Assembly: GCF_001610835.1 (NCBI RefSeq)
Contig: NZ_CP011270.1
Coordinates: 7,871,256-7,935,255 of the forward strand
Reading direction: 5' to 3'
Origin: Planctomyces sp. SH-PL14
Lineage (GTDB): Bacteria; Planctomycetota; Planctomycetia; Planctomycetales; Planctomycetaceae
DNA length: 64,000 bases
Part shown: positions 1 to 64,000 of the stretch, one piece after another
Numbering within the stretch: the stretch's first letter is position 1
Layout: every line of letters starts with the position of its first letter
Translations under genes and position numbers: made by a program
Notes under the pieces: generated by a model
What the model was told of the DNA's origin: nothing
The model's database searches: none
What the model saw: only the letters and a program-made list of their open reading frames with translations

Positions 1-812
1 AGGCGGGGGTCGTCACCGACTTCCGGCTCGCCGAGGCGATGATCGGATACTTTCTACGGAAATCCGGGGCCCGAACTCGCCTCCGCCCCCAGGTGGCGAT
101 TGCCGTCCCCTCCGGACTGACTCCAGTCGAGTCCCGGGCGGTGATGACGAGCGCCGAGCGGAGCGGTGCCGGACGGGTCTTTCTGATCGAACACGCGGTC
201 GCAGCCAGCATTGGTGCCGGGCTGCCGATCACCGAACCGCTTGCCAATCTCGTCTGCTCGATCGGCGGGGGAACCACGGAAATCGCGGTCCTCTCGCTCG
301 GTGAGGTGATTGCCAGCCGCTCCCTCCGGATTGCCGGGGACGAGTTCGACGAGGCGATCTCCGAATTCGTCCGGCTCAACTACTCGATGCGGATCGGCAG
401 GACGACCGCCGAACAGCTCAAGCAGGACGTTGGCAGCGCAACCCCATTGCCCGATGAGATTTCCGCGGAGGTCCGCGGTCTCGATACGGTGAGCGGCATT
501 CCCCGCAAGGCGGCGATCACCAGCGAGGAGATCCGTCAGGCGCTGGCCGATCCGCTGGCGCGGATCATCAATGGAATCCGGAGCGTCATCGAACGCTGCG
601 ACGCCGAGCTCGTCGGGGACCTGACCGAGACCGGCATGCTTCTCACCGGAGGCTCGGCGCAGCTGCGGGGCCTCCCGGCGTTTCTCGAGGCCCAGCTGGG
701 AATTCCCGTGCGGATCGACCTGGCGCCGACGACGACGGTCATCCGCGGGACGAGCCTCTGCCTGGACCATCTCCCCCAATGGCGGAGCCGCTTCCTCCGG
801 TCGCGCGACTGA
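1..812 (+). CDS. mreB: Rod-shape determining protein MreB (5'-truncated by window start; reading frame 3)
   Basis: Translation GGVVTDFRLAEAMIGYF...GGGTTEIAVLSLGEVIASRSLRIAGDEFDEAI...LTGGSAQLRGL matches the actin-like MreB C-terminal half. The ORF is open to position 1. Confidence 0.85.
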   Translation, partial: AGVVTDFRLAEAMIGYFLRKSGARTRLRPQVAIAVPSGLTPVESRAVMTSAERSGAGRVFLIEHAVAASIGAGLPITEPLANLVCSIGGGTTEIAVLSLGEVIASRSLRIAGDEFDEAISEFVRLNYSMRIGRTTAEQLKQDVGSATPLPDEISAEVRGLDTVSGIPRKAAITSEEIRQALADPLARIINGIRSVIERCDAELVGDLTETGMLLTGGSAQLRGLPAFLEAQLGIPVRIDLAPTTTVIRGTSLCLDHLPQWRSRFLRSRD

Positions 813-966
813 GGCCCCCGGATTCCAAAGGGAACCTTAAGGATTGTGCCGGCCTCGCGGACCTGTGGCTGATCGGAAAGCGAATCGCCGTCGCTTCTTG
901 CCTTCTTCACATTGCCGGGTGCTTGAAGGGGTTCACCCGCTCTCGTAGAGTAGGACTCGCGTCTTG

Positions 967-1010
967 ACACGGTCGGGCTCCGTCTGACCGCGGGGATTTT
1001 CGTTTTCTCT
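967..1010 (+). terminator. Possible intrinsic terminator after mreB (stem CGGTC/GACCG 970-990, then GGGGATTTTCGTTTTCTCTTT)
   Basis: 5-bp GC stem with an 11-nt loop followed by a T-rich tract. The hairpin is weak. Confidence 0.3.
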
Positions 1011-1103
1011 TTAATAACCCCTGCTCGAGCGCAACGTATTAGTCCTGTGTGATTTCATACCCGCGATTTCCATTGTTCAGTCGCGGCCCGTGACGAGGGG
1101 TGT

Positions 1104-1994
1104 ATGCAAGCAGACTCCGTGATTGAGATTCGCAACCTGACGAAGGTCTACCTCGACTTCTGGGGGCGAAAGAAGGTTCGGGCGGTCAACTCCCTCTCGC
1201 TGGACGTGAAAAAAGGGGAGATCTTCGGTCTCCTCGGTCCGAACGGCTCGGGCAAGACGACCACGATCAAGATGCTCCTGGGGCTGCTGTTCCCCACGGA
1301 AGGGGACCTGACGGTCCTCGGCAAGCCGGCCCACGACGTCTCGAAGAACGAGCGGCTCGGCTACCTGCCGGAAGAGTCCTACCTCTACCGGTTCCTGAAC
1401 GCGGACGAGACCCTCGAGTTCTACGGCCGCCTGTTCAACATGTCCGCCAAGCAGCGCAAGGAGCGCCGGGACCAGCTGATCGAGATGGTGGGGCTGCAGC
1501 ACGCCCGCCGCCGCCAGCTCAAGGAATACTCCAAGGGGATGACCCGCCGGATCGGTCTGGCGCAGGCCCTCATCAACGACCCCGAGCTGATTCTCCTCGA
1601 CGAACCGACCAGCGGTCTCGACCCGCTCGGAACGCGGGACATGAAGGAGCTGATCCTCAAGCTGAAGGCCGAAGGGAAGACGGTTGTCATGTCGAGCCAC
1701 CTCTTGGCGGACGTTCAGGACGTGTGCGACCGGATCGCGATCCTCTATCAGGGCGAGCTCAAGGTCCTGGGGACCGTCAAGGAACTCCTGGAGTCCCGCG
1801 AGGAGTCCCAGGTCCTGACCTCGAAGCTCAGCGACGACGCCATCCGCGAAGTCGAGGCGGTGCTCAAGAAGCACGGAGCCTCCGTCCGCAGCGTCTCTCA
1901 TCCGACCGCCACGCTCGAGGACCTGTTCCTCAAGACGGTCGAGGAAAGCAAGGCCCACCCGGGCCGTCGTTTCACGCCCGACACCAAGGGCTGA
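1104..1994 (+). CDS. ABC transporter ATP-binding protein (ABC-2 type)
   Basis: Walker [13 protein letters not shown] signature LSGGM-like, Walker [12 protein letters not shown]. 296 aa. Confidence 0.9.
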
Positions 1995-2036
1995 TCCGCA
2001 GGCAATTGTCGAAACGATCGGACACCCGGGTGACCC

Positions 2037-3674
2037 ATGGAATTCATCAAAGACTTTGATATCAAGCAGGCCCTGCTGCATTGGGCCATTGTGGCGGCGA
2101 TCCTGGTCGTTCTCGGGGCGCTGCTTGGACTCGTCGGGGCGGTCACGTCGGCCGGGATCGGCCGGGGGCTCAAGGCCTTCGGTCAGATGCTGGGGATTGG
2201 CCTCAACGAGATTTTCGTGATCGTCCCCCGCCGCATCCTGGCGGTGACGATCCTGACCGTGAAGGAGTCGATCCGCCGCAAGGCCCTCATGGTCGGCGGC
2301 GTGTTCCTCCTCCTGTTCATGTTCGCGGGCTGGTTCCTGCGGTCGTCCGCCAACGACACCCCGGCCAAGCCGTACGTGACGTTCGTCTTCACGACGACCA
2401 AGTTCGTCCTGTTCCCGATGACGCTGATCCTGGCGTGCTGGGGGCTGCCGGCGGACATCAAGGACCGGTCGATCCACACCGTCGTGACCAAGCCGGTCAA
2501 GCGGAGCGAGATCGTCCTGGGACGCATGCTCGGGTACAGCTTCCTGGTGACGATCCTGGTGGCGCTCGTCGGAGGCATCGGATATGTCTGGCTCGTCAGA
2601 CAGGTGCCCGAGTCATCCAAAGAGCAGCTCATCGCGCGCGTCCCGGTCTTCGGTACCGTCCGGTACCTCGACCGCCAGGGAAATCCCGGCAATCTCGTGA
2701 ACGTCGGGGACACCTGGGACTACCGCAGCTTCATGGAAGGGGCGACCAATGCCCGCGCGATCTGGACGTTCTCCGGACTCTCCGAAGCGGACCTCCACGA
2801 CGACGGGGCGCTCTGGATGGAGCAGAAGTTCGAAGCGTTCCGGACCTACAAGGGAGTCATCGACGAGCAGATCCGCTTCTCGGTCGAGTTCGTCAACGAG
2901 GCGAAGAAGCTCGTCGTTCCGTGGGACGTCTTCCCGGTCTACGAGTTCTCGGCCTCCCCGACACTCCCGTTGATGAAAGTCCCCCGCGAGCTGCGATATC
3001 GCCCGCTCGATGACGCAGACGGCGAGGAGAAGACGGTCGACCTCATCAACGACCTCCTCGACAACGGCAAGCTGACGGTCCGCATCGGCTGTATCGACGC
3101 CCAGCAGTACATCGGGGTCGCCCAGCGGGACATGTTCCTGCGGATGCCCGACCGTCCGTTCTTCCTCTCCTACCTCAAGGGGATGATGGGGCTGTGGCTG
3201 ATGCTGCTCATGATCGTGGTGATCGGCACGACGGGGAGCACGTTCCTCAAGGGACCGGTCTGCACCATGATGACCCTGGGGCTTGCCGTGATCGGGGTCA
3301 GCGGACTCCGCGAGTTCATGACCGAGCAGCTCCAGCAGTTCACCCAGAACAAGGGATACGTCGTCGGCGGGGGCTCGCTCGAGTCGCTCTACCGCACCGT
3401 GACCTGGATGAACCAGCAGTCCCCGTTGCCGGACAACTGGGGGACCCGGATGATCAAGACGATCGACCTGGGGATCTTCCGCGTCCTGGAACTCCTCCAG
3501 GGGGTGCTCCCGAACCTCAACGGGTTCGACACGCAGGCCTATGTCGCCAACGGGTTTGATGTCCCGTTCGCCAATGCGGTGCTGCCGAGCATCCTGACGC
3601 TGATCGGCTACCTGATCCCCTGTTACATCCTCGGCTACTTCGCCCTGCGTGTTCGCGAACTGGAGGCCAAATGA
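2037..3674 (+). CDS. Large ABC-2-type permease-like integral membrane protein (periplasmic domain between TM blocks)
   Basis: 545 aa with multiple hydrophobic segments at the N- and C-termini. It lies immediately downstream of the ATPase, and its stop overlaps the next start (ATGA at 3671-3674). Confidence 0.6.
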   Translation: MEFIKDFDIKQALLHWAIVAAILVVLGALLGLVGAVTSAGIGRGLKAFGQMLGIGLNEIFVIVPRRILAVTILTVKESIRRKALMVGGVFLLLFMFAGWFLRSSANDTPAKPYVTFVFTTTKFVLFPMTLILACWGLPADIKDRSIHTVVTKPVKRSEIVLGRMLGYSFLVTILVALVGGIGYVWLVRQVPESSKEQLIARVPVFGTVRYLDRQGNPGNLVNVGDTWDYRSFMEGATNARAIWTFSGLSEADLHDDGALWMEQKFEAFRTYKGVIDEQIRFSVEFVNEAKKLVVPWDVFPVYEFSASPTLPLMKVPRELRYRPLDDADGEEKTVDLINDLLDNGKLTVRIGCIDAQQYIGVAQRDMFLRMPDRPFFLSYLKGMMGLWLMLLMIVVIGTTGSTFLKGPVCTMMTLGLAVIGVSGLREFMTEQLQQFTQNKGYVVGGGSLESLYRTVTWMNQQSPLPDNWGTRMIKTIDLGIFRVLELLQGVLPNLNGFDTQAYVANGFDVPFANAVLPSILTLIGYLIPCYILGYFALRVRELEAK

Positions 3675-5032
3675 ACAACCTCAACTCGTTCCAGCGCAAG
3701 ATGGTCTATCTCGTGGGGATCCTGGTCCTCATGGTGCCGATCTTCCTGCTCGGTTCGACCGAGGCGGGCGTCGGGTTCAAGTACGGCCTCGCCCGTCTGC
3801 GGCAGGACTACAAGCTCGGCGAATCGAGCCTCGGCAAGGTCGACCCTGCCAGTTCCACGTTCAACGTGGTCCTGCTGGGCTTCCGCGGCGTCGCCGCGAG
3901 CGTGCTGTGGCAGCAGGCGGAAGAGCAGAAGGCGACGAAGAACTTCGCCGAACTCGCCCAGACCGTCGAGTCGATCTCGCTCCTCCAGCCGCACTTCCAC
4001 AAGGTGTGGCAGTACCAGGCCTGGAACCTCGCTTTCAACGTCTCCGCCGAGTGCGACGACGTGAAGGACCGCTTCCACTGGGTCAAGCAGGGAGCCAAGT
4101 ACCTGCTCCGCGGGATCGCCGCCAACGAGCGGTCGCCGGAGCTCCAGTTCGACATGGGGGAATTCGTCGGCCGGAAGATCGGCCGGTCGGATGAGAAGGA
4201 GTCGTTCCGCAAGTTCTTCCGCGTCGACCCGCGGGAAGACCTGTACGCCGGCAAGGCGGACCCGGACATCAATCCGAACAACGAGGACAACTACCAGCGG
4301 GCCAAGACCTGGTTCCAGCGGTCGAACGACCTGATCGAGGCGGGCGAAGAGCAGCACCGGATGGATACCATCCTGATGCTCGCTTACCCGTACCACTCGA
4401 CCCGGGACTACGCCCAGGCCCGCAAGGACGAAGGGCTGCTCGACGCCGAGACGACCTCCGCCTGGCAGCAGTTCTACACGGAGTGGACCGAAGCGTACGG
4501 CAAGAAGGAGTTCATGAGCCCTGGCGGACTCATTTACTTCGAAGCCGTGACCGACGACCGCGTCCGGGCCCTGTGCGCCAAGGAGGGGGACAAGTACCCC
4601 TTCGAGGACAAGAAGCACTGGGTCGCCCGCTACCAGTCGACCGCGAACTACCGCTTCTGGCGGACCCGCGGCCAGTTCGAAATGCAGCCGACGGTTCAGG
4701 AAGCGACGAAGGCCCTGACGGTCGGCCGGAAGCTCTACTTCAAGCAGGAGCTCTCCGCCTCGCGGGAGAACATCGAGAAGGGGCTTCGGGAAATGAAGCT
4801 CGCGATCGACACCCACGTCGGCCTGACGAACAACGATTCGGTCCTGACGGACGACGACGACCTGGCGGAACTGATCCTCAAGGCGATCCTCGTTTACCAG
4901 CGGGTCCTCGATCTCCAGGAGAAGAAGCCTCTGCCGGACGACTTCCCGCTGCGGGCCGAGTATTGGGATAATCCGAGCTGGTCGCACAAACGGCAGGAGC
5001 TCGAAGACCTGTTCCGCCGACTGAGTTCGTAA
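3671..5032 (+). CDS. Hypothetical membrane-anchored protein (single N-terminal TM), co-transcribed with the ABC transporter
   Basis: 453-aa ORF, 4-nt overlap with the upstream gene, N-terminal TM helix. No recognisable catalytic motif. Confidence 0.55.
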   Translation: MNNLNSFQRKMVYLVGILVLMVPIFLLGSTEAGVGFKYGLARLRQDYKLGESSLGKVDPASSTFNVVLLGFRGVAASVLWQQAEEQKATKNFAELAQTVESISLLQPHFHKVWQYQAWNLAFNVSAECDDVKDRFHWVKQGAKYLLRGIAANERSPELQFDMGEFVGRKIGRSDEKESFRKFFRVDPREDLYAGKADPDINPNNEDNYQRAKTWFQRSNDLIEAGEEQHRMDTILMLAYPYHSTRDYAQARKDEGLLDAETTSAWQQFYTEWTEAYGKKEFMSPGGLIYFEAVTDDRVRALCAKEGDKYPFEDKKHWVARYQSTANYRFWRTRGQFEMQPTVQEATKALTVGRKLYFKQELSASRENIEKGLREMKLAIDTHVGLTNNDSVLTDDDDLAELILKAILVYQRVLDLQEKKPLPDDFPLRAEYWDNPSWSHKRQELEDLFRRLSS

Positions 5033-5177
5033 CGCGGTGCTGTCGGGACGGCCGCAATCGTCCGGTGCTCTCTCTGGAGTGTCGGAACGATGTGTGGCAA
5101 AGGATTTCGGGCGAACTTCGTTCGCCGCCGCGTGTCCCGTGAACGTCCGGCCCGTCCCCGCGGCGGGCTGGCCGTTG

Positions 5178-5206
5178 TTGACAGACTTCCCGAATCGCGC
5201 ATAATT
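5178..5206 (+). promoter_or_regulatory. Sigma70-like promoter TTGACA-N17-ATAATT upstream of Leu-rich leader ORF/leuA
   Basis: TTGACA at 5178-5183, 17-nt spacer, ATAATT at 5201-5206. The leader ATG is at 5213, so the transcript would be nearly leaderless. Confidence 0.35.
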
Positions 5207-5212
5207 CGACTC

Positions 5213-5272
5213 ATGTCCACGATCCTTCTGAGCCTCGGCCTCCTTAGCCTTCCTCCCCAGCGGAGGTCTTAG
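5213..5272 (+). CDS. Putative Leu-rich leader peptide MSTILLSLGLLSLPPQRRS (attenuator candidate for leuA)
   Basis: 19 codons, 6 Leu (3 of them the rare CTT codon in this GC-rich genome). It sits between the promoter-like element and a strong terminator hairpin directly upstream of leuA. Confidence 0.4.
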   Translation: MSTILLSLGLLSLPPQRRS

Positions 5273-5302
5273 GTCGGTGCTCTGATTCTGCGTGTGAATC
5301 CA

Positions 5303-5336
5303 CCCCTGAGACGTCCCGGTCTCAGGGGTTTTTTTG
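5303..5336 (+). terminator. Rho-independent terminator (perfect 10-bp stem CCCCTGAGAC/GTCTCAGGGG, loop GTCCCG, then TTTTTTT)
   Basis: Perfect inverted repeat at 5303-5312 and 5319-5328 followed by a 7-T run at 5329-5336, 59 nt upstream of the leuA start. Confidence 0.65.
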
Positions 5337-5394
5337 TTTCTGGAGGGTGGTTCGGCCCCGGCCTTCCCCCTCCGCCTTCAGCCTCAACCCTGCC

Positions 5395-6966
5395 ATGTCC
5401 GACTTCATCACGATCTTCGACACGACTCTCCGCGACGGCGAGCAGTCTCCCGGCTGCAGCATGGACACCGAGCAGAAGCTCGAAGTGGCGAAGGCGCTTG
5501 TCGAGCTCGGCGTCGACGTGATCGAGGCGGGGTTCCCGATCGCGTCCCCCGGCGACTTCGACGCGGTCCAGAAGATCGCCCGCAAGTATGGCGACCAGTC
5601 GACGATCTGCGGCCTGGCCCGCTGCCGGACCGAGGACATCGACCGCGCCTGGGAGGCCCTGAAAGACGCCCAGAACGTCCGGATCCACATCTTCCTGGCG
5701 ACGAGTCCGATCCATCGGCAGTTCAAGCTCAAAATGGCGGAGGAAGAGATCATCCGGAAGACGGTCGACATGGTCCGCTACACCGCCGACCGGATGAGCG
5801 AGCGGTCCGACATCACCCGGCCGAACGTCGAGTTCTCACCGGAGGATGCCGCCCGGACGGAGCTCGACTTCCTGTGCCGCGTGGTCGAGAGCGCCATCGA
5901 CGCCGGGGCGACCACGGTCAACATCCCGGACACGGTCGGGTACGCGACCCCGAACCACTTCTACAAGGTGATCTCCTACCTCAAGAAGAACGTCCCCAAC
6001 ATCGAACGGGCGGTCCTGAGCACGCATTGCCACAACGACCTGGGGCTGGCGGTCGCCAACAGCCTGGCCGGGGTGGAAGCGGGAGCCCGGCAGATCGAGT
6101 GCACGATCAACGGTCTGGGCGAGCGGGCCGGGAACGCGGCGCTGGAAGAAGTCGTCATGGCGCTCAAGACGCGTCAGGACTACTTCGGCGTCGACACGCG
6201 GATCAACACGCCGAAGCTCTGTCCGATCAGCCGCCTGGTCTCCAGTACGACCGGGATGCGGGTCCAGCGGAACAAGGCGATCGTCGGTCAGAACGCCTTC
6301 GCCCACGAGGCGGGGATCCACCAGCACGGCATGCTCCAGAACCGCACGACCTATGAGATCATGCGGCCGGAGGATGTCGGCTACACGGGCCAGAACATGG
6401 TCCTGGGGAAGCACAGCGGCCGGCATGCGTTCCGCGATCACCTGAAGCGGATCGGTTACGAGCTGACGGACGAAGACTTCCAGCGGGTGTTCGACGACTT
6501 CATCGCGCTGTGCGACCGCAAGAAGGATGTCTATGACGCCGATATCGCGGCGCTCATCGACAAGCAGATTCATCACGGGCCGGAGACCTGGAAGCTGGTG
6601 AGCTTCCACACATTCGGCGGGACCGGGACGATTCCGACGGCCACGGTCGAGCTGCAGCATCTCGACGGGAAGAAGGTGAAGGACGCCGCGCCGGGGGATG
6701 GACCGGTGGACGCTCTGTTCCGTTGTCTGGACCGGATCACGCACATCACGCCGACGCTCGAGGATTACAGCGTGCGGGGGGTCTCATCGGGGACCGATGC
6801 TCTGGGCGAGGTGACGGTCGAGGTGGAGCAGCAGGGGCGGACGTACCATGGCAAGGGGGTCAGTACCGACATCATCGAGGCGAGCGGTCTCGCGTACCTG
6901 CAGGCGCTGAACAAGATCGCGGCCGGTCTTGGTGCGGCGACGATTCATCCTCAGCACGGTGTCTGA
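5395..6966 (+). CDS. leuA: 2-isopropylmalate synthase
   Basis: MSDFITIFDTTLRDGEQSPG...HCHNDLGLAVANSLAGVEAGARQIECTINGLGERAGNAALEEVVMAL, the HMGL-like TIM barrel plus the C-terminal LeuA dimerisation/regulatory domain. Start chosen at ATG 5395 (same frame as the 5347 ORF). Confidence 0.92.
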   Translation: MSDFITIFDTTLRDGEQSPGCSMDTEQKLEVAKALVELGVDVIEAGFPIASPGDFDAVQKIARKYGDQSTICGLARCRTEDIDRAWEALKDAQNVRIHIFLATSPIHRQFKLKMAEEEIIRKTVDMVRYTADRMSERSDITRPNVEFSPEDAARTELDFLCRVVESAIDAGATTVNIPDTVGYATPNHFYKVISYLKKNVPNIERAVLSTHCHNDLGLAVANSLAGVEAGARQIECTINGLGERAGNAALEEVVMALKTRQDYFGVDTRINTPKLCPISRLVSSTTGMRVQRNKAIVGQNAFAHEAGIHQHGMLQNRTTYEIMRPEDVGYTGQNMVLGKHSGRHAFRDHLKRIGYELTDEDFQRVFDDFIALCDRKKDVYDADIAALIDKQIHHGPETWKLVSFHTFGGTGTIPTATVELQHLDGKKVKDAAPGDGPVDALFRCLDRITHITPTLEDYSVRGVSSGTDALGEVTVEVEQQGRTYHGKGVSTDIIEASGLAYLQALNKIAAGLGAATIHPQHGV

Positions 6967-6993
6967 ACCGTTCTTGCCGGGATGGCTCTCTAG

Positions 6994-7090
6994 CTCAAGC
7001 CCAACGTGCGACGGCAGTCGGGGTCAAGGGGGCCCGAGAAAACAACACGGGCCCCCTTTGCCCCCCCCACAAGGGCGCCCCTGGTCTCGG
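6994..7090 (+). repeat. Dispersed GC-rich palindromic repeat, copy A (left terminus fused to right stem-loop module)
   Basis: CCCAACGTGCGACGGCAGTCGGGGTCAAGGGGGCCCGAGAAAACAACACGGGCCCCCTTTGCCCCCCCCACAAGGGCGCCCCTGGTCTCGG shares termini with copies at 10986, 12693, 56893, 58676, 61166 and others. It lies directly after the leuA stop. Confidence 0.7.
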
Positions 7091-7422
7091 TTCAGTCCTT
7101 CCAGCGAGTCGTCGACGAGGGCTCCAAGGAAGAACGCTGGTTTCCGGCGACACTCCTGAACGGCCCGACGACCATCGTCTTCGACAAGGTCCGGCTCAAC
7201 CCCGAGTTGCCGGACAGCACGTTCTCCCCGCCCCTGCCGCCCGGAACGCAGCTCCACACCGGACGAATGGTGCTCGACCCGATCTCCAACCGGATGGTCC
7301 CCGAGGTGATTGTCATCGGGGGTGAGGAAGGGAAACGCGTCCTGTCCAGGCGACAGGCGAAACTCCGGGAAGAGGGAGCCCGGATCGAAAGGGAACGGGC
7401 TCAACCACCGCCGGATCCCTAG
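7006..7422 (+). CDS. Hypothetical protein (ORF start lies inside repeat copy A; possibly a truncated gene remnant)
   Basis: 138-aa ORF with no recognisable motif. Its start overlaps the repeat. Confidence 0.3.
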   Translation: MRRQSGSRGPEKTTRAPFAPPTRAPLVSVQSFQRVVDEGSKEERWFPATLLNGPTTIVFDKVRLNPELPDSTFSPPLPPGTQLHTGRMVLDPISNRMVPEVIVIGGEEGKRVLSRRQAKLREEGARIERERAQPPPDP

Positions 7423-7510
7423 GCAGGAGTGGCCGGCCACCCCGTGGCGGACGCCTTGCCCACTCCGATCGCGAACGCCCCCTGACGCCCTGCCGATTCG
7501 ACGACGGACG

Positions 7511-7828
7511 ATGAGCACCATGAATCCGCTCGACACCCTTTACCTGGAGCATCTTCGCCTCGGCTTCCTGATGCTGAGGCTGGCGGTGGACAGCAACGAT
7601 GCGAGCTGGACCCGAGCCGAGACCGAGCTGCTGCACAACATCCCGAGTCTGATCTGCGAGACCAACCCGCTCCGGCACATCTATTTCTGGGAGGGGGAAA
7701 GAGAGCTGTACATCGACTGGTCGAACACGCGCGACGAGGAAATGCGGGCCAGGATCGATTGCTATTACCTTCCCATCTGGGAGGCAATGCAGCCGCTGAT
7801 CTCCGCGCTGCCCCGTGACGGCGGATGA
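7511..7828 (+). CDS. Hypothetical small protein
   Basis: ORF MSTMNPLDTLYLEHLRLGFLML... ~105 aa, chosen from the internal ATG of the 7310..7828 ORF. No motif recognised. Confidence 0.4.
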   Translation: MSTMNPLDTLYLEHLRLGFLMLRLAVDSNDASWTRAETELLHNIPSLICETNPLRHIYFWEGERELYIDWSNTRDEEMRARIDCYYLPIWEAMQPLISALPRDGG

Positions 7829-7896
7829 GGCTCGCCCGCAGGCACGGCGTTGGCCCTGTGACGAACGACGGGCATCCCCTTGACCGTTCTCCTCGC

Positions 7897-8565
7897 TCAC
7901 TCGTCATCCAGTCCGGCGCGGCGGATGAGCTCTTCGGCCGAGAGGTTGGCTTCGTCGACGGGGGCGTCCAGGGCCCCCTGGGCCTTGTAGTCCTGGGGCT
8001 GGATGGCGGGGAGGGTCGCCAGGAACTCCGGGCCAGCCCCCGTGAGCCACACGACCCGGCCGTAGTACTTCGTCGGCTTGAACCACAGCTTTGAGGAATC
8101 GAACACGCACATCAGCATGAAGACGACGCCCGTCAGGACCGCCGCGAAGGCGATCCAGTTGTAGAGGGCGATGTCCATGAAGCCGAGTTCGCCCGGGGGA
8201 ACGATCACGGCCCCCATCGCCCGCTGGCTGGCGACGAACGCGATCCCCAGGACCGTCATCCCGGCGCCAATCCCGAACAGCCGCAGCCGGCGGCCCTGGT
8301 GCCAGGCGCAGAGCGGAAGGTCCGCTTGAACCGGCCCGGTGTACCTGGCGCCCGTGGCCAGGTCGGACGCGGCCCGCGCGATCGACTGGACGGCGGCCAC
8401 CTCGACGTACCGCTGCCGCTCCCGCGCGAAGGTGAAGTCGACGAGTTCGACCTCATCCTCTTTGTTGCAGATCGCGCATCGCCCCGGACATCTTGTCCCT
8501 TCGCGGATCACCAGGAGCTTGCCGTCCCGATACAGTCCGCTCGTCGAACGCTGTTTCTTCTTCAT
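7897..8565 (-). CDS. Hypothetical membrane protein (CxxC ... C-rich N-terminus, 3 C-terminal TM segments)
   Basis: 222-aa ORF on the minus strand, RCPGRCAICNKEDE zinc-ribbon-like N-terminus and hydrophobic C-terminal half. Confidence 0.5.
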   Translation of the reverse strand: MKKKQRSTSGLYRDGKLLVIREGTRCPGRCAICNKEDEVELVDFTFARERQRYVEVAAVQSIARAASDLATGARYTGPVQADLPLCAWHQGRRLRLFGIGAGMTVLGIAFVASQRAMGAVIVPPGELGFMDIALYNWIAFAAVLTGVVFMLMCVFDSSKLWFKPTKYYGRVVWLTGAGPEFLATLPAIQPQDYKAQGALDAPVDEANLSAEELIRRAGLDDE

Positions 8566-8839
8566 GCTGTCAACGCCCAGGCGCAGATCGTTCCAGCCTC
8601 AACGTACGCACTCGACAACAGCCCTCCCGTCAGCGGGCCCCATTCTGCTCCTGCCTGCGACGCCGGGTCAAGCGCGTCCCGGTCCCGTCGCGCGGCGTGG
8701 AAACTCTCCGCCGCACTCTCCATCATCTTCGACAGCCACGGGCCAACCATCACGTCGGTCGGTCCGGCTGAACTCCTCGCACGACATCCGAGTCGACCGG
8801 GACGCGCTCCTCCGGACGAGCTTCGAAGGGTTTCCGACC

Positions 8840-9931
8840 ATGCGTATCGCGATGATGGTGCTCATCCCCACTTTCTGCGGAGCACTCGCTTCCAGCCTCC
8901 TCCAGCCGGCCACCGCGCGGTGCGCCGAGCCAAAACAGGGAGCGGTCACCAAGGCCGACCTCGGTGGAGGGGTGGCGCTGGAAACGGTCTACATCCCCCC
9001 CGGCCAGTTCCTGATGGGGAGCTCGCCGGAAGAGAAGCTCTGGGCGACCGGCATTGAGGGGGGAGCGACGCCGAACACCGAACGGGAGTCCTATGAAGGG
9101 GAGAAGCCGCGGCTCACCCGCGTGCCGCACGGCTTCTGGATGGGCCGCACTGAGGTCACCGTCGGCCAGTTCCGGAAGTTCGTCGAAGAGTCGAAGTATG
9201 TCACCGACGCCGAGAAGCCCGGCGGACACACGCAGTGCTTCGACCCGAAATGGACCGCGTACAACCTGACGACCCAGGTCGTGCATCCCTGGGAGCCGAT
9301 GGCGGGCAAGAGCTGGCGCGATCCGAACTTTGCCTTCCCGCTCCGCGAAGACTTCCCCGTGGTCTGCGTGAGCTGGAACGATGGCCGGGCCTTCGGCAAG
9401 TGGCTCACGAAGCACGAACGTGACGCGGGACGGCTGCCGGAAGGACTGGAGTACCGGCTCCCGACCGAGGCCGAATGGGAGTACGCCTGCCGCGGCGGGC
9501 GTCAGGACAGCACCTCTTACTGGTGGGGGAACGAGCTGGGTGACGGCGAAGGCCGGTTCAATATCTCCGGGCTCGACCTGCTCCCCGGCCGGACCCGGAA
9601 GTGGCCGCTGGCGAGCGCGCCGTGGAGCGACGGCTTTTCATTCGTCTCGCCGGTGGACCACTACGGCGAGAAGGGCCGCAACGGCTTCGGCATGGCCGAC
9701 ATGTGCGGGGGTGTGTGGGAAGTGGCGCTGGACCACTTCGATCCCAAGGGAGGACATGAGGAGCTGTACGTCGTGAAGGAGAACCCGCGGCCGGTCTGCC
9801 GCGGCGGCAACTACTTCGACGTCCCCGGCAATGCCCGCTGCGCCGTCCGCCTGGGTCTGGCGGGTCCGAGCTATTCGGACTCCCGCGACGGCTTTCGCAT
9901 CTGCCTGGGTCCGGCCGTTGGCAAGGAGTGA
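8840..9931 (+). CDS. Formylglycine-generating-enzyme (FGE/SUMF1) family protein, secreted
   Basis: Signal peptide MRIAMMVLIPTFCGALA, then FGE-sulfatase motifs GMADMCGGVWEV, RGGNYF, HGFWMGRTEVT and CVSWNDGRAF. Start at ATG 8840 in the frame of the 8339 ORF. Confidence 0.8.
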   Translation: MRIAMMVLIPTFCGALASSLLQPATARCAEPKQGAVTKADLGGGVALETVYIPPGQFLMGSSPEEKLWATGIEGGATPNTERESYEGEKPRLTRVPHGFWMGRTEVTVGQFRKFVEESKYVTDAEKPGGHTQCFDPKWTAYNLTTQVVHPWEPMAGKSWRDPNFAFPLREDFPVVCVSWNDGRAFGKWLTKHERDAGRLPEGLEYRLPTEAEWEYACRGGRQDSTSYWWGNELGDGEGRFNISGLDLLPGRTRKWPLASAPWSDGFSFVSPVDHYGEKGRNGFGMADMCGGVWEVALDHFDPKGGHEELYVVKENPRPVCRGGNYFDVPGNARCAVRLGLAGPSYSDSRDGFRICLGPAVGKE

Positions 9932-10001
9932 CTGAAACCCAGGGTAGCCCGCGTTGCGGGAAATCGCCGGCCGCTGCGCCTCGCCTGACGTGTGGTCCGA
10001 T

Positions 10002-10931
10002 TCAGTAGCCCAGGTAGTCGTTGAGCGACGCTTCGCCCGTCCCCGCGCTGGCCGCAGGGCCGGCGGAGTCGGCTGCGAACTTCTGCTGCGCGAGGGCGAG
10101 CGCGACGACCACCGGTGTCGCGGCCAGGGCGATTCGCAGTCCCGTTCGGGTCTTTCCCCCCAGCCTGACCAGTGGCCACAGTTCCGGGATCCAGGCCGCC
10201 AGGGGCGCGGCGAGCAGCAGCGCGGCGTTGGCGGTTGTGAGTCCCGCGAAGAGGCGGCCTACGACCAGCAGTCCGAAGAGCGCCGGCAGGATCACGCCGA
10301 GGCTGGCGGCCGTTTCCGCTCCCGCTCCCCCGGAGGAGTGCCGGCCCCCCACAAGGACCAGCACTCCTCCCGCTGCCGCGGCGGCCGCCAGCGGCACACC
10401 GAGTTGTCCCCCCGCGGCGTAGCCCGAGAGCATGATCGTGATCCCCGCCCCGGCGGCCGTTCCGGCGAACGCGAGGGCCGCGGAGGTGGGGCTTCGTCGC
10501 GCCAGCCGGTCGAGTGCTGTCCAGGAGAGGAAGAGGGCCGCCGCGAGTCCGGCGAACAGTCCCGCCGCCAGCCCTGGAGACCACTCTCGAGTGCCGGGGC
10601 CGGAGAGATCGGCCACGTAGCTCGAGCCATGGACCAGCACCGGGACCGCGCCGGCCGCGACGGCGAGACGCATGAGCCATCCCCAGCGAAACGGCGCGAC
10701 GCACTCGGCGAGGATGGCTCCGGGCACGAGCAGCAGGAGGAGGCGTTCGAGGGCGTCGCGTGGGGGAAGGTGCGGCGCGAGGCCGAGGCCCCAGGCTCCG
10801 GCCAGGATTCCGAGTCCTGTGCCGAGCGCGCCGCCGAGTGGCCGGGAGAGGCGGGCCAGGAGCCAGGTCACCAGGGTGGTGACGAAGGCGGCCAGGGCGG
10901 CGGCCTTGGCCATGACGAGGGGATCGGGCAT
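10002..10931 (-). CDS. Ala/Gly/Leu-rich polytopic membrane protein (hypothetical)
   Basis: 309 aa with ~8 hydrophobic helices. Strong RBS AGGAG-5nt-ATG at the 10931 end. The opposing Arg-rich ORFs look like GC artefacts. Confidence 0.55.
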   Translation of the reverse strand: MPDPLVMAKAAALAAFVTTLVTWLLARLSRPLGGALGTGLGILAGAWGLGLAPHLPPRDALERLLLLLVPGAILAECVAPFRWGWLMRLAVAAGAVPVLVHGSSYVADLSGPGTREWSPGLAAGLFAGLAAALFLSWTALDRLARRSPTSAALAFAGTAAGAGITIMLSGYAAGGQLGVPLAAAAAAGGVLVLVGGRHSSGGAGAETAASLGVILPALFGLLVVGRLFAGLTTANAALLLAAPLAAWIPELWPLVRLGGKTRTGLRIALAATPVVVALALAQQKFAADSAGPAASAGTGEASLNDYLGY

Positions 10932-10985
10932 GGAGACTCCTTGAGAGGGACTGAGCTCGAACCGCGTCCTTGCCGGTGCGGCGAT

Positions 10986-11270
10986 GCCACGTCAAACCCA
11001 TCGTGCCACGGCGGCCGGGGTCAAGGGGGCAACCCCTTGCCGCCGGAGGCACTCCTGTGAGGAACCGTGGTACGCAACGGACGTCCCCTTTGTGGTACCG
11101 GCGTTGAGGACTCCGCCGCTCGCCTTGCAATCGCCGCGGGGTTGGTGTGGGGGCATGCGGCACGGTGTCCGCGTTCGGACACACAAGGTTTTCAGCGGTT
11201 CTCGACGGCCAGGCCTCCGGCGGGCAAGGGGGTGTGACCCCCTTGCATCCCCCACCAGGGGTGACCCCCT
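10986..11270 (+). repeat. Dispersed GC-rich palindromic repeat, full-length copy B (~285 bp)
   Basis: Near-identical in reverse complement to 61166-61425. Left terminus ...CCCATCGTGCCACGGCGGCCGGGGTCAAGGGGGCAACCCCTTGCCGCCGGAGGC..., right terminus ...GCCTCCGGCGGGCAAGGGGGTGTGACCCCCTTGCATCCCCCACCAGGGGTGACCCCCTGGACCCCGG. Confidence 0.8.
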
Positions 11271-11290
11271 GGACCCCGGTTCCTTCCTTC

Positions 11291-11866
11291 TTACTTGTGG
11301 GTGCCTTCAAAACTCACCGTCACATGCACCTCATCACCAATCGCCTCCAACATCTTGTCCATCCCGAACTCACTCCGCTTGATCTTGAACTCGCCCGAGA
11401 AACCCGTCCGGTGCACACCCTTCGGGAACTCCGCCGTCTTCCCCCCATGTAAATTCACCGTGATCGGCTTCGTCACCCCGTGCAGCGTCAGATCACCCGT
11501 CACCTGATACCCCCCGTCCAGCGGCTTGACCGACGTGCTCCGGAACCCAAGGGCCGGGTTCTGCCGCGTGTCGAAGAAGTCCGGACCGCGAAGATGCTCG
11601 TCCCGCTTCACATTGTCCGTGTCGACGCTGTCCGCTTTCGCCAGGATCGCAAACGACGTCGCCGCCGGATTGGCGGCATCGATCTTGAACGAGCCACTCA
11701 CGTCCTTGAACCGCCCGTGCGTCCAGCTCAAACCGAGATGCGAGATCTGAAACGTGACCGCGGTATGGGTCGTGTCGAGGGCGTACTCCTGAGCCCGCGC
11801 CGGGGGGGCAACCAGTCCGGAAAACGCGAAGGCCAAGGCGGTGAGCGCAAACTGTCGAACGTTCAT
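11291..11866 (-). CDS. YceI-family periplasmic protein
   Basis: Signal peptide MNVRQFALTALAFAFSGLVAPPARA followed by a YceI-like polyisoprenoid-binding domain (TFQISHLGLSWTHGRFKDVSGSF...GDLTLHGVTKP). RBS AAGGA-5-ATG. Confidence 0.85.
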   Translation of the reverse strand: MNVRQFALTALAFAFSGLVAPPARAQEYALDTTHTAVTFQISHLGLSWTHGRFKDVSGSFKIDAANPAATSFAILAKADSVDTDNVKRDEHLRGPDFFDTRQNPALGFRSTSVKPLDGGYQVTGDLTLHGVTKPITVNLHGGKTAEFPKGVHRTGFSGEFKIKRSEFGMDKMLEAIGDEVHVTVSFEGTHK

Positions 11867-12216
11867 TCCAATCCTTCTGGGAACAGAGTCCACATCAAAA
11901 CGCCGCCGCAATCGACGCGGCGGACGGGAAAACGCGACGGGGCACAAAAGCTGCGGACCCGCGGCCAGACGGCTCCAGGCCGCCGCACCGACAGGCGTAC
12001 AATCCGAACAGCACAGACAACAGTCACCGAGCCGGTCACATGGGCCGGCTCGTCCGCACAACAGGGTGGCGGTGTCAGGATGGTTGCGGTACACAGAAGA
12101 TCGCCGACGCGGTCTGCACCGGACTCCCTGGCGGACGGCTGGGGAGCGAACTCGGACGTCAGATCCGCGGCTGCGGCGAACTGTAATGCACAGATACATA
12201 ATGTACCATTTCAGTA

Positions 12217-12678
12217 ATGTCAACAGGACCTGATCCCCTCGTCGACCTGCCAAAGCTCTTCCACGAAACCTCGCGGATTTTCGAGCGGTGGATGGATGCG
12301 CACTGCGAGAAGATCGGGACGAGTCCCGCCCGCGCCCGGCTGATGAGCCTGCTGCACTGCGGCGGCTCGCAGCGGATGACCTGTATTGCGGAGGCGCTCG
12401 GGGTCTCGCCGCGGAACGTGACGGCGCTGGTTGACGGGCTTGAGACGGACGGGTTCGCCGAGCGGGAGCCGCATCCGGTCGACCGTCGGGCGACGATGGT
12501 CCGGCTCACCCCCGCAGGTCTGAAGTGGGCGAAGCAGAACCTGTGTCCGCTGTTTGAGCAGTATTCCGCGGCATTCACGAAGCTGCCGAAGGCGGACCGT
12601 GTGGAGTTGGCGCGGCTGTTGTCGGCGGTGCGTGAGACCTTGCAGGCGCACGCGAGCTGCGGCGGCGACAAGGGCTGA
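12217..12678 (+). CDS. MarR-family transcriptional regulator, divergent from yceI-like gene
   Basis: Winged-HTH MarR signature ...MTCIAEALGVSPRNVTALVDGLETDGFAEREPHPVDRRATMVRLTPAG.... 153 aa. Confidence 0.85.
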   Translation: MSTGPDPLVDLPKLFHETSRIFERWMDAHCEKIGTSPARARLMSLLHCGGSQRMTCIAEALGVSPRNVTALVDGLETDGFAEREPHPVDRRATMVRLTPAGLKWAKQNLCPLFEQYSAAFTKLPKADRVELARLLSAVRETLQAHASCGGDKG

Positions 12679-12692
12679 GACCCTACCCAGTA

Positions 12693-12770
12693 CCGGGTCC
12701 AGGGGTACCCTGGTGGGGGATGCAAGGGGGCCCGTGTTGTCTTCTTGGCCCCCTTGCCCGCCGGAGGCCT
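12693..12770 (-). repeat. Dispersed repeat copy C (right stem-loop module only, inverted)
   Basis: CCGGGTCCAGGGGTACCCTGGTGGGGGATGCAAGGGGGCCCGTGTTGTCTTCTTGGCCCCCTTGCCCGCCGGAGGCC is the reverse complement of the right terminus of copy B. Confidence 0.75.
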
Positions 12771-12817
12771 GGCCGTCTCTAGATGTCTGAAGGAGATCGT
12801 GTCCAAGCGCGGACGAA

Positions 12818-13180
12818 ATGCCGGATGCCCCCTCACCTCCTGTTGGTTTGCAGTCGCGACCCGCGCGATCGGCGGCCACGCTTCGCATCCGGTGGCTCCT
12901 TATTGCGACAACCCTCTACGTCGGCGTGTACGTCGCGCTGTCGGCGAGCGGTGGGTACGGAAGCGCGTCGTCGGGGCGGCTTCGTTACGGCGGCGGGTTG
13001 TCGGTGTCGGACCTTCAAGTGTGGCAGCCCCGGTTCTGCCGCTGGCACAGCCGGACGCAGATCGACGGCTCGTGGACGTTCAGTGCCAACCCGCCCGGAG
13101 TCTTCTTCGCGCCGCTGATCCTCATGGACCGGTGTTTCGTCCATCCCACGGTGAACCTGTTCGACCAGCGGCCTCAGTGA
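12818..13180 (+). CDS. Hypothetical small membrane protein
   Basis: 120-aa ORF with one TM segment. No homology recognised, low support. Confidence 0.3.
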   Translation: MPDAPSPPVGLQSRPARSAATLRIRWLLIATTLYVGVYVALSASGGYGSASSGRLRYGGGLSVSDLQVWQPRFCRWHSRTQIDGSWTFSANPPGVFFAPLILMDRCFVHPTVNLFDQRPQ

Positions 13181-13567
13181 AGCCGGCGGGACATGCGGCC
13201 CCGTCGCGCCGTACGCGTCCCGGCCGTCCGGAAAAATGGGGCAATCTCCGTGAACCTTCGCCGGACGCGGGGCGTCTCGTAGGCGGCGGGCCGCAACGAT
13301 GGCCAGGTCCCGTTGGAGAATCCCCGTGTCGTGCTCACAACCCCGTTCGACGTTGCAACAGACCAGCGCCCTATGCGGTTTCGGTCCCTGCGGCGCCGTC
13401 GTGAGTTCCGGCGAGGACTCTCGATATCGCGAGACGCGTCGGTGATGTCCGGCCCTCCGTGGAGCAGAACTCCCCGGCCCGGCGTCATCGCGACGCCGGG
13501 CTTTTTTCTTGCCGGTTCTCCATTCACACCGGACCGGTCCGCGAGGCGGGCCGTTGCCGATCCGAAC

Positions 13568-13638
13568 GCGCCCATGATGTAACGGCGGCCTGCCGCTCTG
13601 CCAGAGCGGTCGTGCGGGTTCGACTCCCGCTGGGCGCT
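13568..13638 (+). tRNA. tRNA-Gly (anticodon GCC)
   Basis: Acceptor GCGCCCA/TGGGCGC, anticodon arm CCGCT-CTGCCAG-AGCGG, T-arm GCGGG-TTCGACT-CCCGC, discriminator T. The D-stem has one mismatch. No encoded CCA. Confidence 0.7.
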
Positions 13639-13672
13639 TCCTGAAATCGAAGGATCACTTCGGAATCACCAC

Positions 13673-13755
13673 GGAAGTCATCCGGCCGGATGAGGGCCCT
13701 GTCTCGAAAACAGGCGCGGTGCAGACCGTTGTGGGTTCGAGTCCCACGGCTTCCG
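13673..13755 (+). tRNA. tRNA-Ser (anticodon CGA), class II with long variable arm
   Basis: Acceptor GGAAGTC/GGCTTCC with G73, anticodon arm CCTGT-CTCGAAA-ACAGG, 16-nt variable arm, T-arm GTGGG-TTCGAGT-CCCAC. The D-arm is atypical (A at position 8) in my hand fold. Confidence 0.55.
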
Positions 13756-13791
13756 CCTCGACAGTTCTGACACAGACGCGCACGCGCACAC

Positions 13792-13863
13792 GGTCCCGTG
13801 GTCCAGCGGCCACGACTCCTGGCTTACATCCAGGCAACGATGGTTCGAGTCCATCCGGGATCA
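13792..13863 (+). tRNA. tRNA-Val (anticodon TAC); its 3' end is the island attachment site
   Basis: Acceptor GGTCCCG/CGGGATC, anticodon arm CCTGG-CTTACAT-CCAGG, T-arm GATGG-TTCGAGT-CCATC, discriminator A. Confidence 0.8.
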
Positions 13864-15131
13864 CTAGTTCTCTTCAAGGAGGGAAGGCTTTTTCCTCGCT
13901 TTCTTGGTTTTTGCTTGGCGTCGTCCATGTGGGTGTCACCGTCGGGCACACTCGGACCGTCGCCGGCAGTCACTGACAAGTGTGCAGAGTAGTGTGCAGC
14001 ATCGGTCGCCCGGGAGAAGTCCTCGTCGCGGACTTGGAGGTAGTTCTTGCTGGCGACCTGCACTGAATGTCCGATCCATTGGCAGACGACGTGAATGGGG
14101 AACTCGGCCGCCAGTTCGGTCTCTCGGGTGGCCCGCAGGTTATGGAACAGCTTGCCCCAGGGCTCCAGGCCGGCGCGACGGATCGTCTGCAGGAGACGCG
14201 TCCGCAGGTTGCAGCTCCGGTCTCGATACCGCGTGATCACAAAGCCACGTTTGTCTTCCGCCGCGGCGTAGAGCGACTGGAGTAGCGGACGCAGCTCCGG
14301 GAACAGGGGAATGGTCCGGCTTCCCTTTCCGCTGTGTCGCTCAGTCTTGGGTGACGTCACAACGATCCGTCCTTTCTTCCAGTCGACGTCCTTCCAACGA
14401 AGTGACAGATGCTCGGACGGGCAGCGGAGACCTCCGAATCGGCCCAGGGCGAACACAAGCCGCCATTCGTCGTCCAGGCACGCCGCCAGGACCTTGTCAG
14501 CCATCTCACGGGTCACGAAGAAGTCTCGCGATCTGTTCTCCCGGACAGTCCGAGGGATGTCGCGGTGAATGAACGGATTCCGGTTGACGACCCCGCGGTC
14601 GGCTGCGTCGGTGAAGAACTGACTGGCGATCGAACACATCTTGCGGACCGTGTTTTCGGACAAACCGCGGCCCGGCCCCCTGCCCTCTCGAAGCATCCAG
14701 TGTCGGAAGTCCTTCGCTTCCCCCAGCGAGACAGATTCGATGGGGCGGTCGTCGCCGAAGACCTTCACCAGATAGCGACGGCAACGTCTCCAGAGGACCT
14801 TGCTCCCTTCGCACACATCGCCACGGCCGGAAATGTAGTCGGCGGTGAAGCCCCCAATGGTGACCGGCTTCGCTTCTGCGGTCGGCCTTGCGATCAAGCC
14901 GTGCGTGTAGAGCTTCTGCCGCATCACGTCGCCGCAGTCCGCAACCCAGGCCGCCGTTTCCGCGGGGACCGCCGTGCTGGCTGTTTGAGAGGTCAACAGT
15001 TGTTCCAGATGCCGCTTGACCCCCTCTGCCGCCTTCTTGGGCATCTTGCCGGGATAGAACGACTTCTGGACTCCGTCGCGGTCCACGTAGCGGATGTTCC
15101 AGGCGTTGCGATTCTTTGAGAGAGATGCCAT
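13824..15131 (-). CDS. int: Tyrosine-type site-specific integrase (phage/P4-like); C-terminus overlaps tRNA-Val on the opposite strand
   Basis: 435 aa with the catalytic R...HxLRHT...Y region (LFHNLRATRETELAAEFPIHVVCQWIGHSVQVASKNYLQV) and a SAM-like N-domain. The stop at 13824 falls inside the tRNA-Val 3' half, typical of tRNA-targeting elements. Confidence 0.9.
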   Translation of the reverse strand: MASLSKNRNAWNIRYVDRDGVQKSFYPGKMPKKAAEGVKRHLEQLLTSQTASTAVPAETAAWVADCGDVMRQKLYTHGLIARPTAEAKPVTIGGFTADYISGRGDVCEGSKVLWRRCRRYLVKVFGDDRPIESVSLGEAKDFRHWMLREGRGPGRGLSENTVRKMCSIASQFFTDAADRGVVNRNPFIHRDIPRTVRENRSRDFFVTREMADKVLAACLDDEWRLVFALGRFGGLRCPSEHLSLRWKDVDWKKGRIVVTSPKTERHSGKGSRTIPLFPELRPLLQSLYAAAEDKRGFVITRYRDRSCNLRTRLLQTIRRAGLEPWGKLFHNLRATRETELAAEFPIHVVCQWIGHSVQVASKNYLQVRDEDFSRATDAAHYSAHLSVTAGDGPSVPDGDTHMDDAKQKPRKRGKSLPSLKRTSDPGWTRTIVAWM

Positions 15132-15215
15132 CGAGACTCCGTTGTGCTGGGAAAAGAGAAACGCCCCGTCAGCCGCGAGGGCCGCCGGGGCGAATAGCCG
15201 ATGGGACCTGCCGCC

Positions 15216-15806
15216 TCAGATGCGGACGCCGATGGAACGGAGCGCCTCATGGGCCTCCTGCTCCGCCGCGACCGGGCAAGCCTGATTCAGGACCACGAGG
15301 CGGACGTCGGTGACGCCGGCAATGTCGAACTCGTGGCGGCCGACCTTGGAGAGCCGGACCAGGCCGGCAGGCTCCACAGGCTTCTCCGCGGGCCGCCGAA
15401 CCGGGCGACCGGCCGTCAGGGTGGCGAGGCACTCGCGGGCCTTCTGAACCGCAACCTCGTCGTCTCCAAACGAGTTGGATACGAGAATCTCGACGTCCTC
15501 AAACCCAGGGATCTGAACGAGACGACGATCATCCCGGCCGACCGCCAAGTCGACTTCCGGACCGTAGCCGGAGGCAACGTCGAGGGCCTCGGCCGCCGTC
15601 AGGCAGAAGCCGGCGAGCGCCCTGAGTTCTTCTGCCGCGAAGTCGGCAGGACTCGCCCCGGAGATGTCCGAATGGCGACGCACTTTCAGGACTCGGTAGC
15701 CCTCTCCCACATCTTCGATCCGCACGTCGCCATCGAACGTGTCGTCGATGATGTGCTGGACCTCTTCCAAGCTCAGAACCTTTTCTTGTTTCACTACGTC
15801 GATCAT
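15216..15806 (-). CDS. Hypothetical protein (island), intact member of a tandem duplicate pair
   Basis: 196-aa ORF MIDVVKQEKVLSLEEVQHIIDD.... A paralogous copy lies immediately upstream. Confidence 0.5.
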   Translation of the reverse strand: MIDVVKQEKVLSLEEVQHIIDDTFDGDVRIEDVGEGYRVLKVRRHSDISGASPADFAAEELRALAGFCLTAAEALDVASGYGPEVDLAVGRDDRRLVQIPGFEDVEILVSNSFGDDEVAVQKARECLATLTAGRPVRRPAEKPVEPAGLVRLSKVGRHEFDIAGVTDVRLVVLNQACPVAAEQEAHEALRSIGVRI

Positions 15807-15829
15807 CTGGATAAACTCCGTGAATTGGT

Positions 15830-16356
15830 CTCCGCCGCGTTGTCGGCAAAACTCTTCGGCGGAGACTGGTGACTTCGGCCGTGGGGAACGTCCCCGCGGC
15901 CTTTTCTTTTGACACGTCCCCCGCGGGAAACGTGACCTCGCGGACTCGCCGGGCGTCCAACATGCTGCCGATGGCCTCTTGGGCCATCACCAACGCCTCG
16001 TCTTGGTTGCCAGCGTTGTGGACAAGGATTTCAACGCTCTCGTAGCCCCGAATCTCGAAGCGGTGGCGTTAGCCCCAACGAGGGACAAGCGAGGGCAGCC
16101 CAGCGTCGAGGCCAGCGGCCTCCGCGATCTCGTCAGCAGCCGCAATGGAACGCCCGGAGACCTGACGCATCACGGACGAAACGAACTCCGCAGGAGACGC
16201 TCCGGGCGGCGATCGGAAAGCCTTCGGCCTGATCCAGACGCGAAGCTCGCCGGCCGCGTTCCGGGACACGCCGGCCTGCCCGTGGAACGCCTTTCCCACT
16301 GTGATGCGGGCCTCCCCGAGGCTCGATTCTTGGGCCGGCTCGGCCGTGTCGATCAT
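15830..16356 (-). pseudogene. Disrupted paralog of 15216..15806 (in-frame TAA at 16069-16071 and a later frame change)
   Basis: Translation MIDTAEPAQESS...AEFVSSVMRQ...PRWG*RHRFEIRGYESVEILVHNAGNQDEALV... aligns to P1 (MIDVVKQEK...ADFAAEELRA...FEDVEILVSNSFGDDEVAV) across the stop. Confidence 0.4.
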
Positions 16357-16647
16357 CTGTCGACCTCCCTTCAAAAGAGAAACCCCGCTGGCCGCCAAGG
16401 GTGAAGCTTGGCGACCGCGGGGTCGGAGCATCGGACGGCCAGCACGCCGCCCGATCGATTGTTTTGCCCTCCACCCCGGTCCCTTCACCGAACCAGCGTG
16501 GCGTGTTGGCTGGGAATATAGAGCCCTTTCCCCCCTGCGGAAAGCACAAAATCACTATGTGCTTTTCACAAATGCACCACACAGTGCGTAAGTGATTTGC
16601 CGTTCATTACTTGCCGTCTCTAGGATTTTTGAACAGAGGGGGCAAAC

Positions 16648-16935
16648 TTGGCGCGTTCCACCGTCACGCTGACAGAGATTGAAGCCTTGGCCGCGGACCT
16701 TGAACGGTCCGCTGGGCGGCTGCGCAAGGCGATTGCGGACGCCAGGGCTTCGGGGATTGATTCGCTACAGCTTCATTGGTCGAGGGCCAGCGGAGCCCAT
16801 TTGTCAGCAATTGGCCGGGTGGCAAAAGATGCTGAGGTTCAGGCAGATGACGCCGCAAGGGCCAAGAGCCTGGGGATCAAGACGGCGGCGGAGTCGTACA
16901 AGGCTACTGCGGCGAAACGTAAGGCTCGCGGATAG
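16648..16935 (+). CDS. Small hypothetical protein (TTG start), first gene of the lower-GC module
   Basis: 95-aa ORF preceded by GAGGGGG. It follows an AT-richer 100-bp promoter-like region at 16540-16647. Confidence 0.4.
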   Translation: MARSTVTLTEIEALAADLERSAGRLRKAIADARASGIDSLQLHWSRASGAHLSAIGRVAKDAEVQADDAARAKSLGIKTAAESYKATAAKRKARG

Positions 16936-17031
16936 GCACAGTCGCTCTCCAGGCTTCGTTGTGAAGCCGGTTTACCCCACACGGAGGCCGGGGGTATTCT
17001 TCGGCCACACCCCGTGTTAGGAAGGGTCCAC

Positions 17032-18243
17032 ATGCCATTCGCGTATCGTGACACGGACGGCAGCTTTAGTGTCGTCCACTCGGCGAATGCCGCCCCCGGA
17101 GACGTCGAGGCATTCGAACTCCCCGCCGACTTTCGAAAGTGTCCTGGAAGCGCATACAGGAGGGAGGGCGACTGCCTCGTCCCTGACACGCAGAAAAACT
17201 TCGAACGCGAAGAAGCTGCTCGATCCGCCTGCGCCAAGGAGGTCAGCGAAAACTGGACAACCGGACTAGACATGCCTGAGCCCGTAGTTCTGGATCCAGA
17301 ATCGGTAACGTTTGGGGATGCGGACCAGTTTTCGCAATCAATTGTAGAAAAGGCCGCCGCCCGTGGCCTGATTTTGATTTCATCTTCCGTTCGTAAGTTG
17401 GTCAACTTGGCGTTCTACGGGAGCCTTGAAGAGGAAGAAGGACGCTGTTATCCGATTAGACTAGAGCTGATTGCCCCGGGCGCATTTCCTCGCCACAGAG
17501 GTGAGATTCTGCGATTCGAGGATAGCAAGGAAGTGACACCTCGCGTACTGGCGAGATTGGCTCCCGGGCTCGACCCAACGCAATCAAACTTCTTGATTGA
17601 GCAAGGCCCGCCATTGAAACTTTGGGGGATAGGAATTCGCGACAGGTCGCTGTACCGATGGACGACCAATGACTTAAACACGTCCGACTTCTCTCGGCCT
17701 CCGCGGGGCTTGGTTGTACGGAGCGTCGGCCCGGGACACCTGATTGCCGAATACGCCAATACTCGCTTGGGTGAGTTTAAACGAGGCGTGTTCTTCGAGA
17801 ATTTTGTACAAGTGTTTTCGGACGACGGCCCAATAAGGCGATTCCTAGACGGAAACAAGCTGGATGTGCATTTCGCCGACTCATCCATCCGTGACACTAC
17901 GCACCGCCTCGTTTCGAAGTGTGCGGAGAGCGGCCACGGTGGGCTCATCGCCATAGTTGGGAACAACGATTTGGAGGCATTGGCATCGGGCGGCTTAATT
18001 GATCGCGGCGTGTCAATCGGCTGGCCGGCCGTTGAGTCATACTTGAAAGGTAGAGGCGAACTTTGTGAGAGGCCCGGTGCCAAGTACGACACGTCAACCG
18101 ACGAAGCCATGAGTGATATTTGGCTGACGGGCACAGGGGCAATCCTGAGAGACAAAGCTTCCATGATGTATTCATATCGGCACTTGCAATGGCTAGCATC
18201 GCTGAAAGGAGCGACCGGACGTTATGAAGCTGCCGAGGAATAA
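17032..18243 (+). CDS. Unknown ~300-aa N-terminal domain fused to the first half of a diadenylate cyclase (DAC/DisA_N) domain; terminated by a TAA that splits the DAC domain
   Basis: RBS AGGAAGGG-5-ATG at 17032. The C-terminal ...ESGHGGLIAIVGNNDLEALASGGLIDRG... matches the CdaA/DisA 'GALIV...YIETG' block. The same frame continues after a single stop into the 18286 ORF. Confidence 0.55.
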   Translation: MPFAYRDTDGSFSVVHSANAAPGDVEAFELPADFRKCPGSAYRREGDCLVPDTQKNFEREEAARSACAKEVSENWTTGLDMPEPVVLDPESVTFGDADQFSQSIVEKAAARGLILISSSVRKLVNLAFYGSLEEEEGRCYPIRLELIAPGAFPRHRGEILRFEDSKEVTPRVLARLAPGLDPTQSNFLIEQGPPLKLWGIGIRDRSLYRWTTNDLNTSDFSRPPRGLVVRSVGPGHLIAEYANTRLGEFKRGVFFENFVQVFSDDGPIRRFLDGNKLDVHFADSSIRDTTHRLVSKCAESGHGGLIAIVGNNDLEALASGGLIDRGVSIGWPAVESYLKGRGELCERPGAKYDTSTDEAMSDIWLTGTGAILRDKASMMYSYRHLQWLASLKGATGRYEAAEE

Positions 18244-18285
18244 TGGCGACTTCGAGCAGGCGAATTAATCGATGCAATAGACGCG

Positions 18286-18615
18286 GTGAGTTTCTTGGCC
18301 CATCCTGACGGTGCATTGATACTCGGCACCGGCCTGCAAGTGTACTCATTCTCCTCGAAGATTCAGAATGTGCAGCAGGTGTCGGTATATCGTGCAAAGG
18401 ATGCATCGGCCTCAATGATTGAGCCGTTTTCATCCAAAGAACTTGGGACGCGACATCGTTCCGCGATTTGGCTAGCAAGCTGCCTTCCGAACAGTTGTGT
18501 TTTTGTAATTTCCGAGGATGGGGTCGTTTCCGCCATAAGACAATGGAAAGGCAGGCTCATCCTTTGGCGGCCAATTACTACCGGCAGGTTCGACACGGTT
18601 TCAGGAACGAATTAG
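18286..18615 (+). CDS. Second half of the DAC (c-di-AMP synthase) domain, with DGA and GTRHR motifs; same frame as the upstream ORF, 14 sense codons after its TAA
   Basis: ...FLAHPDGALILGTG...PFSSKELGTRHRSAIWLAS...CVFVISEDGVVSAIRQ parallels B. subtilis CdaA PLHDGAVII...ISKELGTRHRAA...TIVVSEETGGVSVA. Confidence 0.55.
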   Translation: MSFLAHPDGALILGTGLQVYSFSSKIQNVQQVSVYRAKDASASMIEPFSSKELGTRHRSAIWLASCLPNSCVFVISEDGVVSAIRQWKGRLILWRPITTGRFDTVSGTN

Positions 18616-18891
18616 CGTGCTTGTCAAGTTGCTTCCTACTAAGCCCGCCGCGCGGTCGTTGGGAGCTTACGCCACCGTGGACTTGCATCCGGATGAATTC
18701 CGGGACTGGCCTGCGAACCTATAGGTCTGCCATGAGTCTATCGGGCAGAGCGTTTTAGAAGTCAGGCAAGAACCTTCCCGTGTTACGGCGAGATCCCGGC
18801 AAGCCACTGAAGAGATAATCTTTCGTCGCAGGTGACCAGGTGAATTCGCGGCAGTGTCGGTTGTTGTTCAGTACGTTGTTGACGAGGCAAA

Positions 18892-19698
18892 TTGATGGAA
18901 GACGCTGCCTGCTACATGTGCGACCGGCCAGCCACGTCGAGGGAGCACGTCCCCCCGAGATGTCTTTTCCCCGAGATGAAGGACATCGGCGAGAATCACC
19001 GCGTCAACCTCCTGACGGTCCCTTCCTGCGACGAACACAACAGCGGGAAGTCAGCCGACGATGAGTTCCTGATGGCAAGTTTGGCCGGCATGACAGGGAA
19101 CAACCGAGTTGGAATTCTGCACAAGTTCTCAAAGGTCAACAGGGCGATCTTCCGTAGTTCTTTCGGCCTGCTGGACCAGGCGCTGTCGGACCAAACGATC
19201 GAATGGCTTGAAGTCTCGCCTGGGACGTTCCTAGATGTAACTTGGGGAAAGCCAGACTACGCCCGCTTGGCAAGGTGCTTCGAGCGAATCGCACACGGAA
19301 TGCACCTCTGCCACTTTGGACAAAGATTTCGAGGGACACTGAAATACTTGTTCGACTTTCCGACCAAGGATGGGCACTGGTCGGAGTCGGATGACGTTGG
19401 ACGAAGGAAGTTCGTCGAAGAATTCGACGGAAAACCGCGTCTTGGAAGTAATCCGGAGGTGTTCACCTACCAGTTCTCGATACCGGACCAATTAGGAGTG
19501 GCCAGCGCGCATTTTCAGTTTTACGGCAGTATGAACATCTATGTCGCCTTCTACCCCGGCCAGATCCAGCGTCTCATAGAACTGATGAATGAGGCGCGTG
19601 GAGTCGCCAAGCCCGTGTACGCGTGGCTGGGAGGAAAGCTCTACGCATTGAATTCAGCCGCGGTTGAAGATGACGGTGCATCACTCAGGGACCTTTGA
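18892..19698 (+). CDS. HNH-endonuclease-domain protein (N-terminal CxxC...H...C..HN motif) with an uncharacterised ~200-aa C-terminal domain
   Basis: CYMCDRPATSREHVPPRCLF...VPSCDEHNSGKS is a canonical HNH/His-Me finger. 268 aa, lower-GC codon usage like the DAC gene, GAGG RBS. Confidence 0.7.
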   Translation: MMEDAACYMCDRPATSREHVPPRCLFPEMKDIGENHRVNLLTVPSCDEHNSGKSADDEFLMASLAGMTGNNRVGILHKFSKVNRAIFRSSFGLLDQALSDQTIEWLEVSPGTFLDVTWGKPDYARLARCFERIAHGMHLCHFGQRFRGTLKYLFDFPTKDGHWSESDDVGRRKFVEEFDGKPRLGSNPEVFTYQFSIPDQLGVASAHFQFYGSMNIYVAFYPGQIQRLIELMNEARGVAKPVYAWLGGKLYALNSAAVEDDGASLRDL

Positions 19699-20217
19699 AA
19701 ATCCCCTCCCCAGCCCGGCCTTTCGACCGGGACAGGGTTCATCGAAGGAACCCGACGAGAAGGCGATTCCAACCGCGTCCGCCAAGGTCCTCTGTCTGGG
19801 GCGATTCTCGGCGTCACTCAAGGGGCAGCACTCCGTTCAGCGATTCGCTTGTTTGACCGATAGACGTGAAATGACCCCACTCCCCACAGGTCACTCCAAC
19901 GCAGCAGCGATATCGCCACGCGATGTTGCCCATCATGCAGCATCATGACCGGCAAGAATGTTTGCTCCCAAGGACTTGTCTCCCTGACCAGTCGGCGACG
20001 GGCCTCAAGAGGCAACGCCGAGATCGAATCGTCCGAGCCCTGAATCAGGCGGGCGAGAGGCGCGTATAAGAGTGGGTACGCAAGCATCGCGACGACACAC
20101 AGGACGGCGTATCGAATTCGTCTGGTCAAGTCACACCCCCTGCAGGTCATCGTAGCCTCCCTGTCACGGAGTCAGATGCTATTCCTCGACGCCATACCCT
20201 GTTTGTGCTCCTAACGT

Positions 20218-20300
20218 CCCCGCACTCCGGCGACCAACCGGCGACGGGGATCATCCAAGTTACCACAGATCAGGGTCCGCAGTTGCGGACGGTTCAGCAC
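20218..20300. repeat. ~85-bp direct repeat (copy 1) flanking the WD40 gene; 3'-flank relic of a lost paralog
   Basis: CCCCGCACTCCGGCGACCAACCGGCGACGGGGATCATCCAAGTTACCACAGATCAGGGTCCGCAGTTGCGGACGGTTCAGCAC is ~80% identical to 21629-21712. It contains the hairpin GTCCGCA-GT-TGCGGAC. Confidence 0.6.
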
Positions 20301-20460
20301 GACTAGAACGCGAGCTGCGTCACCCGCTGCTGATCGACACCCGGTGCCGAGTCTCTCGCTGGCCAGGATCAGAGCAGCGACCTTTGTCGCTGGCCCGCAC
20401 GTTCTCGCCGGGCGAATGAGTCGCGGGAGCCCATTTCGTGAGGTAAAATCCGAGACCTCC
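20299..20460 (-). pseudogene. C-terminal remnant of a third paralog of the 21715/22378 family (...DQQRVTQLAF*)
   Basis: The minus-strand frame ends ...VDQQRVTQLAF*, matching the C-termini ...NQQEVATLTRRLETLRDAAILAV and ...SSASVLAV of the intact paralogs. No intact N-terminal part is present. Confidence 0.3.
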
Positions 20461-20530
20461 AAGACACCCGCGTGTGCCTGGGCAGTTGCCAGAGGATGGT
20501 TGGGGCCGTGTTTCAATCGGAGGAGCCGAG

Positions 20531-21595
20531 ATGCGTTGTCATTGGGCAAGAGGCGTGTTGTGTCTTGCCGCCGTTTTGACGTCGTTCCTGTTTTATCCGG
20601 TGGCCGCCGCCGGCCGCATTTTTTCGTCAAAGTTGAGCCTCAGCTTTTCGGCGGATGGAAGACAGATTGCGGTCGGCGGCCGGGGACTGCGAATCTTCGA
20701 CGTCGCCACCGGTCAGCTCCTGGAGACGTTCGGAGATCCCCACCAAGACTTGTTCACCTGCGTCCTCTGTTCCCCCACCGATACGTCGCTAATCGCGGCG
20801 GGCGTACATGGAAAGGGCTTCAAACTGTTCCGGCGCGGGTCGGCCGATCCGATCGTGGAATACCGGACGAATCAGCCTCTAAACCGCGAAGCGATCTTCA
20901 GGAAAGATGGCCAGCGTCTTCTGACCTCGTCCGGCAGAACCGATAACGCAGACCTGAGAAAGTACCAGCTCTGCGAATGGGACGTGACCAGCGGCAAGCA
21001 GATTCGCTCCCTCGAACGCGAGGGGGAGATTCGGGCTTTGGCTGTCTCGCCGAACGGACGTCGGCTGGCCTTCTGTTCCCGAGGCAATGTGGAGGTGCTG
21101 GACTTCGAAACGTGGGACGTATTCGGCGCCGCGGAACTTCCGTTAGGCGAATTCATTGCCAACCCGCGCGTGACGACAGCGGTGTTTGCCGCCGATGATG
21201 GGCCTCTCCATCTCTTCGGAATTGCCAGCCTTCCCGCCCCGCCTAACGGCGTCAACACCAGCACGCGGTGGGTCGTCGACTTTGAGAAGGATGTGATGCT
21301 GCACCGCGAGACAACGTCGGGGGCTCTCTTCGGGGTCGGCACGGCGAACCGCGACGCCATCATCGAAGTGTTCGACGAGCCAGGGCAGGGGCAGACAGTT
21401 CGGTCCCGGCTGGAAAATGGTCATGTCCAGTGGAGATTCCAGACGCCCTTCCGGTGGAAAGAAATGACGTCTCCTTACAGCATCCAAGTCTCGCCGGATG
21501 GAAAGTGGGTGGCGTGGTGCAATGGTGACGCGGTCTGTCTGTTGGACGCCGAGACGGGGACGGACCTGCGAACAATCGAAGTTTCAGACGAGTAG
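20531..21595 (+). CDS. Secreted WD40/beta-propeller repeat protein
   Basis: Signal peptide MRCHWARGVLCLAAVLTSFLFYPVAAAG (RBS GGAGGAG), then repeated ...SADGRQIAVGG.../...SPNGRRLAFCS.../...SPDGKWVAWCN... propeller blades. Confidence 0.7.
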   Translation: MRCHWARGVLCLAAVLTSFLFYPVAAAGRIFSSKLSLSFSADGRQIAVGGRGLRIFDVATGQLLETFGDPHQDLFTCVLCSPTDTSLIAAGVHGKGFKLFRRGSADPIVEYRTNQPLNREAIFRKDGQRLLTSSGRTDNADLRKYQLCEWDVTSGKQIRSLEREGEIRALAVSPNGRRLAFCSRGNVEVLDFETWDVFGAAELPLGEFIANPRVTTAVFAADDGPLHLFGIASLPAPPNGVNTSTRWVVDFEKDVMLHRETTSGALFGVGTANRDAIIEVFDEPGQGQTVRSRLENGHVQWRFQTPFRWKEMTSPYSIQVSPDGKWVAWCNGDAVCLLDAETGTDLRTIEVSDE

Positions 21596-21628
21596 GACGC
21601 GAAAACGATACCGATAGCCTTTATCCCC

Positions 21629-21712
21629 CCGCACGCCGGCGAGCAACCGGCAGCGGCGATCATCCGAGTTGCCAAAGATCAGATGTCCGCAACTCTGCGG
21701 ACGGCTTCAGGG
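21629..21712. repeat. ~85-bp direct repeat (copy 2), 3' flank of paralog gene 21715..22233
   Basis: See the 20218-20300 repeat. Confidence 0.6.
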
Positions 21713-21714
21713 CA

Positions 21715-22233
21715 TCACACAGCGAGGACGGACGCCGAGGACCTCAGTCGCCGCAGCTTGGACGTGAGCTCGACGAACCACCGGAGGTTTGCCACGCGGG
21801 CCGCTCTACGCTTCTCGATGAAGAACCTGAGATCATTTTGCTTCTGAAGTACCGCCCGGACGATTGGGTGGCGTCGGACCATCCTCCATGAGTACGCGGC
21901 CGGAATTCGCTGTCCCTCAATCGGGTCGAGAAACCCGGCCGCCCGAAGCTTCACCTTTGCGGCCTCCTCGGCCGGCTCCCTCTCGGCCTCGCATTTGTCG
22001 AGACGAGCCTTTGCCGTCTCCAGGACCTTCCGGACATAACCCTCGTAGGCGGTCCGGAACGCGATCTCTTGCTCCATGAGGGAAGGGATCGAGCCCTCGG
22101 GGGCCTCCTGCCGGTTCAACACGAGGTCCTCTCGCAACGACCAAACCACCCGCCGTTCCTGAATCAGTGAACGCGGGAGCCACTCCGCCGCCGGGACGAC
22201 CGGGAGTGTCGAATGCCGCGAATGTGTTCCCAT
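21715..22233 (-). CDS. Hypothetical protein, tandem paralog family member 1
   Basis: 172 aa. Shares N-terminal ...STLPVVPAAEWL... and C-terminal ...LAV with the next gene. Confidence 0.55.
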   Translation of the reverse strand: MGTHSRHSTLPVVPAAEWLPRSLIQERRVVWSLREDLVLNRQEAPEGSIPSLMEQEIAFRTAYEGYVRKVLETAKARLDKCEAEREPAEEAAKVKLRAAGFLDPIEGQRIPAAYSWRMVRRHPIVRAVLQKQNDLRFFIEKRRAARVANLRWFVELTSKLRRLRSSASVLAV

Positions 22234-22377
22234 TGGGGCTCCGTGTGATGGCCGCGGTCGAGAGCCAGGGGGACCGCGGCGGGGAAGTGTGTTTGTGTCC
22301 GGGGCAAGAACCCCGGACGCGGGGAACGACCGCAGGAGATCCCACGGTCGTTCGCCTCGCGTCGGGTCATCAACGGG

Positions 22378-22953
22378 CTACACCGCCAGGATCGCGGCGT
22401 CACGAAGCGTTTCGAGCCGCCTCGTGAGGGTCGCCACTTCCTGCTGGTTGGTCCGCATCAGCGACAGATATCCCTCGATCTCGCCGGCGACGCCGTCCCG
22501 CTTGTCCTTGGCCCCGCGGACGTGCGGGTGGCGGATGAGCATGTCCGGCGTATACGTTCCCATTGCCGGGGCACCATTGACGAGTTCGAGGTAGCCCATA
22601 TCGAGCAGCCGGTCGCGGATCGCCTTCTCGGCCGCCTGGGCGTCTTCCCCGCACGTCGTCTCGTAGGCACGGCACTCGGCCACGAGGTCTTTGACGAAGC
22701 CGTCCAGTGACCGGCGGAACTGATACTCGGCCTGCAGCAGCGGGAGGAGTTCAAACTTCGTCGGCTTGAACGACGCGAGGTCGGCCGAGCGAGCGCGTTC
22801 CAGCGAAGCGACAACGGCCGCTCGCTTGGTTTCGATCGCCGCACGCTCCGCGGCAACGGCGTCGCGCAGCTGGTTGAGGGAGTCGGACAACCATTCCGGC
22901 GAGGGGACGGTCGGGAGCGTGGAGAAACTGGGCTGGGTAATGAGAGGTTCCAA
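22378..22953 (-). CDS. Hypothetical protein, tandem paralog family member 2
   Basis: 191 aa, ...STLPTVPSPEWLSDSLNQ...RRLETLRDAAILAV. Homologous to 21715..22233. Confidence 0.55.
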   Translation of the reverse strand: MEPLITQPSFSTLPTVPSPEWLSDSLNQLRDAVAAERAAIETKRAAVVASLERARSADLASFKPTKFELLPLLQAEYQFRRSLDGFVKDLVAECRAYETTCGEDAQAAEKAIRDRLLDMGYLELVNGAPAMGTYTPDMLIRHPHVRGAKDKRDGVAGEIEGYLSLMRTNQQEVATLTRRLETLRDAAILAV

Positions 22954-23024
22954 TATGGAAGAGAGAGGGTTTCGGGCCGAGGACGCCTCGGCCGTGACAG
23001 AGGTTGCCGGTCGTCCGGCGAGAG

Positions 23025-23318
23025 TCAGTTTGCCGGCGAGCCGAGTTCTTCGAGGCGGGCCTTGATGTCGGCCGTCCGCGTGCGGTTCTCAGCCAACAGC
23101 GGATCACCGACGAGCGACCGCCATTGCTCCGACCGAAGGAAGGCGGCGGACAGCGGGAGTTTGTTCAGGATCGCCCGGAACCGTTCGATGACCTCGCACG
23201 TCTGCGGCTCGACGCGGAGGGCGAACGCCTCCAATGCGGTCTCGAACGCCTCCGGGGCGGTCTGGGGGTTGGGAAGCTCGGAGATGGAAGGGGCAGTCGA
23301 CACAGGGAAGCCTTTCAC
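23025..23318 (-). CDS. Small hypothetical protein upstream of the paralog array
   Basis: 97-aa ORF with consistent orientation. No motif recognised. Confidence 0.35.
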   Translation of the reverse strand: MKGFPVSTAPSISELPNPQTAPEAFETALEAFALRVEPQTCEVIERFRAILNKLPLSAAFLRSEQWRSLVGDPLLAENRTRTADIKARLEELGSPAN

Positions 23319-23518
23319 GGAATAGGAGTGAGAACGGACACTCAGGAATGGCCAGTCGTGGTGGCGGCCGGGCGATGTTCAAAGCGAGTCTCCAGCGTGG
23401 GGCCGGCACTGGCCCGAGAGGGGAGCGGCCCACAAGAGCCGCCCCGGTGAATCCGCCTCCGCCCGGACCCCCTTCGAGGCGGAGGCGTGTCCGGCTGGTC
23501 AAGCCGGACGTGTTTCGA

Positions 23519-25501
23519 TCAGCCGTCTGTTTCGACGAGAGCGACGCCGTTCTGCGTCAGGTATTGATTGAGGTTCTTTGTCGCGATCAGAAGCTCGTCG
23601 AGCGTCCGGGCAGAGTCCGCCGTGTTCTTCGCGGTCTGGTCCTCGGCGTTCATCTTGCCGGCCTGAGCCGCCAGCAAACTCTTCTGGTCGTCGCTGATGC
23701 CGAGGTTGAGGGACTCTCGCTTTTGGACACGTCCTTCGAGTTGGGCAGTCTTCTCCTGTGCTGCCTCCAAACCGATCTTTGCCCGCTCCATCGCGGCGTC
23801 GCGGTCACTGAGGACACCGCCGGTCCGCAGGTCGTCGACCCGCTTAAGACGTTTGGCACGCTTTTCGGCCGGCGTCTCGTTGCTCTCGCGGATCTGGTCC
23901 GCCTCGGACGTCATCTGGTCGAAGTCCGCAACGGACCTCTCTACGAAGGGCTTCGTAGCCTCAGCCAGTCCTACCGCCTTGGTCGACATGTTCCGCCCCC
24001 ATGACGAGGCATTCTTGAATGCCTTGAAGCCGAGTCTCTTGGCTACGTCGAGGGAGGACGCCTTCTTGGGTTCCGTCGCGGCCTGCTCGTCCTTGATCCT
24101 GGTCTCCTCATCCCGAAGGGCTTGGAGGTTCTCGCGATTGGCATCGCGTCTCGCCTCGGCGTCCTTGATGTCTTGGCGAAGGGAGTCCAGCTCGGAGGAG
24201 CCGGCTCTATTGTCCAGCGCCCAGTTTCCCCAAGTGTTGCTCTCTTTCAGGTTGTTCTCGGCGTTCGTCACTCCGTCGACAGACCCTTGCAGCTCGACCT
24301 CGGCCATCCGGATCTTCTCGGCGATGTCCTTCCGGCGGTCCCCAAGGTTGGTCTTGGCCCGGTTGTCGTCGAGGGACTTCTGCGTCCGCTTGCGATCGAC
24401 GTCCTCAAGCTCGGAGTTCAGCCGCTTGGAGATGGCAAGCTGTTTGTTGTACTCCTCGGTCTGACTCGCCCATCGAGCGATTGCCGCACCGATCGCGGTG
24501 GCGATCGCCGCAATGGCGAGCAATCCCCCTCCGCCGCTCGCGATGGCCCCGATGCCCTTCATGGCCTTCATGACCCCGCCAGCGGCACTGACGACTTGGG
24601 TGAAGCCCAGACTGACGCCGGTCGCCGCGATGCCGAAGGCAGTGAGGGCCGATCCAGCGACCGCGGCACCGGCGGAAATCTTGCCGAAGGTCGTCACTGA
24701 ATCTTCGTGCGTCTTCAACCAGGCCGTCGCCTGCGGGATTCCCTCCTTGAACCAGTTGATCCAGTCCGTCAGCTCGCCGGCCACGGCGGCCCCGATGGCG
24801 TTCTTGACGCCGCCGATCGCCATTTGCAGCTCGTCGAGAGCGTCGCCGAGGGCCGCGGCGGCCTGAGCGTCCTCGGTCGTCATCGTGATGCCGAGTTCCT
24901 CGGCCGACTTCACCAGCTCTTCGATCCCCTTCCGTCCGCCGGACAGCATCGGGATCAGCTCCGTTCCCGACTTACCGAAGACCTTCATGGCCAGAGCAGT
25001 CCGTCTCGACGGGTCCTCAACGCGGGACAGAGCCTCGGCGATGGCCAGGAGTGCCTGATCGGGGCTCTTACCCTTCAGGTCACCAACGGAAAGGCCGAGG
25101 TTCCGGAGGGACTCGACCGCCCCCTTTGACTCCTCGTCGGCGGAGTAGAGGGAACGGGACATGGCGACGATCGCCTTCTCGCACGCCTCGATGCTCGTGC
25201 CGCTCATTTGGGCCGCATACCGCAGCTCGCTGATGAACTTGACGGCAACGCCCGTCCGCTGGGACATGTCGTCGATTGCACTGCCGGCGTCGGCGTATGA
25301 CTTCGAGAGGGCCAGCATTCCGGTTGCGGCACCCGCTCCGGCCGCGGAGAGCAGTGCCCCGGCCTTCGTCGCGAACGAGCCGAACGCTTTCAGGCGGTTC
25401 TGCATCGTCGTCAGCGACTTGTCGAGCTTGCCGTCGACGGCGACGAACGTTACGTGGGCCTTCCCGCTCTCAATTGAGCCCGCCGGGGCTTGTTCAGACA
25501 A
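23519..25501 (-). CDS. Phage tail tape-measure-like protein (TP901-type core region)
   Basis: 660-aa ORF, Ala/Gly-rich with coiled-coil and hydrophobic segments. ...KVFGKSGTELIPMLSGG... resembles the TMP core motif. No other tail genes are adjacent. Confidence 0.6.
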   Translation of the reverse strand: MSEQAPAGSIESGKAHVTFVAVDGKLDKSLTTMQNRLKAFGSFATKAGALLSAAGAGAATGMLALSKSYADAGSAIDDMSQRTGVAVKFISELRYAAQMSGTSIEACEKAIVAMSRSLYSADEESKGAVESLRNLGLSVGDLKGKSPDQALLAIAEALSRVEDPSRRTALAMKVFGKSGTELIPMLSGGRKGIEELVKSAEELGITMTTEDAQAAAALGDALDELQMAIGGVKNAIGAAVAGELTDWINWFKEGIPQATAWLKTHEDSVTTFGKISAGAAVAGSALTAFGIAATGVSLGFTQVVSAAGGVMKAMKGIGAIASGGGGLLAIAAIATAIGAAIARWASQTEEYNKQLAISKRLNSELEDVDRKRTQKSLDDNRAKTNLGDRRKDIAEKIRMAEVELQGSVDGVTNAENNLKESNTWGNWALDNRAGSSELDSLRQDIKDAEARRDANRENLQALRDEETRIKDEQAATEPKKASSLDVAKRLGFKAFKNASSWGRNMSTKAVGLAEATKPFVERSVADFDQMTSEADQIRESNETPAEKRAKRLKRVDDLRTGGVLSDRDAAMERAKIGLEAAQEKTAQLEGRVQKRESLNLGISDDQKSLLAAQAGKMNAEDQTAKNTADSARTLDELLIATKNLNQYLTQNGVALVETDG

Positions 25502-25746
25502 CGAAGACTCCTTGAATGAAATGGGGGGCTCGGCGCGGACCGTAGGCCCCGTGGAACTCGAAAACCTGTGGCCTGAAACCGCCTATGCGGTGGGCGGCGA
25601 CTGCGTGTCGCCGGCAGCCCCGATTTCGCGAAATGCTGGAATTTGTTTACGCGTGTAAATACCTACAGGGTGGGCACCTCGCTGGCGTAGAGGGAAAAGC
25701 GTTTCGGCTCAGGAAGGACCCGCGAACCGCTCATGCTCCTCTGCGT

Positions 25747-26106
25747 TCATGGAACGCCTTGAACGGGTCGGCTAGATTGCTGGAGAACGCGGCCTTCTCG
25801 TCCATTCTCTTGCGAGCCTCCATGATCCTTGGAACGGTTCATTGTGGAACACACGGCGAGTGCCGCGGTGCTTTTGTGTGTCAGCATCTTGCCCGCGGTT
25901 CGGGCCTCGGCTTCTACCAGCCGGACGCTCCATCCTCTGAGGGCGATGAGATCGAAGAGGAAACTGCGTGGTGCGGAAGCTGTGAATGCGTGCGAGTGGA
26001 ACAAGGGGGATGGAACGACATATCGGAAGCGTTCGCCTCTCCCGTCTTGATCTGTGAACACTGCTTCGAGGCGGTCCGTGGACGGAACGAGCAAGGCCAC
26101 GAACAA
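25747..26106 (-). CDS. Hypothetical protein (island); alternative to a Cys-rich plus-strand ORF 25585..26115
   Basis: 119-aa ORF co-oriented with neighbouring island genes. The choice between the two strands is uncertain. Confidence 0.25.
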   Translation of the reverse strand: MFVALLVPSTDRLEAVFTDQDGRGERFRYVVPSPLFHSHAFTASAPRSFLFDLIALRGWSVRLVEAEARTAGKMLTHKSTAALAVCSTMNRSKDHGGSQENGREGRVLQQSSRPVQGVP

Positions 26107-26118
26107 CGCAGCTAGGGG

Positions 26119-26328
26119 TCAGGCTTGCTCAGTCGTAACGATGCCCCACACTTTGACCGAGCACATCTTCTCGCTGACGTCCTTGTAGGCGTCTTTCGTG
26201 TTGATTTCCGAACCGGTCTGAAGAACCAGGACGGCAGTCCCGGTCGGGCTTCGGCGCACAACGGAGATCGAACCGAGTGGGATTGTGACCAGACCTAAAC
26301 CCTCGGCGTGAACCTGTACTGCGGGCAT
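26119..26328 (-). CDS. Small hypothetical protein
   Basis: 69-aa ORF co-oriented with island genes. Confidence 0.3.
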   Translation of the reverse strand: MPAVQVHAEGLGLVTIPLGSISVVRRSPTGTAVLVLQTGSEINTKDAYKDVSEKMCSVKVWGIVTTEQA

Positions 26329-26380
26329 TCATTGGTGTCCTGAAAGGGAAGTGGAAGAGGGACGAACCGGAGAGCGTCGA

Positions 26381-26593
26381 CTACTTCGGCAGGCGAGAGA
26401 TCGGCTTCCGAGGCCACTTGGCGGCGTCGAACCTCGCCTGCATCCTTGCGGCCTCAGCCTTCGCTGCGGTGGCCTCCGCCTGAGCCTTCCTCAAGTCCGC
26501 CTTCGCGACTTCGAGCTTCCGCACGAGGGCGGCCTCTCGCATCGCATCTGCAGCCTGAAACGAGCTGGGCTTCTTGATTCGGGAAACGTTCAC
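26381..26593 (-). CDS. Small coiled-coil protein (hypothetical)
   Basis: 70-aa Ala/Lys-rich ORF. The iteron-like repeats lie in its upstream region. Confidence 0.35.
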   Translation of the reverse strand: MNVSRIKKPSSFQAADAMREAALVRKLEVAKADLRKAQAEATAAKAEAARMQARFDAAKWPRKPISRLPK

Positions 26594-26611
26594 TTCGAAC
26601 TCCTGGGGGTT

Positions 26612-26806
26612 GGAATGGACAACGACTTCAACGACTTCAACGGTTTCACCCGGGTATGTGTTCCCGCCGAGGGGCCGTTGAATGTGGGTTTGAGAAGAGA
26701 AAACACGCCCGTGTGAAGCCGTTGAAGTTGTATAAGTCGTTATATGTATTTCTAGAAAACAGACTTACATCACCGACGACTTCACACATTTCAACGACTT
26801 CATCAC
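26612..26806. repeat. Iteron-like cluster of >=8 copies of the 9-mer AACGRCTTC in direct and inverted orientation around an AT-rich core (candidate element origin/Rep-binding region)
   Basis: AACGACTTC|AACGACTTC|AACGGTTTC at 26621-26647. Inverted GAAGCCGTT-GAAGTTGT-ATAAGTCGTT at 26716-26744. AT-rich TATATGTATTTCTAGAAAAC. GACGACTTC...AACGACTTC at 26776-26803, overlapping the stop of the primase-like gene. Confidence 0.5.
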
Positions 26807-28335
26807 GAGGCTGCGGCAGCCAGCTCACCGACGGCGACCGGCTCGGCCGGAGCGAACGCGGCGGCATAGAAGGTCGCCGTCCTGCTCTTCCCGCTCATCG
26901 TCTGGACTTTCCGAATGATGTCCGTCGCCTCAAGCTCGGTGACCAACTCGTAGCGATAGCGGGCACCCATTCGCTGAAACCGGATGGTGACCTGTGACTG
27001 CGTCGCTCCGCCGCGTCCCTTCTCAGTGATGAACGCGACAATGGCCGCCTTGTCTCGCTCACGTTCGTTCTCGCCGACCTTCGATGCACACTTCATGTTT
27101 GCAACGGTCAGCCAGTCGGTGAGGGCGATCGCCCAATCCATGTGGGCCTTCTCGATGCTGAAGTCTCGGTCGATGGGGACCTGTGAGGCCGCGAAGATGA
27201 GGGCGAGACTGCTGGCCCGTTCCGCGGCTCGGGCGTAAATCGAAGCTCCCTCGTCCTCGGTGTAGGTGGCCGCCAGGACGTCGCACCGGCGGCGGAACCG
27301 TTCCCAAGCGAGCTTGGCTTCCGGCGTCACGGGAATCGTCCGCATCTCGCCGGGCTCCCATGTCACGTCGCCCTCATGGGGCCGGTATTTCGCCGCAACC
27401 TTCATCCGGTTGAGGAGGGGCTCCGGGATCGGGACAGCTTCGACGCTCTGGTGGAGCGGTCGCGAGCTGTCGTCGCCGTAGAACACGAACCGCGAGTTGA
27501 ATCCGTCTCGGTTGTTCTCCGCCGTCAGGAATCGAAGCGACTCCGGCGTGCCGGTCGCATAGATCACCAAATGCGGCATGTCGATGACGCGGTCCTTGTC
27601 TGAATCGGCGAACTTCTTCGGGACGAAGTTGCGGAGACCGCAGGACGTGAACAACCGCATGATGAGAGAGATCAGCAGCACGAGGGGGCCGGACGCCTTT
27701 TCGTCGTTGGCGACCCTTAGGAACTTCCCGAACTCGTCGAGGGGCCACAGACCGGCCGGTTGCGTGCTGAGGGCGTCTGCCAACGCGGAATCGCTCGTCA
27801 TGTCGCCTGGCAGGATGTACTCGGGACAACCGGCGGCCGTGGCGACCTCATTGAACGCCTCCAACACGCGGTTCTTACCGGCTGCGGACTTCGCGAACGT
27901 CGCAACGAAGATGTTGCCCTTTGCCCCCAGCGACCTTTTGATCTTGCGGCCGATGAGGCACGAGACGAGGCAGATGCCCCCCAGCAGAGCGAGGACGGGC
28001 TGCGGACGCGGGGACGTCCGGACGGTGTAGTAGGCGAAGTCCACCAGGGCGCCGGCGTGTCCGTAGAACTCGCGGGGGAGTCCGTCCTGACCCGGCTCGA
28101 TTTCGAACTCATTGCACATGGTCGAGACGAACTCATCGAAGCTCGCCTCATCGGGAATGCCGTAGTGGCGATGGCCGCTGTGGTCGTCGACGTAGTCTCT
28201 CAGCTCATCGGCCGACCAATCACGTTCCCTTGTCAGTCGTGCGATTGCCTTGATCGACGCCCGCATGAAGAGCTTGTCGAATCGGGACGATGGGTTGCCC
28301 GCGAGAAACGACAGGTCGCGGCTTTCAAAATCCAT
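26803..28335 (-). CDS. Element replication/primase-like protein (DUF3987-like; function inferred from context)
   Basis: 510-aa ORF at the far end of the island next to the AlpA-like gene, as in P4-like islands. Degenerate P-loop-like FAKSAAGKN. No confident catalytic motif. Confidence 0.5.
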   Translation of the reverse strand: MDFESRDLSFLAGNPSSRFDKLFMRASIKAIARLTRERDWSADELRDYVDDHSGHRHYGIPDEASFDEFVSTMCNEFEIEPGQDGLPREFYGHAGALVDFAYYTVRTSPRPQPVLALLGGICLVSCLIGRKIKRSLGAKGNIFVATFAKSAAGKNRVLEAFNEVATAAGCPEYILPGDMTSDSALADALSTQPAGLWPLDEFGKFLRVANDEKASGPLVLLISLIMRLFTSCGLRNFVPKKFADSDKDRVIDMPHLVIYATGTPESLRFLTAENNRDGFNSRFVFYGDDSSRPLHQSVEAVPIPEPLLNRMKVAAKYRPHEGDVTWEPGEMRTIPVTPEAKLAWERFRRRCDVLAATYTEDEGASIYARAAERASSLALIFAASQVPIDRDFSIEKAHMDWAIALTDWLTVANMKCASKVGENERERDKAAIVAFITEKGRGGATQSQVTIRFQRMGARYRYELVTELEATDIIRKVQTMSGKSRTATFYAAAFAPAEPVAVGELAAAAS

Positions 28336-28456
28336 TTGGCTCGTTGCCTTCCGTTCACCTGAGAGAGTGTTTGAAGGCCGAGTGGGGAAGGCGAAGAACC
28401 CACCCGGCCGCCGCGGGACATGACCCCCGTGGTTTACGGTGCTGCGGACGATGCCG

Positions 28457-28702
28457 TTACGCGGACTGCGTCGTCGCCTTGCCGGGCTTCCGCTTCGGGC
28501 AGCCCGCCGCGAGCCAGGCGTCGATCGACAATCGCGTCCATCGTTTCAGCTTCCCGAAACGAACCGGCTGCGGAAGAGTTCCGTCCGCGTCCATTCGGCG
28601 AACCTGTCGGAGCGAGATCCCGATTCGCTTGGCGAGGTCCGCCGCCGAATGCGTGTCAGCATGGGTGGCGGGCGGCGTCTGATGGATCGATTTCATGTTC
28701 AT
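28457..28702 (-). CDS. alpA: AlpA/excisionase-family HTH regulator
   Basis: ...AADLAKRIGISLRQVRRMDADGTLPQPVRFGKLKRWTRLSIDAWL matches the AlpA/HTH_17 pattern (LxxxLxxSxxTIYRxxxxGxFPxPxKxGxxxxRWxxxExxxWL). Confidence 0.75.
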   Translation of the reverse strand: MNMKSIHQTPPATHADTHSAADLAKRIGISLRQVRRMDADGTLPQPVRFGKLKRWTRLSIDAWLAAGCPKRKPGKATTQSA

Positions 28703-28946
28703 CGCGTGTTCGATTGGTGTCTTTGAGTGTCCCTCTATAGAACCCGGGACTGTGGCCTCTGGTTTTCGCGCCGTAAGGGGTTGCGTCGACGCCAGTCGTT
28801 CCCGAATCGGCGCAAGTTATGTAAGGCTCCCCTGATAAAACCTGGGTCAATCTCGAAGATCGACGTAAGCGTTTCGGAACGCCTGGGCGCACATCTGGAC
28901 TGCCCTGGAAACGAAAAGACCCGCCATTTGGCGGGTCCGATGCGAT

Positions 28947-29771
28947 TCAGAAGCGTTGTTTCTTGGGCTTCTTTCTGGACTTGGCCCTTCGACGTTTTTC
29001 GCCCAGTTCCTGAGCGTCCTGACGCTTCATCCGTCCCCAATCGTCCTCCATCCAGCTCATGACGCGGTCGACCCGTGGCACCGTCCTCTTGTCTGTGTCG
29101 TTGGGGTCGACTTCGCTGGACCCCCAAAAGCTGAAGATCCTCAACCGCTTCAGACCAGACTGATCATCGTACCCCAGGTGATCGGAGATGGCCTTGTTGG
29201 TCATCTTGCCGCCGGAGTGGAACAGAAGCCCCGTGGCGATGACGTCCTTCCACTCGTCTCCGATCCGATCAATCGTGCCTTTGAAGTCGATCTGCGCCTC
29301 CTCTTCGGGCGAGTCCGGATGAAACACCATCTGCAGACGGATGCGGCGAATCAGGATGTGGGCGACGTCGCGAGCCGTATGCCAGCGGTCCCATAGACGG
29401 TCCGGAATCAGCCGCAGTTCTCCAGAGACCGGCGAAGCGTCGTGGATCGCCTCCAAGGCGTCGCACGCCCCCAGGAAGGGCGTAGTGTCGAACTGACGCG
29501 AATGGTCGCACCACGTTGCCAGGATGTTCGTCAGCGCACGGAACTCGGGCAGCTCCTCAAGGGCGTAGCTGGTCGCATCGTCCGGATCGGCGTCCTTCTG
29601 GCTCGGCCCCCAATTCGAGAGCCAGAGCCAAAGTTCCAAGAGGGTGTCGAGCGGCTCGCGGCCCTTGCCGAGCTTCTCGGCCCACGCCCTTCGCGACGCA
29701 GTTTCAGACAGCAGCCCTTTCGCGTAGCTCGCCCATTTGTCGACGTCTCCGCCGAAGTCGCTGACCTTCAT
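28947..29771 (-). CDS. Hypothetical protein (island-border gene)
   Basis: 274-aa ORF. No motif recognised. Ends KKPKKQRF. Confidence 0.5.
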   Translation of the reverse strand: MKVSDFGGDVDKWASYAKGLLSETASRRAWAEKLGKGREPLDTLLELWLWLSNWGPSQKDADPDDATSYALEELPEFRALTNILATWCDHSRQFDTTPFLGACDALEAIHDASPVSGELRLIPDRLWDRWHTARDVAHILIRRIRLQMVFHPDSPEEEAQIDFKGTIDRIGDEWKDVIATGLLFHSGGKMTNKAISDHLGYDDQSGLKRLRIFSFWGSSEVDPNDTDKRTVPRVDRVMSWMEDDWGRMKRQDAQELGEKRRRAKSRKKPKKQRF

Positions 29772-29892
29772 CGTGAACCTCTTTCATCCTGACGGGGTCC
29801 AGAACATGCGTCCCGGGCCGCCTGTAGTGTGCAACGAAGTGTGCAGATTCGAAACCGGCCCTGTTTCCCTTGGGAATCGCAGCAGGTTTCAG

Positions 29893-29907
29893 GTCCATCC
29901 GGGATCA
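29893..29907 (+). repeat. attR-like direct repeat of the tRNA-Val 3' end (GTCCATCCGGGATCA)
   Basis: Exact 15-mer copy of 13849-13863. Flanking bases also partly match (TTCAGGTCC vs TTCGAGTCC). Confidence 0.55.
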
Positions 29908-29983
29908 GTTTTTTTGAGTGGTCAGTTTTCAGTCGTCCGTTGTCAGTCATTCGGGATCAGAAGCATCGCCGGAGAGACATCAA

Positions 29984-30057
29984 GTCCTCGTGGAGTAGCC
30001 CGGAGTACTCGCACCCTGTCACGGTGGAGATCGGGGGTTCAAATCCCCTCGGGGACG
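29984..30057 (+). tRNA. tRNA-Asp (anticodon GTC)
   Basis: Acceptor GTCCTCG/CGGGGAC, D-stem GAGT/ACTC, anticodon arm GCACC-CTGTCAC-GGTGG (one G-G mismatch), T-arm GGGGG-TTCAAAT-CCCCT, discriminator G. Confidence 0.7.
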
Positions 30058-30163
30058 CCTTTTCGCTCGCGCCGTGCGGGCGGAGAAGGGCCGCGGGAGT
30101 GTGTGTGCGTCTGGAAAGTCAGTGATCTGCCTCTCGGGCGGTGAAGCGTGATCGGCGGGAATC

Positions 30164-30289
30164 GGGAGGGCGAAGCTCCTGCTGAGCCGCGCAGGCTCCT
30201 GACCGCGTCCAGTCTCTCCTTTGGCCTGTGTCCAAAAATCATCGAGCGCGTCGGCCACCGCCGCGGCTCAGCAGGAGCCTCGCCCTCCC
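30164..30289. repeat. Long imperfect hairpin: 28-bp inverted repeat (GGGAGGGCGAAGCTCCTGCTGAGCCGCG / CGCGGCTCAGCAGGAGCCTCGCCCTCCC) with 70-nt spacer between tRNA-Asp and tRNA-Tyr
   Basis: Arms 30164-30191 and 30262-30289, one mismatch. No ORF, no T-tail. Confidence 0.6.
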
Positions 30290-30370
30290 GGCAACATCAA
30301 CTTTCGGGATGCACACTCCATCCGACTTGCTCGGGTCGAGAGCGGTGCCGTCCATTTCATTGAGCAACTT

Positions 30371-30452
30371 GCGTCGGCTGGGCATTGGTGAGCCCTGGTG
30401 GCCGTAACCCACCCGCCTTCAGGCTGTGGCGGTTCAACTCCGTCCCGACGCA
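30371..30452 (+). tRNA. tRNA-Tyr-like (anticodon GTA), class II, non-canonical C8 and C33
   Basis: Acceptor GCGTCGG/CCGACGC, D-arm GGGC-ATTGGTGA-GCCC, anticodon arm GGTGG-CCGTAAC-CCACC, 14-nt variable arm, T-arm GGCGG-TTCAACT-CCGTC, discriminator A. Confidence 0.5.
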
Positions 30453-30491
30453 CTTTCGATTGCCTGGCGTTTCGCCCCGCGATCAGTTTCA

Positions 30492-30577
30492 GGAAGGGAG
30501 CCGGATACGGTTTGCCGGGCCGGCTTGCTAAGCCGTGCGGCCTCCGGGCCATGAGGGTTCGAGTCCCTCGCCTCCCG
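30492..30577 (+). tRNA. tRNA-Ser-like (anticodon GCT), class II; acceptor stem has mismatches
   Basis: Anticodon arm CCGGC-TTGCTAA-GCCGT, long variable arm GCGGCCTCCGGGCCAT, T-arm GAGGG-TTCGAGT-CCCTC, G73. The 5' acceptor GGAAGGG vs 3' GCCTCCC leaves two mismatches. Confidence 0.45.
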
Positions 30578-30683
30578 CTCATAGGAACTGGGCTACAGAT
30601 GAACGCCGATGATCACGGCTCAAGAGAGGGATCTCCAACTTCCGCCGCGGAAAACTGAAGACTGAAAACCAACAACTGACAAC

Positions 30684-30755
30684 CGTCCTCGGAGTGTGAG
30701 GGACAGCACGCGACCTTGCGAAGGTCGTAGATCAGGTTCGACTCCTGGCGAGGAC
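30684..30755 (+). tRNA. tRNA-Arg-like (anticodon GCG), otherwise canonical cloverleaf
   Basis: Acceptor GTCCTCG/CGAGGAC, D-arm GTGT-GAGGGACA-GCAC, anticodon arm CGACC-TTGCGAA-GGTCG, T-arm TCAGG-TTCGACT-CCTGG, discriminator A. Position 8 is G, and a GCG anticodon is unusual. Confidence 0.5.
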
Positions 30756-30798
30756 ATCGGAGCTGCGGCTCCACAGACGGAGCTGCGGCTCCTTCAAC

Positions 30799-30870
30799 GA
30801 CGCTGATGCCAGACGGTCTGGCGGCGGCCTGCAAAGCCGCCCCGCGCGGGTTCGACTCCCGACAGCGTCT
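30799..30870 (+). tRNA. tRNA-Cys (anticodon GCA)
   Basis: Acceptor GACGCTG/CAGCGTC, D-arm GCCA-GACGGTC-TGGC, anticodon arm GCGGC-CTGCAAA-GCCGC, T-arm GCGGG-TTCGACT-CCCGA (one mismatch), discriminator T. Position 8 is A. Confidence 0.55.
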
Positions 30871-30976
30871 CTTTCAGGCAAGAACCGTTGCCCCCTCTTT
30901 CCAGCGGCGGACGGCCGCCCCTTCCCGGGGTTCGGCCCGTCTGTTCCGGACATGGTTTGTGACTGGAGGGGATCGA

Positions 30977-31049
30977 TGGCGGTTAGCTCAGCAGGTAGAG
31001 CACCAGACTCAGAATCTGGACGTCGCGGGTTCGACTCCCGTACCAACGC
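30977..31049 (+). tRNA. tRNA-like gene with class-I architecture but anticodon CAG (Leu) and two acceptor-stem mismatches; possible pseudo-tRNA
   Basis: D-arm GCTC-AGCAGGTA-GAGC, anticodon arm CCAGA-CTCAGAA-TCTGG, T-arm GCGGG-TTCGACT-CCCGT. Acceptor TGGCGGT vs ACCAACG pairs poorly. No long variable arm. Confidence 0.35.
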
Positions 31050-31444
31050 CGGCTAGTCACCGGCAGCACCCGGGGGTCTCTCAGGAGACCTCCACCATGA
31101 AGCCCCAGGGAGAAGAGCGTCTGCTGGATCGGCCTGTGTTGCGGTTCGCCGCGGCGAGGCAGCATGGCCAGCGGCCCTGAAGGGCGCGGAGTCCGCCGCG
31201 AGCCTCGTTCGGCAACGGGGCGTCTACGGTCCGATCGATGAGTCCCGCGGTTCGCCTCGGGTCGAAGACCGGTCTCGAAGACGCCTCGGCACCGATCGAA
31301 GCCACGGCTCAACCGCCCTCCGCCGCGATCCGTGTGATCGGCAGCTGTCTCGTCTGTCTGGGGTGTTTCTTCAAGCAAGCGCGTGTGCGCAGAAAGACCG
31401 GGGCCGGATGCTCCGGGCGGCTGGTCCTCCGAAAGGGGAGGTGG

Positions 31445-32554
31445 ATGATGATGTTCCTCAAGCGTTTCAAGATTCGCAGCTATCAGGTCGGCCTCCTGTT
31501 CCGGGACGGCGAGTTCCGCGGACTGCTGGAGCCCCGCACGCACTGGTTCACCGATCCGAATGGCGAGGTCCACGTGGACGTCGTCTCGCGGCGCGAGCCG
31601 TGGCTCGTCCACGAGCAGCTCGACCTGATCGTCCGGTCGGGGGCTCTCGAAGGGCGGGCGATCGTGCTCGACCTCAAGGACCACGAGCGGGCCCTGGTCT
31701 GGATCGAGAACCGGTTCAGCCATGTCCTGCCGGCGGGTCTCTACGCCTACTGGACGGGCCTCAAGGAAGTCCGCGTCGAGGTGGTCGATGCCCGCGGCGT
31801 GCGGTTCGAGCACGCCGACCTCAAGCTCATCGCGCGGTCCGCGATGGCGCAGCGGGTCCTCGACGTCTGCACCGTGCAGCGCGACCACGCCGGCGTCCTG
31901 TTCATCGACGGCCGCTACGTCGACACCCTCGCTCCGGGGCTCTACGCCTTCTGGAAGGGAGAGTCGGACGCGGTCGTCGTCGAGGTCGATCTGCGGGAGA
32001 CCGTGATCGACGTCGGCGGCCAGGACGTGATGACGGCCGACAAGGTGACGCTGCGGCTGAACGCCGTCGTGACCTGGAAGGTCGTCGACCCGCGGAAGGC
32101 GGCGAGCTTGGCGGACGACGTGCGGCAGGCGCTCTACCGCGAGACGCAGCTTGTGTTGCGGGGCGTGGTGGGAACGCGCGAGCTGGACCAGTTCCTGGCG
32201 GAGAAGGATGCCGTGGCGAAGGAGATCGAGGAGGCGGTCCGCCGGCGCGCCGGCGAGCTGGGCCTCGAGATCGCGTCGGTCGGTATCCGGGACGTGATCC
32301 TGCCGGGGGACATGAAGGACCTCATGAACAAGGTCACGGAGGCGAAGAAGGCAGCCGAGGCGAACCTGATCGCGCGGCGCGAAGAGACGGCGGCGATCCG
32401 CAGCCAGGCCAACACGGCCAAGCTGCTGGCGGAGAACCCCGTCCTGATGCGCCTGCGGGAGCTGGAGGTCCTCGAGAAGGTGGCAGCGGGTGGCAAGCTG
32501 AGCGTCGTGCTGGGCGAGAAGGGCCTGGCGGACCAGGTGGTCAACCTGCTGTAG
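31445..32554 (+). CDS. SPFH/band-7 domain protein (stomatin/flotillin-like)
   Basis: RBS GGAGG-4-ATG at 31445. A long SPFH domain (...LRLNAVVTWKVVDPRKAASLADDVRQALYRETQLVLRGVVGTRELDQFLAEKDAVAKEIEEAVRRRAGELGLEIASVGIRDV...) plus a C-terminal coiled coil. Confidence 0.85.
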   Translation: MMMFLKRFKIRSYQVGLLFRDGEFRGLLEPRTHWFTDPNGEVHVDVVSRREPWLVHEQLDLIVRSGALEGRAIVLDLKDHERALVWIENRFSHVLPAGLYAYWTGLKEVRVEVVDARGVRFEHADLKLIARSAMAQRVLDVCTVQRDHAGVLFIDGRYVDTLAPGLYAFWKGESDAVVVEVDLRETVIDVGGQDVMTADKVTLRLNAVVTWKVVDPRKAASLADDVRQALYRETQLVLRGVVGTRELDQFLAEKDAVAKEIEEAVRRRAGELGLEIASVGIRDVILPGDMKDLMNKVTEAKKAAEANLIARREETAAIRSQANTAKLLAENPVLMRLRELEVLEKVAAGGKLSVVLGEKGLADQVVNLL

Positions 32555-32853
32555 AGAACGTTGCTTTCCGACGCGGCCGGTGGTTCGAGCACTCGAACCA
32601 CCGGCTTCGTTCCTGCGCCACCGGATTCAGGGCCATAGTCCCGGCTGGGAAAACGGATGGTCCTTTGGGCCGCCATGCCGGATGTCCGCCGTCGGCGGAA
32701 GGAGATTGGACAGCGAATTCCGGCAGGAGCGGCGCTGCGACTCCGAACGCCCATCGGCAAGGAAAAACACTGACTGCGGGCCTCGCTTTCGGCGCATCGG
32801 CTTCGGGCCGAATCTGGTAGAATTCGGGCCGTGTTGACGGTCGGGCCAGGACG

Positions 32854-34025
32854 TTGTTGACGGGGCTCGAGAACGCTCAAAGAGGCGATGGGATGGCGGA
32901 GTCCAGCACGGCTCAGATCCTCGCGCAACTGGCTGCGCGGCGCCTGACGGGGCCGGAGTTCGATCCGCCCGCTCTGCAGCGGTCCATCCGGATGCGGGCC
33001 TCGATGTATGTCGGCGGGACCGATGCGCGGGGGCTGCACGAGACGCTGCTGAGGCTGGTCGACATCTCGGCCGACGAATTCCTCCACGGAGCCCAGTCCC
33101 TGGAGGTCACGTTGCGGGACGGACTGGCGACGATCGCCGACGACGGTCCGGGCCTTTCCGGAACGCCGATCGCCGCGCTCGACGGGCAGTCGCTGCCACG
33201 ACCTTCCTTCTCGACGGCCGGCTCCGTCACGACGGAGCAGCGCGATCCGTGATCGACATCCCGGCGGCGGCCGCTCTCGCGGAGACGTTTCGACTCGAGT
33301 CCTGCCACCAGGGACGGCGGTTCGACTTCTCCATGATCCGCGGTGCCCCGACCGGTCCGACGCATGACCTCGGACCGACGGAGCGGCAGGGAACCCGCTT
33401 CGAATGGCGTCCCGATCCCGTGATCTTCCGTCAGCCGACGCTCGACGCTGACCTGGTCCGGGACCGGCTCCGGTTCCTCGCGGCGTACCGTCCCGGCCTC
33501 GTCGTCGGCTTCGAAGGGGAGGACGGTCGTCGCGAACGCTTTTCCTGTCCTGCCGGAATGGCGGACCGGGTCCGCGCTCTGGCGGCCGGCCGCTCCGCGT
33601 ACCAACCGGTGTTCGCTGTGCAGGCCCGGATTCCAGGGCTCGCGCTCGACGTCGCCTTCCAGCACGTCCGCGGCGAGGAGACCGTGATCGAGACTTACGC
33701 CAACGGCCGCCGGACGACCGGCGACGGAGCCCACTGGCGCGGCTTTCAGCGGGGTGTCATCGGCCTGCTCCGCGCGAAGGCGCGGGAGCGCGCGGAGCAC
33801 GAGCCGGTCCGCGTCGACAGCCCGTCGTTCGAGCGGGGGCTGATCGCCGTCCTGAGCGTCGACGCCGCGAACCTCCAGTTCGAGTCGCCGACGCGCGACC
33901 GGGTCACGAACGGTGAGATCGAGGAGCGGGTCGCCGCCGCGGTCCGCACGCAGCTCGGCGTGTGGCTCAGCGAGCATCCCTCGCTTCTGGAGACACTGCT
34001 GGCCCGTGCCGGGCGGTGCGATTGA
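32854..34025 (+). pseudogene. GyrB/ParE-like GHKL ATPase N-terminal domain, degenerate and split into two ORFs by a frameshift at ~33250 (no Toprim domain)
   Basis: ORF1 ...SIRMRASMYVGGTDARGLHETLLRLVDISADEFLHG...TLRDGLATIADDGPGL resembles GyrB ...VRKRPGMYIG...GLHHLV.EVVDNSIDE...DNGRGIP. ORF2 ...GRRFDFS...GTRFEWRPDPVIF... resembles ...GGKFD...GT.V.F.PD..IF. The ORFs overlap by ATGA in different frames. Confidence 0.5.
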
Positions 34026-34276
34026 TTCGGCAAGCTGGTACGACTCGTCAAAGCGCGGCCCCCTGCCCCTGGAGACGACTGTCGGGGACTGTGCCATCAG
34101 GGGGCTGACGCCCCCCGCTCGCCTTGTCGCCACGACGGGCGGACCAGGCCTGTGCCGGGCGGCGCGATCGATTCGGCAAGCGGGCCCGACTCGTCAAAAC
34201 GCGGCCCCCTGCCCCCGGAGTCTGACTGTCGGCGACCGTGCCATCAGGGGGCTGACGCCCCCCGCTCGCCTTGTGG

Positions 34277-36307
34277 CTACGACGGGCGGATCAGGGCCGC
34301 GATGCACTGCAGGAGGGTCTCCGCCGTGAACGGTTTGGAGAGATGTTCCTGGAAGCCTGCCTCGATCGCGCGGGTCCGGTCTTCGGGCCTTGCGAAGGCG
34401 GTCAGGGCGATCGCCGGGATCGTGCGGCCCGACTGCCGCAGCTCGCGGAGGAACTGATGCCCGTCCTTGTCCGGCATGCCGATGTCGCTCACGATCACGT
34501 CGGGCTGGACCGTCCGCAGGCATTCCCAGGCTTCGTCGACCGTCGCCGCCGGGAGGACTCTGGCGTTCCGCTCCGTGAGGATCCGGCCGAGGAACTCGCG
34601 GGAGTCCGCCTCGTCCTCGACCACGATGACCGTCAACCCGCTCAGGTCGGCTCCCGGCCCGATCGCCGCGGCCGTGGTCCGGGCTTCGTCGGCCGGTTCC
34701 TCCTCCTCGGGTTTGTAGAGCAGGTCGGGGAGCAGCAGCGTGAACCGGGCTCCCTTCCCGGGACCGTCGCTCTCCGCCCAGATCGTCCCGCCGTGGAGCT
34801 CCGCCAGGTGCTTCACGATCGACAGCCCCAGCCCCAGGCCGCCGTGCTTTCGCGTCGTCGAGCCGTCCGCCTGCCGGAACCGGTCGAACATGACCTGCAG
34901 GAACGACGGCTCGATCCCTTCCCCGGTATCGATCACCTGGATCTCGACGTGGAAATCGACCCGGCGGACGCGGACCGTGATCGTCCCCTCCGGCGGCGTG
35001 AACTTGGTGGCGTTCGTCAGCAGGTTCCACAGGATCTGCTGCAGCCGCTGCGGATCGACCTGCAGAGGGATCTGGGCCGTCCGGCCGTCCGCCCCGATCG
35101 GCAGGTCGAACACGACCCGCAGCTGCCGGGCTGTCATGGCCGGCCGGACCCCCTCGACCGCCTCCTGCACCGTCCGCACGAGCTCGATCTTCTCGATGTT
35201 GAGGCGGATCTTGCCCGAGACGATGCGGCTGACATCCAGCAGGTCCTCGATGAGCTGCGTCTGCGCGCGGACGTTCCGGTCGATGACCTCGACCGCTTCC
35301 TGCACGACCGCCGCATCCTGCGGCCCGATCTTGAGGAGCTGCGTCCAGCCGAAGATGGCGTTCAGCGGCGTTCGGAGCTCGTGGCTGAGGGTCGCCAGGA
35401 ACTCGTCCTTGAGGTGGCTGACCCGCTCCACTTCCTGCCGGGCCGCCCGTTCGCTGTCGAGCAGCTCCTGCCGCTGCGCGGCCATGACCCTCGACTCGGT
35501 GACGTCCTGCGTCGTCCCGTCGAAGCGGATCGGCTTCCCTTCTCCGTCGAAATATGTCCGGCCGGTCGCGTGGATCCAGCGGAACTTCCCAGACGGCGAG
35601 ACGGTCCGGTACTCGACGTCGTACGGAACCCCCGCTTCGACGCAGGCGTCGATGGCGGCGCGGGTCCGCTCCCGGTCATCCGGGTGGAGGATCGAAAAGA
35701 AGAGATCCAGGTCGATCTCCGCCTCCGGCGGGAGCCAGAAGTGGGCCTTGCAGCGGTCATTCCACTCGATCCGGCTGAGCGGGAAGGGACAGTGGAACGT
35801 TCCGATCTGGGAGGCGTCGACCGCCAGCGCGAGCTGCTGCTGCAGCCGGCGGGATTCCGCCTCGGCCCGGGCCAGGGACTCCATCTGCCGGCGGCTGGCG
35901 TACTGCCGCCGGCGGGCCCGGATTGCCGCGTGAAGGGCGCTCGAGAGGGTCACCGTCGACGTGGGACGCTCAAGGAGCGTCACGTTGGTCAGCGCGTTCT
36001 GCAGCTCGGCGAGCCGCGGCGACGCGTTGTCCCGCCGCAGCAGGAGGACGATGGGGATGTCCGACCAGGCGGGTTGCTCCTCGAGCGCCTGCCGGAGGAG
36101 CGGGAAGCTCTTGTCGGCGACGATGTCCTCCGTCAGCAGCAGGACCCCCGCCCCCCGCGGAAGCTCTTCCGCGACGTCGGCGCAGGACGCGCAGCAGTGC
36201 GTCTCGAGCCCCGTGGCGGCGAGCAGACGGCTCGTCACCTCCGCATCGCGGCGCGTCGGCGCGAGCAACAGCACCCGGAGTTCCCCGGCCTCGCCTGGCA
36301 CACTCAC
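34277..36307 (-). CDS. Hybrid sensor histidine kinase / response regulator (REC-like - PAS - HisKA - HATPase_c - REC)
   Basis: H-box SHELRTPLNAI, N/G boxes LLTNATKFT...IDTGEGI...GGLGLGLSIVK, C-terminal receiver VVEDEADSREFL...DIGMPDKDG. GTG start overlapping the kaiC stop (GTGA). Confidence 0.9.
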   Translation of the reverse strand: MSVPGEAGELRVLLLAPTRRDAEVTSRLLAATGLETHCCASCADVAEELPRGAGVLLLTEDIVADKSFPLLRQALEEQPAWSDIPIVLLLRRDNASPRLAELQNALTNVTLLERPTSTVTLSSALHAAIRARRRQYASRRQMESLARAEAESRRLQQQLALAVDASQIGTFHCPFPLSRIEWNDRCKAHFWLPPEAEIDLDLFFSILHPDDRERTRAAIDACVEAGVPYDVEYRTVSPSGKFRWIHATGRTYFDGEGKPIRFDGTTQDVTESRVMAAQRQELLDSERAARQEVERVSHLKDEFLATLSHELRTPLNAIFGWTQLLKIGPQDAAVVQEAVEVIDRNVRAQTQLIEDLLDVSRIVSGKIRLNIEKIELVRTVQEAVEGVRPAMTARQLRVVFDLPIGADGRTAQIPLQVDPQRLQQILWNLLTNATKFTPPEGTITVRVRRVDFHVEIQVIDTGEGIEPSFLQVMFDRFRQADGSTTRKHGGLGLGLSIVKHLAELHGGTIWAESDGPGKGARFTLLLPDLLYKPEEEEPADEARTTAAAIGPGADLSGLTVIVVEDEADSREFLGRILTERNARVLPAATVDEAWECLRTVQPDVIVSDIGMPDKDGHQFLRELRQSGRTIPAIALTAFARPEDRTRAIEAGFQEHLSKPFTAETLLQCIAALIRPS

Positions 36308-37827
36308 TGGGGACTCGCTTTCGGTGCCGAACCGTTTTCCCGCTCCGCCTGTTCCTGCGTGATCTCGGTCGGAACGCCGGTCAGCACGCCCCTCAGCCGC
36401 GTCAGCGGTTCGCTCAGGTGGATTCCCTGCCGGTCGAAGCGAAGCTCCCGGATCGCTTCTTCGTGGGCCCCGCTCCGCTTCTTGAGGACGGAGATCGCCT
36501 TCTTGACCCGGCCCACGTGCTCGAAGTACCGGAAGAGGACCACCGCGTCGGCCAGGTAGCTCGTGTCCGCCGGCGTGCTTGCCGAACCGCCGAGCATCCC
36601 GTGCTGGGCGACGACCATGAACGTCGTGACCCCTTTCCGCCCCAGGTAGGTCAGCAGCTCGTGCAGCTGGAGGGTCAGGAAATGCTCCTCCGGCATGGCG
36701 TTCAGATAGCCGTTCAGACTGTCGATGACGACGACCCGCGCGCCGTCGACCTCGACCGCCCGGCGGATGTGATGCACGAACTCTCCCGGCGAAAGCTCGG
36801 CGGCATCGATCTGCTGGATGCGGACTTTTCCCGGGCCGGTGCCGGGCTGGAGCACGATCCCCAGGGCGTTCGCCCGCTTCATGAGGATGGAGGGGCTTTC
36901 ATCGAAGGCGAAGACCGCGGCGTGCTCGCCGCGGGCGGCGGCGGCGGACGCGTACTGCAGGGCCACCGTCGACTTGCCCGCCCCGGCCGGTCCCAGCAGC
37001 AGCGTGCTGGTCCCGCGGTCGGGCCCCCCGCCGAGGAGCGCGTCGAGCGGCGCGACTCCGCTCTGCAGCTGGTCGAGCCCGTCCTGTTGAGTGTGTTCCG
37101 CCGCGATCAGCCGCGGATAGACCTCGAGCCCGCCGCGGAGAATCCGGTAGTCGTGATACCCGCTCCGATAGTCCGTTCCGCGGAACTTGGAGATCTGCAG
37201 CCGGCGGCGGGTGACGCCGTAGTCGGGGTTCAGCCGCTCCAGTAGGACGACGCCGTGGGCGATGCTCTGGACCTGCTGGTCGTTGGAGTCGGCGGTCTTG
37301 TCGTCCAGCAGCAGGACGGTGCACTTCCGTCCGACGAAGAACTGCTTGAGGGCCAGGATCTGGCGGCGGTACCGAAGCGGGTTCTGGGCAAGGAGCCGCA
37401 GCTCGGAGAGGGAGTCGAACACGACCCGCTGCGGGTTGCTCCGCTGGACCGCCTCCAGGACCTTGCGGGTCGTCTCGCTCAGTTCGATCTCGGAGGGGTG
37501 GACCATGGTGAGCTGCTGGTCGGCGGCGAGGTCCGAGTCCTCCGCCAGCAGTTCGAAGATCTCGATCCCCTCGAGCGACCAGCCGTGGGAGGCGGCTCCC
37601 GCGCGAAGTTCCTCGGCGGTCTCGGAGAGCGTGATGTAGAGGCAGCGGTCGCCGCGCCGTCTTCCTTCGAGGAGGTACTGCAGGGAGAGGGTCGTCTTCC
37701 CCGCTCCGGGGGTCCCTTCGAGGAGGTAGATGCGGTCGGAGATCAGGCCGCCATTGAGGATGTCATCGAGTCCGGCGATTCCCGTCCGGGAGCGCGGGAC
37801 GTCCGCTGCGGTGGATGCGACGTTCAT
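36304..37827 (-). CDS. kaiC: KaiC-family circadian clock protein homolog (double RecA-like ATPase)
   Basis: Two RecA/KaiC domains, each with a Walker A (EGTPGAGKTTLSLQY and LLLGPAGAGKSTVALQY). 507 aa. Translationally coupled to the downstream histidine kinase. Confidence 0.9.
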   Translation of the reverse strand: MNVASTAADVPRSRTGIAGLDDILNGGLISDRIYLLEGTPGAGKTTLSLQYLLEGRRRGDRCLYITLSETAEELRAGAASHGWSLEGIEIFELLAEDSDLAADQQLTMVHPSEIELSETTRKVLEAVQRSNPQRVVFDSLSELRLLAQNPLRYRRQILALKQFFVGRKCTVLLLDDKTADSNDQQVQSIAHGVVLLERLNPDYGVTRRRLQISKFRGTDYRSGYHDYRILRGGLEVYPRLIAAEHTQQDGLDQLQSGVAPLDALLGGGPDRGTSTLLLGPAGAGKSTVALQYASAAAARGEHAAVFAFDESPSILMKRANALGIVLQPGTGPGKVRIQQIDAAELSPGEFVHHIRRAVEVDGARVVVIDSLNGYLNAMPEEHFLTLQLHELLTYLGRKGVTTFMVVAQHGMLGGSASTPADTSYLADAVVLFRYFEHVGRVKKAISVLKKRSGAHEEAIRELRFDRQGIHLSEPLTRLRGVLTGVPTEITQEQAERENGSAPKASPQ

Positions 37828-38114
37828 GAATCCAGGGTGCCGTTCGTGGAGTCGATTGCCGCGATGGAGGGACGAAGGTCCGGTCGATCGCGGGCGGATG
37901 GGTTGTGGCTGGCCCCGGCAGAAAGGCCTGTTCCGACATCATAAGGCGATCCCCCCCGAATCTCGACCAGGGGCGAGGCCCCTGGACCCGGTGGCCGTGG
38001 AGAGATGGGATTGAGCGGATGGGAGCTGTGCCGGCGGGCGCGGTGTTCGAGCGAATGTTGGAGAGCGTGCCTGGCGAAGGCGGGCTCGTTGCGCCACCCG
38101 CCATTGCTCGTCGA

Positions 38115-38275
38115 CCGGGTCCAGGGTCACCCTGGTCAGGGGGTGCAGGGGGGACTGTGTTGTGTCTCCTGGCCCCTTGCCCGCCGGAGGCCGTCTCGTC
38201 GAGAACCATTAGAAGAGGGTTGTGTCTGACCACGGACCGGCGCGGTATGCCCCCCTGACCTCTTTGCGGGCCGCG
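38115..38275 (-). repeat. Dispersed repeat copy D (right half with conserved ~80-nt extension), inverted
   Basis: CCGGGTCCAGGGTCACCCTGGTCAGGGGGTGCAGGGGGGACTGTGTTGTGTCTCCTGGCCCCTTGCCCGCCGGAGGCCGTCTCGTCGAGAACCATTAGAAGAGGGTTGTGTCTGAC...GCCCCCCTGACCTCTTTGCGGGCCGCGG is nearly identical in architecture to 63423-63586. Confidence 0.75.
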
Positions 38276-38286
38276 GCGTCGCGAAG

Positions 38287-38626
38287 TTACCCATGCTGCA
38301 GAATGTTGAGCAGTTTGCCGAACGGGTCGCGGACGTAGAACCGGCGGACGCCCCACGGTTCGGTCGTCGGGCCGTATTCGATGGGGAAGCCGGCCGCGCG
38401 GGTCCGCTCGAGGGCTTCGTCGAGGTTGTCGACCTCGATCGACAGGTCGGGAACGGCGGTACCGGAGCCCCCTTCGGAGAGGATGCTGAGCTGGACGGGC
38501 ATCGGGGAGTCCGCTCCGTACGTCCGGATCCAGCCGAAATCCATGAGGAGCGTGAGGCCGAGGACCTCTTCGTAGAAGGCTCGGGCTTTCGCCACGTCGG
38601 GGGTGGCGATGTTGGAGACGATGCGT
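38287..38626 (-). CDS. VOC/glyoxalase-family protein
   Basis: GTG start with AAGGAGG RBS at 38626. ...[26 protein letters not shown]...[45 protein letters not shown] is a glyoxalase/bleomycin-resistance fold. Confidence 0.75.
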
Positions 38627-38847
38627 TTGACCTTCACGAAATCCTCCTTTGCCCCGGAGCCGGGAGACGCCGACCGCAAGCCGCATGGGGTCGGACTAGG
38701 GGAAAGCATGTCCCGCGGTCCCGGCGCGGGTCAAGGTCCCGCGGGCGATCGGACCGGCCGCGGAGGGGAGACGATTGCCTCCCGGGGGGCGGGACCTATG
38801 ATCCCCAGTCCCGCCGGAGTCGTCCTTTTCCGTCTTCTCTGCTCTGC

Positions 38848-39114
38848 ATGTCCAGCCCCTCGAACGATCCGCTGCATGGCATCACGCTGGCGATGATGCT
38901 CGAACAACTTGTCGAGAAGCTCGGCTGGGAGGAGATGGCGCGAAACGTCGACATCCGCTGCTTCACGCAGGACCCGAGCGTCTCCTCCAGCCTGAAGTTC
39001 CTCCGGAAGACTCCGTGGGCCCGCGCGAAGGTCGAGCGGCTTTACCTGGACCGGATCGCCGCCCCGCCGCGTTCACCCCGGCCCCGTGGGCCGCGGAACG
39101 ACGGGCCGCGCTGA
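38848..39114 (+). CDS. DUF2132 (VF530-like) small conserved protein
   Basis: ...[58 protein letters not shown] matches the conserved DUF2132 pattern. Confidence 0.65.
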
Positions 39115-39381
39115 GGGGCGGCGATGGCCACTCGCGCCGCACGCGAGTCGCCGAGCTCGGTGGCTTGCAGGGGACGGCTCATCTCCCTGACGCGAGATCA
39201 CCACCGCTCCGCTCCGGCCGACGCATCTCTCCGCCCGGGCCGGCACATGTGCCCACCGCGGCCCCGTCCGGTGCCGGTCTTGGACACGTCACCCGGCCGA
39301 CGGGTACTCTGATGGGGGAACTCATCGTCGCCCGTTCCTCGGACCGGGCGGCACGCTCGCGAAGCGGGAGGCAAGGGGGCC

Positions 39382-40584
39382 GTGATCTCGAAACGATGGC
39401 TTCGTCGGTCGGCGGGCGTTGCGGCGGTCCTTCTGTCCGCCATGGTCGTCCAGATCGTGTTGAGGTCCCGGCAGATCACGTGGGCCATCGCGGTCGTCGA
39501 GGAATGCGGAGGAGGAATCTCCGAGGACGAGTTTCCGCCCTATTTCAACGGCCCGTACTTTGTGACCTTCAACGTCCCCGGAATCCCCCGTCCCGTCCGT
39601 GACTCCGACGCGCCCCGGCTGGCGGACGCGCTTCCGGCCTTCCGTCGGCTGGAGCGGATCGACTTCTCCCATACGGCACTCGGCGATTCGTTCTTCGAGG
39701 AGATCGCGCCGCGGGTCTCGGTCCAGGACATCGATATCTCGCACACGCAATGCGGCCATGACGGGGCCTTCGCGCTGGCTCGACACCGCAGTTGCCGGAC
39801 CCTTCGTATCCACGGCCTGAACCTCACCGAAGGGACCGTGCGGGCGCTGACGGACCGGGGGATCACCTGCGTGGGGCAGACCGCGGCTGGGAAAGCGAAG
39901 GAGCCCGGGTGGGGCGATGTTCCCGAATCTCCGCCGATCGTCCGAACCGTCACACAGGAGTTTGTCGAAGCGGCGTTCCGGGGGGACGTGGAGGCTGTCC
40001 AGCGGCACCTGCGGAACGGCGTGAGCGTCGATGTCCGCCACGGCGGACCGTCCACCGTCTTCCGAGGGGACGACGGCGGATATCCAGTTGCGGGGGCCCG
40101 CTGGACGGCGCTGCATGCCGCCGCTTCGGCCCGCCGGCCTGACATGGTCGCCTGGCTGATCGAGGCCGGAGCCGATCTCGACCTGGACGACGGGTACGGG
40201 GCGACAGCCCTCTACATGTCGGTCGACGTTTACGACCGCAAGAACCTCCACGATGAGTGCGCGCTCCTTCTGATCCGCGCGGGGGCGAAGGTCAATACTC
40301 GGACCGGCGTCTACATCGACGGGAACGGCGATAACACCCCGTTGCACCGGGCCGTTGTCTGGAACCAGCGCCGCGCCGTTTCGGCCCTGATCGAAGCGGG
40401 GGCCGATGTGAATGCCCGGACCGAAGGTGGAATGACACCGCTCCACGATGCCTACTTATGCGGGGCCGACCAGGAGATCATCGACGCCCTGCTGCCGGTG
40501 GGGGCGGACCCCATGGCGAAAGATGAAGACGGACGCATTCCGTCGGAGTGGAAGCTTCCCGCAGGCTTCCCGGAGCTCGAATGA
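39382..40584 (+). CDS. Ankyrin-repeat protein with N-terminal TM anchor
   Basis: C-terminal ANK repeats (...TALHAAASARRPDMVAWLIEAGADLDLDDGYGATALYMS...TPLHRAVVWNQRRAVSALIEAGADVNART...TPLHDAYLCGADQEIIDALLPVGADP). Confidence 0.75.
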   Translation: MISKRWLRRSAGVAAVLLSAMVVQIVLRSRQITWAIAVVEECGGGISEDEFPPYFNGPYFVTFNVPGIPRPVRDSDAPRLADALPAFRRLERIDFSHTALGDSFFEEIAPRVSVQDIDISHTQCGHDGAFALARHRSCRTLRIHGLNLTEGTVRALTDRGITCVGQTAAGKAKEPGWGDVPESPPIVRTVTQEFVEAAFRGDVEAVQRHLRNGVSVDVRHGGPSTVFRGDDGGYPVAGARWTALHAAASARRPDMVAWLIEAGADLDLDDGYGATALYMSVDVYDRKNLHDECALLLIRAGAKVNTRTGVYIDGNGDNTPLHRAVVWNQRRAVSALIEAGADVNARTEGGMTPLHDAYLCGADQEIIDALLPVGADPMAKDEDGRIPSEWKLPAGFPELE

Positions 40585-40730
40585 ACCTCGCTGGACAAGT
40601 CGAACGCAGCCCAGTGCCTCAGGACGGACGGTTGCGGGTTCATCAAGGGGGAGGGGGGCGGGAGGGAGGCGGCCGAACGACGGGGCGGGGGCGGATTCCG
40701 CCTATCAGGGATTGTTCGGCACGAACCGCC

Positions 40731-41201
40731 TCAGCCCCGGCGGGCCGCTTCGATGGCGGCGACGTCGATCTTCGTCATCGTCATCATCGCCGCGAAGACC
40801 CGCTGGCCTTCGGCCCCGCCGGCGGCGACCGCGTCGGCCAGGACCCGCGGCGTGATCTGCCACGAGAATCCCCAGCGGTCCTCGCACCAGCCGCACATGC
40901 TCTCCTTGCCGCCGTTGCCGACGATCGCGTTCCAGTAGCGGTCCGTCTCCTCCTGGCTGTCGGTCGCGATCTGGAACGAGAAGGACTGGCTGAACCCCGG
41001 ACCGCCGTTGAAGGCGACGCAGGGAATCCCCAGGAGCGTGAACTCCACCGTCAGCACGTCCCCCGCTTTCCCGCCCGGGTAGTCGCCGGGAGCGGTGTGG
41101 ACGGCGGTCACCCGGCTGTCCGGGAAGGTGGCGACGTAGAAGCGGGCGGCCTGCTCCGCCTCCTTCGGGAACCACAGGCAGACGATGTTCTTCGGTCTCA
41201 T
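40731..41201 (-). CDS. PhnB-like VOC-family protein (3-demethylubiquinone-9 3-methyltransferase-like domain)
   Basis: ...CLWFPKEAEQAARFYVATFPDSRV...VEFTLLGIPCVAFNGGP...CGWCEDRWGFSWQITP matches the PhnB/YjdN family. Confidence 0.75.
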   Translation of the reverse strand: MRPKNIVCLWFPKEAEQAARFYVATFPDSRVTAVHTAPGDYPGGKAGDVLTVEFTLLGIPCVAFNGGPGFSQSFSFQIATDSQEETDRYWNAIVGNGGKESMCGWCEDRWGFSWQITPRVLADAVAAGGAEGQRVFAAMMTMTKIDVAAIEAARRG

Positions 41202-41626
41202 GGTGGCGTGCGACTCTCGACAGGCGTGAGGCTCGCGGCCGCGGCGTGGCCCGGCGGCCAGGGTTCCGGCGACGGATGGTCCCGGCGACGAAAGGTCCCG
41301 ACCGCCGCGTGGCGGAGCCGAAGGACTGGGGGCGAGTGGCGGGCGGCCGGGGCGGTCCTCACAGGGTTCGGTTGGTGGCGATGGCCCCGCGGTCGGGCAT
41401 TCTCACCCGCGGGGCCGCGGATGTCACGTTCCGCGGATGTGGCCTGTTCCTGGTGCGCCGGCACCGACCCTCTCTGGCCGCGCCGCGATCACCGCCCCCG
41501 GCCGCCGAAGCCACCGTGCGGGCTCGGACGAGCTGAATCCTGGCCGGCCGCTCCGGCAGCGTTTTTGCTTCCCGTACGACTCCTCACCCGACCGACTCAC
41601 CCCGCACTCCGCAGGACGGCCCGCTC

Positions 41627-42175
41627 ATGGACTCCATCAACAAGAACCAGCCCGAAGACCCTCGCCGGGACCTCGCGGGGCCGGACGCGGTCGCCAAGAT
41701 CCAGGAGATCGTGGCGGCGGCCGAAAACTGCTTCTTCTGCACGACGTCCCTCGGCACCGAGGGAGAGGGCGGGACGCCGCCGGCCCGGCCGATGAACGTC
41801 CGCAGCGTCGACGACGCGGGACGTCTCTGGTTTCTCAGCGCCAGCGACAGTCACAAGAACCGGCAGCTCGCCCGGGATCCGCATGTCACGCTCTACTTCC
41901 ACGGGACCACGCACGCGGACTTCCTGCAGCTGCACGGCGTCGCCACGATCTCCACAGATCGGCAGCGGATCGAGTCCCTCTGGAACCCGGTGCTGAAGAC
42001 GTGGTTCACCGAGGGGGTGACCGATCCCCGCATCACGGTCATTCAGGTGACGCCGACCTCGGGCTACTACTGGGACACGAAGCACGGACGCGTCGTCGCC
42101 GGCATCAAGATGCTGATCGGAGCGGCGCTCGGAACGACCCTCGACGACTCGGTCGAGGGGACCGTCCGTCCGTGA
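41627..42175 (+). CDS. Pyridoxamine 5'-phosphate oxidase-family / general stress protein 26-like
   Basis: ...AAAENCFFCTTSLG...MNVRSVDDAGRLWFLSASDSHKNRQLARDPHVTLYF...GYYWDTKHGRVV matches the PNPOx-like FMN-binding split barrel (YzzA/GSP26). Confidence 0.8.
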   Translation: MDSINKNQPEDPRRDLAGPDAVAKIQEIVAAAENCFFCTTSLGTEGEGGTPPARPMNVRSVDDAGRLWFLSASDSHKNRQLARDPHVTLYFHGTTHADFLQLHGVATISTDRQRIESLWNPVLKTWFTEGVTDPRITVIQVTPTSGYYWDTKHGRVVAGIKMLIGAALGTTLDDSVEGTVRP

Positions 42176-42380
42176 GACCGTCCGCCGCGATCATCCTCCT
42201 CAAGACCGTCTGATGAGTCGATCACGTTCACCGGCCAGAGCAGGCGCGTCACTTCGCATTGGGCCGCCTCATCGTCCAAGCGCCAAGACTTCCCGGCGAG
42301 ACACGTCCCCGCTGAAGCCAGCAGGGAGGCGTCGCCGGGCGTACTGGTCGAGACAGGTCTGCCGGCCGCCCGCGCGGGTC

Positions 42381-42893
42381 TCACACTCGCCGCACGGCTC
42401 CGTTCCGGTCGAGGATCGCCCGGGCTTCGACGCCGCGGGCCCCTCGGACGGTGACGATCGCCCGTCCCTTGCCGTACTCCGATTCGTAATAGGCGACGTC
42501 CTTGTCCGGGATTCCCATGCCGGCCAGCGCTCCGGCGACACCGGCGACGGCCGCTCCCGCCCCGGCGCTCGAGAGGAGCGCTCCGAGCGTCCCGCCGGCA
42601 ATGGCGGGTCCGATCCCGGGAATCGCCCCGGCGAGGATCCCCATTCCCCACAGGGCTCCGAGCGCCGCCCCGGCCGCGACGCCGGCGGCGGCCCCCTCCC
42701 CGGCTTTCGTATCCGACTCCTTCGTCACCGTCCCGTCGCCGGACGACGGGGACACGAATCCGATCTCCTCTTCCGCGAAACCCGCCTGCCGCAGGTCCCG
42801 GACAGCCGCCTGAGCTTGAGCTTCCGATTCAAACGCCCCGGCAACAGTCCCGAGCGTAGTCGTGGTCGTGGTCATGAGTGCGAGCCTCTTCAA
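42381..42893 (-). CDS. Glycine-zipper membrane / general-stress-type protein
   Basis: 170 aa, a long GxxxG-rich hydrophobic core (AAGVAAGAALGALWGMGILAGAIPGIGPAIAGGTLGALLSSAGAGAAVAGVAGALAGMG) with short soluble termini. Confidence 0.5.
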   Translation of the reverse strand: MKRLALMTTTTTTLGTVAGAFESEAQAQAAVRDLRQAGFAEEEIGFVSPSSGDGTVTKESDTKAGEGAAAGVAAGAALGALWGMGILAGAIPGIGPAIAGGTLGALLSSAGAGAAVAGVAGALAGMGIPDKDVAYYESEYGKGRAIVTVRGARGVEARAILDRNGAVRRV

Positions 42894-43013
42894 GTCACGG
42901 GATGGAACAACCGAACGGCTCGACGGAAAGCAATCAACGCGCCCATGCGGCGGGGGCCAGGCTTTTCCCAGGGAAGCGTCGCAGGCAATCGAATCCGCGG
43001 TCCGCGGCGCGCC

Positions 43014-43406
43014 TCAGCCCGGGAACTCCTGCCGGAACGACTCCGGCAGGAAGGGGAGCAGTTCCTCCCACGCCTCGCGGACCATCCGGACCGGGCTGAA
43101 GGGGTACAGAGCGGAGAGGCGAGTCCAGATCGTGCGGCGACGGCGGCCGGAGAGGATCTCGGCCTGCATCCAGTCGAGGTCAAACCCGTACCACTCGCCG
43201 ACCATGCTCCGCAGGTTGTCGGCGACGACCGGGTACACCTCGTCCCAGAGAATGGTCTGGATCTCCGTGGGAGAGTAGCCCGACGCGACAAGGACCGCCG
43301 CGATCTCCTGGTGCCAGCGGTCGTCCAGCTCCGTATCGAGGAAGAAACTCGAGAGCGCCTCCCACACGGGACGGCGACGTTGGAGGTCCTGATCGGGCGG
43401 GGTCAT
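43014..43406 (-). CDS. Hypothetical protein
   Basis: 130-aa ORF. No motif recognised. Confidence 0.4.
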   Translation of the reverse strand: MTPPDQDLQRRRPVWEALSSFFLDTELDDRWHQEIAAVLVASGYSPTEIQTILWDEVYPVVADNLRSMVGEWYGFDLDWMQAEILSGRRRRTIWTRLSALYPFSPVRMVREAWEELLPFLPESFRQEFPG

Positions 43407-43528
43407 GGGGCGCGGTAGTGGCGGCGGCGGCCGCCGCGGCGGGGACGAGGGGGGGGCGGAACCCGCGCGTTGCTGGTCCGCGGGGCGTGAGCGCTCTAAC
43501 TTAACAGATTGGTGTTCGCGTCTGTCTT

Positions 43529-45295
43529 GTGAGTTGTGGAGAGTGCGTCGTGGGCAGTCCGTTTGTCCGTTCCCTGGTCCTCACGTTGATTGCCGCGGCG
43601 GTTCCCCTGTCGTCGCGGGCCGCCGAGCCGTCGCGGCCCCGGCTGCTGGTGCTCGTCTACTTCGACCAGTTCCGAGGTGACTACCTGCGGCGGTGGCACG
43701 ACCAGTACGGCGAGGGGGGCTTCAAGCGGCTGGTGAGCGAGGGGGCCTGGTTCGCGAACTGCCACTACCCTTACGCCTACACCGTCACGGCGGCGGGGCA
43801 TGCCTCGGTCGCGACCGGGTGTCCCCCGGCCGAGCACGGCGTGGTGGGGAACGACTGGTACGAGCGGTCCGTTGGGAAGAGCGTCAACTGCGTCGGCTCG
43901 GACCAGGCGGAACAGGTCCCCCCCCGCACCGCCGAAGGGGATGATGCCGACGAGAAGAAGGGGGCCAAGGGGGGCGTCTCTCCCGAACGGCTGCTGAAGC
44001 CGACGATCGCCGACGCCCTCAAGCTGGCGACGGCCGGCCGAGGGAAGGTGGTCAGCCTCTCCCTCAAGAACCGCGGCGCCGCCCTGCCCGGCGGAAAGAC
44101 GCCGGATGTCTGCTGCTGGATGGACGGCGGCACGGGGCAGTTCGTCACCTCCACCTATTACACCGACAAAGGCGGCTCCGCGGGGCACCTCCCCGGATGG
44201 GTGGCGGATTTCAACGCGGGACGGCCGGCCGAGCAGTGGCGGGGGAAGATCTGGGACCGCCTGCGTCCCGAGCTCGACTACGTGAAGCTGAGCGGGCCGG
44301 ATGACGTCGTCGGGGAGAGCCTGGGGGCAGCGGGACAGGGGCGGGTCTTTCCGCACCCGTTCGAGCCGGCGGATCCCAAGGCGAAGTCCGCGTACCTGAG
44401 CGCGATCTATGCCTCGCCGTTCGGCAACGAGCTGCTGCTGGCGGCGGCCGAGGCGGCGCTCGCGGCCGAGAACCTGGGCGGGGACGACGTGCCCGACCTG
44501 CTGACCCTCAGCTTCTCGTCCAACGACGCCGTCGGGCATGCGTGGGGTCCGGACTCGCAGGAGGTCCTGGACGTGACGCTCCGCTCCGACCAGATCATGA
44601 GCCGCCTGCTCCAGGCGCTCGACGCCAAGGTCGGCAAGGGGGGCTACGTGCTGGTGATGTCCGCCGATCACGGGGTCTGTCCGCTCGTCGAGAACAGCCT
44701 CCAGCAGGGTCGGACGGCGGAGCGGGTCCAGCCCGCCTCCGCTCCGAAGGTCGAAGCGTTTCTGTCGGAGCGGTACGGCGACCGGAAGAAGGGGAAGTGG
44801 GTCGAGGCGGTCTCGGGGCCGTGGGTCTATCTGAAGCGGGAGGCGATCACGGCGGCCGGCGAGCGGCCGGCGGAGGTTGAGAAGACGCTGGCTGGCTGGG
44901 TGCTGGAGCAGTCCGGCGTGGAGGGGGTCTACACCCGGACCGCGCTGACGACGCCGGGGGGGGCGCTCGACGCCACGGGTCGGATGGTGGCGTTGTCGTT
45001 CCATCCGGAGCGGTGCGGGGATCTCTATGTCCTGCTGCGTCCCTACTGTCTCCCTGGGTCGGCCGGGACGGGGACGACGCACGGGAGTCCGTGGGAGTAC
45101 GACACGCATGTCCCGCTGGTCGTGTTTGGAGCGGGGGTAAAGCCGGGGGAGCGGGCCGACCGGGTGTCGCCGCTGTCGGCGGCGGCGATCCTGGCGAAGG
45201 CGGCGGGGATCGATCCTCCGACGGGGGCGGTGGCGAAGGTGCCGGAGGGGCTGTTCTCGGCGGAGCCGCAGACGGCGTCCCCGCCGGCAAAGTGA
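43529..45295 (+). CDS. Secreted alkaline-phosphatase-superfamily enzyme (type I phosphodiesterase / nucleotide pyrophosphatase-like)
   Basis: Signal peptide, then ...YPYAYTVTAAGHASVATGCPPAEHG... (Thr-nucleophile NPP motif, not a sulfatase CxPxR) and ...LVMSADHGV.... 588 aa. Confidence 0.8.
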   Translation: MSCGECVVGSPFVRSLVLTLIAAAVPLSSRAAEPSRPRLLVLVYFDQFRGDYLRRWHDQYGEGGFKRLVSEGAWFANCHYPYAYTVTAAGHASVATGCPPAEHGVVGNDWYERSVGKSVNCVGSDQAEQVPPRTAEGDDADEKKGAKGGVSPERLLKPTIADALKLATAGRGKVVSLSLKNRGAALPGGKTPDVCCWMDGGTGQFVTSTYYTDKGGSAGHLPGWVADFNAGRPAEQWRGKIWDRLRPELDYVKLSGPDDVVGESLGAAGQGRVFPHPFEPADPKAKSAYLSAIYASPFGNELLLAAAEAALAAENLGGDDVPDLLTLSFSSNDAVGHAWGPDSQEVLDVTLRSDQIMSRLLQALDAKVGKGGYVLVMSADHGVCPLVENSLQQGRTAERVQPASAPKVEAFLSERYGDRKKGKWVEAVSGPWVYLKREAITAAGERPAEVEKTLAGWVLEQSGVEGVYTRTALTTPGGALDATGRMVALSFHPERCGDLYVLLRPYCLPGSAGTGTTHGSPWEYDTHVPLVVFGAGVKPGERADRVSPLSAAAILAKAAGIDPPTGAVAKVPEGLFSAEPQTASPPAK

Positions 45296-45302
45296 CCTGG
45301 GC

Positions 45303-45360
45303 GCAACCCAACGTGATTCGGCCACCGGGGTGCAGGGGGTAACCCCTGCCCGCCGGAGGC
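45303..45360 (+). repeat. Dispersed repeat copy E (left-terminus module only)
   Basis: AACCCAACGTGATTCGGCCACCGGGGTGCAGGGGGTAACCCCTGCCCGCCGGAGGC corresponds to CCCATCGTGCCACGGCGGCCGGGGTCAAGGGGGCAACCCCTTGCCGCCGGAGGC of copy B. Confidence 0.65.
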
Positions 45361-45400
45361 GCTTCCATGAGGAACGCTTCAAGCCACACCGGCCATCGCC

Positions 45401-45703
45401 GTGCGACCCGGAGGAACGATGAACACGGGGGAACGGATCTACTGCTGGGCGGTCGGCGTGCTGACCGTCTCGGTGATTCCGGCGGTGCTGTTCGGCAAGA
45501 ACCTCCCCATCGTCTACCTCGATCTGGCGATCGTGCCGCTCTACCTGCTGGTGCTTCTGTTCCCGACAGGAGTCGTCCTCGCGTTCTGCCGTTCCACGCG
45601 GCGGCTGGCGGCCAGGTTCGCCGTCGCCCTGCTGGTCAGCGGAGTCTGGTTCGCGTTGCTGTGCGTGGTTCCGGCGGTGCGCGGAGGGGCGGGCGTGGGA
45701 TAG
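45401..45703 (+). CDS. Small hypothetical membrane protein
   Basis: 100-aa ORF with 2-3 TM segments. Low support. Confidence 0.35.
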   Translation: MRPGGTMNTGERIYCWAVGVLTVSVIPAVLFGKNLPIVYLDLAIVPLYLLVLLFPTGVVLAFCRSTRRLAARFAVALLVSGVWFALLCVVPAVRGGAGVG

Positions 45704-45805
45704 CCGGGCGTGTCGCCGGGATGTTCGGTTGACCGCGGACCACGGTCGCCGGGACAATCGAGCCCGAGGGTTGTGGCACGGCCGTTCCGCCAGACGAGGT
45801 CCGCC

Positions 45806-46537
45806 ATGAGTTCCGGACACGCGTGGAGATGCTCCTTAGGCGTCGTGCTGACGCTGGGCCTGATGACCGCCGCCCTCGCCGATCCTCCGAGCGAGCCCCC
45901 CTCCCAGCCGGGGCGGATCGACGTGGAGGTCGAGATCGCCGCCTCCGGAGGGAGCGTCTTCTACGACGTCGCCGGACCGGACCGCTCGATCGTCGAGGTG
46001 GTTCTCACGGGAGGCCGCCTCACTCCCGAAGCACTGGCCTCGCTGGCGGCTCCCCTTGCGAAGCTGCCGAAGCTGAAAAAGCTGACGATCGCCAGCAAGC
46101 TCATTCGGGATGACGACCTGCGGTCCCTGGCCCTGCTCCAGCAGCTCGAGGATCTCCAGCTCAACTGCGACGTGACCGGCGCCGGCGTGGCGCACCTGGG
46201 CAGCCTGCAGGGACTGACGAGCCTGGGCTTCTTTTGCAGCCCACAACTGACCGACACGGCTCTGATCCAGACCCGCACTCTGCCGCAGCTCAAGCGCCTG
46301 CGGCTCGCCTACACGTCGCGGATCACCGACACCGGCCTCAAGCTCCTGCGGACTATGCCGGCCCTGGAAGAACTGACTCTCAAGTCAACGGGTGTGACGT
46401 CCGAGGGGCTCGACGTGCTCAAGGAGTTTCCGGCGCTCAAGCGGGTCTCGGTCAGCGGCTCGCCCGCGTCCTCCTTCACTCGGGAGCGGATCCGGCAGCT
46501 GAAAGCGGACCTTCCGGGGTGCGAGATCACGAACTGA
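45806..46537 (+). CDS. Secreted leucine-rich-repeat protein
   Basis: Signal peptide MSSGHAWRCSLGVVLTLGLMTAALA, then LRR units (LPKLKKLTIAS..., LEDLQLNCDVTGAGVAHLGSLQGLTSLGFF..., LPQLKRLRLAYTSRITDTGLKLLRTMPALEELTLKST...). Confidence 0.7.
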   Translation: MSSGHAWRCSLGVVLTLGLMTAALADPPSEPPSQPGRIDVEVEIAASGGSVFYDVAGPDRSIVEVVLTGGRLTPEALASLAAPLAKLPKLKKLTIASKLIRDDDLRSLALLQQLEDLQLNCDVTGAGVAHLGSLQGLTSLGFFCSPQLTDTALIQTRTLPQLKRLRLAYTSRITDTGLKLLRTMPALEELTLKSTGVTSEGLDVLKEFPALKRVSVSGSPASSFTRERIRQLKADLPGCEITN

Positions 46538-46618
46538 AGGCGTGCCTTCGTTGATCCTTGATGCGGTCCGTTCGTGAGGATGTGGTTTGGTCAGGTGATG
46601 TCACGGCGCAAGAAAAGA

Positions 46619-46643
46619 GACGCACTTCACTTTGAAGTGCGTC
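46619..46643. terminator. Hairpin terminator between convergent genes (perfect 11-bp stem GACGCACTTCA-CTT-TGAAGTGCGTC)
   Basis: On the minus strand it is followed by a U-rich stretch (complement of AAGAAAAGAGA), so it most plausibly terminates the 46674..48503 gene. It may also act for the plus-strand LRR gene. Confidence 0.5.
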
Positions 46644-46673
46644 CCCCTCCTCGATTGCGTCGGCTGCGCCTCG

Positions 46674-48503
46674 TCAATCCGCCTTCATCGCCTTCCGGAA
46701 GCTCGCCAGGTCAAACGCCGCCCCCTTCTTCGCCGCCGCGATCTTCCCCGGCCTGGAAGCTCCTCCCCCCTTCTCCGACGTCCCCGCCCCGGACTTCTCC
46801 TTCGCAGTCCGCGAATCAAACGCGGACGAATCGAAAACGGACGACGCCGGCTTCGTCCCCGACTTGGCGACGGATTTCGCTTCGGACTTCGTCTGCGGCA
46901 CGCGGACACTCTCCGTCGGGAAGACCTCCCAGAGATTGTCCGCCGGATCGATCGCCAGCGACACCCGCACCGCGGAGTCGTAGAAGCACCGCTCCGCGTC
47001 TTCCCCCTCCTTGCCGCGATTGAAGCGGATCACGATCGGATAGACCCCCGCATGCTCCCGCGTGGCGCCGGGAGCCAGCTCGAAGGACTCTCCCCCCGCC
47101 TGATAGTGGAACGGAGCGTCCATCCCCACGCTCTCCATCGTCACCTTGAACTTGCGGCTCCCCAGCTGCCACCGGCCGTCCGCCAGCGTGAAGACGTACG
47201 TGCCGTCCGTCAGCGAGTACCGCGTCGGCGAACCGCCGTTCCCCGGATCAAAGCTGATCTCGCGGCTGCTGCCGGGGTTCACGTGCTCCCACCGATCGGC
47301 CTCCAGGCTGTAGCTCTGTCCGCCGAGAAGGAAGTTGACCGCCCCGCCGGTTTCCGAGTCGTTGTAAAGCCGGATTCCGGTCTTGTCGTCGGACACATCG
47401 GCAAAGCCCGCGTCGCTCGGACCGACCGGCAGACCGATCAGGTCGGCCGTCGTCGTCGTCAGGCACGCGATCGGCTCGCCCGGCTCGATCCCGGTGATGA
47501 GACCGCCGCCGGGGAGATAGAAGATCTGCCCGGGCGGGAGACCGGGGATCACCGCCAGATCGATCTCGTCCGACGGCAGGACGGGGTCGAACGGATCGGC
47601 CGGATACTCGTCGTCGAACATCCCCGCGATCTCGCTGCGGGTCTGCAGGTCCGTCGTCAGCTTGGCGATCCGCTTGATGTCGCTTTCAGTCAGCTCGTCA
47701 TTCTTGTCCGCCACGGCGGTCTCGAGCGCCTTCTCGTACGCTTCGATCATCTCGTCGGTGACCGGTTCCCCCGCCGCCACCTGGTCCTTGATGTCGTCCA
47801 GAGCTTCCTGAACGGCCGGAACGTCCCCGACGCCGAGATCGTCCGCCGCCGTCTGCAAGTCTTTGACGTCCGCGTCGATCGAATCTTTCAGCGCCTTCTG
47901 AACGGCCGAGTAGTCCTCATCCGCCAGAACGGCGACGTCCGCCGGATCGTACTCCAGGGTGTTGTCCGTCAGCGGAGCCGCGATCGGCGGCGGGACGTTG
48001 GGAACGTTTTGCGGGACGACGTTCGGCTGCGGCGTGATGACCACCGTCGGCCCCCGCTGCAGAGGCTGCGGCTGAACCGGGATCCGCTGTGGAACGACGT
48101 CGGGCTGCCGCGGGATGTAGTCATACCGCGGCGGGTTGTTCGTCTGCGGCCGCATTCCCCCCTCAGGAAGGATCCGCCGGCCATTGTTCGGCTGTTGGGG
48201 TTGCGCAGGCCGTTGCGGTTGTTGTGGGATACCCCGTAGCGCGTCTTCCAATAATCTCGCTGCGTCCTGCCCCGACAGGTTCCGATTGTTCTGCGGCGCG
48301 CTCTCTGGAACAAAGCCTTTGGGAAACAGGTTCTGGTTCGGCTGGGTCCGGGGCCGGACATTCGTGTCGGTCTCGGCCTTGATCCCGCCGCTCGGTCGCG
48401 ACGCCCGGTTGCTGCGCGCATTCTGCGCCCGGATCGGCGACACCGACAGACAGGCCGCCAGACCAACACCGCAGAAAAGCCCCCAACGCCATGTCCGACG
48501 CAT
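46674..48503 (-). CDS. Secreted Pro/Gln-rich hypothetical protein
   Basis: Start taken at the internal ATG giving signal peptide MRRTWRWGLFCGVGLAACLSVSPIRA. A low-complexity PQ-rich region is followed by a ~300-aa globular C-terminal domain. The upstream 84 codons of the long ORF look non-coding. Confidence 0.5.
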   Translation of the reverse strand: MRRTWRWGLFCGVGLAACLSVSPIRAQNARSNRASRPSGGIKAETDTNVRPRTQPNQNLFPKGFVPESAPQNNRNLSGQDAARLLEDALRGIPQQPQRPAQPQQPNNGRRILPEGGMRPQTNNPPRYDYIPRQPDVVPQRIPVQPQPLQRGPTVVITPQPNVVPQNVPNVPPPIAAPLTDNTLEYDPADVAVLADEDYSAVQKALKDSIDADVKDLQTAADDLGVGDVPAVQEALDDIKDQVAAGEPVTDEMIEAYEKALETAVADKNDELTESDIKRIAKLTTDLQTRSEIAGMFDDEYPADPFDPVLPSDEIDLAVIPGLPPGQIFYLPGGGLITGIEPGEPIACLTTTTADLIGLPVGPSDAGFADVSDDKTGIRLYNDSETGGAVNFLLGGQSYSLEADRWEHVNPGSSREISFDPGNGGSPTRYSLTDGTYVFTLADGRWQLGSRKFKVTMESVGMDAPFHYQAGGESFELAPGATREHAGVYPIVIRFNRGKEGEDAERCFYDSAVRVSLAIDPADNLWEVFPTESVRVPQTKSEAKSVAKSGTKPASSVFDSSAFDSRTAKEKSGAGTSEKGGGASRPGKIAAAKKGAAFDLASFRKAMKAD

Positions 48504-48790
48504 GATTCTCGCCCCGTTCGTGAAGACTGCACCGCCCCATCGCCCACGCCGGGCCAGTCTAACGGTGCTGCAATCCGCCCCACAGAACCCCAGCACGTCT
48601 TTAGGATTTGTAATCCAATCGCGATTGCCAGTCCGTTCGTGCGCTTCCGTTTCGACGGTGGTCGGAGCGACGCAGCCCGGCGACGCGTCCAGTCTCCCCC
48701 CCCCGGGGCGAGTGACCTCCCCGCCTCGGCGCTCGCCAGACCACCCCCTCCGCACAGCCTCTCCGGCGTTCCATACGCCCCCGCTTCCCC

Positions 48791-49660
48791 TCAGTCGAAG
48801 ACGAGCGTCAACCCCGCCCGTTGCAGCGTCGCCAGACTGCGGCGGATCCCGTCTACCGTGTCATGCAGCGGCTCGTACTCGATCAGGTACACCCCATCAA
48901 ACCGCATCCGGCTCAGCAGCTCCGGATAGTCCAGGTCATCGTCTCCCACGCCGCACGCCTCCCACCCCGAGCCGACCCGCCTCCAGTCCTTGAGATGACA
49001 GTAGTTGATCCGCGAATCGAGCAGATCCAGGTGCAGCGCCGTCGCAGACCCCTCCGCCGCCTTGATGTTCCCAGGGTCGTAGTTAATCCCGATTGCGGCC
49101 GGCATCTCCCGAAGCAGCCTCTCGAGCGCCTGCCGATCGGTCGTCACCGTCGGCTGGTGAACCGCTTCGCCGGCGGGACCGGCCGCGATGGCGCCGTGCG
49201 TCTCGATCGCAATCCGCAGGTCATGGTTCCCGGCCTCGACGGCACACATCTCCAGGGCCGTGAGCAACTGCCGCCAGAGGGGTTCAGTCATTGAAGCCAG
49301 GGGCGTGAACCCCGCGAACAGCCGCACGTGCGTCGCCCGGCAGGCGTCCGCGACCCGGATCTGCCGGAGGACCTTCTCCAGCATCGCCCGGTGCGCCGCG
49401 GGATCGGGGAGGGTGAAGTCGTTCTCGATGCAGCAGAAGGGGGTGACGATGTCGAACTCGTCGCCGAGCCGGAGGAACGCGTCGATCTCGTCGTTCGCAG
49501 GCTCCTCCGCGAGCCGGCCGAGACGTCCGCCGCCGATCCCGAACTCCAGGACGCGAAAGCCGAAGTCGCGGGCGATCTCGAAGTGCCTCCGCATAGGAAG
49601 GTCCCGAAACCCCCACTCTCCACAACCGACGCGCAGCGGACGAAGCCTTCGAGCGGTCAC
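48791..49660 (-). CDS. Sugar phosphate isomerase/epimerase (xylose isomerase-like TIM barrel)
   Basis: 289 aa. ...HVRLFAG...IAIETHG...GINYDPGNIKAAEG...YLIEYEP matches the AP-endonuclease 2/xylose-isomerase-like TIM-barrel pattern. Confidence 0.8.
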   Translation of the reverse strand: MTARRLRPLRVGCGEWGFRDLPMRRHFEIARDFGFRVLEFGIGGGRLGRLAEEPANDEIDAFLRLGDEFDIVTPFCCIENDFTLPDPAAHRAMLEKVLRQIRVADACRATHVRLFAGFTPLASMTEPLWRQLLTALEMCAVEAGNHDLRIAIETHGAIAAGPAGEAVHQPTVTTDRQALERLLREMPAAIGINYDPGNIKAAEGSATALHLDLLDSRINYCHLKDWRRVGSGWEACGVGDDDLDYPELLSRMRFDGVYLIEYEPLHDTVDGIRRSLATLQRAGLTLVFD

Positions 49661-49997
49661 AGCATGCTCCTTCCCATGAACGGGGGAACGACATCCTAAG
49701 ACGGGCGAGATGGCGTGACCACAGCATGGGTGCCTGTCCGTTGCGCGGCTTCACGGGCATGGAGTTGTTGCCGCTGCTCCAAGTCCCCGAGAACACAGCC
49801 GCACAAAGCCGGTGCCAGGCCACGCCGCGGTTGCGGCCTCCTTCTTGAAGCCGACATCTTGCAATATATTCGGATCTCTGACGCGTCAGCGGATTCGAAG
49901 GCAGATCCGTCAAGGACCTCATTGCCACCGAATGGCGATTCGACCTGGGCCGGCAGGCGCGTTCGAACGTTGGCGTGTCGAGGTGAGTGCAAATCAT

Positions 49998-50068
49998 TCC
50001 GGGGTAGTTCAGCGGTAGAACGCTCGGCTTGGACCGAGTGGGCGCTGGTTCGAATCCAGCCCCCGGAC
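49998..50068 (+). tRNA. tRNA-Pro (anticodon TGG); the anticodon loop counts only 6 nt in my hand fold
   Basis: Acceptor TCCGGGG/CCCCGGA, D-arm GTTC-AGCGGTA-GAAC, anticodon arm CTCGG-CTTGGA-CCGAG, T-arm GCTGG-TTCGAAT-CCAGC, discriminator C. Confidence 0.6.
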
Positions 50069-50089
50069 CCAATCTGCGGTGATCGTGAG

Positions 50090-52453
50090 ATGGCAGAGCG
50101 CGCACAAGAACCGGGCGGCGAGGTGAAGCCGACAAACGTGAGCCCGGGGTACGCCGCTTTCCAGATCGCAAAAGCTCTGACGACCAGCGAGCAACACGAT
50201 GACCCAGCGACCCGGCAACGGGCGAGGGAGAAGATCTCCCGCTGGGAGACGGTCCTCAAAAACATCCTGACGGGGTCCGTCCAGTACGGGGCGAGGACGC
50301 CCATCGAAGGAATCCCGGGCTGGGCCACTCTGGAAGTTGCCGCCGGTGGCTTTGCCACGGGCGAACTCCTGGCAGGTGGTCCTCTCCAGGAACACGAGGC
50401 GACGTTCCTCGAACGCATCCCGGGAACTCCGGCAGGTGACGAGCGTCTCGCACTGAATGCTCATTTCCTGTCCGACGCGGGCCTCGCCGAACTGACTGGC
50501 CGGATTCATTCAGGCTGCTACGACGTATCCGTTCCGGAGGAGGGGGCCCTGCTGGTCACGGCATGGCTCGTGGAGAACGGGCACGTCGAGGAGGCCCGCG
50601 AACTGCTCAACGAGCTTTCGCCGTTCTTCCCGCGACTTCGCTTCTACCCGGTTCCATTGGAGCAACCGCACCGATTCGGTTCACGCATCCACCTGCAGGA
50701 CGTGCGCAAGACGATCGAGGACCTCCGCAGGATCAAACCCAACCCGCGCATCGCGGCGCAGCGGAGGGCCGTCCGCGTTTGGCTCCCGCTCCACGACCGC
50801 ATCATTGCGATGTTCCTCGAAACCGTCGTGAATGGCTGGCCCTGCCAGCACTACCCCGACGCTTGGCCGCAGCGCGCCCTCGGCATCCTCCGCGAGTGGT
50901 CGGCGTTGAAAGAGGAGCAAGCCCCCGGTGGAAAGACAGAACGGCCGCATGGACATGCCGCTCAGCTTCGTCAGTTCCTCGACAAGTGCGCCCGATTTCC
51001 GGGCAGCTTGACCGGCCGCGAAGTGGGACGCGTTCGCCACATTCTCGATCGCTACCTGACGAAACGGGGGGCGCCGGATTCCCCACGTTGCGTCGAGGCG
51101 CGACGACAGCAAGCGGCGGATGTCAGTGCTCCGACTTTTCACGCGATCGCCGCTATCGTGGTCCCGCGCCTGGAGAGGCACGCCGGCGCGGATGGGATTG
51201 ACAATGTGAGTTCGCTGAACGGGCCCGTCACGGCGCAAGAGGCCGACTTCTCCGGGGTTCCCGAAGGGACCGTCGTTCCGACTTCGATCCGGCGCAAGGT
51301 CGAGCGTTGCTTGAACGAAACCGTCGCCGTGCTGATCGAGCGCGGGTTGATCACCTCGGGGGAAACGCTGGCCAGGATCTTGCCGCAGATGACTTCCGGC
51401 CTTCGCGCCCTGGGAATCAGGGATCCGACGCTGAGACAACTCTATGCCGCGATCTACCGCGCTTTCCGGCAGCGACGCTCGCTCCTCCTCCTGAACCTCG
51501 AGAAGCAGGTTCAGATTGAAGAGCTGCCCTGGGTCAGGGCAATCGAGCGGTTTCGGAGCGACGACCTCTCCAGTAAGGAGTTTGCCCGACAGGCCCTTGA
51601 GGAAATCGCGGTCCTGACGCTGTCATCGTTCCCTCACGCCATCCTCCCGAACAAGCTCCTTCAGGAGCTGCGCGCTCTCGTGAAGAGTGCCGATCTGGAG
51701 ATACCCCTGGTCGACGAACTGGCGGCCGACATTTTCATGGGGCAGTTCTCCGGAAAGTTCGTCGAGGCGGCCTGGCGTGCAGCCGACCTGCTGACTGGCT
51801 CGCTTTACGCGCGCTACTACAGCGTCGACTACGAGGTCGTTCGGAAGCTGCCAAAAGCGCAGGAACCGACAAAGGGAACGTCGTTCGGGGAGGCGCGACA
51901 GCCAGATTCGGACCTGTTCGCCCAGTACTGCGCGGCCGGCGCCGGAGTCTCGCTTGGAAGCGGGGATCCCGCGACCAATGGAATGATCCTCGAGCGGCAG
52001 CAGATTCTCACGACGCAGAACCTCGCCGCATTGTTCGTCGGGTTGAACCTGAACACTGAACTCCGTGGGGAACTCGCCGGGATGGCTCAACATTGCTTCC
52101 AGTGGATCTGCCAGCGTCAGCAGACGAAGGTCGATCTGTGGCACGCCAGGTTGACGATGTTGAAGAACACCGCCTCAGCGTGGCGTCAGATGGTTTTCTT
52201 TCTGGCCCTGCTTCCCACGACCGCCGTCGCCGAGTTCCTCGCTTGGGCGGACGACCATCTCACCAGGCAGACCGAAGCGTTTCGGCATCGATTTCGACCC
52301 GCGCTCCGCGGCCTGGAACTGGCGGCAGACGGCGTCTCCATTGACCAGTTCCCAAACGATAGGGAGATCCGTTGCTTTCTTGGCTGGTCGAAGACAAGAC
52401 ACTGGCTCTTGCCCGATGACGACTCACGAGCAGGGAGGCCCTCCAACGGGTGA
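50090..52453 (+). CDS. Large hypothetical protein (787 aa) starting 22 nt after tRNA-Pro
   Basis: The long ORF 49715..52453 reads through the tRNA, so the start is placed at the first ATG after it (50090, same frame). No recognisable catalytic motif. Confidence 0.55.
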   Translation: MAERAQEPGGEVKPTNVSPGYAAFQIAKALTTSEQHDDPATRQRAREKISRWETVLKNILTGSVQYGARTPIEGIPGWATLEVAAGGFATGELLAGGPLQEHEATFLERIPGTPAGDERLALNAHFLSDAGLAELTGRIHSGCYDVSVPEEGALLVTAWLVENGHVEEARELLNELSPFFPRLRFYPVPLEQPHRFGSRIHLQDVRKTIEDLRRIKPNPRIAAQRRAVRVWLPLHDRIIAMFLETVVNGWPCQHYPDAWPQRALGILREWSALKEEQAPGGKTERPHGHAAQLRQFLDKCARFPGSLTGREVGRVRHILDRYLTKRGAPDSPRCVEARRQQAADVSAPTFHAIAAIVVPRLERHAGADGIDNVSSLNGPVTAQEADFSGVPEGTVVPTSIRRKVERCLNETVAVLIERGLITSGETLARILPQMTSGLRALGIRDPTLRQLYAAIYRAFRQRRSLLLLNLEKQVQIEELPWVRAIERFRSDDLSSKEFARQALEEIAVLTLSSFPHAILPNKLLQELRALVKSADLEIPLVDELAADIFMGQFSGKFVEAAWRAADLLTGSLYARYYSVDYEVVRKLPKAQEPTKGTSFGEARQPDSDLFAQYCAAGAGVSLGSGDPATNGMILERQQILTTQNLAALFVGLNLNTELRGELAGMAQHCFQWICQRQQTKVDLWHARLTMLKNTASAWRQMVFFLALLPTTAVAEFLAWADDHLTRQTEAFRHRFRPALRGLELAADGVSIDQFPNDREIRCFLGWSKTRHWLLPDDDSRAGRPSNG

Positions 52454-52573
52454 AGCGGCGGGACTTTCATCCCGGCCATGTGGCACGCCCTTCCTGCGGC
52501 GCGCCGTGGCGGAGACTCTTCGATGCCCGTGCAAAGCCGCGGGGACGTTCCCTCGCCCGTTGTCGCGGGTCGT

Positions 52574-53224
52574 TCATTCGGCGTCGGGAGGAGCGACGCG
52601 CACGCGGTATGCGGCCACGACATCGCCTCCCGTCCAGGTGTTGATTCCAAACGCTCCCATCTTCTGATTGTGAACGACGACCTGGAGTTCGTATTCGCCG
52701 ATCCTCTGGGGAGCGATCCCGAGACCAGCGTGCGGTTCGTTCGGACGCTTCGGTCGCCGCTTTGAGAGGTGGTGAATGCTCCTCACGATCTCCTGGTCGC
52801 TCCACGGAACGTCCTGGGCGAAACGAATCCAGACATTCAAAAGATCCTTCCCGGCGATCCACGGCCCCTGGGCCGACCAGGGCTCCCGCGGCTTCGGCGT
52901 GCCTTCGGCCGCCAGTTGCAGATCGATCTGGATCGCCAGCTTCTCGCCGGGCCGCAGCGTCAGGCCGTCTACGACCGGCCGGCCATTGATGGTCCATCCC
53001 TTGGCGGTTGCGATTCGGCTCAGTGTCCGGGCCGGCGGTTGGCCCGGCGCTGGACTCGGAGCCTGGCCCGGCTTGGTGTCCGAAACGAAGGAATGACGCG
53101 GCGGGACCGCCGGGGGAACGATCGACCGTTGCCAGAGCACGACACCACCGATGAGGACGATGGCGACAGCGGTGAGGCCAGCGATCCGAACGGAGTTAGT
53201 CATCTCCAACGACATCATTGCCAC
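52574..53224 (-). CDS. Hypothetical membrane-anchored protein downstream of the DUF1559 gene
   Basis: 216-aa ORF with an N-terminal TM segment. Overlaps the DUF1559 stop by 29 nt. Confidence 0.45.
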   Translation of the reverse strand: MAMMSLEMTNSVRIAGLTAVAIVLIGGVVLWQRSIVPPAVPPRHSFVSDTKPGQAPSPAPGQPPARTLSRIATAKGWTINGRPVVDGLTLRPGEKLAIQIDLQLAAEGTPKPREPWSAQGPWIAGKDLLNVWIRFAQDVPWSDQEIVRSIHHLSKRRPKRPNEPHAGLGIAPQRIGEYELQVVVHNQKMGAFGINTWTGGDVVAAYRVRVAPPDAE

Positions 53225-54149
53225 TGCGGGTGCCCAGCGCCCACCAGACCGGGACGTGGATCGTGTCCGAGACGAACCTCACGGCGCCGTCGCACAGGAG
53301 CAGGTTCACCCCTCCGGCGTGATGGCTGGAGGCGGCTCTCCAGTAACTGGTCTCGAAGGGATATCCTCGGTAACCCGATGGCGTGTTCGGTGGGAGGAGA
53401 TGCCCGTAACCCGAGCTGGCCGTCCTCCAGTACACTCGCCTGTCGTGCCGTGCCGGATGCGGGTCGAAACGCTGCTGCGGGTCACGGCACGCCGCGATGT
53501 AGTCCGCGTCCTGTTCCGGTCCGAAGACCGACTTCAGATTCCAGACGCACCGGACGGGGTCGGCCTGGCAGGCCGCGATCCCGGCTTCGTCGGTGGTCGG
53601 AAAGACAGGAAAGTGCAGGCTGGCGCGGCGCTCGGAAAAGAATGCCGTCGATGAGAGACCGTCGGTGACCTCATTCCAGGAGACTCCCCGGTCCATCGCG
53701 GGCCCGGATTGGAAGATTCCCTCTCCGCAGTGGAGACAACTTCCACCTGCCACCAGGTAACTGTACGGTCCGGATGACTCGACCGGGTCATGCAGCCGAT
53801 CCACGGGGCAAAGCAGGATGGGGTGCCATTTGCCAAAGTCACGGTCCGATGCTCCGGCATCAAACCAGTCCCGCAGACCGAGGTAGGGGAACAGTCGGTA
53901 CAGCATCTGGTAACCGGGCAGGAATCCGTACGTGTCGTGATACTGCTGCCCCGCCAGACCGATCTGCCGCAAGTGGTTCGAGCACTCCATCCGCATCGCG
54001 GCCATCCGGGACTGCTGCACTGCGGGGAGAACGAGCGCCAGCAGCAGGCCCAGAATCCCGGCCGCCACCAGGATCTCAATAACGGTGACGCCGCGGCTCG
54101 CGCGATGCGTGCTGCACGCCGCCCGTGGGATTCGCCGCGGTCGCCACAT
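53196..54149 (-). CDS. DUF1559 'H-X9-DG' protein with prepilin-type N-terminal cleavage/methylation domain (Planctomycetes hallmark family)
   Basis: N-terminus MWRPRRIPRAACSTHRASRG|VTVIEILVAAGILGLLLALVLPAVQQSRMAAMRMECSNHLRQIGLAGQQYHD and C-terminal HAGGVNLLLCDGAVRFVSDTI. The 791-aa ORF containing it is Arg-rich upstream and judged non-coding. Confidence 0.85.
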   Translation of the reverse strand: MWRPRRIPRAACSTHRASRGVTVIEILVAAGILGLLLALVLPAVQQSRMAAMRMECSNHLRQIGLAGQQYHDTYGFLPGYQMLYRLFPYLGLRDWFDAGASDRDFGKWHPILLCPVDRLHDPVESSGPYSYLVAGGSCLHCGEGIFQSGPAMDRGVSWNEVTDGLSSTAFFSERRASLHFPVFPTTDEAGIAACQADPVRCVWNLKSVFGPEQDADYIAACRDPQQRFDPHPARHDRRVYWRTASSGYGHLLPPNTPSGYRGYPFETSYWRAASSHHAGGVNLLLCDGAVRFVSDTIHVPVWWALGTRSGNDVVGDD

Positions 54150-54536
54150 GGAACTGGCCCCCATGCTGGTCGGATGCTCTCGGCCGCCTGACATCCGGTC
54201 CCGCGGCATTTTCGAGTGCCCCGTCCCAGTTCGCAATCGCGACGCGAGTCCCCGCCTGCGGCCCCCGTAGACATCCGGAGTTCCCGAGGCTGGTCCGCGG
54301 GAGACGTTATTGATCGTCAGGGGGAGAGTGCGGCAAGACGTTTGGCGAACTCGGACTTCGCCGACTTGCGCGGATCTTCTTCTGGGGGACCAGCGACTTG
54401 CCGGGCCCTCGACCCGCTGGTTGTCGGCCTCAAATATGGCCAGTAGGATGACACCCGAGATGCGATGTCGGTGCGGGATGGTCCGACAAACGCAGACGGG
54501 CGGGTAACAACAGCTCCATGGCGGCCTTAAGGGAGG

Positions 54537-55076
54537 GTGGAAGCGATGTTGTGGTGGATTCTCGGCGGAATCGTGGTGGCGTTCGTCCTGCTCTACGTCA
54601 TCAGCAGCTGGTCGATGGCCAAGGATCAGGAGCGTTTCGAACGGGACGGCGACCTGGCGAAGTGCTGGATCTCCAGTGCGGGGGACGACCTCTACGTCGT
54701 GCACAACGTCTCGGGCGCCGGCGATGCCCGCGTCGTCTTTCTGCTGGATGACCTCCCCAAGAAGAACGCGGTCCTGAAAGAGATCACGGAGCGGCTGACG
54801 AACGGAGAGAAGGAGGACGACTCCATCGACTCCGGGAGCGTCAACATGTTCTTCGAGAAGATCAACAGCCAGACGTACCTCGACCCGCCGGTCCGCATGC
54901 CGAAGTGGCTTGTCGGAGACCGCAAGGCCTACACCGGAATGATGCAGGTCTACTGGAAGAAGCTGCCCGAGAAGAAGCTGACGAAGTCCTACGTCTACGG
55001 ACGATTCCTCCTGGGTGAGAAGGGTGGCATCCGGCACGTCCCCTATCCGGAGAACAGCGCCAAGGGTGATGGCTGA
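54537..55076 (+). CDS. Hypothetical membrane-anchored protein
   Basis: 179-aa ORF, N-terminal TM MLWWILGGIVVAFVLLYVI. Lies on the strand opposite the spurious extension of the DUF1559 ORF. Confidence 0.45.
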   Translation: MEAMLWWILGGIVVAFVLLYVISSWSMAKDQERFERDGDLAKCWISSAGDDLYVVHNVSGAGDARVVFLLDDLPKKNAVLKEITERLTNGEKEDDSIDSGSVNMFFEKINSQTYLDPPVRMPKWLVGDRKAYTGMMQVYWKKLPEKKLTKSYVYGRFLLGEKGGIRHVPYPENSAKGDG

Positions 55077-55306
55077 GTCGACATGGCCTCTTTCGCCTCT
55101 CGGGCGGGAGATGCGTCTGATGTCGCCCGGAGGCCTCGTCCGGCTCAGGCCCTCTCCCTTCGACGGCGAGCGTGTGGCACGGCCGTTCTGCTTTGGGCCA
55201 GCAAGGACGGTGCGTCGGGCGAGTGGGAGAGGAGGACGGCGATGTTCTCGGGGTGGATGCGGCGTACCATGTCCTCTCCCCTGGACGAGAGGACGCCCCC
55301 AGCCCC

Positions 55307-55780
55307 ATGAACAGTCCGATCCTTTCCCCGCTGCAGTTGGGCGACGGCGACCTCTTTGGCATGGCGTTGCTGGAGCCCGGGCTGACGTCCGACCTCTCGA
55401 CATGGACCGTGACGATTCATAAGCACGGGCTGCTGACCCAGACTGTCCTGGTGCGTCAGCCCCCCAGGTATGACGACCAGCTCGTCGTGCTGCGGCAGTC
55501 CGTTCCCCGGGAACGAATTGATGGATTGAAACAGATCGTACTGGAAGAGGACCTGCTGACCTTCGGCGCATTCCCCACTCTGTACGCCACCGATCAGGAG
55601 CAGACGCGGCTCGTGATCCATCTTTTCGGCCAGAGGGTCACGATCGATGCCTACGGTCCCTATTTCACGGTCGAATGCGGCGGGAGTGACGAGGACAAGG
55701 CGAAGGCGCGACGGTACTGCAGGTTGTGGGAAGCCATACTCGAGCTGACTCCGTTCACGCCCTATGGCGGTCTGCGATGA
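55307..55780 (+). CDS. Hypothetical protein
   Basis: 157 aa from the internal ATG (MNSPILSPLQ...). No motif recognised. Confidence 0.4.
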   Translation: MNSPILSPLQLGDGDLFGMALLEPGLTSDLSTWTVTIHKHGLLTQTVLVRQPPRYDDQLVVLRQSVPRERIDGLKQIVLEEDLLTFGAFPTLYATDQEQTRLVIHLFGQRVTIDAYGPYFTVECGGSDEDKAKARRYCRLWEAILELTPFTPYGGLR

Positions 55781-55963
55781 CGCGACCGGTCCCGTGGTAG
55801 CTGTTCACCCGCCAGGGCCCGCTTCACGAACGCGCCTCAGAACGGTGTCGGCGGGGTGGCATGGCCGCTGCCTTGCGCGGTCATGTTGTTGGGAACAGAA
55901 GGGAGCGGCATACTCCTCCATGCTCGTGCAGAGCCACGGGGATGCCACCCGGCCGGAGGTCGA

Positions 55964-56695
55964 ATGTCCGAGTTGTTGTGGAATGCTCCCGTGAGCGCCG
56001 AAAAAATGGCCGAGGTCTTCGAGACGCTGGAGCTCCGCCCTGGCCAGTCCGTGCTCGATGTCGGATGCGGCAGCGGCGAAGTCCTGATCCGGCTCCGCGA
56101 GCGGTCTCCCCTTCGCGGCCTCGGGATCGATCTCTCCGCCGAACGGATCCGCGAAGCTCGGCAGCGGGCGGATGGCCGGGTCGACGCCGGGGAGGTCCGC
56201 TTCCTGGAAGCGGATGCCCGAACGCTCGAGATCGATCCCGCTTCGGTCGACCTCGCCCTGTGCCTCGGCTCGACCCACGCCTTCGAACTCGGCGACGGTG
56301 CGTACGCGGCGGCCCTCCGACGGTTGCGACGGTGGGTCATCCCGGGCGGTCTCCTGCTCGTGGGCGAACCCTATCTGGAGCGTCCCGCCGCGCCGGAGTA
56401 TCGAGCAATCCTCGGCGCGTTTCCGCCCGACGACCGGACGCACGCCTCCAACATCGCGATCGCGAGAGACATGGGGCTCATTCCGCTCGCTGCCTGGACC
56501 GCCAACCTCGACGAGTGGGACCATTTCGAATGGGGGCATCAGCGGACCATCGAGCGTCTCGCGGCCAAGGGGCCGCCCACTCCGGAGACCACCGCCCTGC
56601 TCGAACGCCGCCGCCGGTGGATGGACGCCTACCTCCAATGGGGACGCCGGACCCTGGGTTACGGCACCTATCTCTTCCGCCAGCCCTCCGAATGA
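55964..56695 (+). CDS. Class I SAM-dependent methyltransferase
   Basis: Motif I VLDVGCGSGEV, a post-I acidic residue, motif II/III (...ALCLGSTHAF...GGLLLVGEP). Confidence 0.8.
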   Translation: MSELLWNAPVSAEKMAEVFETLELRPGQSVLDVGCGSGEVLIRLRERSPLRGLGIDLSAERIREARQRADGRVDAGEVRFLEADARTLEIDPASVDLALCLGSTHAFELGDGAYAAALRRLRRWVIPGGLLLVGEPYLERPAAPEYRAILGAFPPDDRTHASNIAIARDMGLIPLAAWTANLDEWDHFEWGHQRTIERLAAKGPPTPETTALLERRRRWMDAYLQWGRRTLGYGTYLFRQPSE

Positions 56696-56892
56696 CCGCG
56701 AGGGGATTGCCACCTCCCCTTGGCGTTGGCCGGACTCCGTCCGCGTTGACAGGATCGGTCCCGCCGGGGGCTACTGCTCGTGTTTTGACGAGCGGCGCCG
56801 TTACCAGCCGTTGATGAGAGTACGCCGACTTCCCCGGACGGGAACGCCGTTCCGGCTCGGCGAGCGAGCCGTGATCGGTGTGGGTTGGTGAG

Positions 56893-57033
56893 GGGGTATG
56901 CGACACGTGGTCCGCGCTTGCGCACACAAGGCTTCCGGCGGTGTCCGACCAGACAAGCCTCCGGCGGGCAAGGGGCCAAGAAAACAACGCCGCCCTCCCT
57001 TGCATCCCCCACCAGGGTAGCCCCTGGACCCGG
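56893..57033 (+). repeat. Dispersed repeat copy F (right half)
   Basis: GGGGGTATGCGACACGTGGTCCGCGCTTGCGCACACAAGGCTTCCGGCGGTGTCCGACCAGACAAGCCTCCGGCGGGCAAGGGGCCAAGAAAACAACGCCGCCCTCCCTTGCATCCCCCACCAGGGTAGCCCCTGGACCCGG aligns with the right half of copy B. Confidence 0.75.
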
Positions 57034-57219
57034 TGGAATAGGTGCCGCGCTAGCGCGAGCGATCTCGCGGTGGGGGCCACGCCACGGAGGCTTTGCGGAG
57101 GGGCGTGGAGACTGTCCAAGCCGTCACGGGCGGATGGCGTGGACACCGCTTCAGGCAGCCATATTGTTGGGAACGGGAGATCCACGCGAAGGCCACTCTG
57201 TCGCCCGCGGGACGCGCGA

Positions 57220-58623
57220 TCACTCGCTCCGCGTCGGAGGAAGGCGATCGAAGGTCGTCATCTGGAAAGCGGCCCACCCCGTGCACCACTGCCGGTCGAC
57301 GTCGCTCGCGGAATAAGCCTGCAGCGTCCACAGCAGCATCGGATTCGCCGGGTCGACACAGGTGGCCGAGTAGTGACTCAGGTTGACTGAGGACACACCC
57401 GCATACCGGTAAGCCGTCGTCCCCGGCAGCGCGGAGACCGGCTTGCGCATCGAGCCGGGGGGATCGGTCGCCCCGTGCATCATCACGTACACCGACGGGA
57501 ACTCGGTCTTCGAGGTCGCGGTGCAGCCGATGCCGACGTTCCCCCGGCTGTCGACGGCAATCGAAGGGTGGATGAAGTCGCGGTCGGGTGAATCGACGAA
57601 GCCTTCCTGGATCAGGGCTCCGTCGCGGATCCGGACTCCGTACCACAGGATCCCCGGCCGGGAGTCGCGGGCCCGCTTGGCCCCGTTGCAGCCGTAGACG
57701 CTGCCGTTGCGGACGAAGGCGCTGTCGATCCTCCGCCCCCCTCCTCCGGCGCGGATGCTCGGCCCCGGCGGAGGCTGGACCGCCTCCATGAGCGGCGTCC
57801 TGTTGTCCGGAGTCAGGTATGTCGAGGCAAGCGGAACGACATGCGCGTCCGAGACGCTCGCCTTGGTTCCCGACCACGTGATCTTGTAGAGAACGAGACG
57901 GCCGCAGGTGCCGTCGATGAACTCGTTGGCGAGCAGGACCGCGGGCGCGTCGGCCGGTTTGTCGGGGTCGGGATCGAAGGCCGGCATGGAGCTGAACTGC
58001 AGCCCCGGGAAGGCCTGGCCGCGAGTCAGGACCGGCCCGCCGGCGGCAATGGCGTCCGCCTTGGGCAAGACGTAGGCGTCGGTCCCCTTTTGAAAGTCGG
58101 CGTCGCCGTTGCAGGAACAGACGTAGAGCCCGTTCCGGTCGATTCCCATCCGCATGTAGGGGTTGATCCGCGGCAGGGGGAGCTTCGCGCCGCGCCAGGG
58201 TTGCAGGGGATCGGAACTCGTCGACACGGCGAGGAAGCAATCGGGCTCGGTGGTCCCGGCCGCGCAGGCGAACCAGCGTTCGGAGAGCGGATCGTAGAGG
58301 AGGCGGGCGTCGTTCGCGTTCTGGACGGGAACGAGCGTTCCGGCCGGCTCGACCTGCTGCCAGAACTCGCGCGTGGTCAACCTGCGCCGCACTTCGCCCG
58401 ACCGCTTGTCATGCACGACGAAGCCGGCGACGTCGAAGTCGACAACATGCTGCGGCCCGACCGCCCCGGCAACGTCGATGGACGCCTTCCAGCCGGGACC
58501 CTGGTTGCCGGAAAACGCATGAACCACCGCGACATCATCCCCCTGGACCGGAATCGCGCTCACAAACGCGGCCAGCGGGAGACAAAGACACATCACGACG
58601 GATCGCATGCCACACCTGCTCAA
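57220..58623 (-). CDS. Secreted hypothetical protein (signal peptide; possible beta-propeller/sialidase-like fold)
   Basis: 467 aa, N-terminal MRSVVMCLCLPLAAFVSAIPVQG. No catalytic motif recognised. Confidence 0.5.
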   Translation of the reverse strand: MSRCGMRSVVMCLCLPLAAFVSAIPVQGDDVAVVHAFSGNQGPGWKASIDVAGAVGPQHVVDFDVAGFVVHDKRSGEVRRRLTTREFWQQVEPAGTLVPVQNANDARLLYDPLSERWFACAAGTTEPDCFLAVSTSSDPLQPWRGAKLPLPRINPYMRMGIDRNGLYVCSCNGDADFQKGTDAYVLPKADAIAAGGPVLTRGQAFPGLQFSSMPAFDPDPDKPADAPAVLLANEFIDGTCGRLVLYKITWSGTKASVSDAHVVPLASTYLTPDNRTPLMEAVQPPPGPSIRAGGGGRRIDSAFVRNGSVYGCNGAKRARDSRPGILWYGVRIRDGALIQEGFVDSPDRDFIHPSIAVDSRGNVGIGCTATSKTEFPSVYVMMHGATDPPGSMRKPVSALPGTTAYRYAGVSSVNLSHYSATCVDPANPMLLWTLQAYSASDVDRQWCTGWAAFQMTTFDRLPPTRSE

Positions 58624-58675
58624 TGAGCGAGATCCACCTTGGACTCCCCCTCCCTGCCGGGATCAGTGCGGTTGG

Positions 58676-58824
58676 TGAGGGGCATCCGGCATGTCGTTCG
58701 CGTTTGGACACTCACTCCTTCAGACATGCCTCGACGGCCAAAGCCTTCGGCCGGCAAGGGGGACTGTGTTGTTTCTTTGGCCCCCTTGCATCCCCCACCA
58801 GGGCACCTGCCCTGGATCCGGGGA
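58676..58824 (+). repeat. Dispersed repeat copy G (right half; stem-loop loop sequence inverted relative to other copies)
   Basis: GAGGGGCATCCGGCATGTCGTTCGCGTTTGGACACTCACTCCTTCAGACATGCCTCGACGGCCAAAGCCTTCGGCCGGCAAGGGGGACTGTGTTGTTTCTTTGGCCCCCTTGCATCCCCCACCAGGGCACCTGCCCTGGATCCGGGG. Confidence 0.75.
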
Positions 58825-58840
58825 TGAGATGCACCCCGCG

Positions 58841-61075
58841 TTAGCGCGGGCGGTCCCGCGGAAACTGCTCGCCGGCCAGGGCCCGCTTCACGAAGGCGCC
58901 CCAGAACGGCGTTGGCGTGTAGTCCCATCCCGTCAGCATCACCGGCGACGCACCCGGATGGAACGAGAACGCCGTCCAGTGCAGGCCGTGCTGCTGCATG
59001 AAGCCCAGCATGTCCGGAGCCCACGTGTACGGGTCCTCCTGGTTCTCCAGCGGAATGAAGTCCATCTTCTTGATGTCGCAGCCCACCTCCCCGACCAGCA
59101 CCGGATGCTTCGCCGCGACGACGAGCACCTTCTCCTTCCAGTTCGACTTCCACGGATAGATGTGCGTCGAATAGATGAGGCCGTTCCCGCCCCGCTCGTC
59201 GAGCTCAAACCCCTTCGCAATCCCCGACAGGTCGTACGCCCAGTCGAGGCCCCCGGGGACGACGATGTTCTTCGCCCCGGTCTCGCGGACGGCATCGATC
59301 AGCTTCTGCATCCCGACCGACTGAAACCCCTTCGCGTTCTTGGCCTTCTCCTCGGGTGAGAGGAACGCGTCCTCATCGGCCGGCTTCTCCTTCTCGGCGA
59401 TGAACCCGCCGTCCCGCCACACCTCCCACGACATCCCATGCGGCTCGTTGAACAGATCGAAGAGGACCGCCGGATGGTTCTTGTACTTCGTCGCGGCGGC
59501 GGTCCAGAACTCGACGTGCTCCGCCTTCGGTGCGCGGAAGCGGTGCAGATCGAGCAGCACGTACGCCCCGCGGTTGGCGACCATCGTGATCGCGTCGTCC
59601 ACCAGCTTGCGGTACGCCGCCCCGCCGTCCGCCTGCTCCGGCTCGCGGCCGAACCAGTAGCTCTCCTTCACCGGGAGCCGGATGATCGTGCTCTTCCAGT
59701 CGTCGACCGCGACCTGGCACGACTTCAGGACGTGGTCGCCCCGCAGCAGGAACTCGAGGCTGACGACGTTCACCCCCTGCAGGACCACCGGTTTGCCGTC
59801 GGGCGTCAGGACCTTGTTCCCTTCGACGTGCAGCTCCGGCGGCCACTTGGCGCTGTTCGGCTCCTCGGCCGGCACGTTCGCCAGCCGCTCCTCTTCCGCC
59901 CGCCTGGCCGCCGCGGCGATCAGCGGGGCGGCGTCCGTTGGACGGACGGCGATGTCGTCGAGGTCGAGCGTCCCCTTCTCCACCTGGAACAGCGACGGCA
60001 TGAACTCGAGCGTCACCGCCCCCTTGGGAATGAGAAACTTGGCGCTCTTATCGGTCCAGCCGCCAGAGTCCTTGCGGGCCGCCGGCGCGGCGGGGGACCC
60101 GGGCATCTGCTTTCCGGCCGCGTCTTTGAAGTGCATCATGATCCGCGCGTCGAACCACGGCATCTTGCCCGGCTTCAGATCGCTGACCCGCTGCCGCCAT
60201 GTCAGCTCGACCGCCTCGACGTCGGCCGGGACGTCGATCAGCCGGTAGAGCATGACCGTCTCCCCGGGCTGCGAGGACTTCAGGCGGACGAAGTGGTTCT
60301 TCGCGTCCCCTTCCCCTTCGGTCTCCCAGGTGCCGTTCTTCGGCAGTCCCCAGTCGTCCGGTTTGCCGTCCTGTTTCTTCGCGTCGGTCTCGAAGCCGCC
60401 GTTCGTGACGAGCGAGCCGGTGGCGGCAAGGAGCTTGGCGGCCTTTCCGCTCCGCGCCGCGGCGTCGCGAGCCTGCTTGGCGGCGCGAGCGTCTGCGGCC
60501 GCTTTGGCCTCCGCCTCGATGGGGGCGGGATCGACGTTCCGCAGGGCCACGTCGTCGAGGTCGAGGGTTCCGGACTCGACTTCGAGCAGCGCGGGCATGA
60601 GTTCGAGCGTCTTGGCCTCGGCGGGGATGAGGAAGTGGATACTCCGTTCGACCCAGCCTTCGGTGCTTTTGCGGACGAACGGGGCTCCGGGGGCGCCGGG
60701 GAGTTTCTTGCCGGAGGCGTCGAGGAGGCCGAGCATGATGCGGGCGTCGTGGTGCGACTGTTTGCCCGTTTTCAGGTCGCTGACGCGCCACCGCCAGGAG
60801 AGCTCGACCGCGCGGGCGTCCGGCGGGAGGGGCTGGAGCTGGTAGTGCAGGACTGTTTGGCCGGCTTTGTCCGAGTGGAGGCGGAGGAAGTGGTTGTCGT
60901 TCTCCGTTTCCCAGGTCCCGCCCGACTTCAGCTTTCCCCAGCGATCCGGCCAGTGATCGCTGTCGGCGTCGGTCTCGAAGGTGCCGTTGGCGATCAGGTT
61001 GTCGGCGGCGGCGATCCGACCGGAGGCCAGCAGGACGAGGGCGATGAGGAGGGAGAGGAGGTGACGAAGTGGCAT
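58841..61075 (-). CDS. Secreted glycoside hydrolase family 5 (cellulase-family) enzyme with two tandem N-terminal CBM-like beta-sandwich modules
   Basis: Signal peptide. Two ~200-aa homologous modules (NGTFETDADSDHWPDRWGKL...TLDLDDVALRNVD and NGGFETDAKKQDGKPDDWGLP...TLDLDDIAVRPTD). The GH5 core carries LFDLFNEPHG (acid/base NEP) and LVGEVGCD (nucleophile). Confidence 0.8.
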   Translation of the reverse strand: MPLRHLLSLLIALVLLASGRIAAADNLIANGTFETDADSDHWPDRWGKLKSGGTWETENDNHFLRLHSDKAGQTVLHYQLQPLPPDARAVELSWRWRVSDLKTGKQSHHDARIMLGLLDASGKKLPGAPGAPFVRKSTEGWVERSIHFLIPAEAKTLELMPALLEVESGTLDLDDVALRNVDPAPIEAEAKAAADARAAKQARDAAARSGKAAKLLAATGSLVTNGGFETDAKKQDGKPDDWGLPKNGTWETEGEGDAKNHFVRLKSSQPGETVMLYRLIDVPADVEAVELTWRQRVSDLKPGKMPWFDARIMMHFKDAAGKQMPGSPAAPAARKDSGGWTDKSAKFLIPKGAVTLEFMPSLFQVEKGTLDLDDIAVRPTDAAPLIAAAARRAEEERLANVPAEEPNSAKWPPELHVEGNKVLTPDGKPVVLQGVNVVSLEFLLRGDHVLKSCQVAVDDWKSTIIRLPVKESYWFGREPEQADGGAAYRKLVDDAITMVANRGAYVLLDLHRFRAPKAEHVEFWTAAATKYKNHPAVLFDLFNEPHGMSWEVWRDGGFIAEKEKPADEDAFLSPEEKAKNAKGFQSVGMQKLIDAVRETGAKNIVVPGGLDWAYDLSGIAKGFELDERGGNGLIYSTHIYPWKSNWKEKVLVVAAKHPVLVGEVGCDIKKMDFIPLENQEDPYTWAPDMLGFMQQHGLHWTAFSFHPGASPVMLTGWDYTPTPFWGAFVKRALAGEQFPRDRPR

Positions 61076-61165
61076 GGGTGATCCGAACGCGAGCGTAGCG
61101 CCAAGTGGAGTCAGAGCGATTCTAACGAAATGAATTCCACCAAAGTGATGAACGCGATCCTCTCA

Positions 61166-61425
61166 CCGGGTCCAGGGGTACCCTGGTGGGGGATACATGG
61201 GGGCCTGTCCGCCGGGCACTGCCGGAAGCCTTGTGTGTCCAGACGCGGACGCTGCGTCGTATGCCCCCACATCAACCCGCGGGGGTTGCGCGTGGAGCGG
61301 TGAGTTCTGAACGCCGGTACCACAAAGGGACGTCCGTTGTGTCCCACGGTTCCGCGAGGGAAGTGCCTCCGGCGGCAAGGGGGCGAGGCCCCCTTGACCC
61401 CGGCTGCCGTGGCACGTTGGGTTTG
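61166..61425 (-). repeat. Dispersed repeat, full-length copy H (inverted orientation)
   Basis: Its reverse complement aligns end-to-end with 10986-11270, including both termini and the internal ...CACAAAGGGACGTCCGTTGTGTCCCACGGTTCC... core. Confidence 0.8.
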
Positions 61426-61454
61426 AAGTAACACCGTCGTGCCGGCAAGGATGC

Positions 61455-63245
61455 TCATCGATACTCGATGTCATCGACGTAAAACGTCATCGGACCGTCC
61501 GGGGTCCCGATCCGCCACAGGAACCCGCTCTTGATCCGCGTCAGCTCCTTCTCGCCCAGGTCGATCGTGTACTGCTTCCACTCCGGCGTGAGCGTTACTT
61601 CGATCTCCCCCTTCGAGCTGTCGTGATACTTCCGCTCAATCCCCAGCAGCCCATACCCGAAGACCACCTTCTCTCCCCCGGACTCCCCCCGCGCCCAGAA
61701 GGTCAGCGCCTCCGCACCCGTCACATCGAACCCGCCCGGCTGCTCCCCCCAGTCATTCGCCGGATGCTGCCAGACCACGCTCCCCCAGCCCCCCTTCTTC
61801 TCGTACGACACCTTCAGGCAGGTCTTCCCGGAGTGCGGGGTCGTCGTCGAACCTTCGTCCATCGAGATCGACCCGGCGTCCCCCATCCAGCCCGACGGGA
61901 TGTACGGCCCCTTCGCGTCGTCCGAGAGGACCGCGAACGGCAACTTCGCCGCCGGAGCCTTGATCAGCGTCTTGGGCCCCTTCACCTGGATCGGCAGCGA
62001 TCCGACCGCCGCCCCTCCGTGGTCGTTGTGCAGGTAGCAGTACAGCCGGTAGATCCCGCCCGACATCGGCGTCTTCACGCGGACGGTCTTCCCGCCGTTT
62101 TCGCGGATGGCATCCGGATACTGCGGCGTCGCCTCCGCCCCGGTCCCCGTGACACCGTAGTTCCCCTGCTCGCTGTAGAGGGCCCAGTGGATCTTGACGT
62201 CCCCCGCGCCGGAACCGACTTTGACCTCGGCCTCGACCGTCTCGCCCGCCTTCACCTGATCGGGACCGGCCAGCTTGAGTGACTCCATCGCGGGGACGGG
62301 ATGCTGCGGAGCCTTGCCCGACCACAGCTCCTGCATCGTGTCGACCGCCGCCAGCCGGTCGCCGTCGGGAAGGAACATCCCGAACCAGGTCGCGGTTGCC
62401 TCGATCTTGTGCCCCCAGGTGAAGGCATACGACCCGAGGCACAGCTCCGGCGCCCCGGTGACCGACTTCTCGTAGATCTCCCGATACGACTTCGCCTTGG
62501 CGGTGCTGGTCTGCTCGCTCGGGGCACCGAAGGCGTTGAGGGGAATCTCCCACGTCCCCGGCGGACCGAACTCCGTGATGATGTACGGCTTGGTCCCCCT
62601 GGCCTCGCGATACCGCTTCGCCAGCGACGGCCCGCCGCCGTACGTGTTGACGCCGATGATGTCGATGTCCGGGCAGAGCTCGTGGATCTGCTGCACCTTG
62701 TCCTTGCCGAGCTCCGCAATGACGGTCATGGTTGGGTGGTTCGGATCGATCTCATGGACCGCCCGGGCAATCTCCTGAATCGCCCGCCAGACCTCCGGCC
62801 CCTCGTTGTTGACCTCCATCTCGTTCCCGATCCCCCACACCAGGACCGCCGGATGATCCTTGTACGTCCGCACCGCCTGGCGGGCGTCTTCGAGCTGCTT
62901 CGCGACCGCCTGGGCGTTCGTGTAGTCGAACCCGTGCTCCTTGTGCCCCAGCCAGATCCCGACCGAAACGGTCAGCCCGAGCTTACGGGCCTCGTCCAGC
63001 TCCGCCGCGGTCTCGGCCCCGACGCCCCAGGTACGGAACGAGTTGCCGTCGCACTCCCGGAGGACCAACTTCGACCCCCCTCCTCCGCCCCCCTTGATGA
63101 AGTACGGCTGCCCGTCCCGCATCAGTTGCCAGCGGCCGTCCCGCTGGACGAGCGATGTCCTGATCGCCTGGGCGTGAAGGGACTGAGGGGCGAGGAACGG
63201 AGACGCGACGAGAAGGGCGAGGGATGCGAGAGCGAATCGCAACAT
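61455..63245 (-). CDS. Secreted clan GH-A (TIM-barrel) glycoside hydrolase with C-terminal beta-sandwich domains
   Basis: Start at the internal ATG giving signal peptide MLRFALASLALLVASPFLAPQSLHA. ...VWGIGNEMEV... (acid/base NE) and ...YIITEFGPPG... (nucleophile TEF) are typical of clan GH-A. The upstream 103 codons of the ORF overlap repeat copy I and are judged non-coding. Confidence 0.7.
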   Translation of the reverse strand: MLRFALASLALLVASPFLAPQSLHAQAIRTSLVQRDGRWQLMRDGQPYFIKGGGGGGSKLVLRECDGNSFRTWGVGAETAAELDEARKLGLTVSVGIWLGHKEHGFDYTNAQAVAKQLEDARQAVRTYKDHPAVLVWGIGNEMEVNNEGPEVWRAIQEIARAVHEIDPNHPTMTVIAELGKDKVQQIHELCPDIDIIGVNTYGGGPSLAKRYREARGTKPYIITEFGPPGTWEIPLNAFGAPSEQTSTAKAKSYREIYEKSVTGAPELCLGSYAFTWGHKIEATATWFGMFLPDGDRLAAVDTMQELWSGKAPQHPVPAMESLKLAGPDQVKAGETVEAEVKVGSGAGDVKIHWALYSEQGNYGVTGTGAEATPQYPDAIRENGGKTVRVKTPMSGGIYRLYCYLHNDHGGAAVGSLPIQVKGPKTLIKAPAAKLPFAVLSDDAKGPYIPSGWMGDAGSISMDEGSTTTPHSGKTCLKVSYEKKGGWGSVVWQHPANDWGEQPGGFDVTGAEALTFWARGESGGEKVVFGYGLLGIERKYHDSSKGEIEVTLTPEWKQYTIDLGEKELTRIKSGFLWRIGTPDGPMTFYVDDIEYR

Positions 63246-63422
63246 GAGGGGCTGATCCGGGAAGTGGGTTCGACGGTTGTCGGCGATGAGTCGTCGGTTG
63301 CCGCCAGAACGGCGGGCGATGGGAAACGTTAACCGGAACTCAAGGTCGCTCTCTACACCGCGGATCGGCGGAGGATGTGCGTCCGAATCCGGTTCGAATT
63401 TGCGAGTGACTCTCATTCGGCG

Positions 63423-63586
63423 AGGACTGATCCCGGGTCCAGGGCAGGGGCCCTGGTGGGGGGTGCAGGGGGGGCAGCCCCCCCTGCCCGCCGGAGGCCG
63501 ACCGTCGAGAACCGTTGAGAACGGGTTGTGTCCAGACGCGGCACGGCATCGCATGCCCCCTAACCTCTTTCGAGGGGCTGCGGTGA
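63423..63586 (-). repeat. Dispersed repeat copy I (right half + conserved extension), inverted
   Basis: CCGGGTCCAGGGCAGGGGCCCTGGTGGGGGGTGCAGGGGGGGCAGCCCCCCTGCCCGCCGGAGGCCGACCGTCGAGAACCGTTGAGAACGGGTTGTGTCCAGACGCGGCACGGCATCGCATGCCCCCTAACCTCTTTCGAGGGGCTGCGG matches copy D. Confidence 0.75.
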
Positions 63587-63650
63587 CGAGTGGCGAGCAG
63601 GGGGTCCGTCGACGGAGCGTCTCTGTCGGGTCCGGTCGGAGGCGGCGGTG

Positions 63651-63680
63651 CGCGAAAAAATCGCCCCATTGTCAGGTGTC
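63651..63680 (+). repeat. 27-30-bp direct repeat CGCGAAAAAATCGCCCCATTGTCAGGTGTC (copy 1 of 2, 149 bp apart)
   Basis: A second copy CGCGAAAAAATCGCTCCATTGTCAGGTCC lies at 63800-63826. The flanking sequence is not repeated. Confidence 0.5.
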
Positions 63681-63799
63681 CGTTTCCGGCGGTCCGATCC
63701 CTCGGACTCGGGGCGCACGCTTCCCGCCTCCCTTGGCACTTCGGGAACGCGGTGTCGGACGCCCTTCTATCGGCACACGCCGGGTTCCGCCGGCTCGGA

Positions 63800-63826
63800 C
63801 GCGAAAAAATCGCTCCATTGTCAGGT
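63800..63826 (+). repeat. Direct repeat copy 2 (CGCGAAAAAATCGCTCCATTGTCAGGTCC)
   Basis: See 63651-63680. Confidence 0.5.
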
Positions 63827-64000
63827 CCACCATCCGCGGAACGGGGCGGGGATCTCGTCGCCCCCCCTCAATCGGTACAAGAGGGTCCGGGGCTGACATT
63901 CCGACCGGCCAAGGAGAGCGACCGGCTCTCCTGTCAGCGGATCTCCCCTTCGCAAAATGGTGCCGGAACGCCCGAATCACCGTGATCTGGCTGCGTGACC

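Follow-up and report, generated by a model that had tools for sequence, protein, structure and literature searches.

The window, a 64-kb stretch (64,000 nucleotides) of chromosomal DNA from Planctomyces sp. SH-PL14, carries an integrated island of about 16 kb (13849-29907) in tRNA-Val, where it splits a tRNA array. The island is delimited by two identical 15-mers on the plus strand: an attL core, GTCCATCCGGGATCA, at the 3' end of tRNA-Val (13849-13863), and an attR core that repeats it at 29893-29907. A tyrosine integrase gene (13824-15131, minus strand; PF00589, E 1.7e-11) abuts tRNA-Val. A series of genes on the minus strand begins with a 274-aa ORF and a terminator, continues with an 81-aa HTH_17 or AlpA/excisionase-like protein (28457-28702), which is the first gene of the operon, and leads to a 510-aa protein (26803-28335; AMV22330.1). 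Beyond the 510-aa gene come a repeat array, a 70-aa coiled-coil ORF (26381-26593, minus strand; GTG start with AGGAG 6 nt upstream), more ORFs and a 660-aa protein that matches tape-measure PHROGs. The AlpA-like assignment comes from weak matches, the HTH_17 score lying below the Pfam gathering threshold (20.4 vs 27 bits). Pfam and NCBIfam searches gave no match for the 70-aa, 274-aa, 660-aa and other ORFs, and PADLOC returned none among the cargo and island ORFs. The island could be a new kind of phage satellite, carrying its own tape-measure-like gene.

The array itself (26621-26801) is a stretch of about 200 bp in which short repeats are arranged around an AT-rich core. Its unit is the 9-mer AACGACTTC, present as eight recognisable copies and one degenerate copy, grouped in three 27-nt blocks, A, B and C, each of exactly 3 x 9 nt. 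Block A (26621-26647) is direct and contains exact copies of AACGACTTC at 26621 and 26630, followed at 26639 by AACGGTTTC, which has two mismatches. Block B (26715-26741) is inverted relative to A and C, and consists of GAAGCCGTT at 26715, GAAGTTGTA at 26724 (two mismatches) and TAAGTCGTT at 26733. Block C (26775-26801), direct on the plus strand, has GACGACTTC at 26775, the degenerate middle unit ACACATTTC at 26784 and AACGACTTC at 26793. A preliminary description of this DNA had placed the array against the 3' end of the 510-aa gene and next to a small gene, and both placements are correct: the last unit ends at 26801, with 1 nt between it and the stop codon at 26803-26805, and the 70-aa ORF follows block A at the other end.

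The array of direct and inverted copies reported in that description is real, and comparison with shuffled sequence shows strong enrichment. Exact AACGRCTTC occurs seven times in the 64-kb window against 1.33 expected from shuffles, a count attained in 0 of 100 shuffles, and four of the seven copies lie within the array region. When one mismatch is allowed, six matches fall within 195 bp, where 0.098 would be expected from the rest of the window (Poisson ~1e-9); with up to two mismatches, there are eight against 0.9 expected. Every other 195-bp segment of the 64 kb contains at most three matches to the 9-mer. The cluster is the only one in the island, the remaining matches being lone single copies. 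One of these, an exact 9-mer at 15058 inside the integrase gene, was considered and set aside, as it has no companions and chance suffices to account for it.

Between blocks B and C lies the AT-rich core (26742-26774), a candidate DNA-unwinding element that includes the string TATATGTATTTCTAGAAAAC (26742-26761) and also holds a conserved AAGTC motif. The 40-mer that begins at 26731 is 75% A+T, a composition unmatched by any 40-mer elsewhere in the 64-kb window. The core is short, at about 35 nt. The repeats had been described as surrounding it, which is accurate for blocks B and C and inaccurate for block A, which lies beyond B across a 67-nt spacer (26648-26714). Alignment of the homologous loci reveals conserved non-repeat motifs in this spacer, namely, in gene orientation, CACACGGGCGTGT, the polypyrimidine tract TTTTCTCTTCTC, a small GC hairpin with covariation, and ACACATACCCGGGTG. 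All 10 aligned loci retain the CT tract as well as CCCGGG and its flanking sequence, and the most conserved motif, TGTGTACCCGGG, is not part of the repeats. Neither GC3 analysis nor the ORF lists gave a coding signal over the array. A search of the island's array region found no DnaA boxes near the array, and a promoter scan found no sigma-70-like promoter there. No terminator was found at the array either, the single terminator-like match lying at 26552-26571 on the plus strand, within the 70-aa ORF.

Because no terminator was found there, the array region is probably co-transcribed with the flanking genes, and its inverted repeats would therefore also fold as RNA; the folding z at the window array is about -4 for both DNA and RNA. 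The inverted repeats are long. Blocks B and C form one with 27-nt arms that are 74% complementary and 35 nt apart, and block A with its flank pairs with block B and its flank as a 43-nt inverted repeat, 81% complementary. Such geometry would suit an RNA stem-loop in a polycistronic transcript, acting in processing, stability or attenuation, or a cruciform or DNA stem-loop of the kind known from plasmid pRN1, whose origin is a stem-loop located 3' of a helicase-winged-helix gene (PMC4234260); a pRN1-like version would still be an origin. Folding is strong in two distantly related loci discussed below (z of -8 in L011 and -7.4 in L013) and ranges from -3 to -5 in the close group, but is weak in L001, L003 and L007 (-0.4 to -1.2). 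An Rfam search of 25500-29000 with E up to 1 found no match, and RNAalifold on 10 loci gave no meaningful consensus structure and no conserved long helix (-0.56 kcal/mol). Moreover, a plain hairpin needs neither a 9-nt periodicity inside its arms nor a third block, and a hairpin or cruciform as the basis of the array is very improbable.

The gene that ends at the array encodes the proposed initiator, which NCBI names a DUF3987 domain-containing protein. The 510-aa sequence has a Walker A-like motif (AKSAAGKN) and a Walker B-like motif (LWPLDEFG), and it matches phrog_3022, a PHROG annotated as DNA primase, with E 3e-44 over the helicase part only (profile positions 365-785 of 788). Its homologues carry PF13148 (DUF3987); the window protein itself had no match in Pfam or NCBIfam. 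Neither the protein nor the rest of the island yielded a primase domain with Pfam, NCBIfam or PHROG. The earlier label "primase-like" is therefore replaced here: the match is of helicase type only, and the protein is a helicase of the DUF3987 type in which no primase domain can be recognised. A sequence search of the PDB with the helicase matched no chain, the SaPI Rep structures included.

[quoted passage not shown] The AlphaFold2 model of residues 415-510 has a mean pLDDT of 79 and the topology H-b-H-H-b-b. When this C-terminal model was searched with Foldseek, all top PDB matches were winged-helix domains (TFIIIC tauB, PadR, MarR and Orc1), with E values from ~1e-3 to 1e-1 and probabilities of ~1.0. 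Only the C-terminal domain was interpreted, because the full-length AlphaFold2 model was too poor to use (pLDDT 39.5). Within the family, sequence divergence is faster in the winged helix than in the ATPase core, with 52% vs 89% identity in P0003 and 44-48% vs 74-76% in the group at 66-68% identity.

The family of this helicase consists of seven proteins at 63-97% identity and two further metagenome loci, and the comparison set comprises 10 loci in four groups, the window locus being designated WIN. With a profile search, the family remained at seven close and three distant proteins. Scans for related loci with the family alignment yielded two relatives among metagenome contigs and none in genome contigs or viral contigs; the alignment of distant members was too divergent to serve as a seed for a locus search. 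Scanning genomes with P0009 recovered, apart from the genome that encodes P0009, only a truncated relative, L016, which is uninformative because both the C-terminal domain and the array are absent. The genes that neighbour the homologous loci are typical of planctomycetes (PSCyt, PSD1, DUF1501).

An array position directly after the helicase stop codon is common to nine of nine homologous loci. These loci share a layout of about 200 nt that starts with repeats from the stop codon, followed by the conserved AAGTC, the AT-rich core and the polypyrimidine tract; it proceeds through the small GC hairpin and TGTGT(A/G)CCC(C)GGG to more repeats and, in most cases, the ribosome-binding site of the following gene. 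For 10 of 11 loci, the 40-mer with the highest A+T content in the entire locus is found 40-135 nt past the stop codon of the helicase gene. In the close group, formed by L005 (97% protein identity) and L009 (94%), the 9-mers are kept and the offsets unchanged, and between WIN and L009 the blocks are 93% identical vs 67% for the spacers. L001 (85%) and L003 (79%) have units at the WIN offsets with other words, GAACTTGTT/GAAGTTATG and GAGGTTATC, and their repeat counts are marginal, at 3-4 vs a shuffle maximum of 3. The alternation of good, degenerate and good units in block C recurs at the matching position in L005, L009, L001 and L003. In the group at 59-68% identity (L002, L006, L007, L008 and L010), no 9-mer is repeated beyond shuffles; the group retains the layout, the AT core, the shared motifs and an inverted repeat close to the stop codon. 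Conservation in homologous islands, raised in the preliminary description, thus stands for the position of the array and, in close relatives, for its words, but not for the words of L001 and L003 or for the repeats at 59-68% identity, where they are undetectable. An ECF-type promoter reading of the repeats (GGAAC/GAAAC ... CGT) was also tried across these loci and rejected, its spacing being inconsistent between groups.

Arrays also stand directly past the stop codon of two distant DUF3987 genes (23-25% identity). The first, L011 in Ancylobacter oerskovii (25% identity), belongs to a locus with int, AlpA and RepB_primase-DUF3987 genes. Its array has GGACATGCCTTCGA / CGAACATGGCT in both orientations, followed by about 50 nt that are almost entirely A+T and by a tandem pair of the 9-bp unit CGAACATGG, and is placed before a terminator and a convergent gene. 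The second, L013, comes from a metagenome contig (23% identity) and shows three direct and three inverted CACAACGG units directly past the stop codon; an AT-rich core cannot be assessed there because the contig ends 128 nt past that codon. Post-stop arrays are seen in Planctomycetota and, at greater distance, in an alphaproteobacterium and on a metagenome contig. Tentatively, DUF3987 helicases might be widespread self-loading initiator-helicases whose winged helix reads iterons situated just past the stop codon of the helicase gene, in opposed blocks of three on either side of an AT core.

The decay of the repeats in the 59-68% group is what might be expected if the array were a non-functional relic, or chance low-complexity intergenic sequence. 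A relic or chance sequence is hardly credible in view of the enrichment, the stronger conservation of blocks than of spacers, the conserved positions of the units across loci, and the independent arrays after the distant DUF3987 genes.

Comparison among the loci also bears on the protein that the iteron word follows. WIN and L005 have winged helices that are 99% identical and identical iterons, but their HTH_17 proteins are only 61% identical and their HTH helices differ. Between L005 and L003 the HTH_17 proteins are 71% identical and the iterons differ, and the winged helices of L003 and WIN share only 52-53% identity. Additionally, a homologue of the 70-aa gene (51% identity) is located upstream of the helicase gene in L003 and L004, and the array is therefore not tied to the 70-aa gene. 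On account of these comparisons, which span four groups, it is suggestive that the array travels with the helicase gene and that its word tracks the helicase winged helix, not HTH_17. Groups G1 and G2 have the putative recognition helix in common and an iteron word that is partly different. The positions of the word that vary are 6-9. The covariation between word and winged helix is anecdotal, because the family is tiny (10 loci in four groups).

These relationships are relevant to a role of the array in transcriptional control, in which the repeats would be operators for the downstream operon (the 70-aa ORF, the tape-measure-like gene and others), recognised perhaps by the helicase winged helix, by HTH_17 or by a factor from a helper phage. 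The next co-oriented gene in the main family usually begins 15-25 nt past block A, and the conserved non-repeat motif TGTGTACCCGGG might serve a conserved host factor as a promoter element. Initiator-binding sites often double as transcription regulators, and operator function is compatible with an origin, the two not being mutually exclusive. However, besides the lack of a sigma-70-like promoter in the scan, L001 has no gene past the array and in L003 the next gene begins about 200 nt further on. In L011 the position of the array before a terminator and a convergent gene counts against a simple promoter or operator role for a downstream gene. Operators also need no core that is the AT-richest sequence of its locus between opposed repeats, and both the location of the 70-aa gene upstream of the helicase gene in L003/L004 and the failure of the word to track HTH_17 speak against them. 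Transcriptional control is thus an unlikely explanation of the array.

The satellite-like content of the island, with its integrase, AlpA-like protein, helicase and tape-measure-like gene, raises a further alternative, that the array is a pac- or cos-like packaging site for the terminase of a helper phage, or a centromere-like partition site for a small island protein. Contiguous short direct and inverted repeats are indeed typical of partition sites, of omega-type repressor sites and of those bound by terminase small subunits. Yet terS, parA/parB and ribbon-helix-helix genes were not detected in the island, the array remains linked to the helicase gene across loci whose downstream content differs, and the iteron word varies with the winged helix of the helicase. 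A packaging or partition site is distinctly improbable.

The array at 26621-26801 is instead probably the vegetative replication origin of the island, SaPI-like and bound by the helicase itself. A helicase-bound origin is the best explanation because the anatomy matches that of the SaPI origin (PMC9371898), with P4 alpha and pRN1 as precedents. The preliminary description had proposed a candidate origin, and this proposal gains support from the enrichment, the conserved position, the predicted winged helix and the SaPI-like layout. Initiator binding, melting, self-loading and autonomous replication are what the repeats, their position and conservation, the link between word and winged helix, and the predicted fold together suggest.

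Under the proposed mechanism, the island would excise by means of its own integrase, perhaps together with the HTH_17 protein. The DUF3987 helicase, encoded just upstream, would then bind the 9-bp iterons through its C-terminal winged helix. As blocks C and B face each other across the AT-rich core, two helicase oligomers would form head-on at these blocks, melt the core and self-load as replicative helicases. Host enzymes would carry out priming and synthesis, since no primase was found on the island. Block A and the CCCGGG and polypyrimidine motifs may constitute an auxiliary site, either for extra binding of the initiator or for coupling replication to expression of the downstream operon.

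If this is a working replicon, the array together with the helicase gene (~1.8 kb) would offer a compact starting point for building replicating vectors for Planctomycetota, a little-studied phylum for which, to our knowledge, genetic tools are sparse. If the arrangement is general, the positional rule of looking just past the stop codon would locate the origins of int-alpA-prim islands, including PICMI-type satellites, and the 1.8-kb helicase-plus-origin cassette would be a minimal replicon for planctomycetes.

The closest parallel is found in the SaPI and PICI islands. The SaPI origin comprises 6-12 iterons directly downstream of rep, with an AT-rich centre and at least two iterons per side in opposite orientation (PMC9371898). 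The SaPI Rep protein is a self-loading helicase that recognises the iterons through its C-terminal winged helix, and this origin has been experimentally defined (PMC9371898). Like these elements, the present island is small, bears an integrase and has its putative origin directly downstream of the helicase ORF. The 6-12 short contiguous iterons of SaPIs correspond to the eight recognisable units and one degenerate unit found here. In both systems, an AT-rich centre separates opposed iterons, here the direct block C and the inverted block B around 26742-26774; the helicase has a C-terminal winged helix, here by prediction only; and the iteron word varies between related islands. The helicases differ, that of the planctomycete island being a DUF3987 protein (PF13148; the characterised member is 5'-3') and SaPI Rep an SF3/MCM-like enzyme of 3'-5' polarity. 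The units are 9 nt long here and 5-6 nt in SaPIs, and the planctomycete host, the third block (A) beyond a conserved spacer and a gene content in which no primase gene was found also set the island apart.

Satellite phage P4 combines a DnaG-type primase and an SF3 helicase in its alpha protein, and needs two separated cis sites, ori and crr. As in alpha, where the helicase is joined to a winged helix (PMC2777425), the replication protein of the island ends in a helicase-winged helix arrangement and is accompanied by short repeats in both orientations, their reading by the winged helix being predicted here. P4 is also an integrative satellite with an integrase and an AlpA-like regulator, which the satellite-like island resembles in having an integrase and a weakly matching AlpA-like protein. 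In contrast to P4, no primase domain was found here, and the island has one repeat cluster only. The pRN1 plasmid offers a second precedent, as its helicase-winged-helix gene is directly followed on the 3' side by an essential cis element, conserved in symmetry but not in sequence (PMC4234260). The location of the element is shared with the planctomycete loci, in which retention of form is a possible parallel given folding that varies between loci, but in pRN1 the element is a 100-nt stem-loop without iterons, the protein is of prim/pol-SF3 type and the host is archaeal.

In gene content, the island resembles PICMI satellites and the AgaPP/AgaPH elements, whose core comprises a tyrosine integrase, a small AlpA/HTH_17 protein (a weak match here) and a DUF3987 protein, the 'primase' of the PICMI core being of DUF3987/DUF5906 type. 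The DUF3987 'prim' gene of PICMI satellites is needed for replication (PMC10803314), and the DUF3987 protein of AgaPH is a proven 5'-3' helicase of a tRNA-integrated element, a tRNA association that the present island shares (PMC11724360). The same sources indicate that PICMIs are integrated next to fis in Vibrionaceae, compared with tRNA-Val in a planctomycete here (PMC10803314), and that AgaPH combines a PriCT domain with a partner PrimPol, neither being detected here (PMC11724360). No origin is named for either group in the available portions of the two reports (PMC10803314, PMC11724360).

Iteron plasmids of the RepA/pi/TrfA type likewise place repeated initiator sites beside an AT-rich unwinding element and use a winged-helix initiator, but their repeats are direct and of ~17-22 bp, DnaA boxes lie nearby and the initiator (Rep_3/RepA type) is not a helicase (PMC4980987). 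In the planctomycete array, the units are contiguous, 9 bp long and in both orientations, no DnaA box was found, and the adjacent protein is helicase-like. The underlying design, in which an initiator-helicase acts with iterons and an AT core, is already well established from SaPIs, P4 and viral SF3 systems. What is new is the association with a DUF3987 helicase, the block grammar of 3 x 9 nt and the planctomycete host, which extend this known principle.

The spacer between blocks A and B of the 9-mer array (window 26648-26714) carries conserved motifs of its own, which occupy columns about 130-195 of alignment A3 and are distinct from the repeats. In 10/10 loci of this alignment TGTGT(A/G)CCC(C)GGG is kept, as are a small GC hairpin, which displays compensatory changes, and a CT-rich polypyrimidine tract. 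Apart from the array, the window contains a sole local excess of the 9-mer, at 62461-62537, where a glycosyl-hydrolase-like ORF contains three copies at one mismatch in the space of 77 bp; the cluster is probably due to chance.

Repeats also follow distantly related DUF3987 genes. One such example is L011, an int-AlpA-RepB_primase/DUF3987 island of Ancylobacter oerskovii, in which an iteron / AT-rich / iteron region (L011 10388-10638) lies directly after the DUF3987 stop codon and is followed by a terminator (10733-10765) and by a RelE gene in convergent orientation. This layout is the textbook form. In the metagenomic locus L013, whose DUF3987 gene has 23% identity, CACAACGG units, three in direct and three in inverted orientation, are located 3' of the gene together with a purine tract (L013 3988-4115), at which point the contig stops; this array additionally includes CACACCGGGAAC, similar to the TGTGT(A/G)CCC(C)GGG spacer motif. 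The gene of Ancylobacter sp. Lp-2 that resembles the protein query P0009 (region L016 1849-4600) is truncated ahead of the C-terminal ~100 aa and is not followed by a repeat array. A single rearrangement may have removed both this C-terminal part and the array.

On the other side of the helicase gene, a terminator-like hairpin (CGGACCCGCC...GGCGGGTC, then a T run) is present on the minus strand at window 28905-28940, 3' of a 274-aa ORF, which suggests that the HTH_17-helicase operon has a separate promoter within 28710-28900.

The island itself looks like an interruption of a single tRNA array. Genes for tRNA-Gly, -Ser and -Val (window 13568-13864) precede the 16-kb element, and those for Asp, Tyr, Ser, Arg, Cys and Leu (29984-31050) follow it, with tRNA-Asp starting 77 nt past the attR core. 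A further ARAGORN call, a 'tRNA-???' with a two-base anticodon at 49998-50071, falls within a 912-aa ORF (49715-52453) and is probably a false positive.

Among the island's other genes, a 660-aa ORF (23519-25501, minus strand) matches tape-measure PHROGs, with phrog_8462 aligning over the N-terminal ~300 aa (E 3e-41), and its centre is Gly/Ala-rich and membrane-like. This ORF, which is kept together with three small ORFs in the homologous loci L003 and L005, may be a tape measure encoded by a satellite; in the rest of the island, no additional head or tail gene was detected.

A low-GC cargo segment (17000-21600; GC 54-60%) encodes, on the plus strand, a DACNV-sensor-domain protein (17014-18243) and a WD40 protein (20474-21595), and PADLOC returned zero matches in this segment. 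In homologous islands, the equivalent position holds different cargo (SLFN_AlbA_2, HSDR_N_2 and HATPase_c_3/EMARD_N), a pattern reminiscent of defence hotspots.
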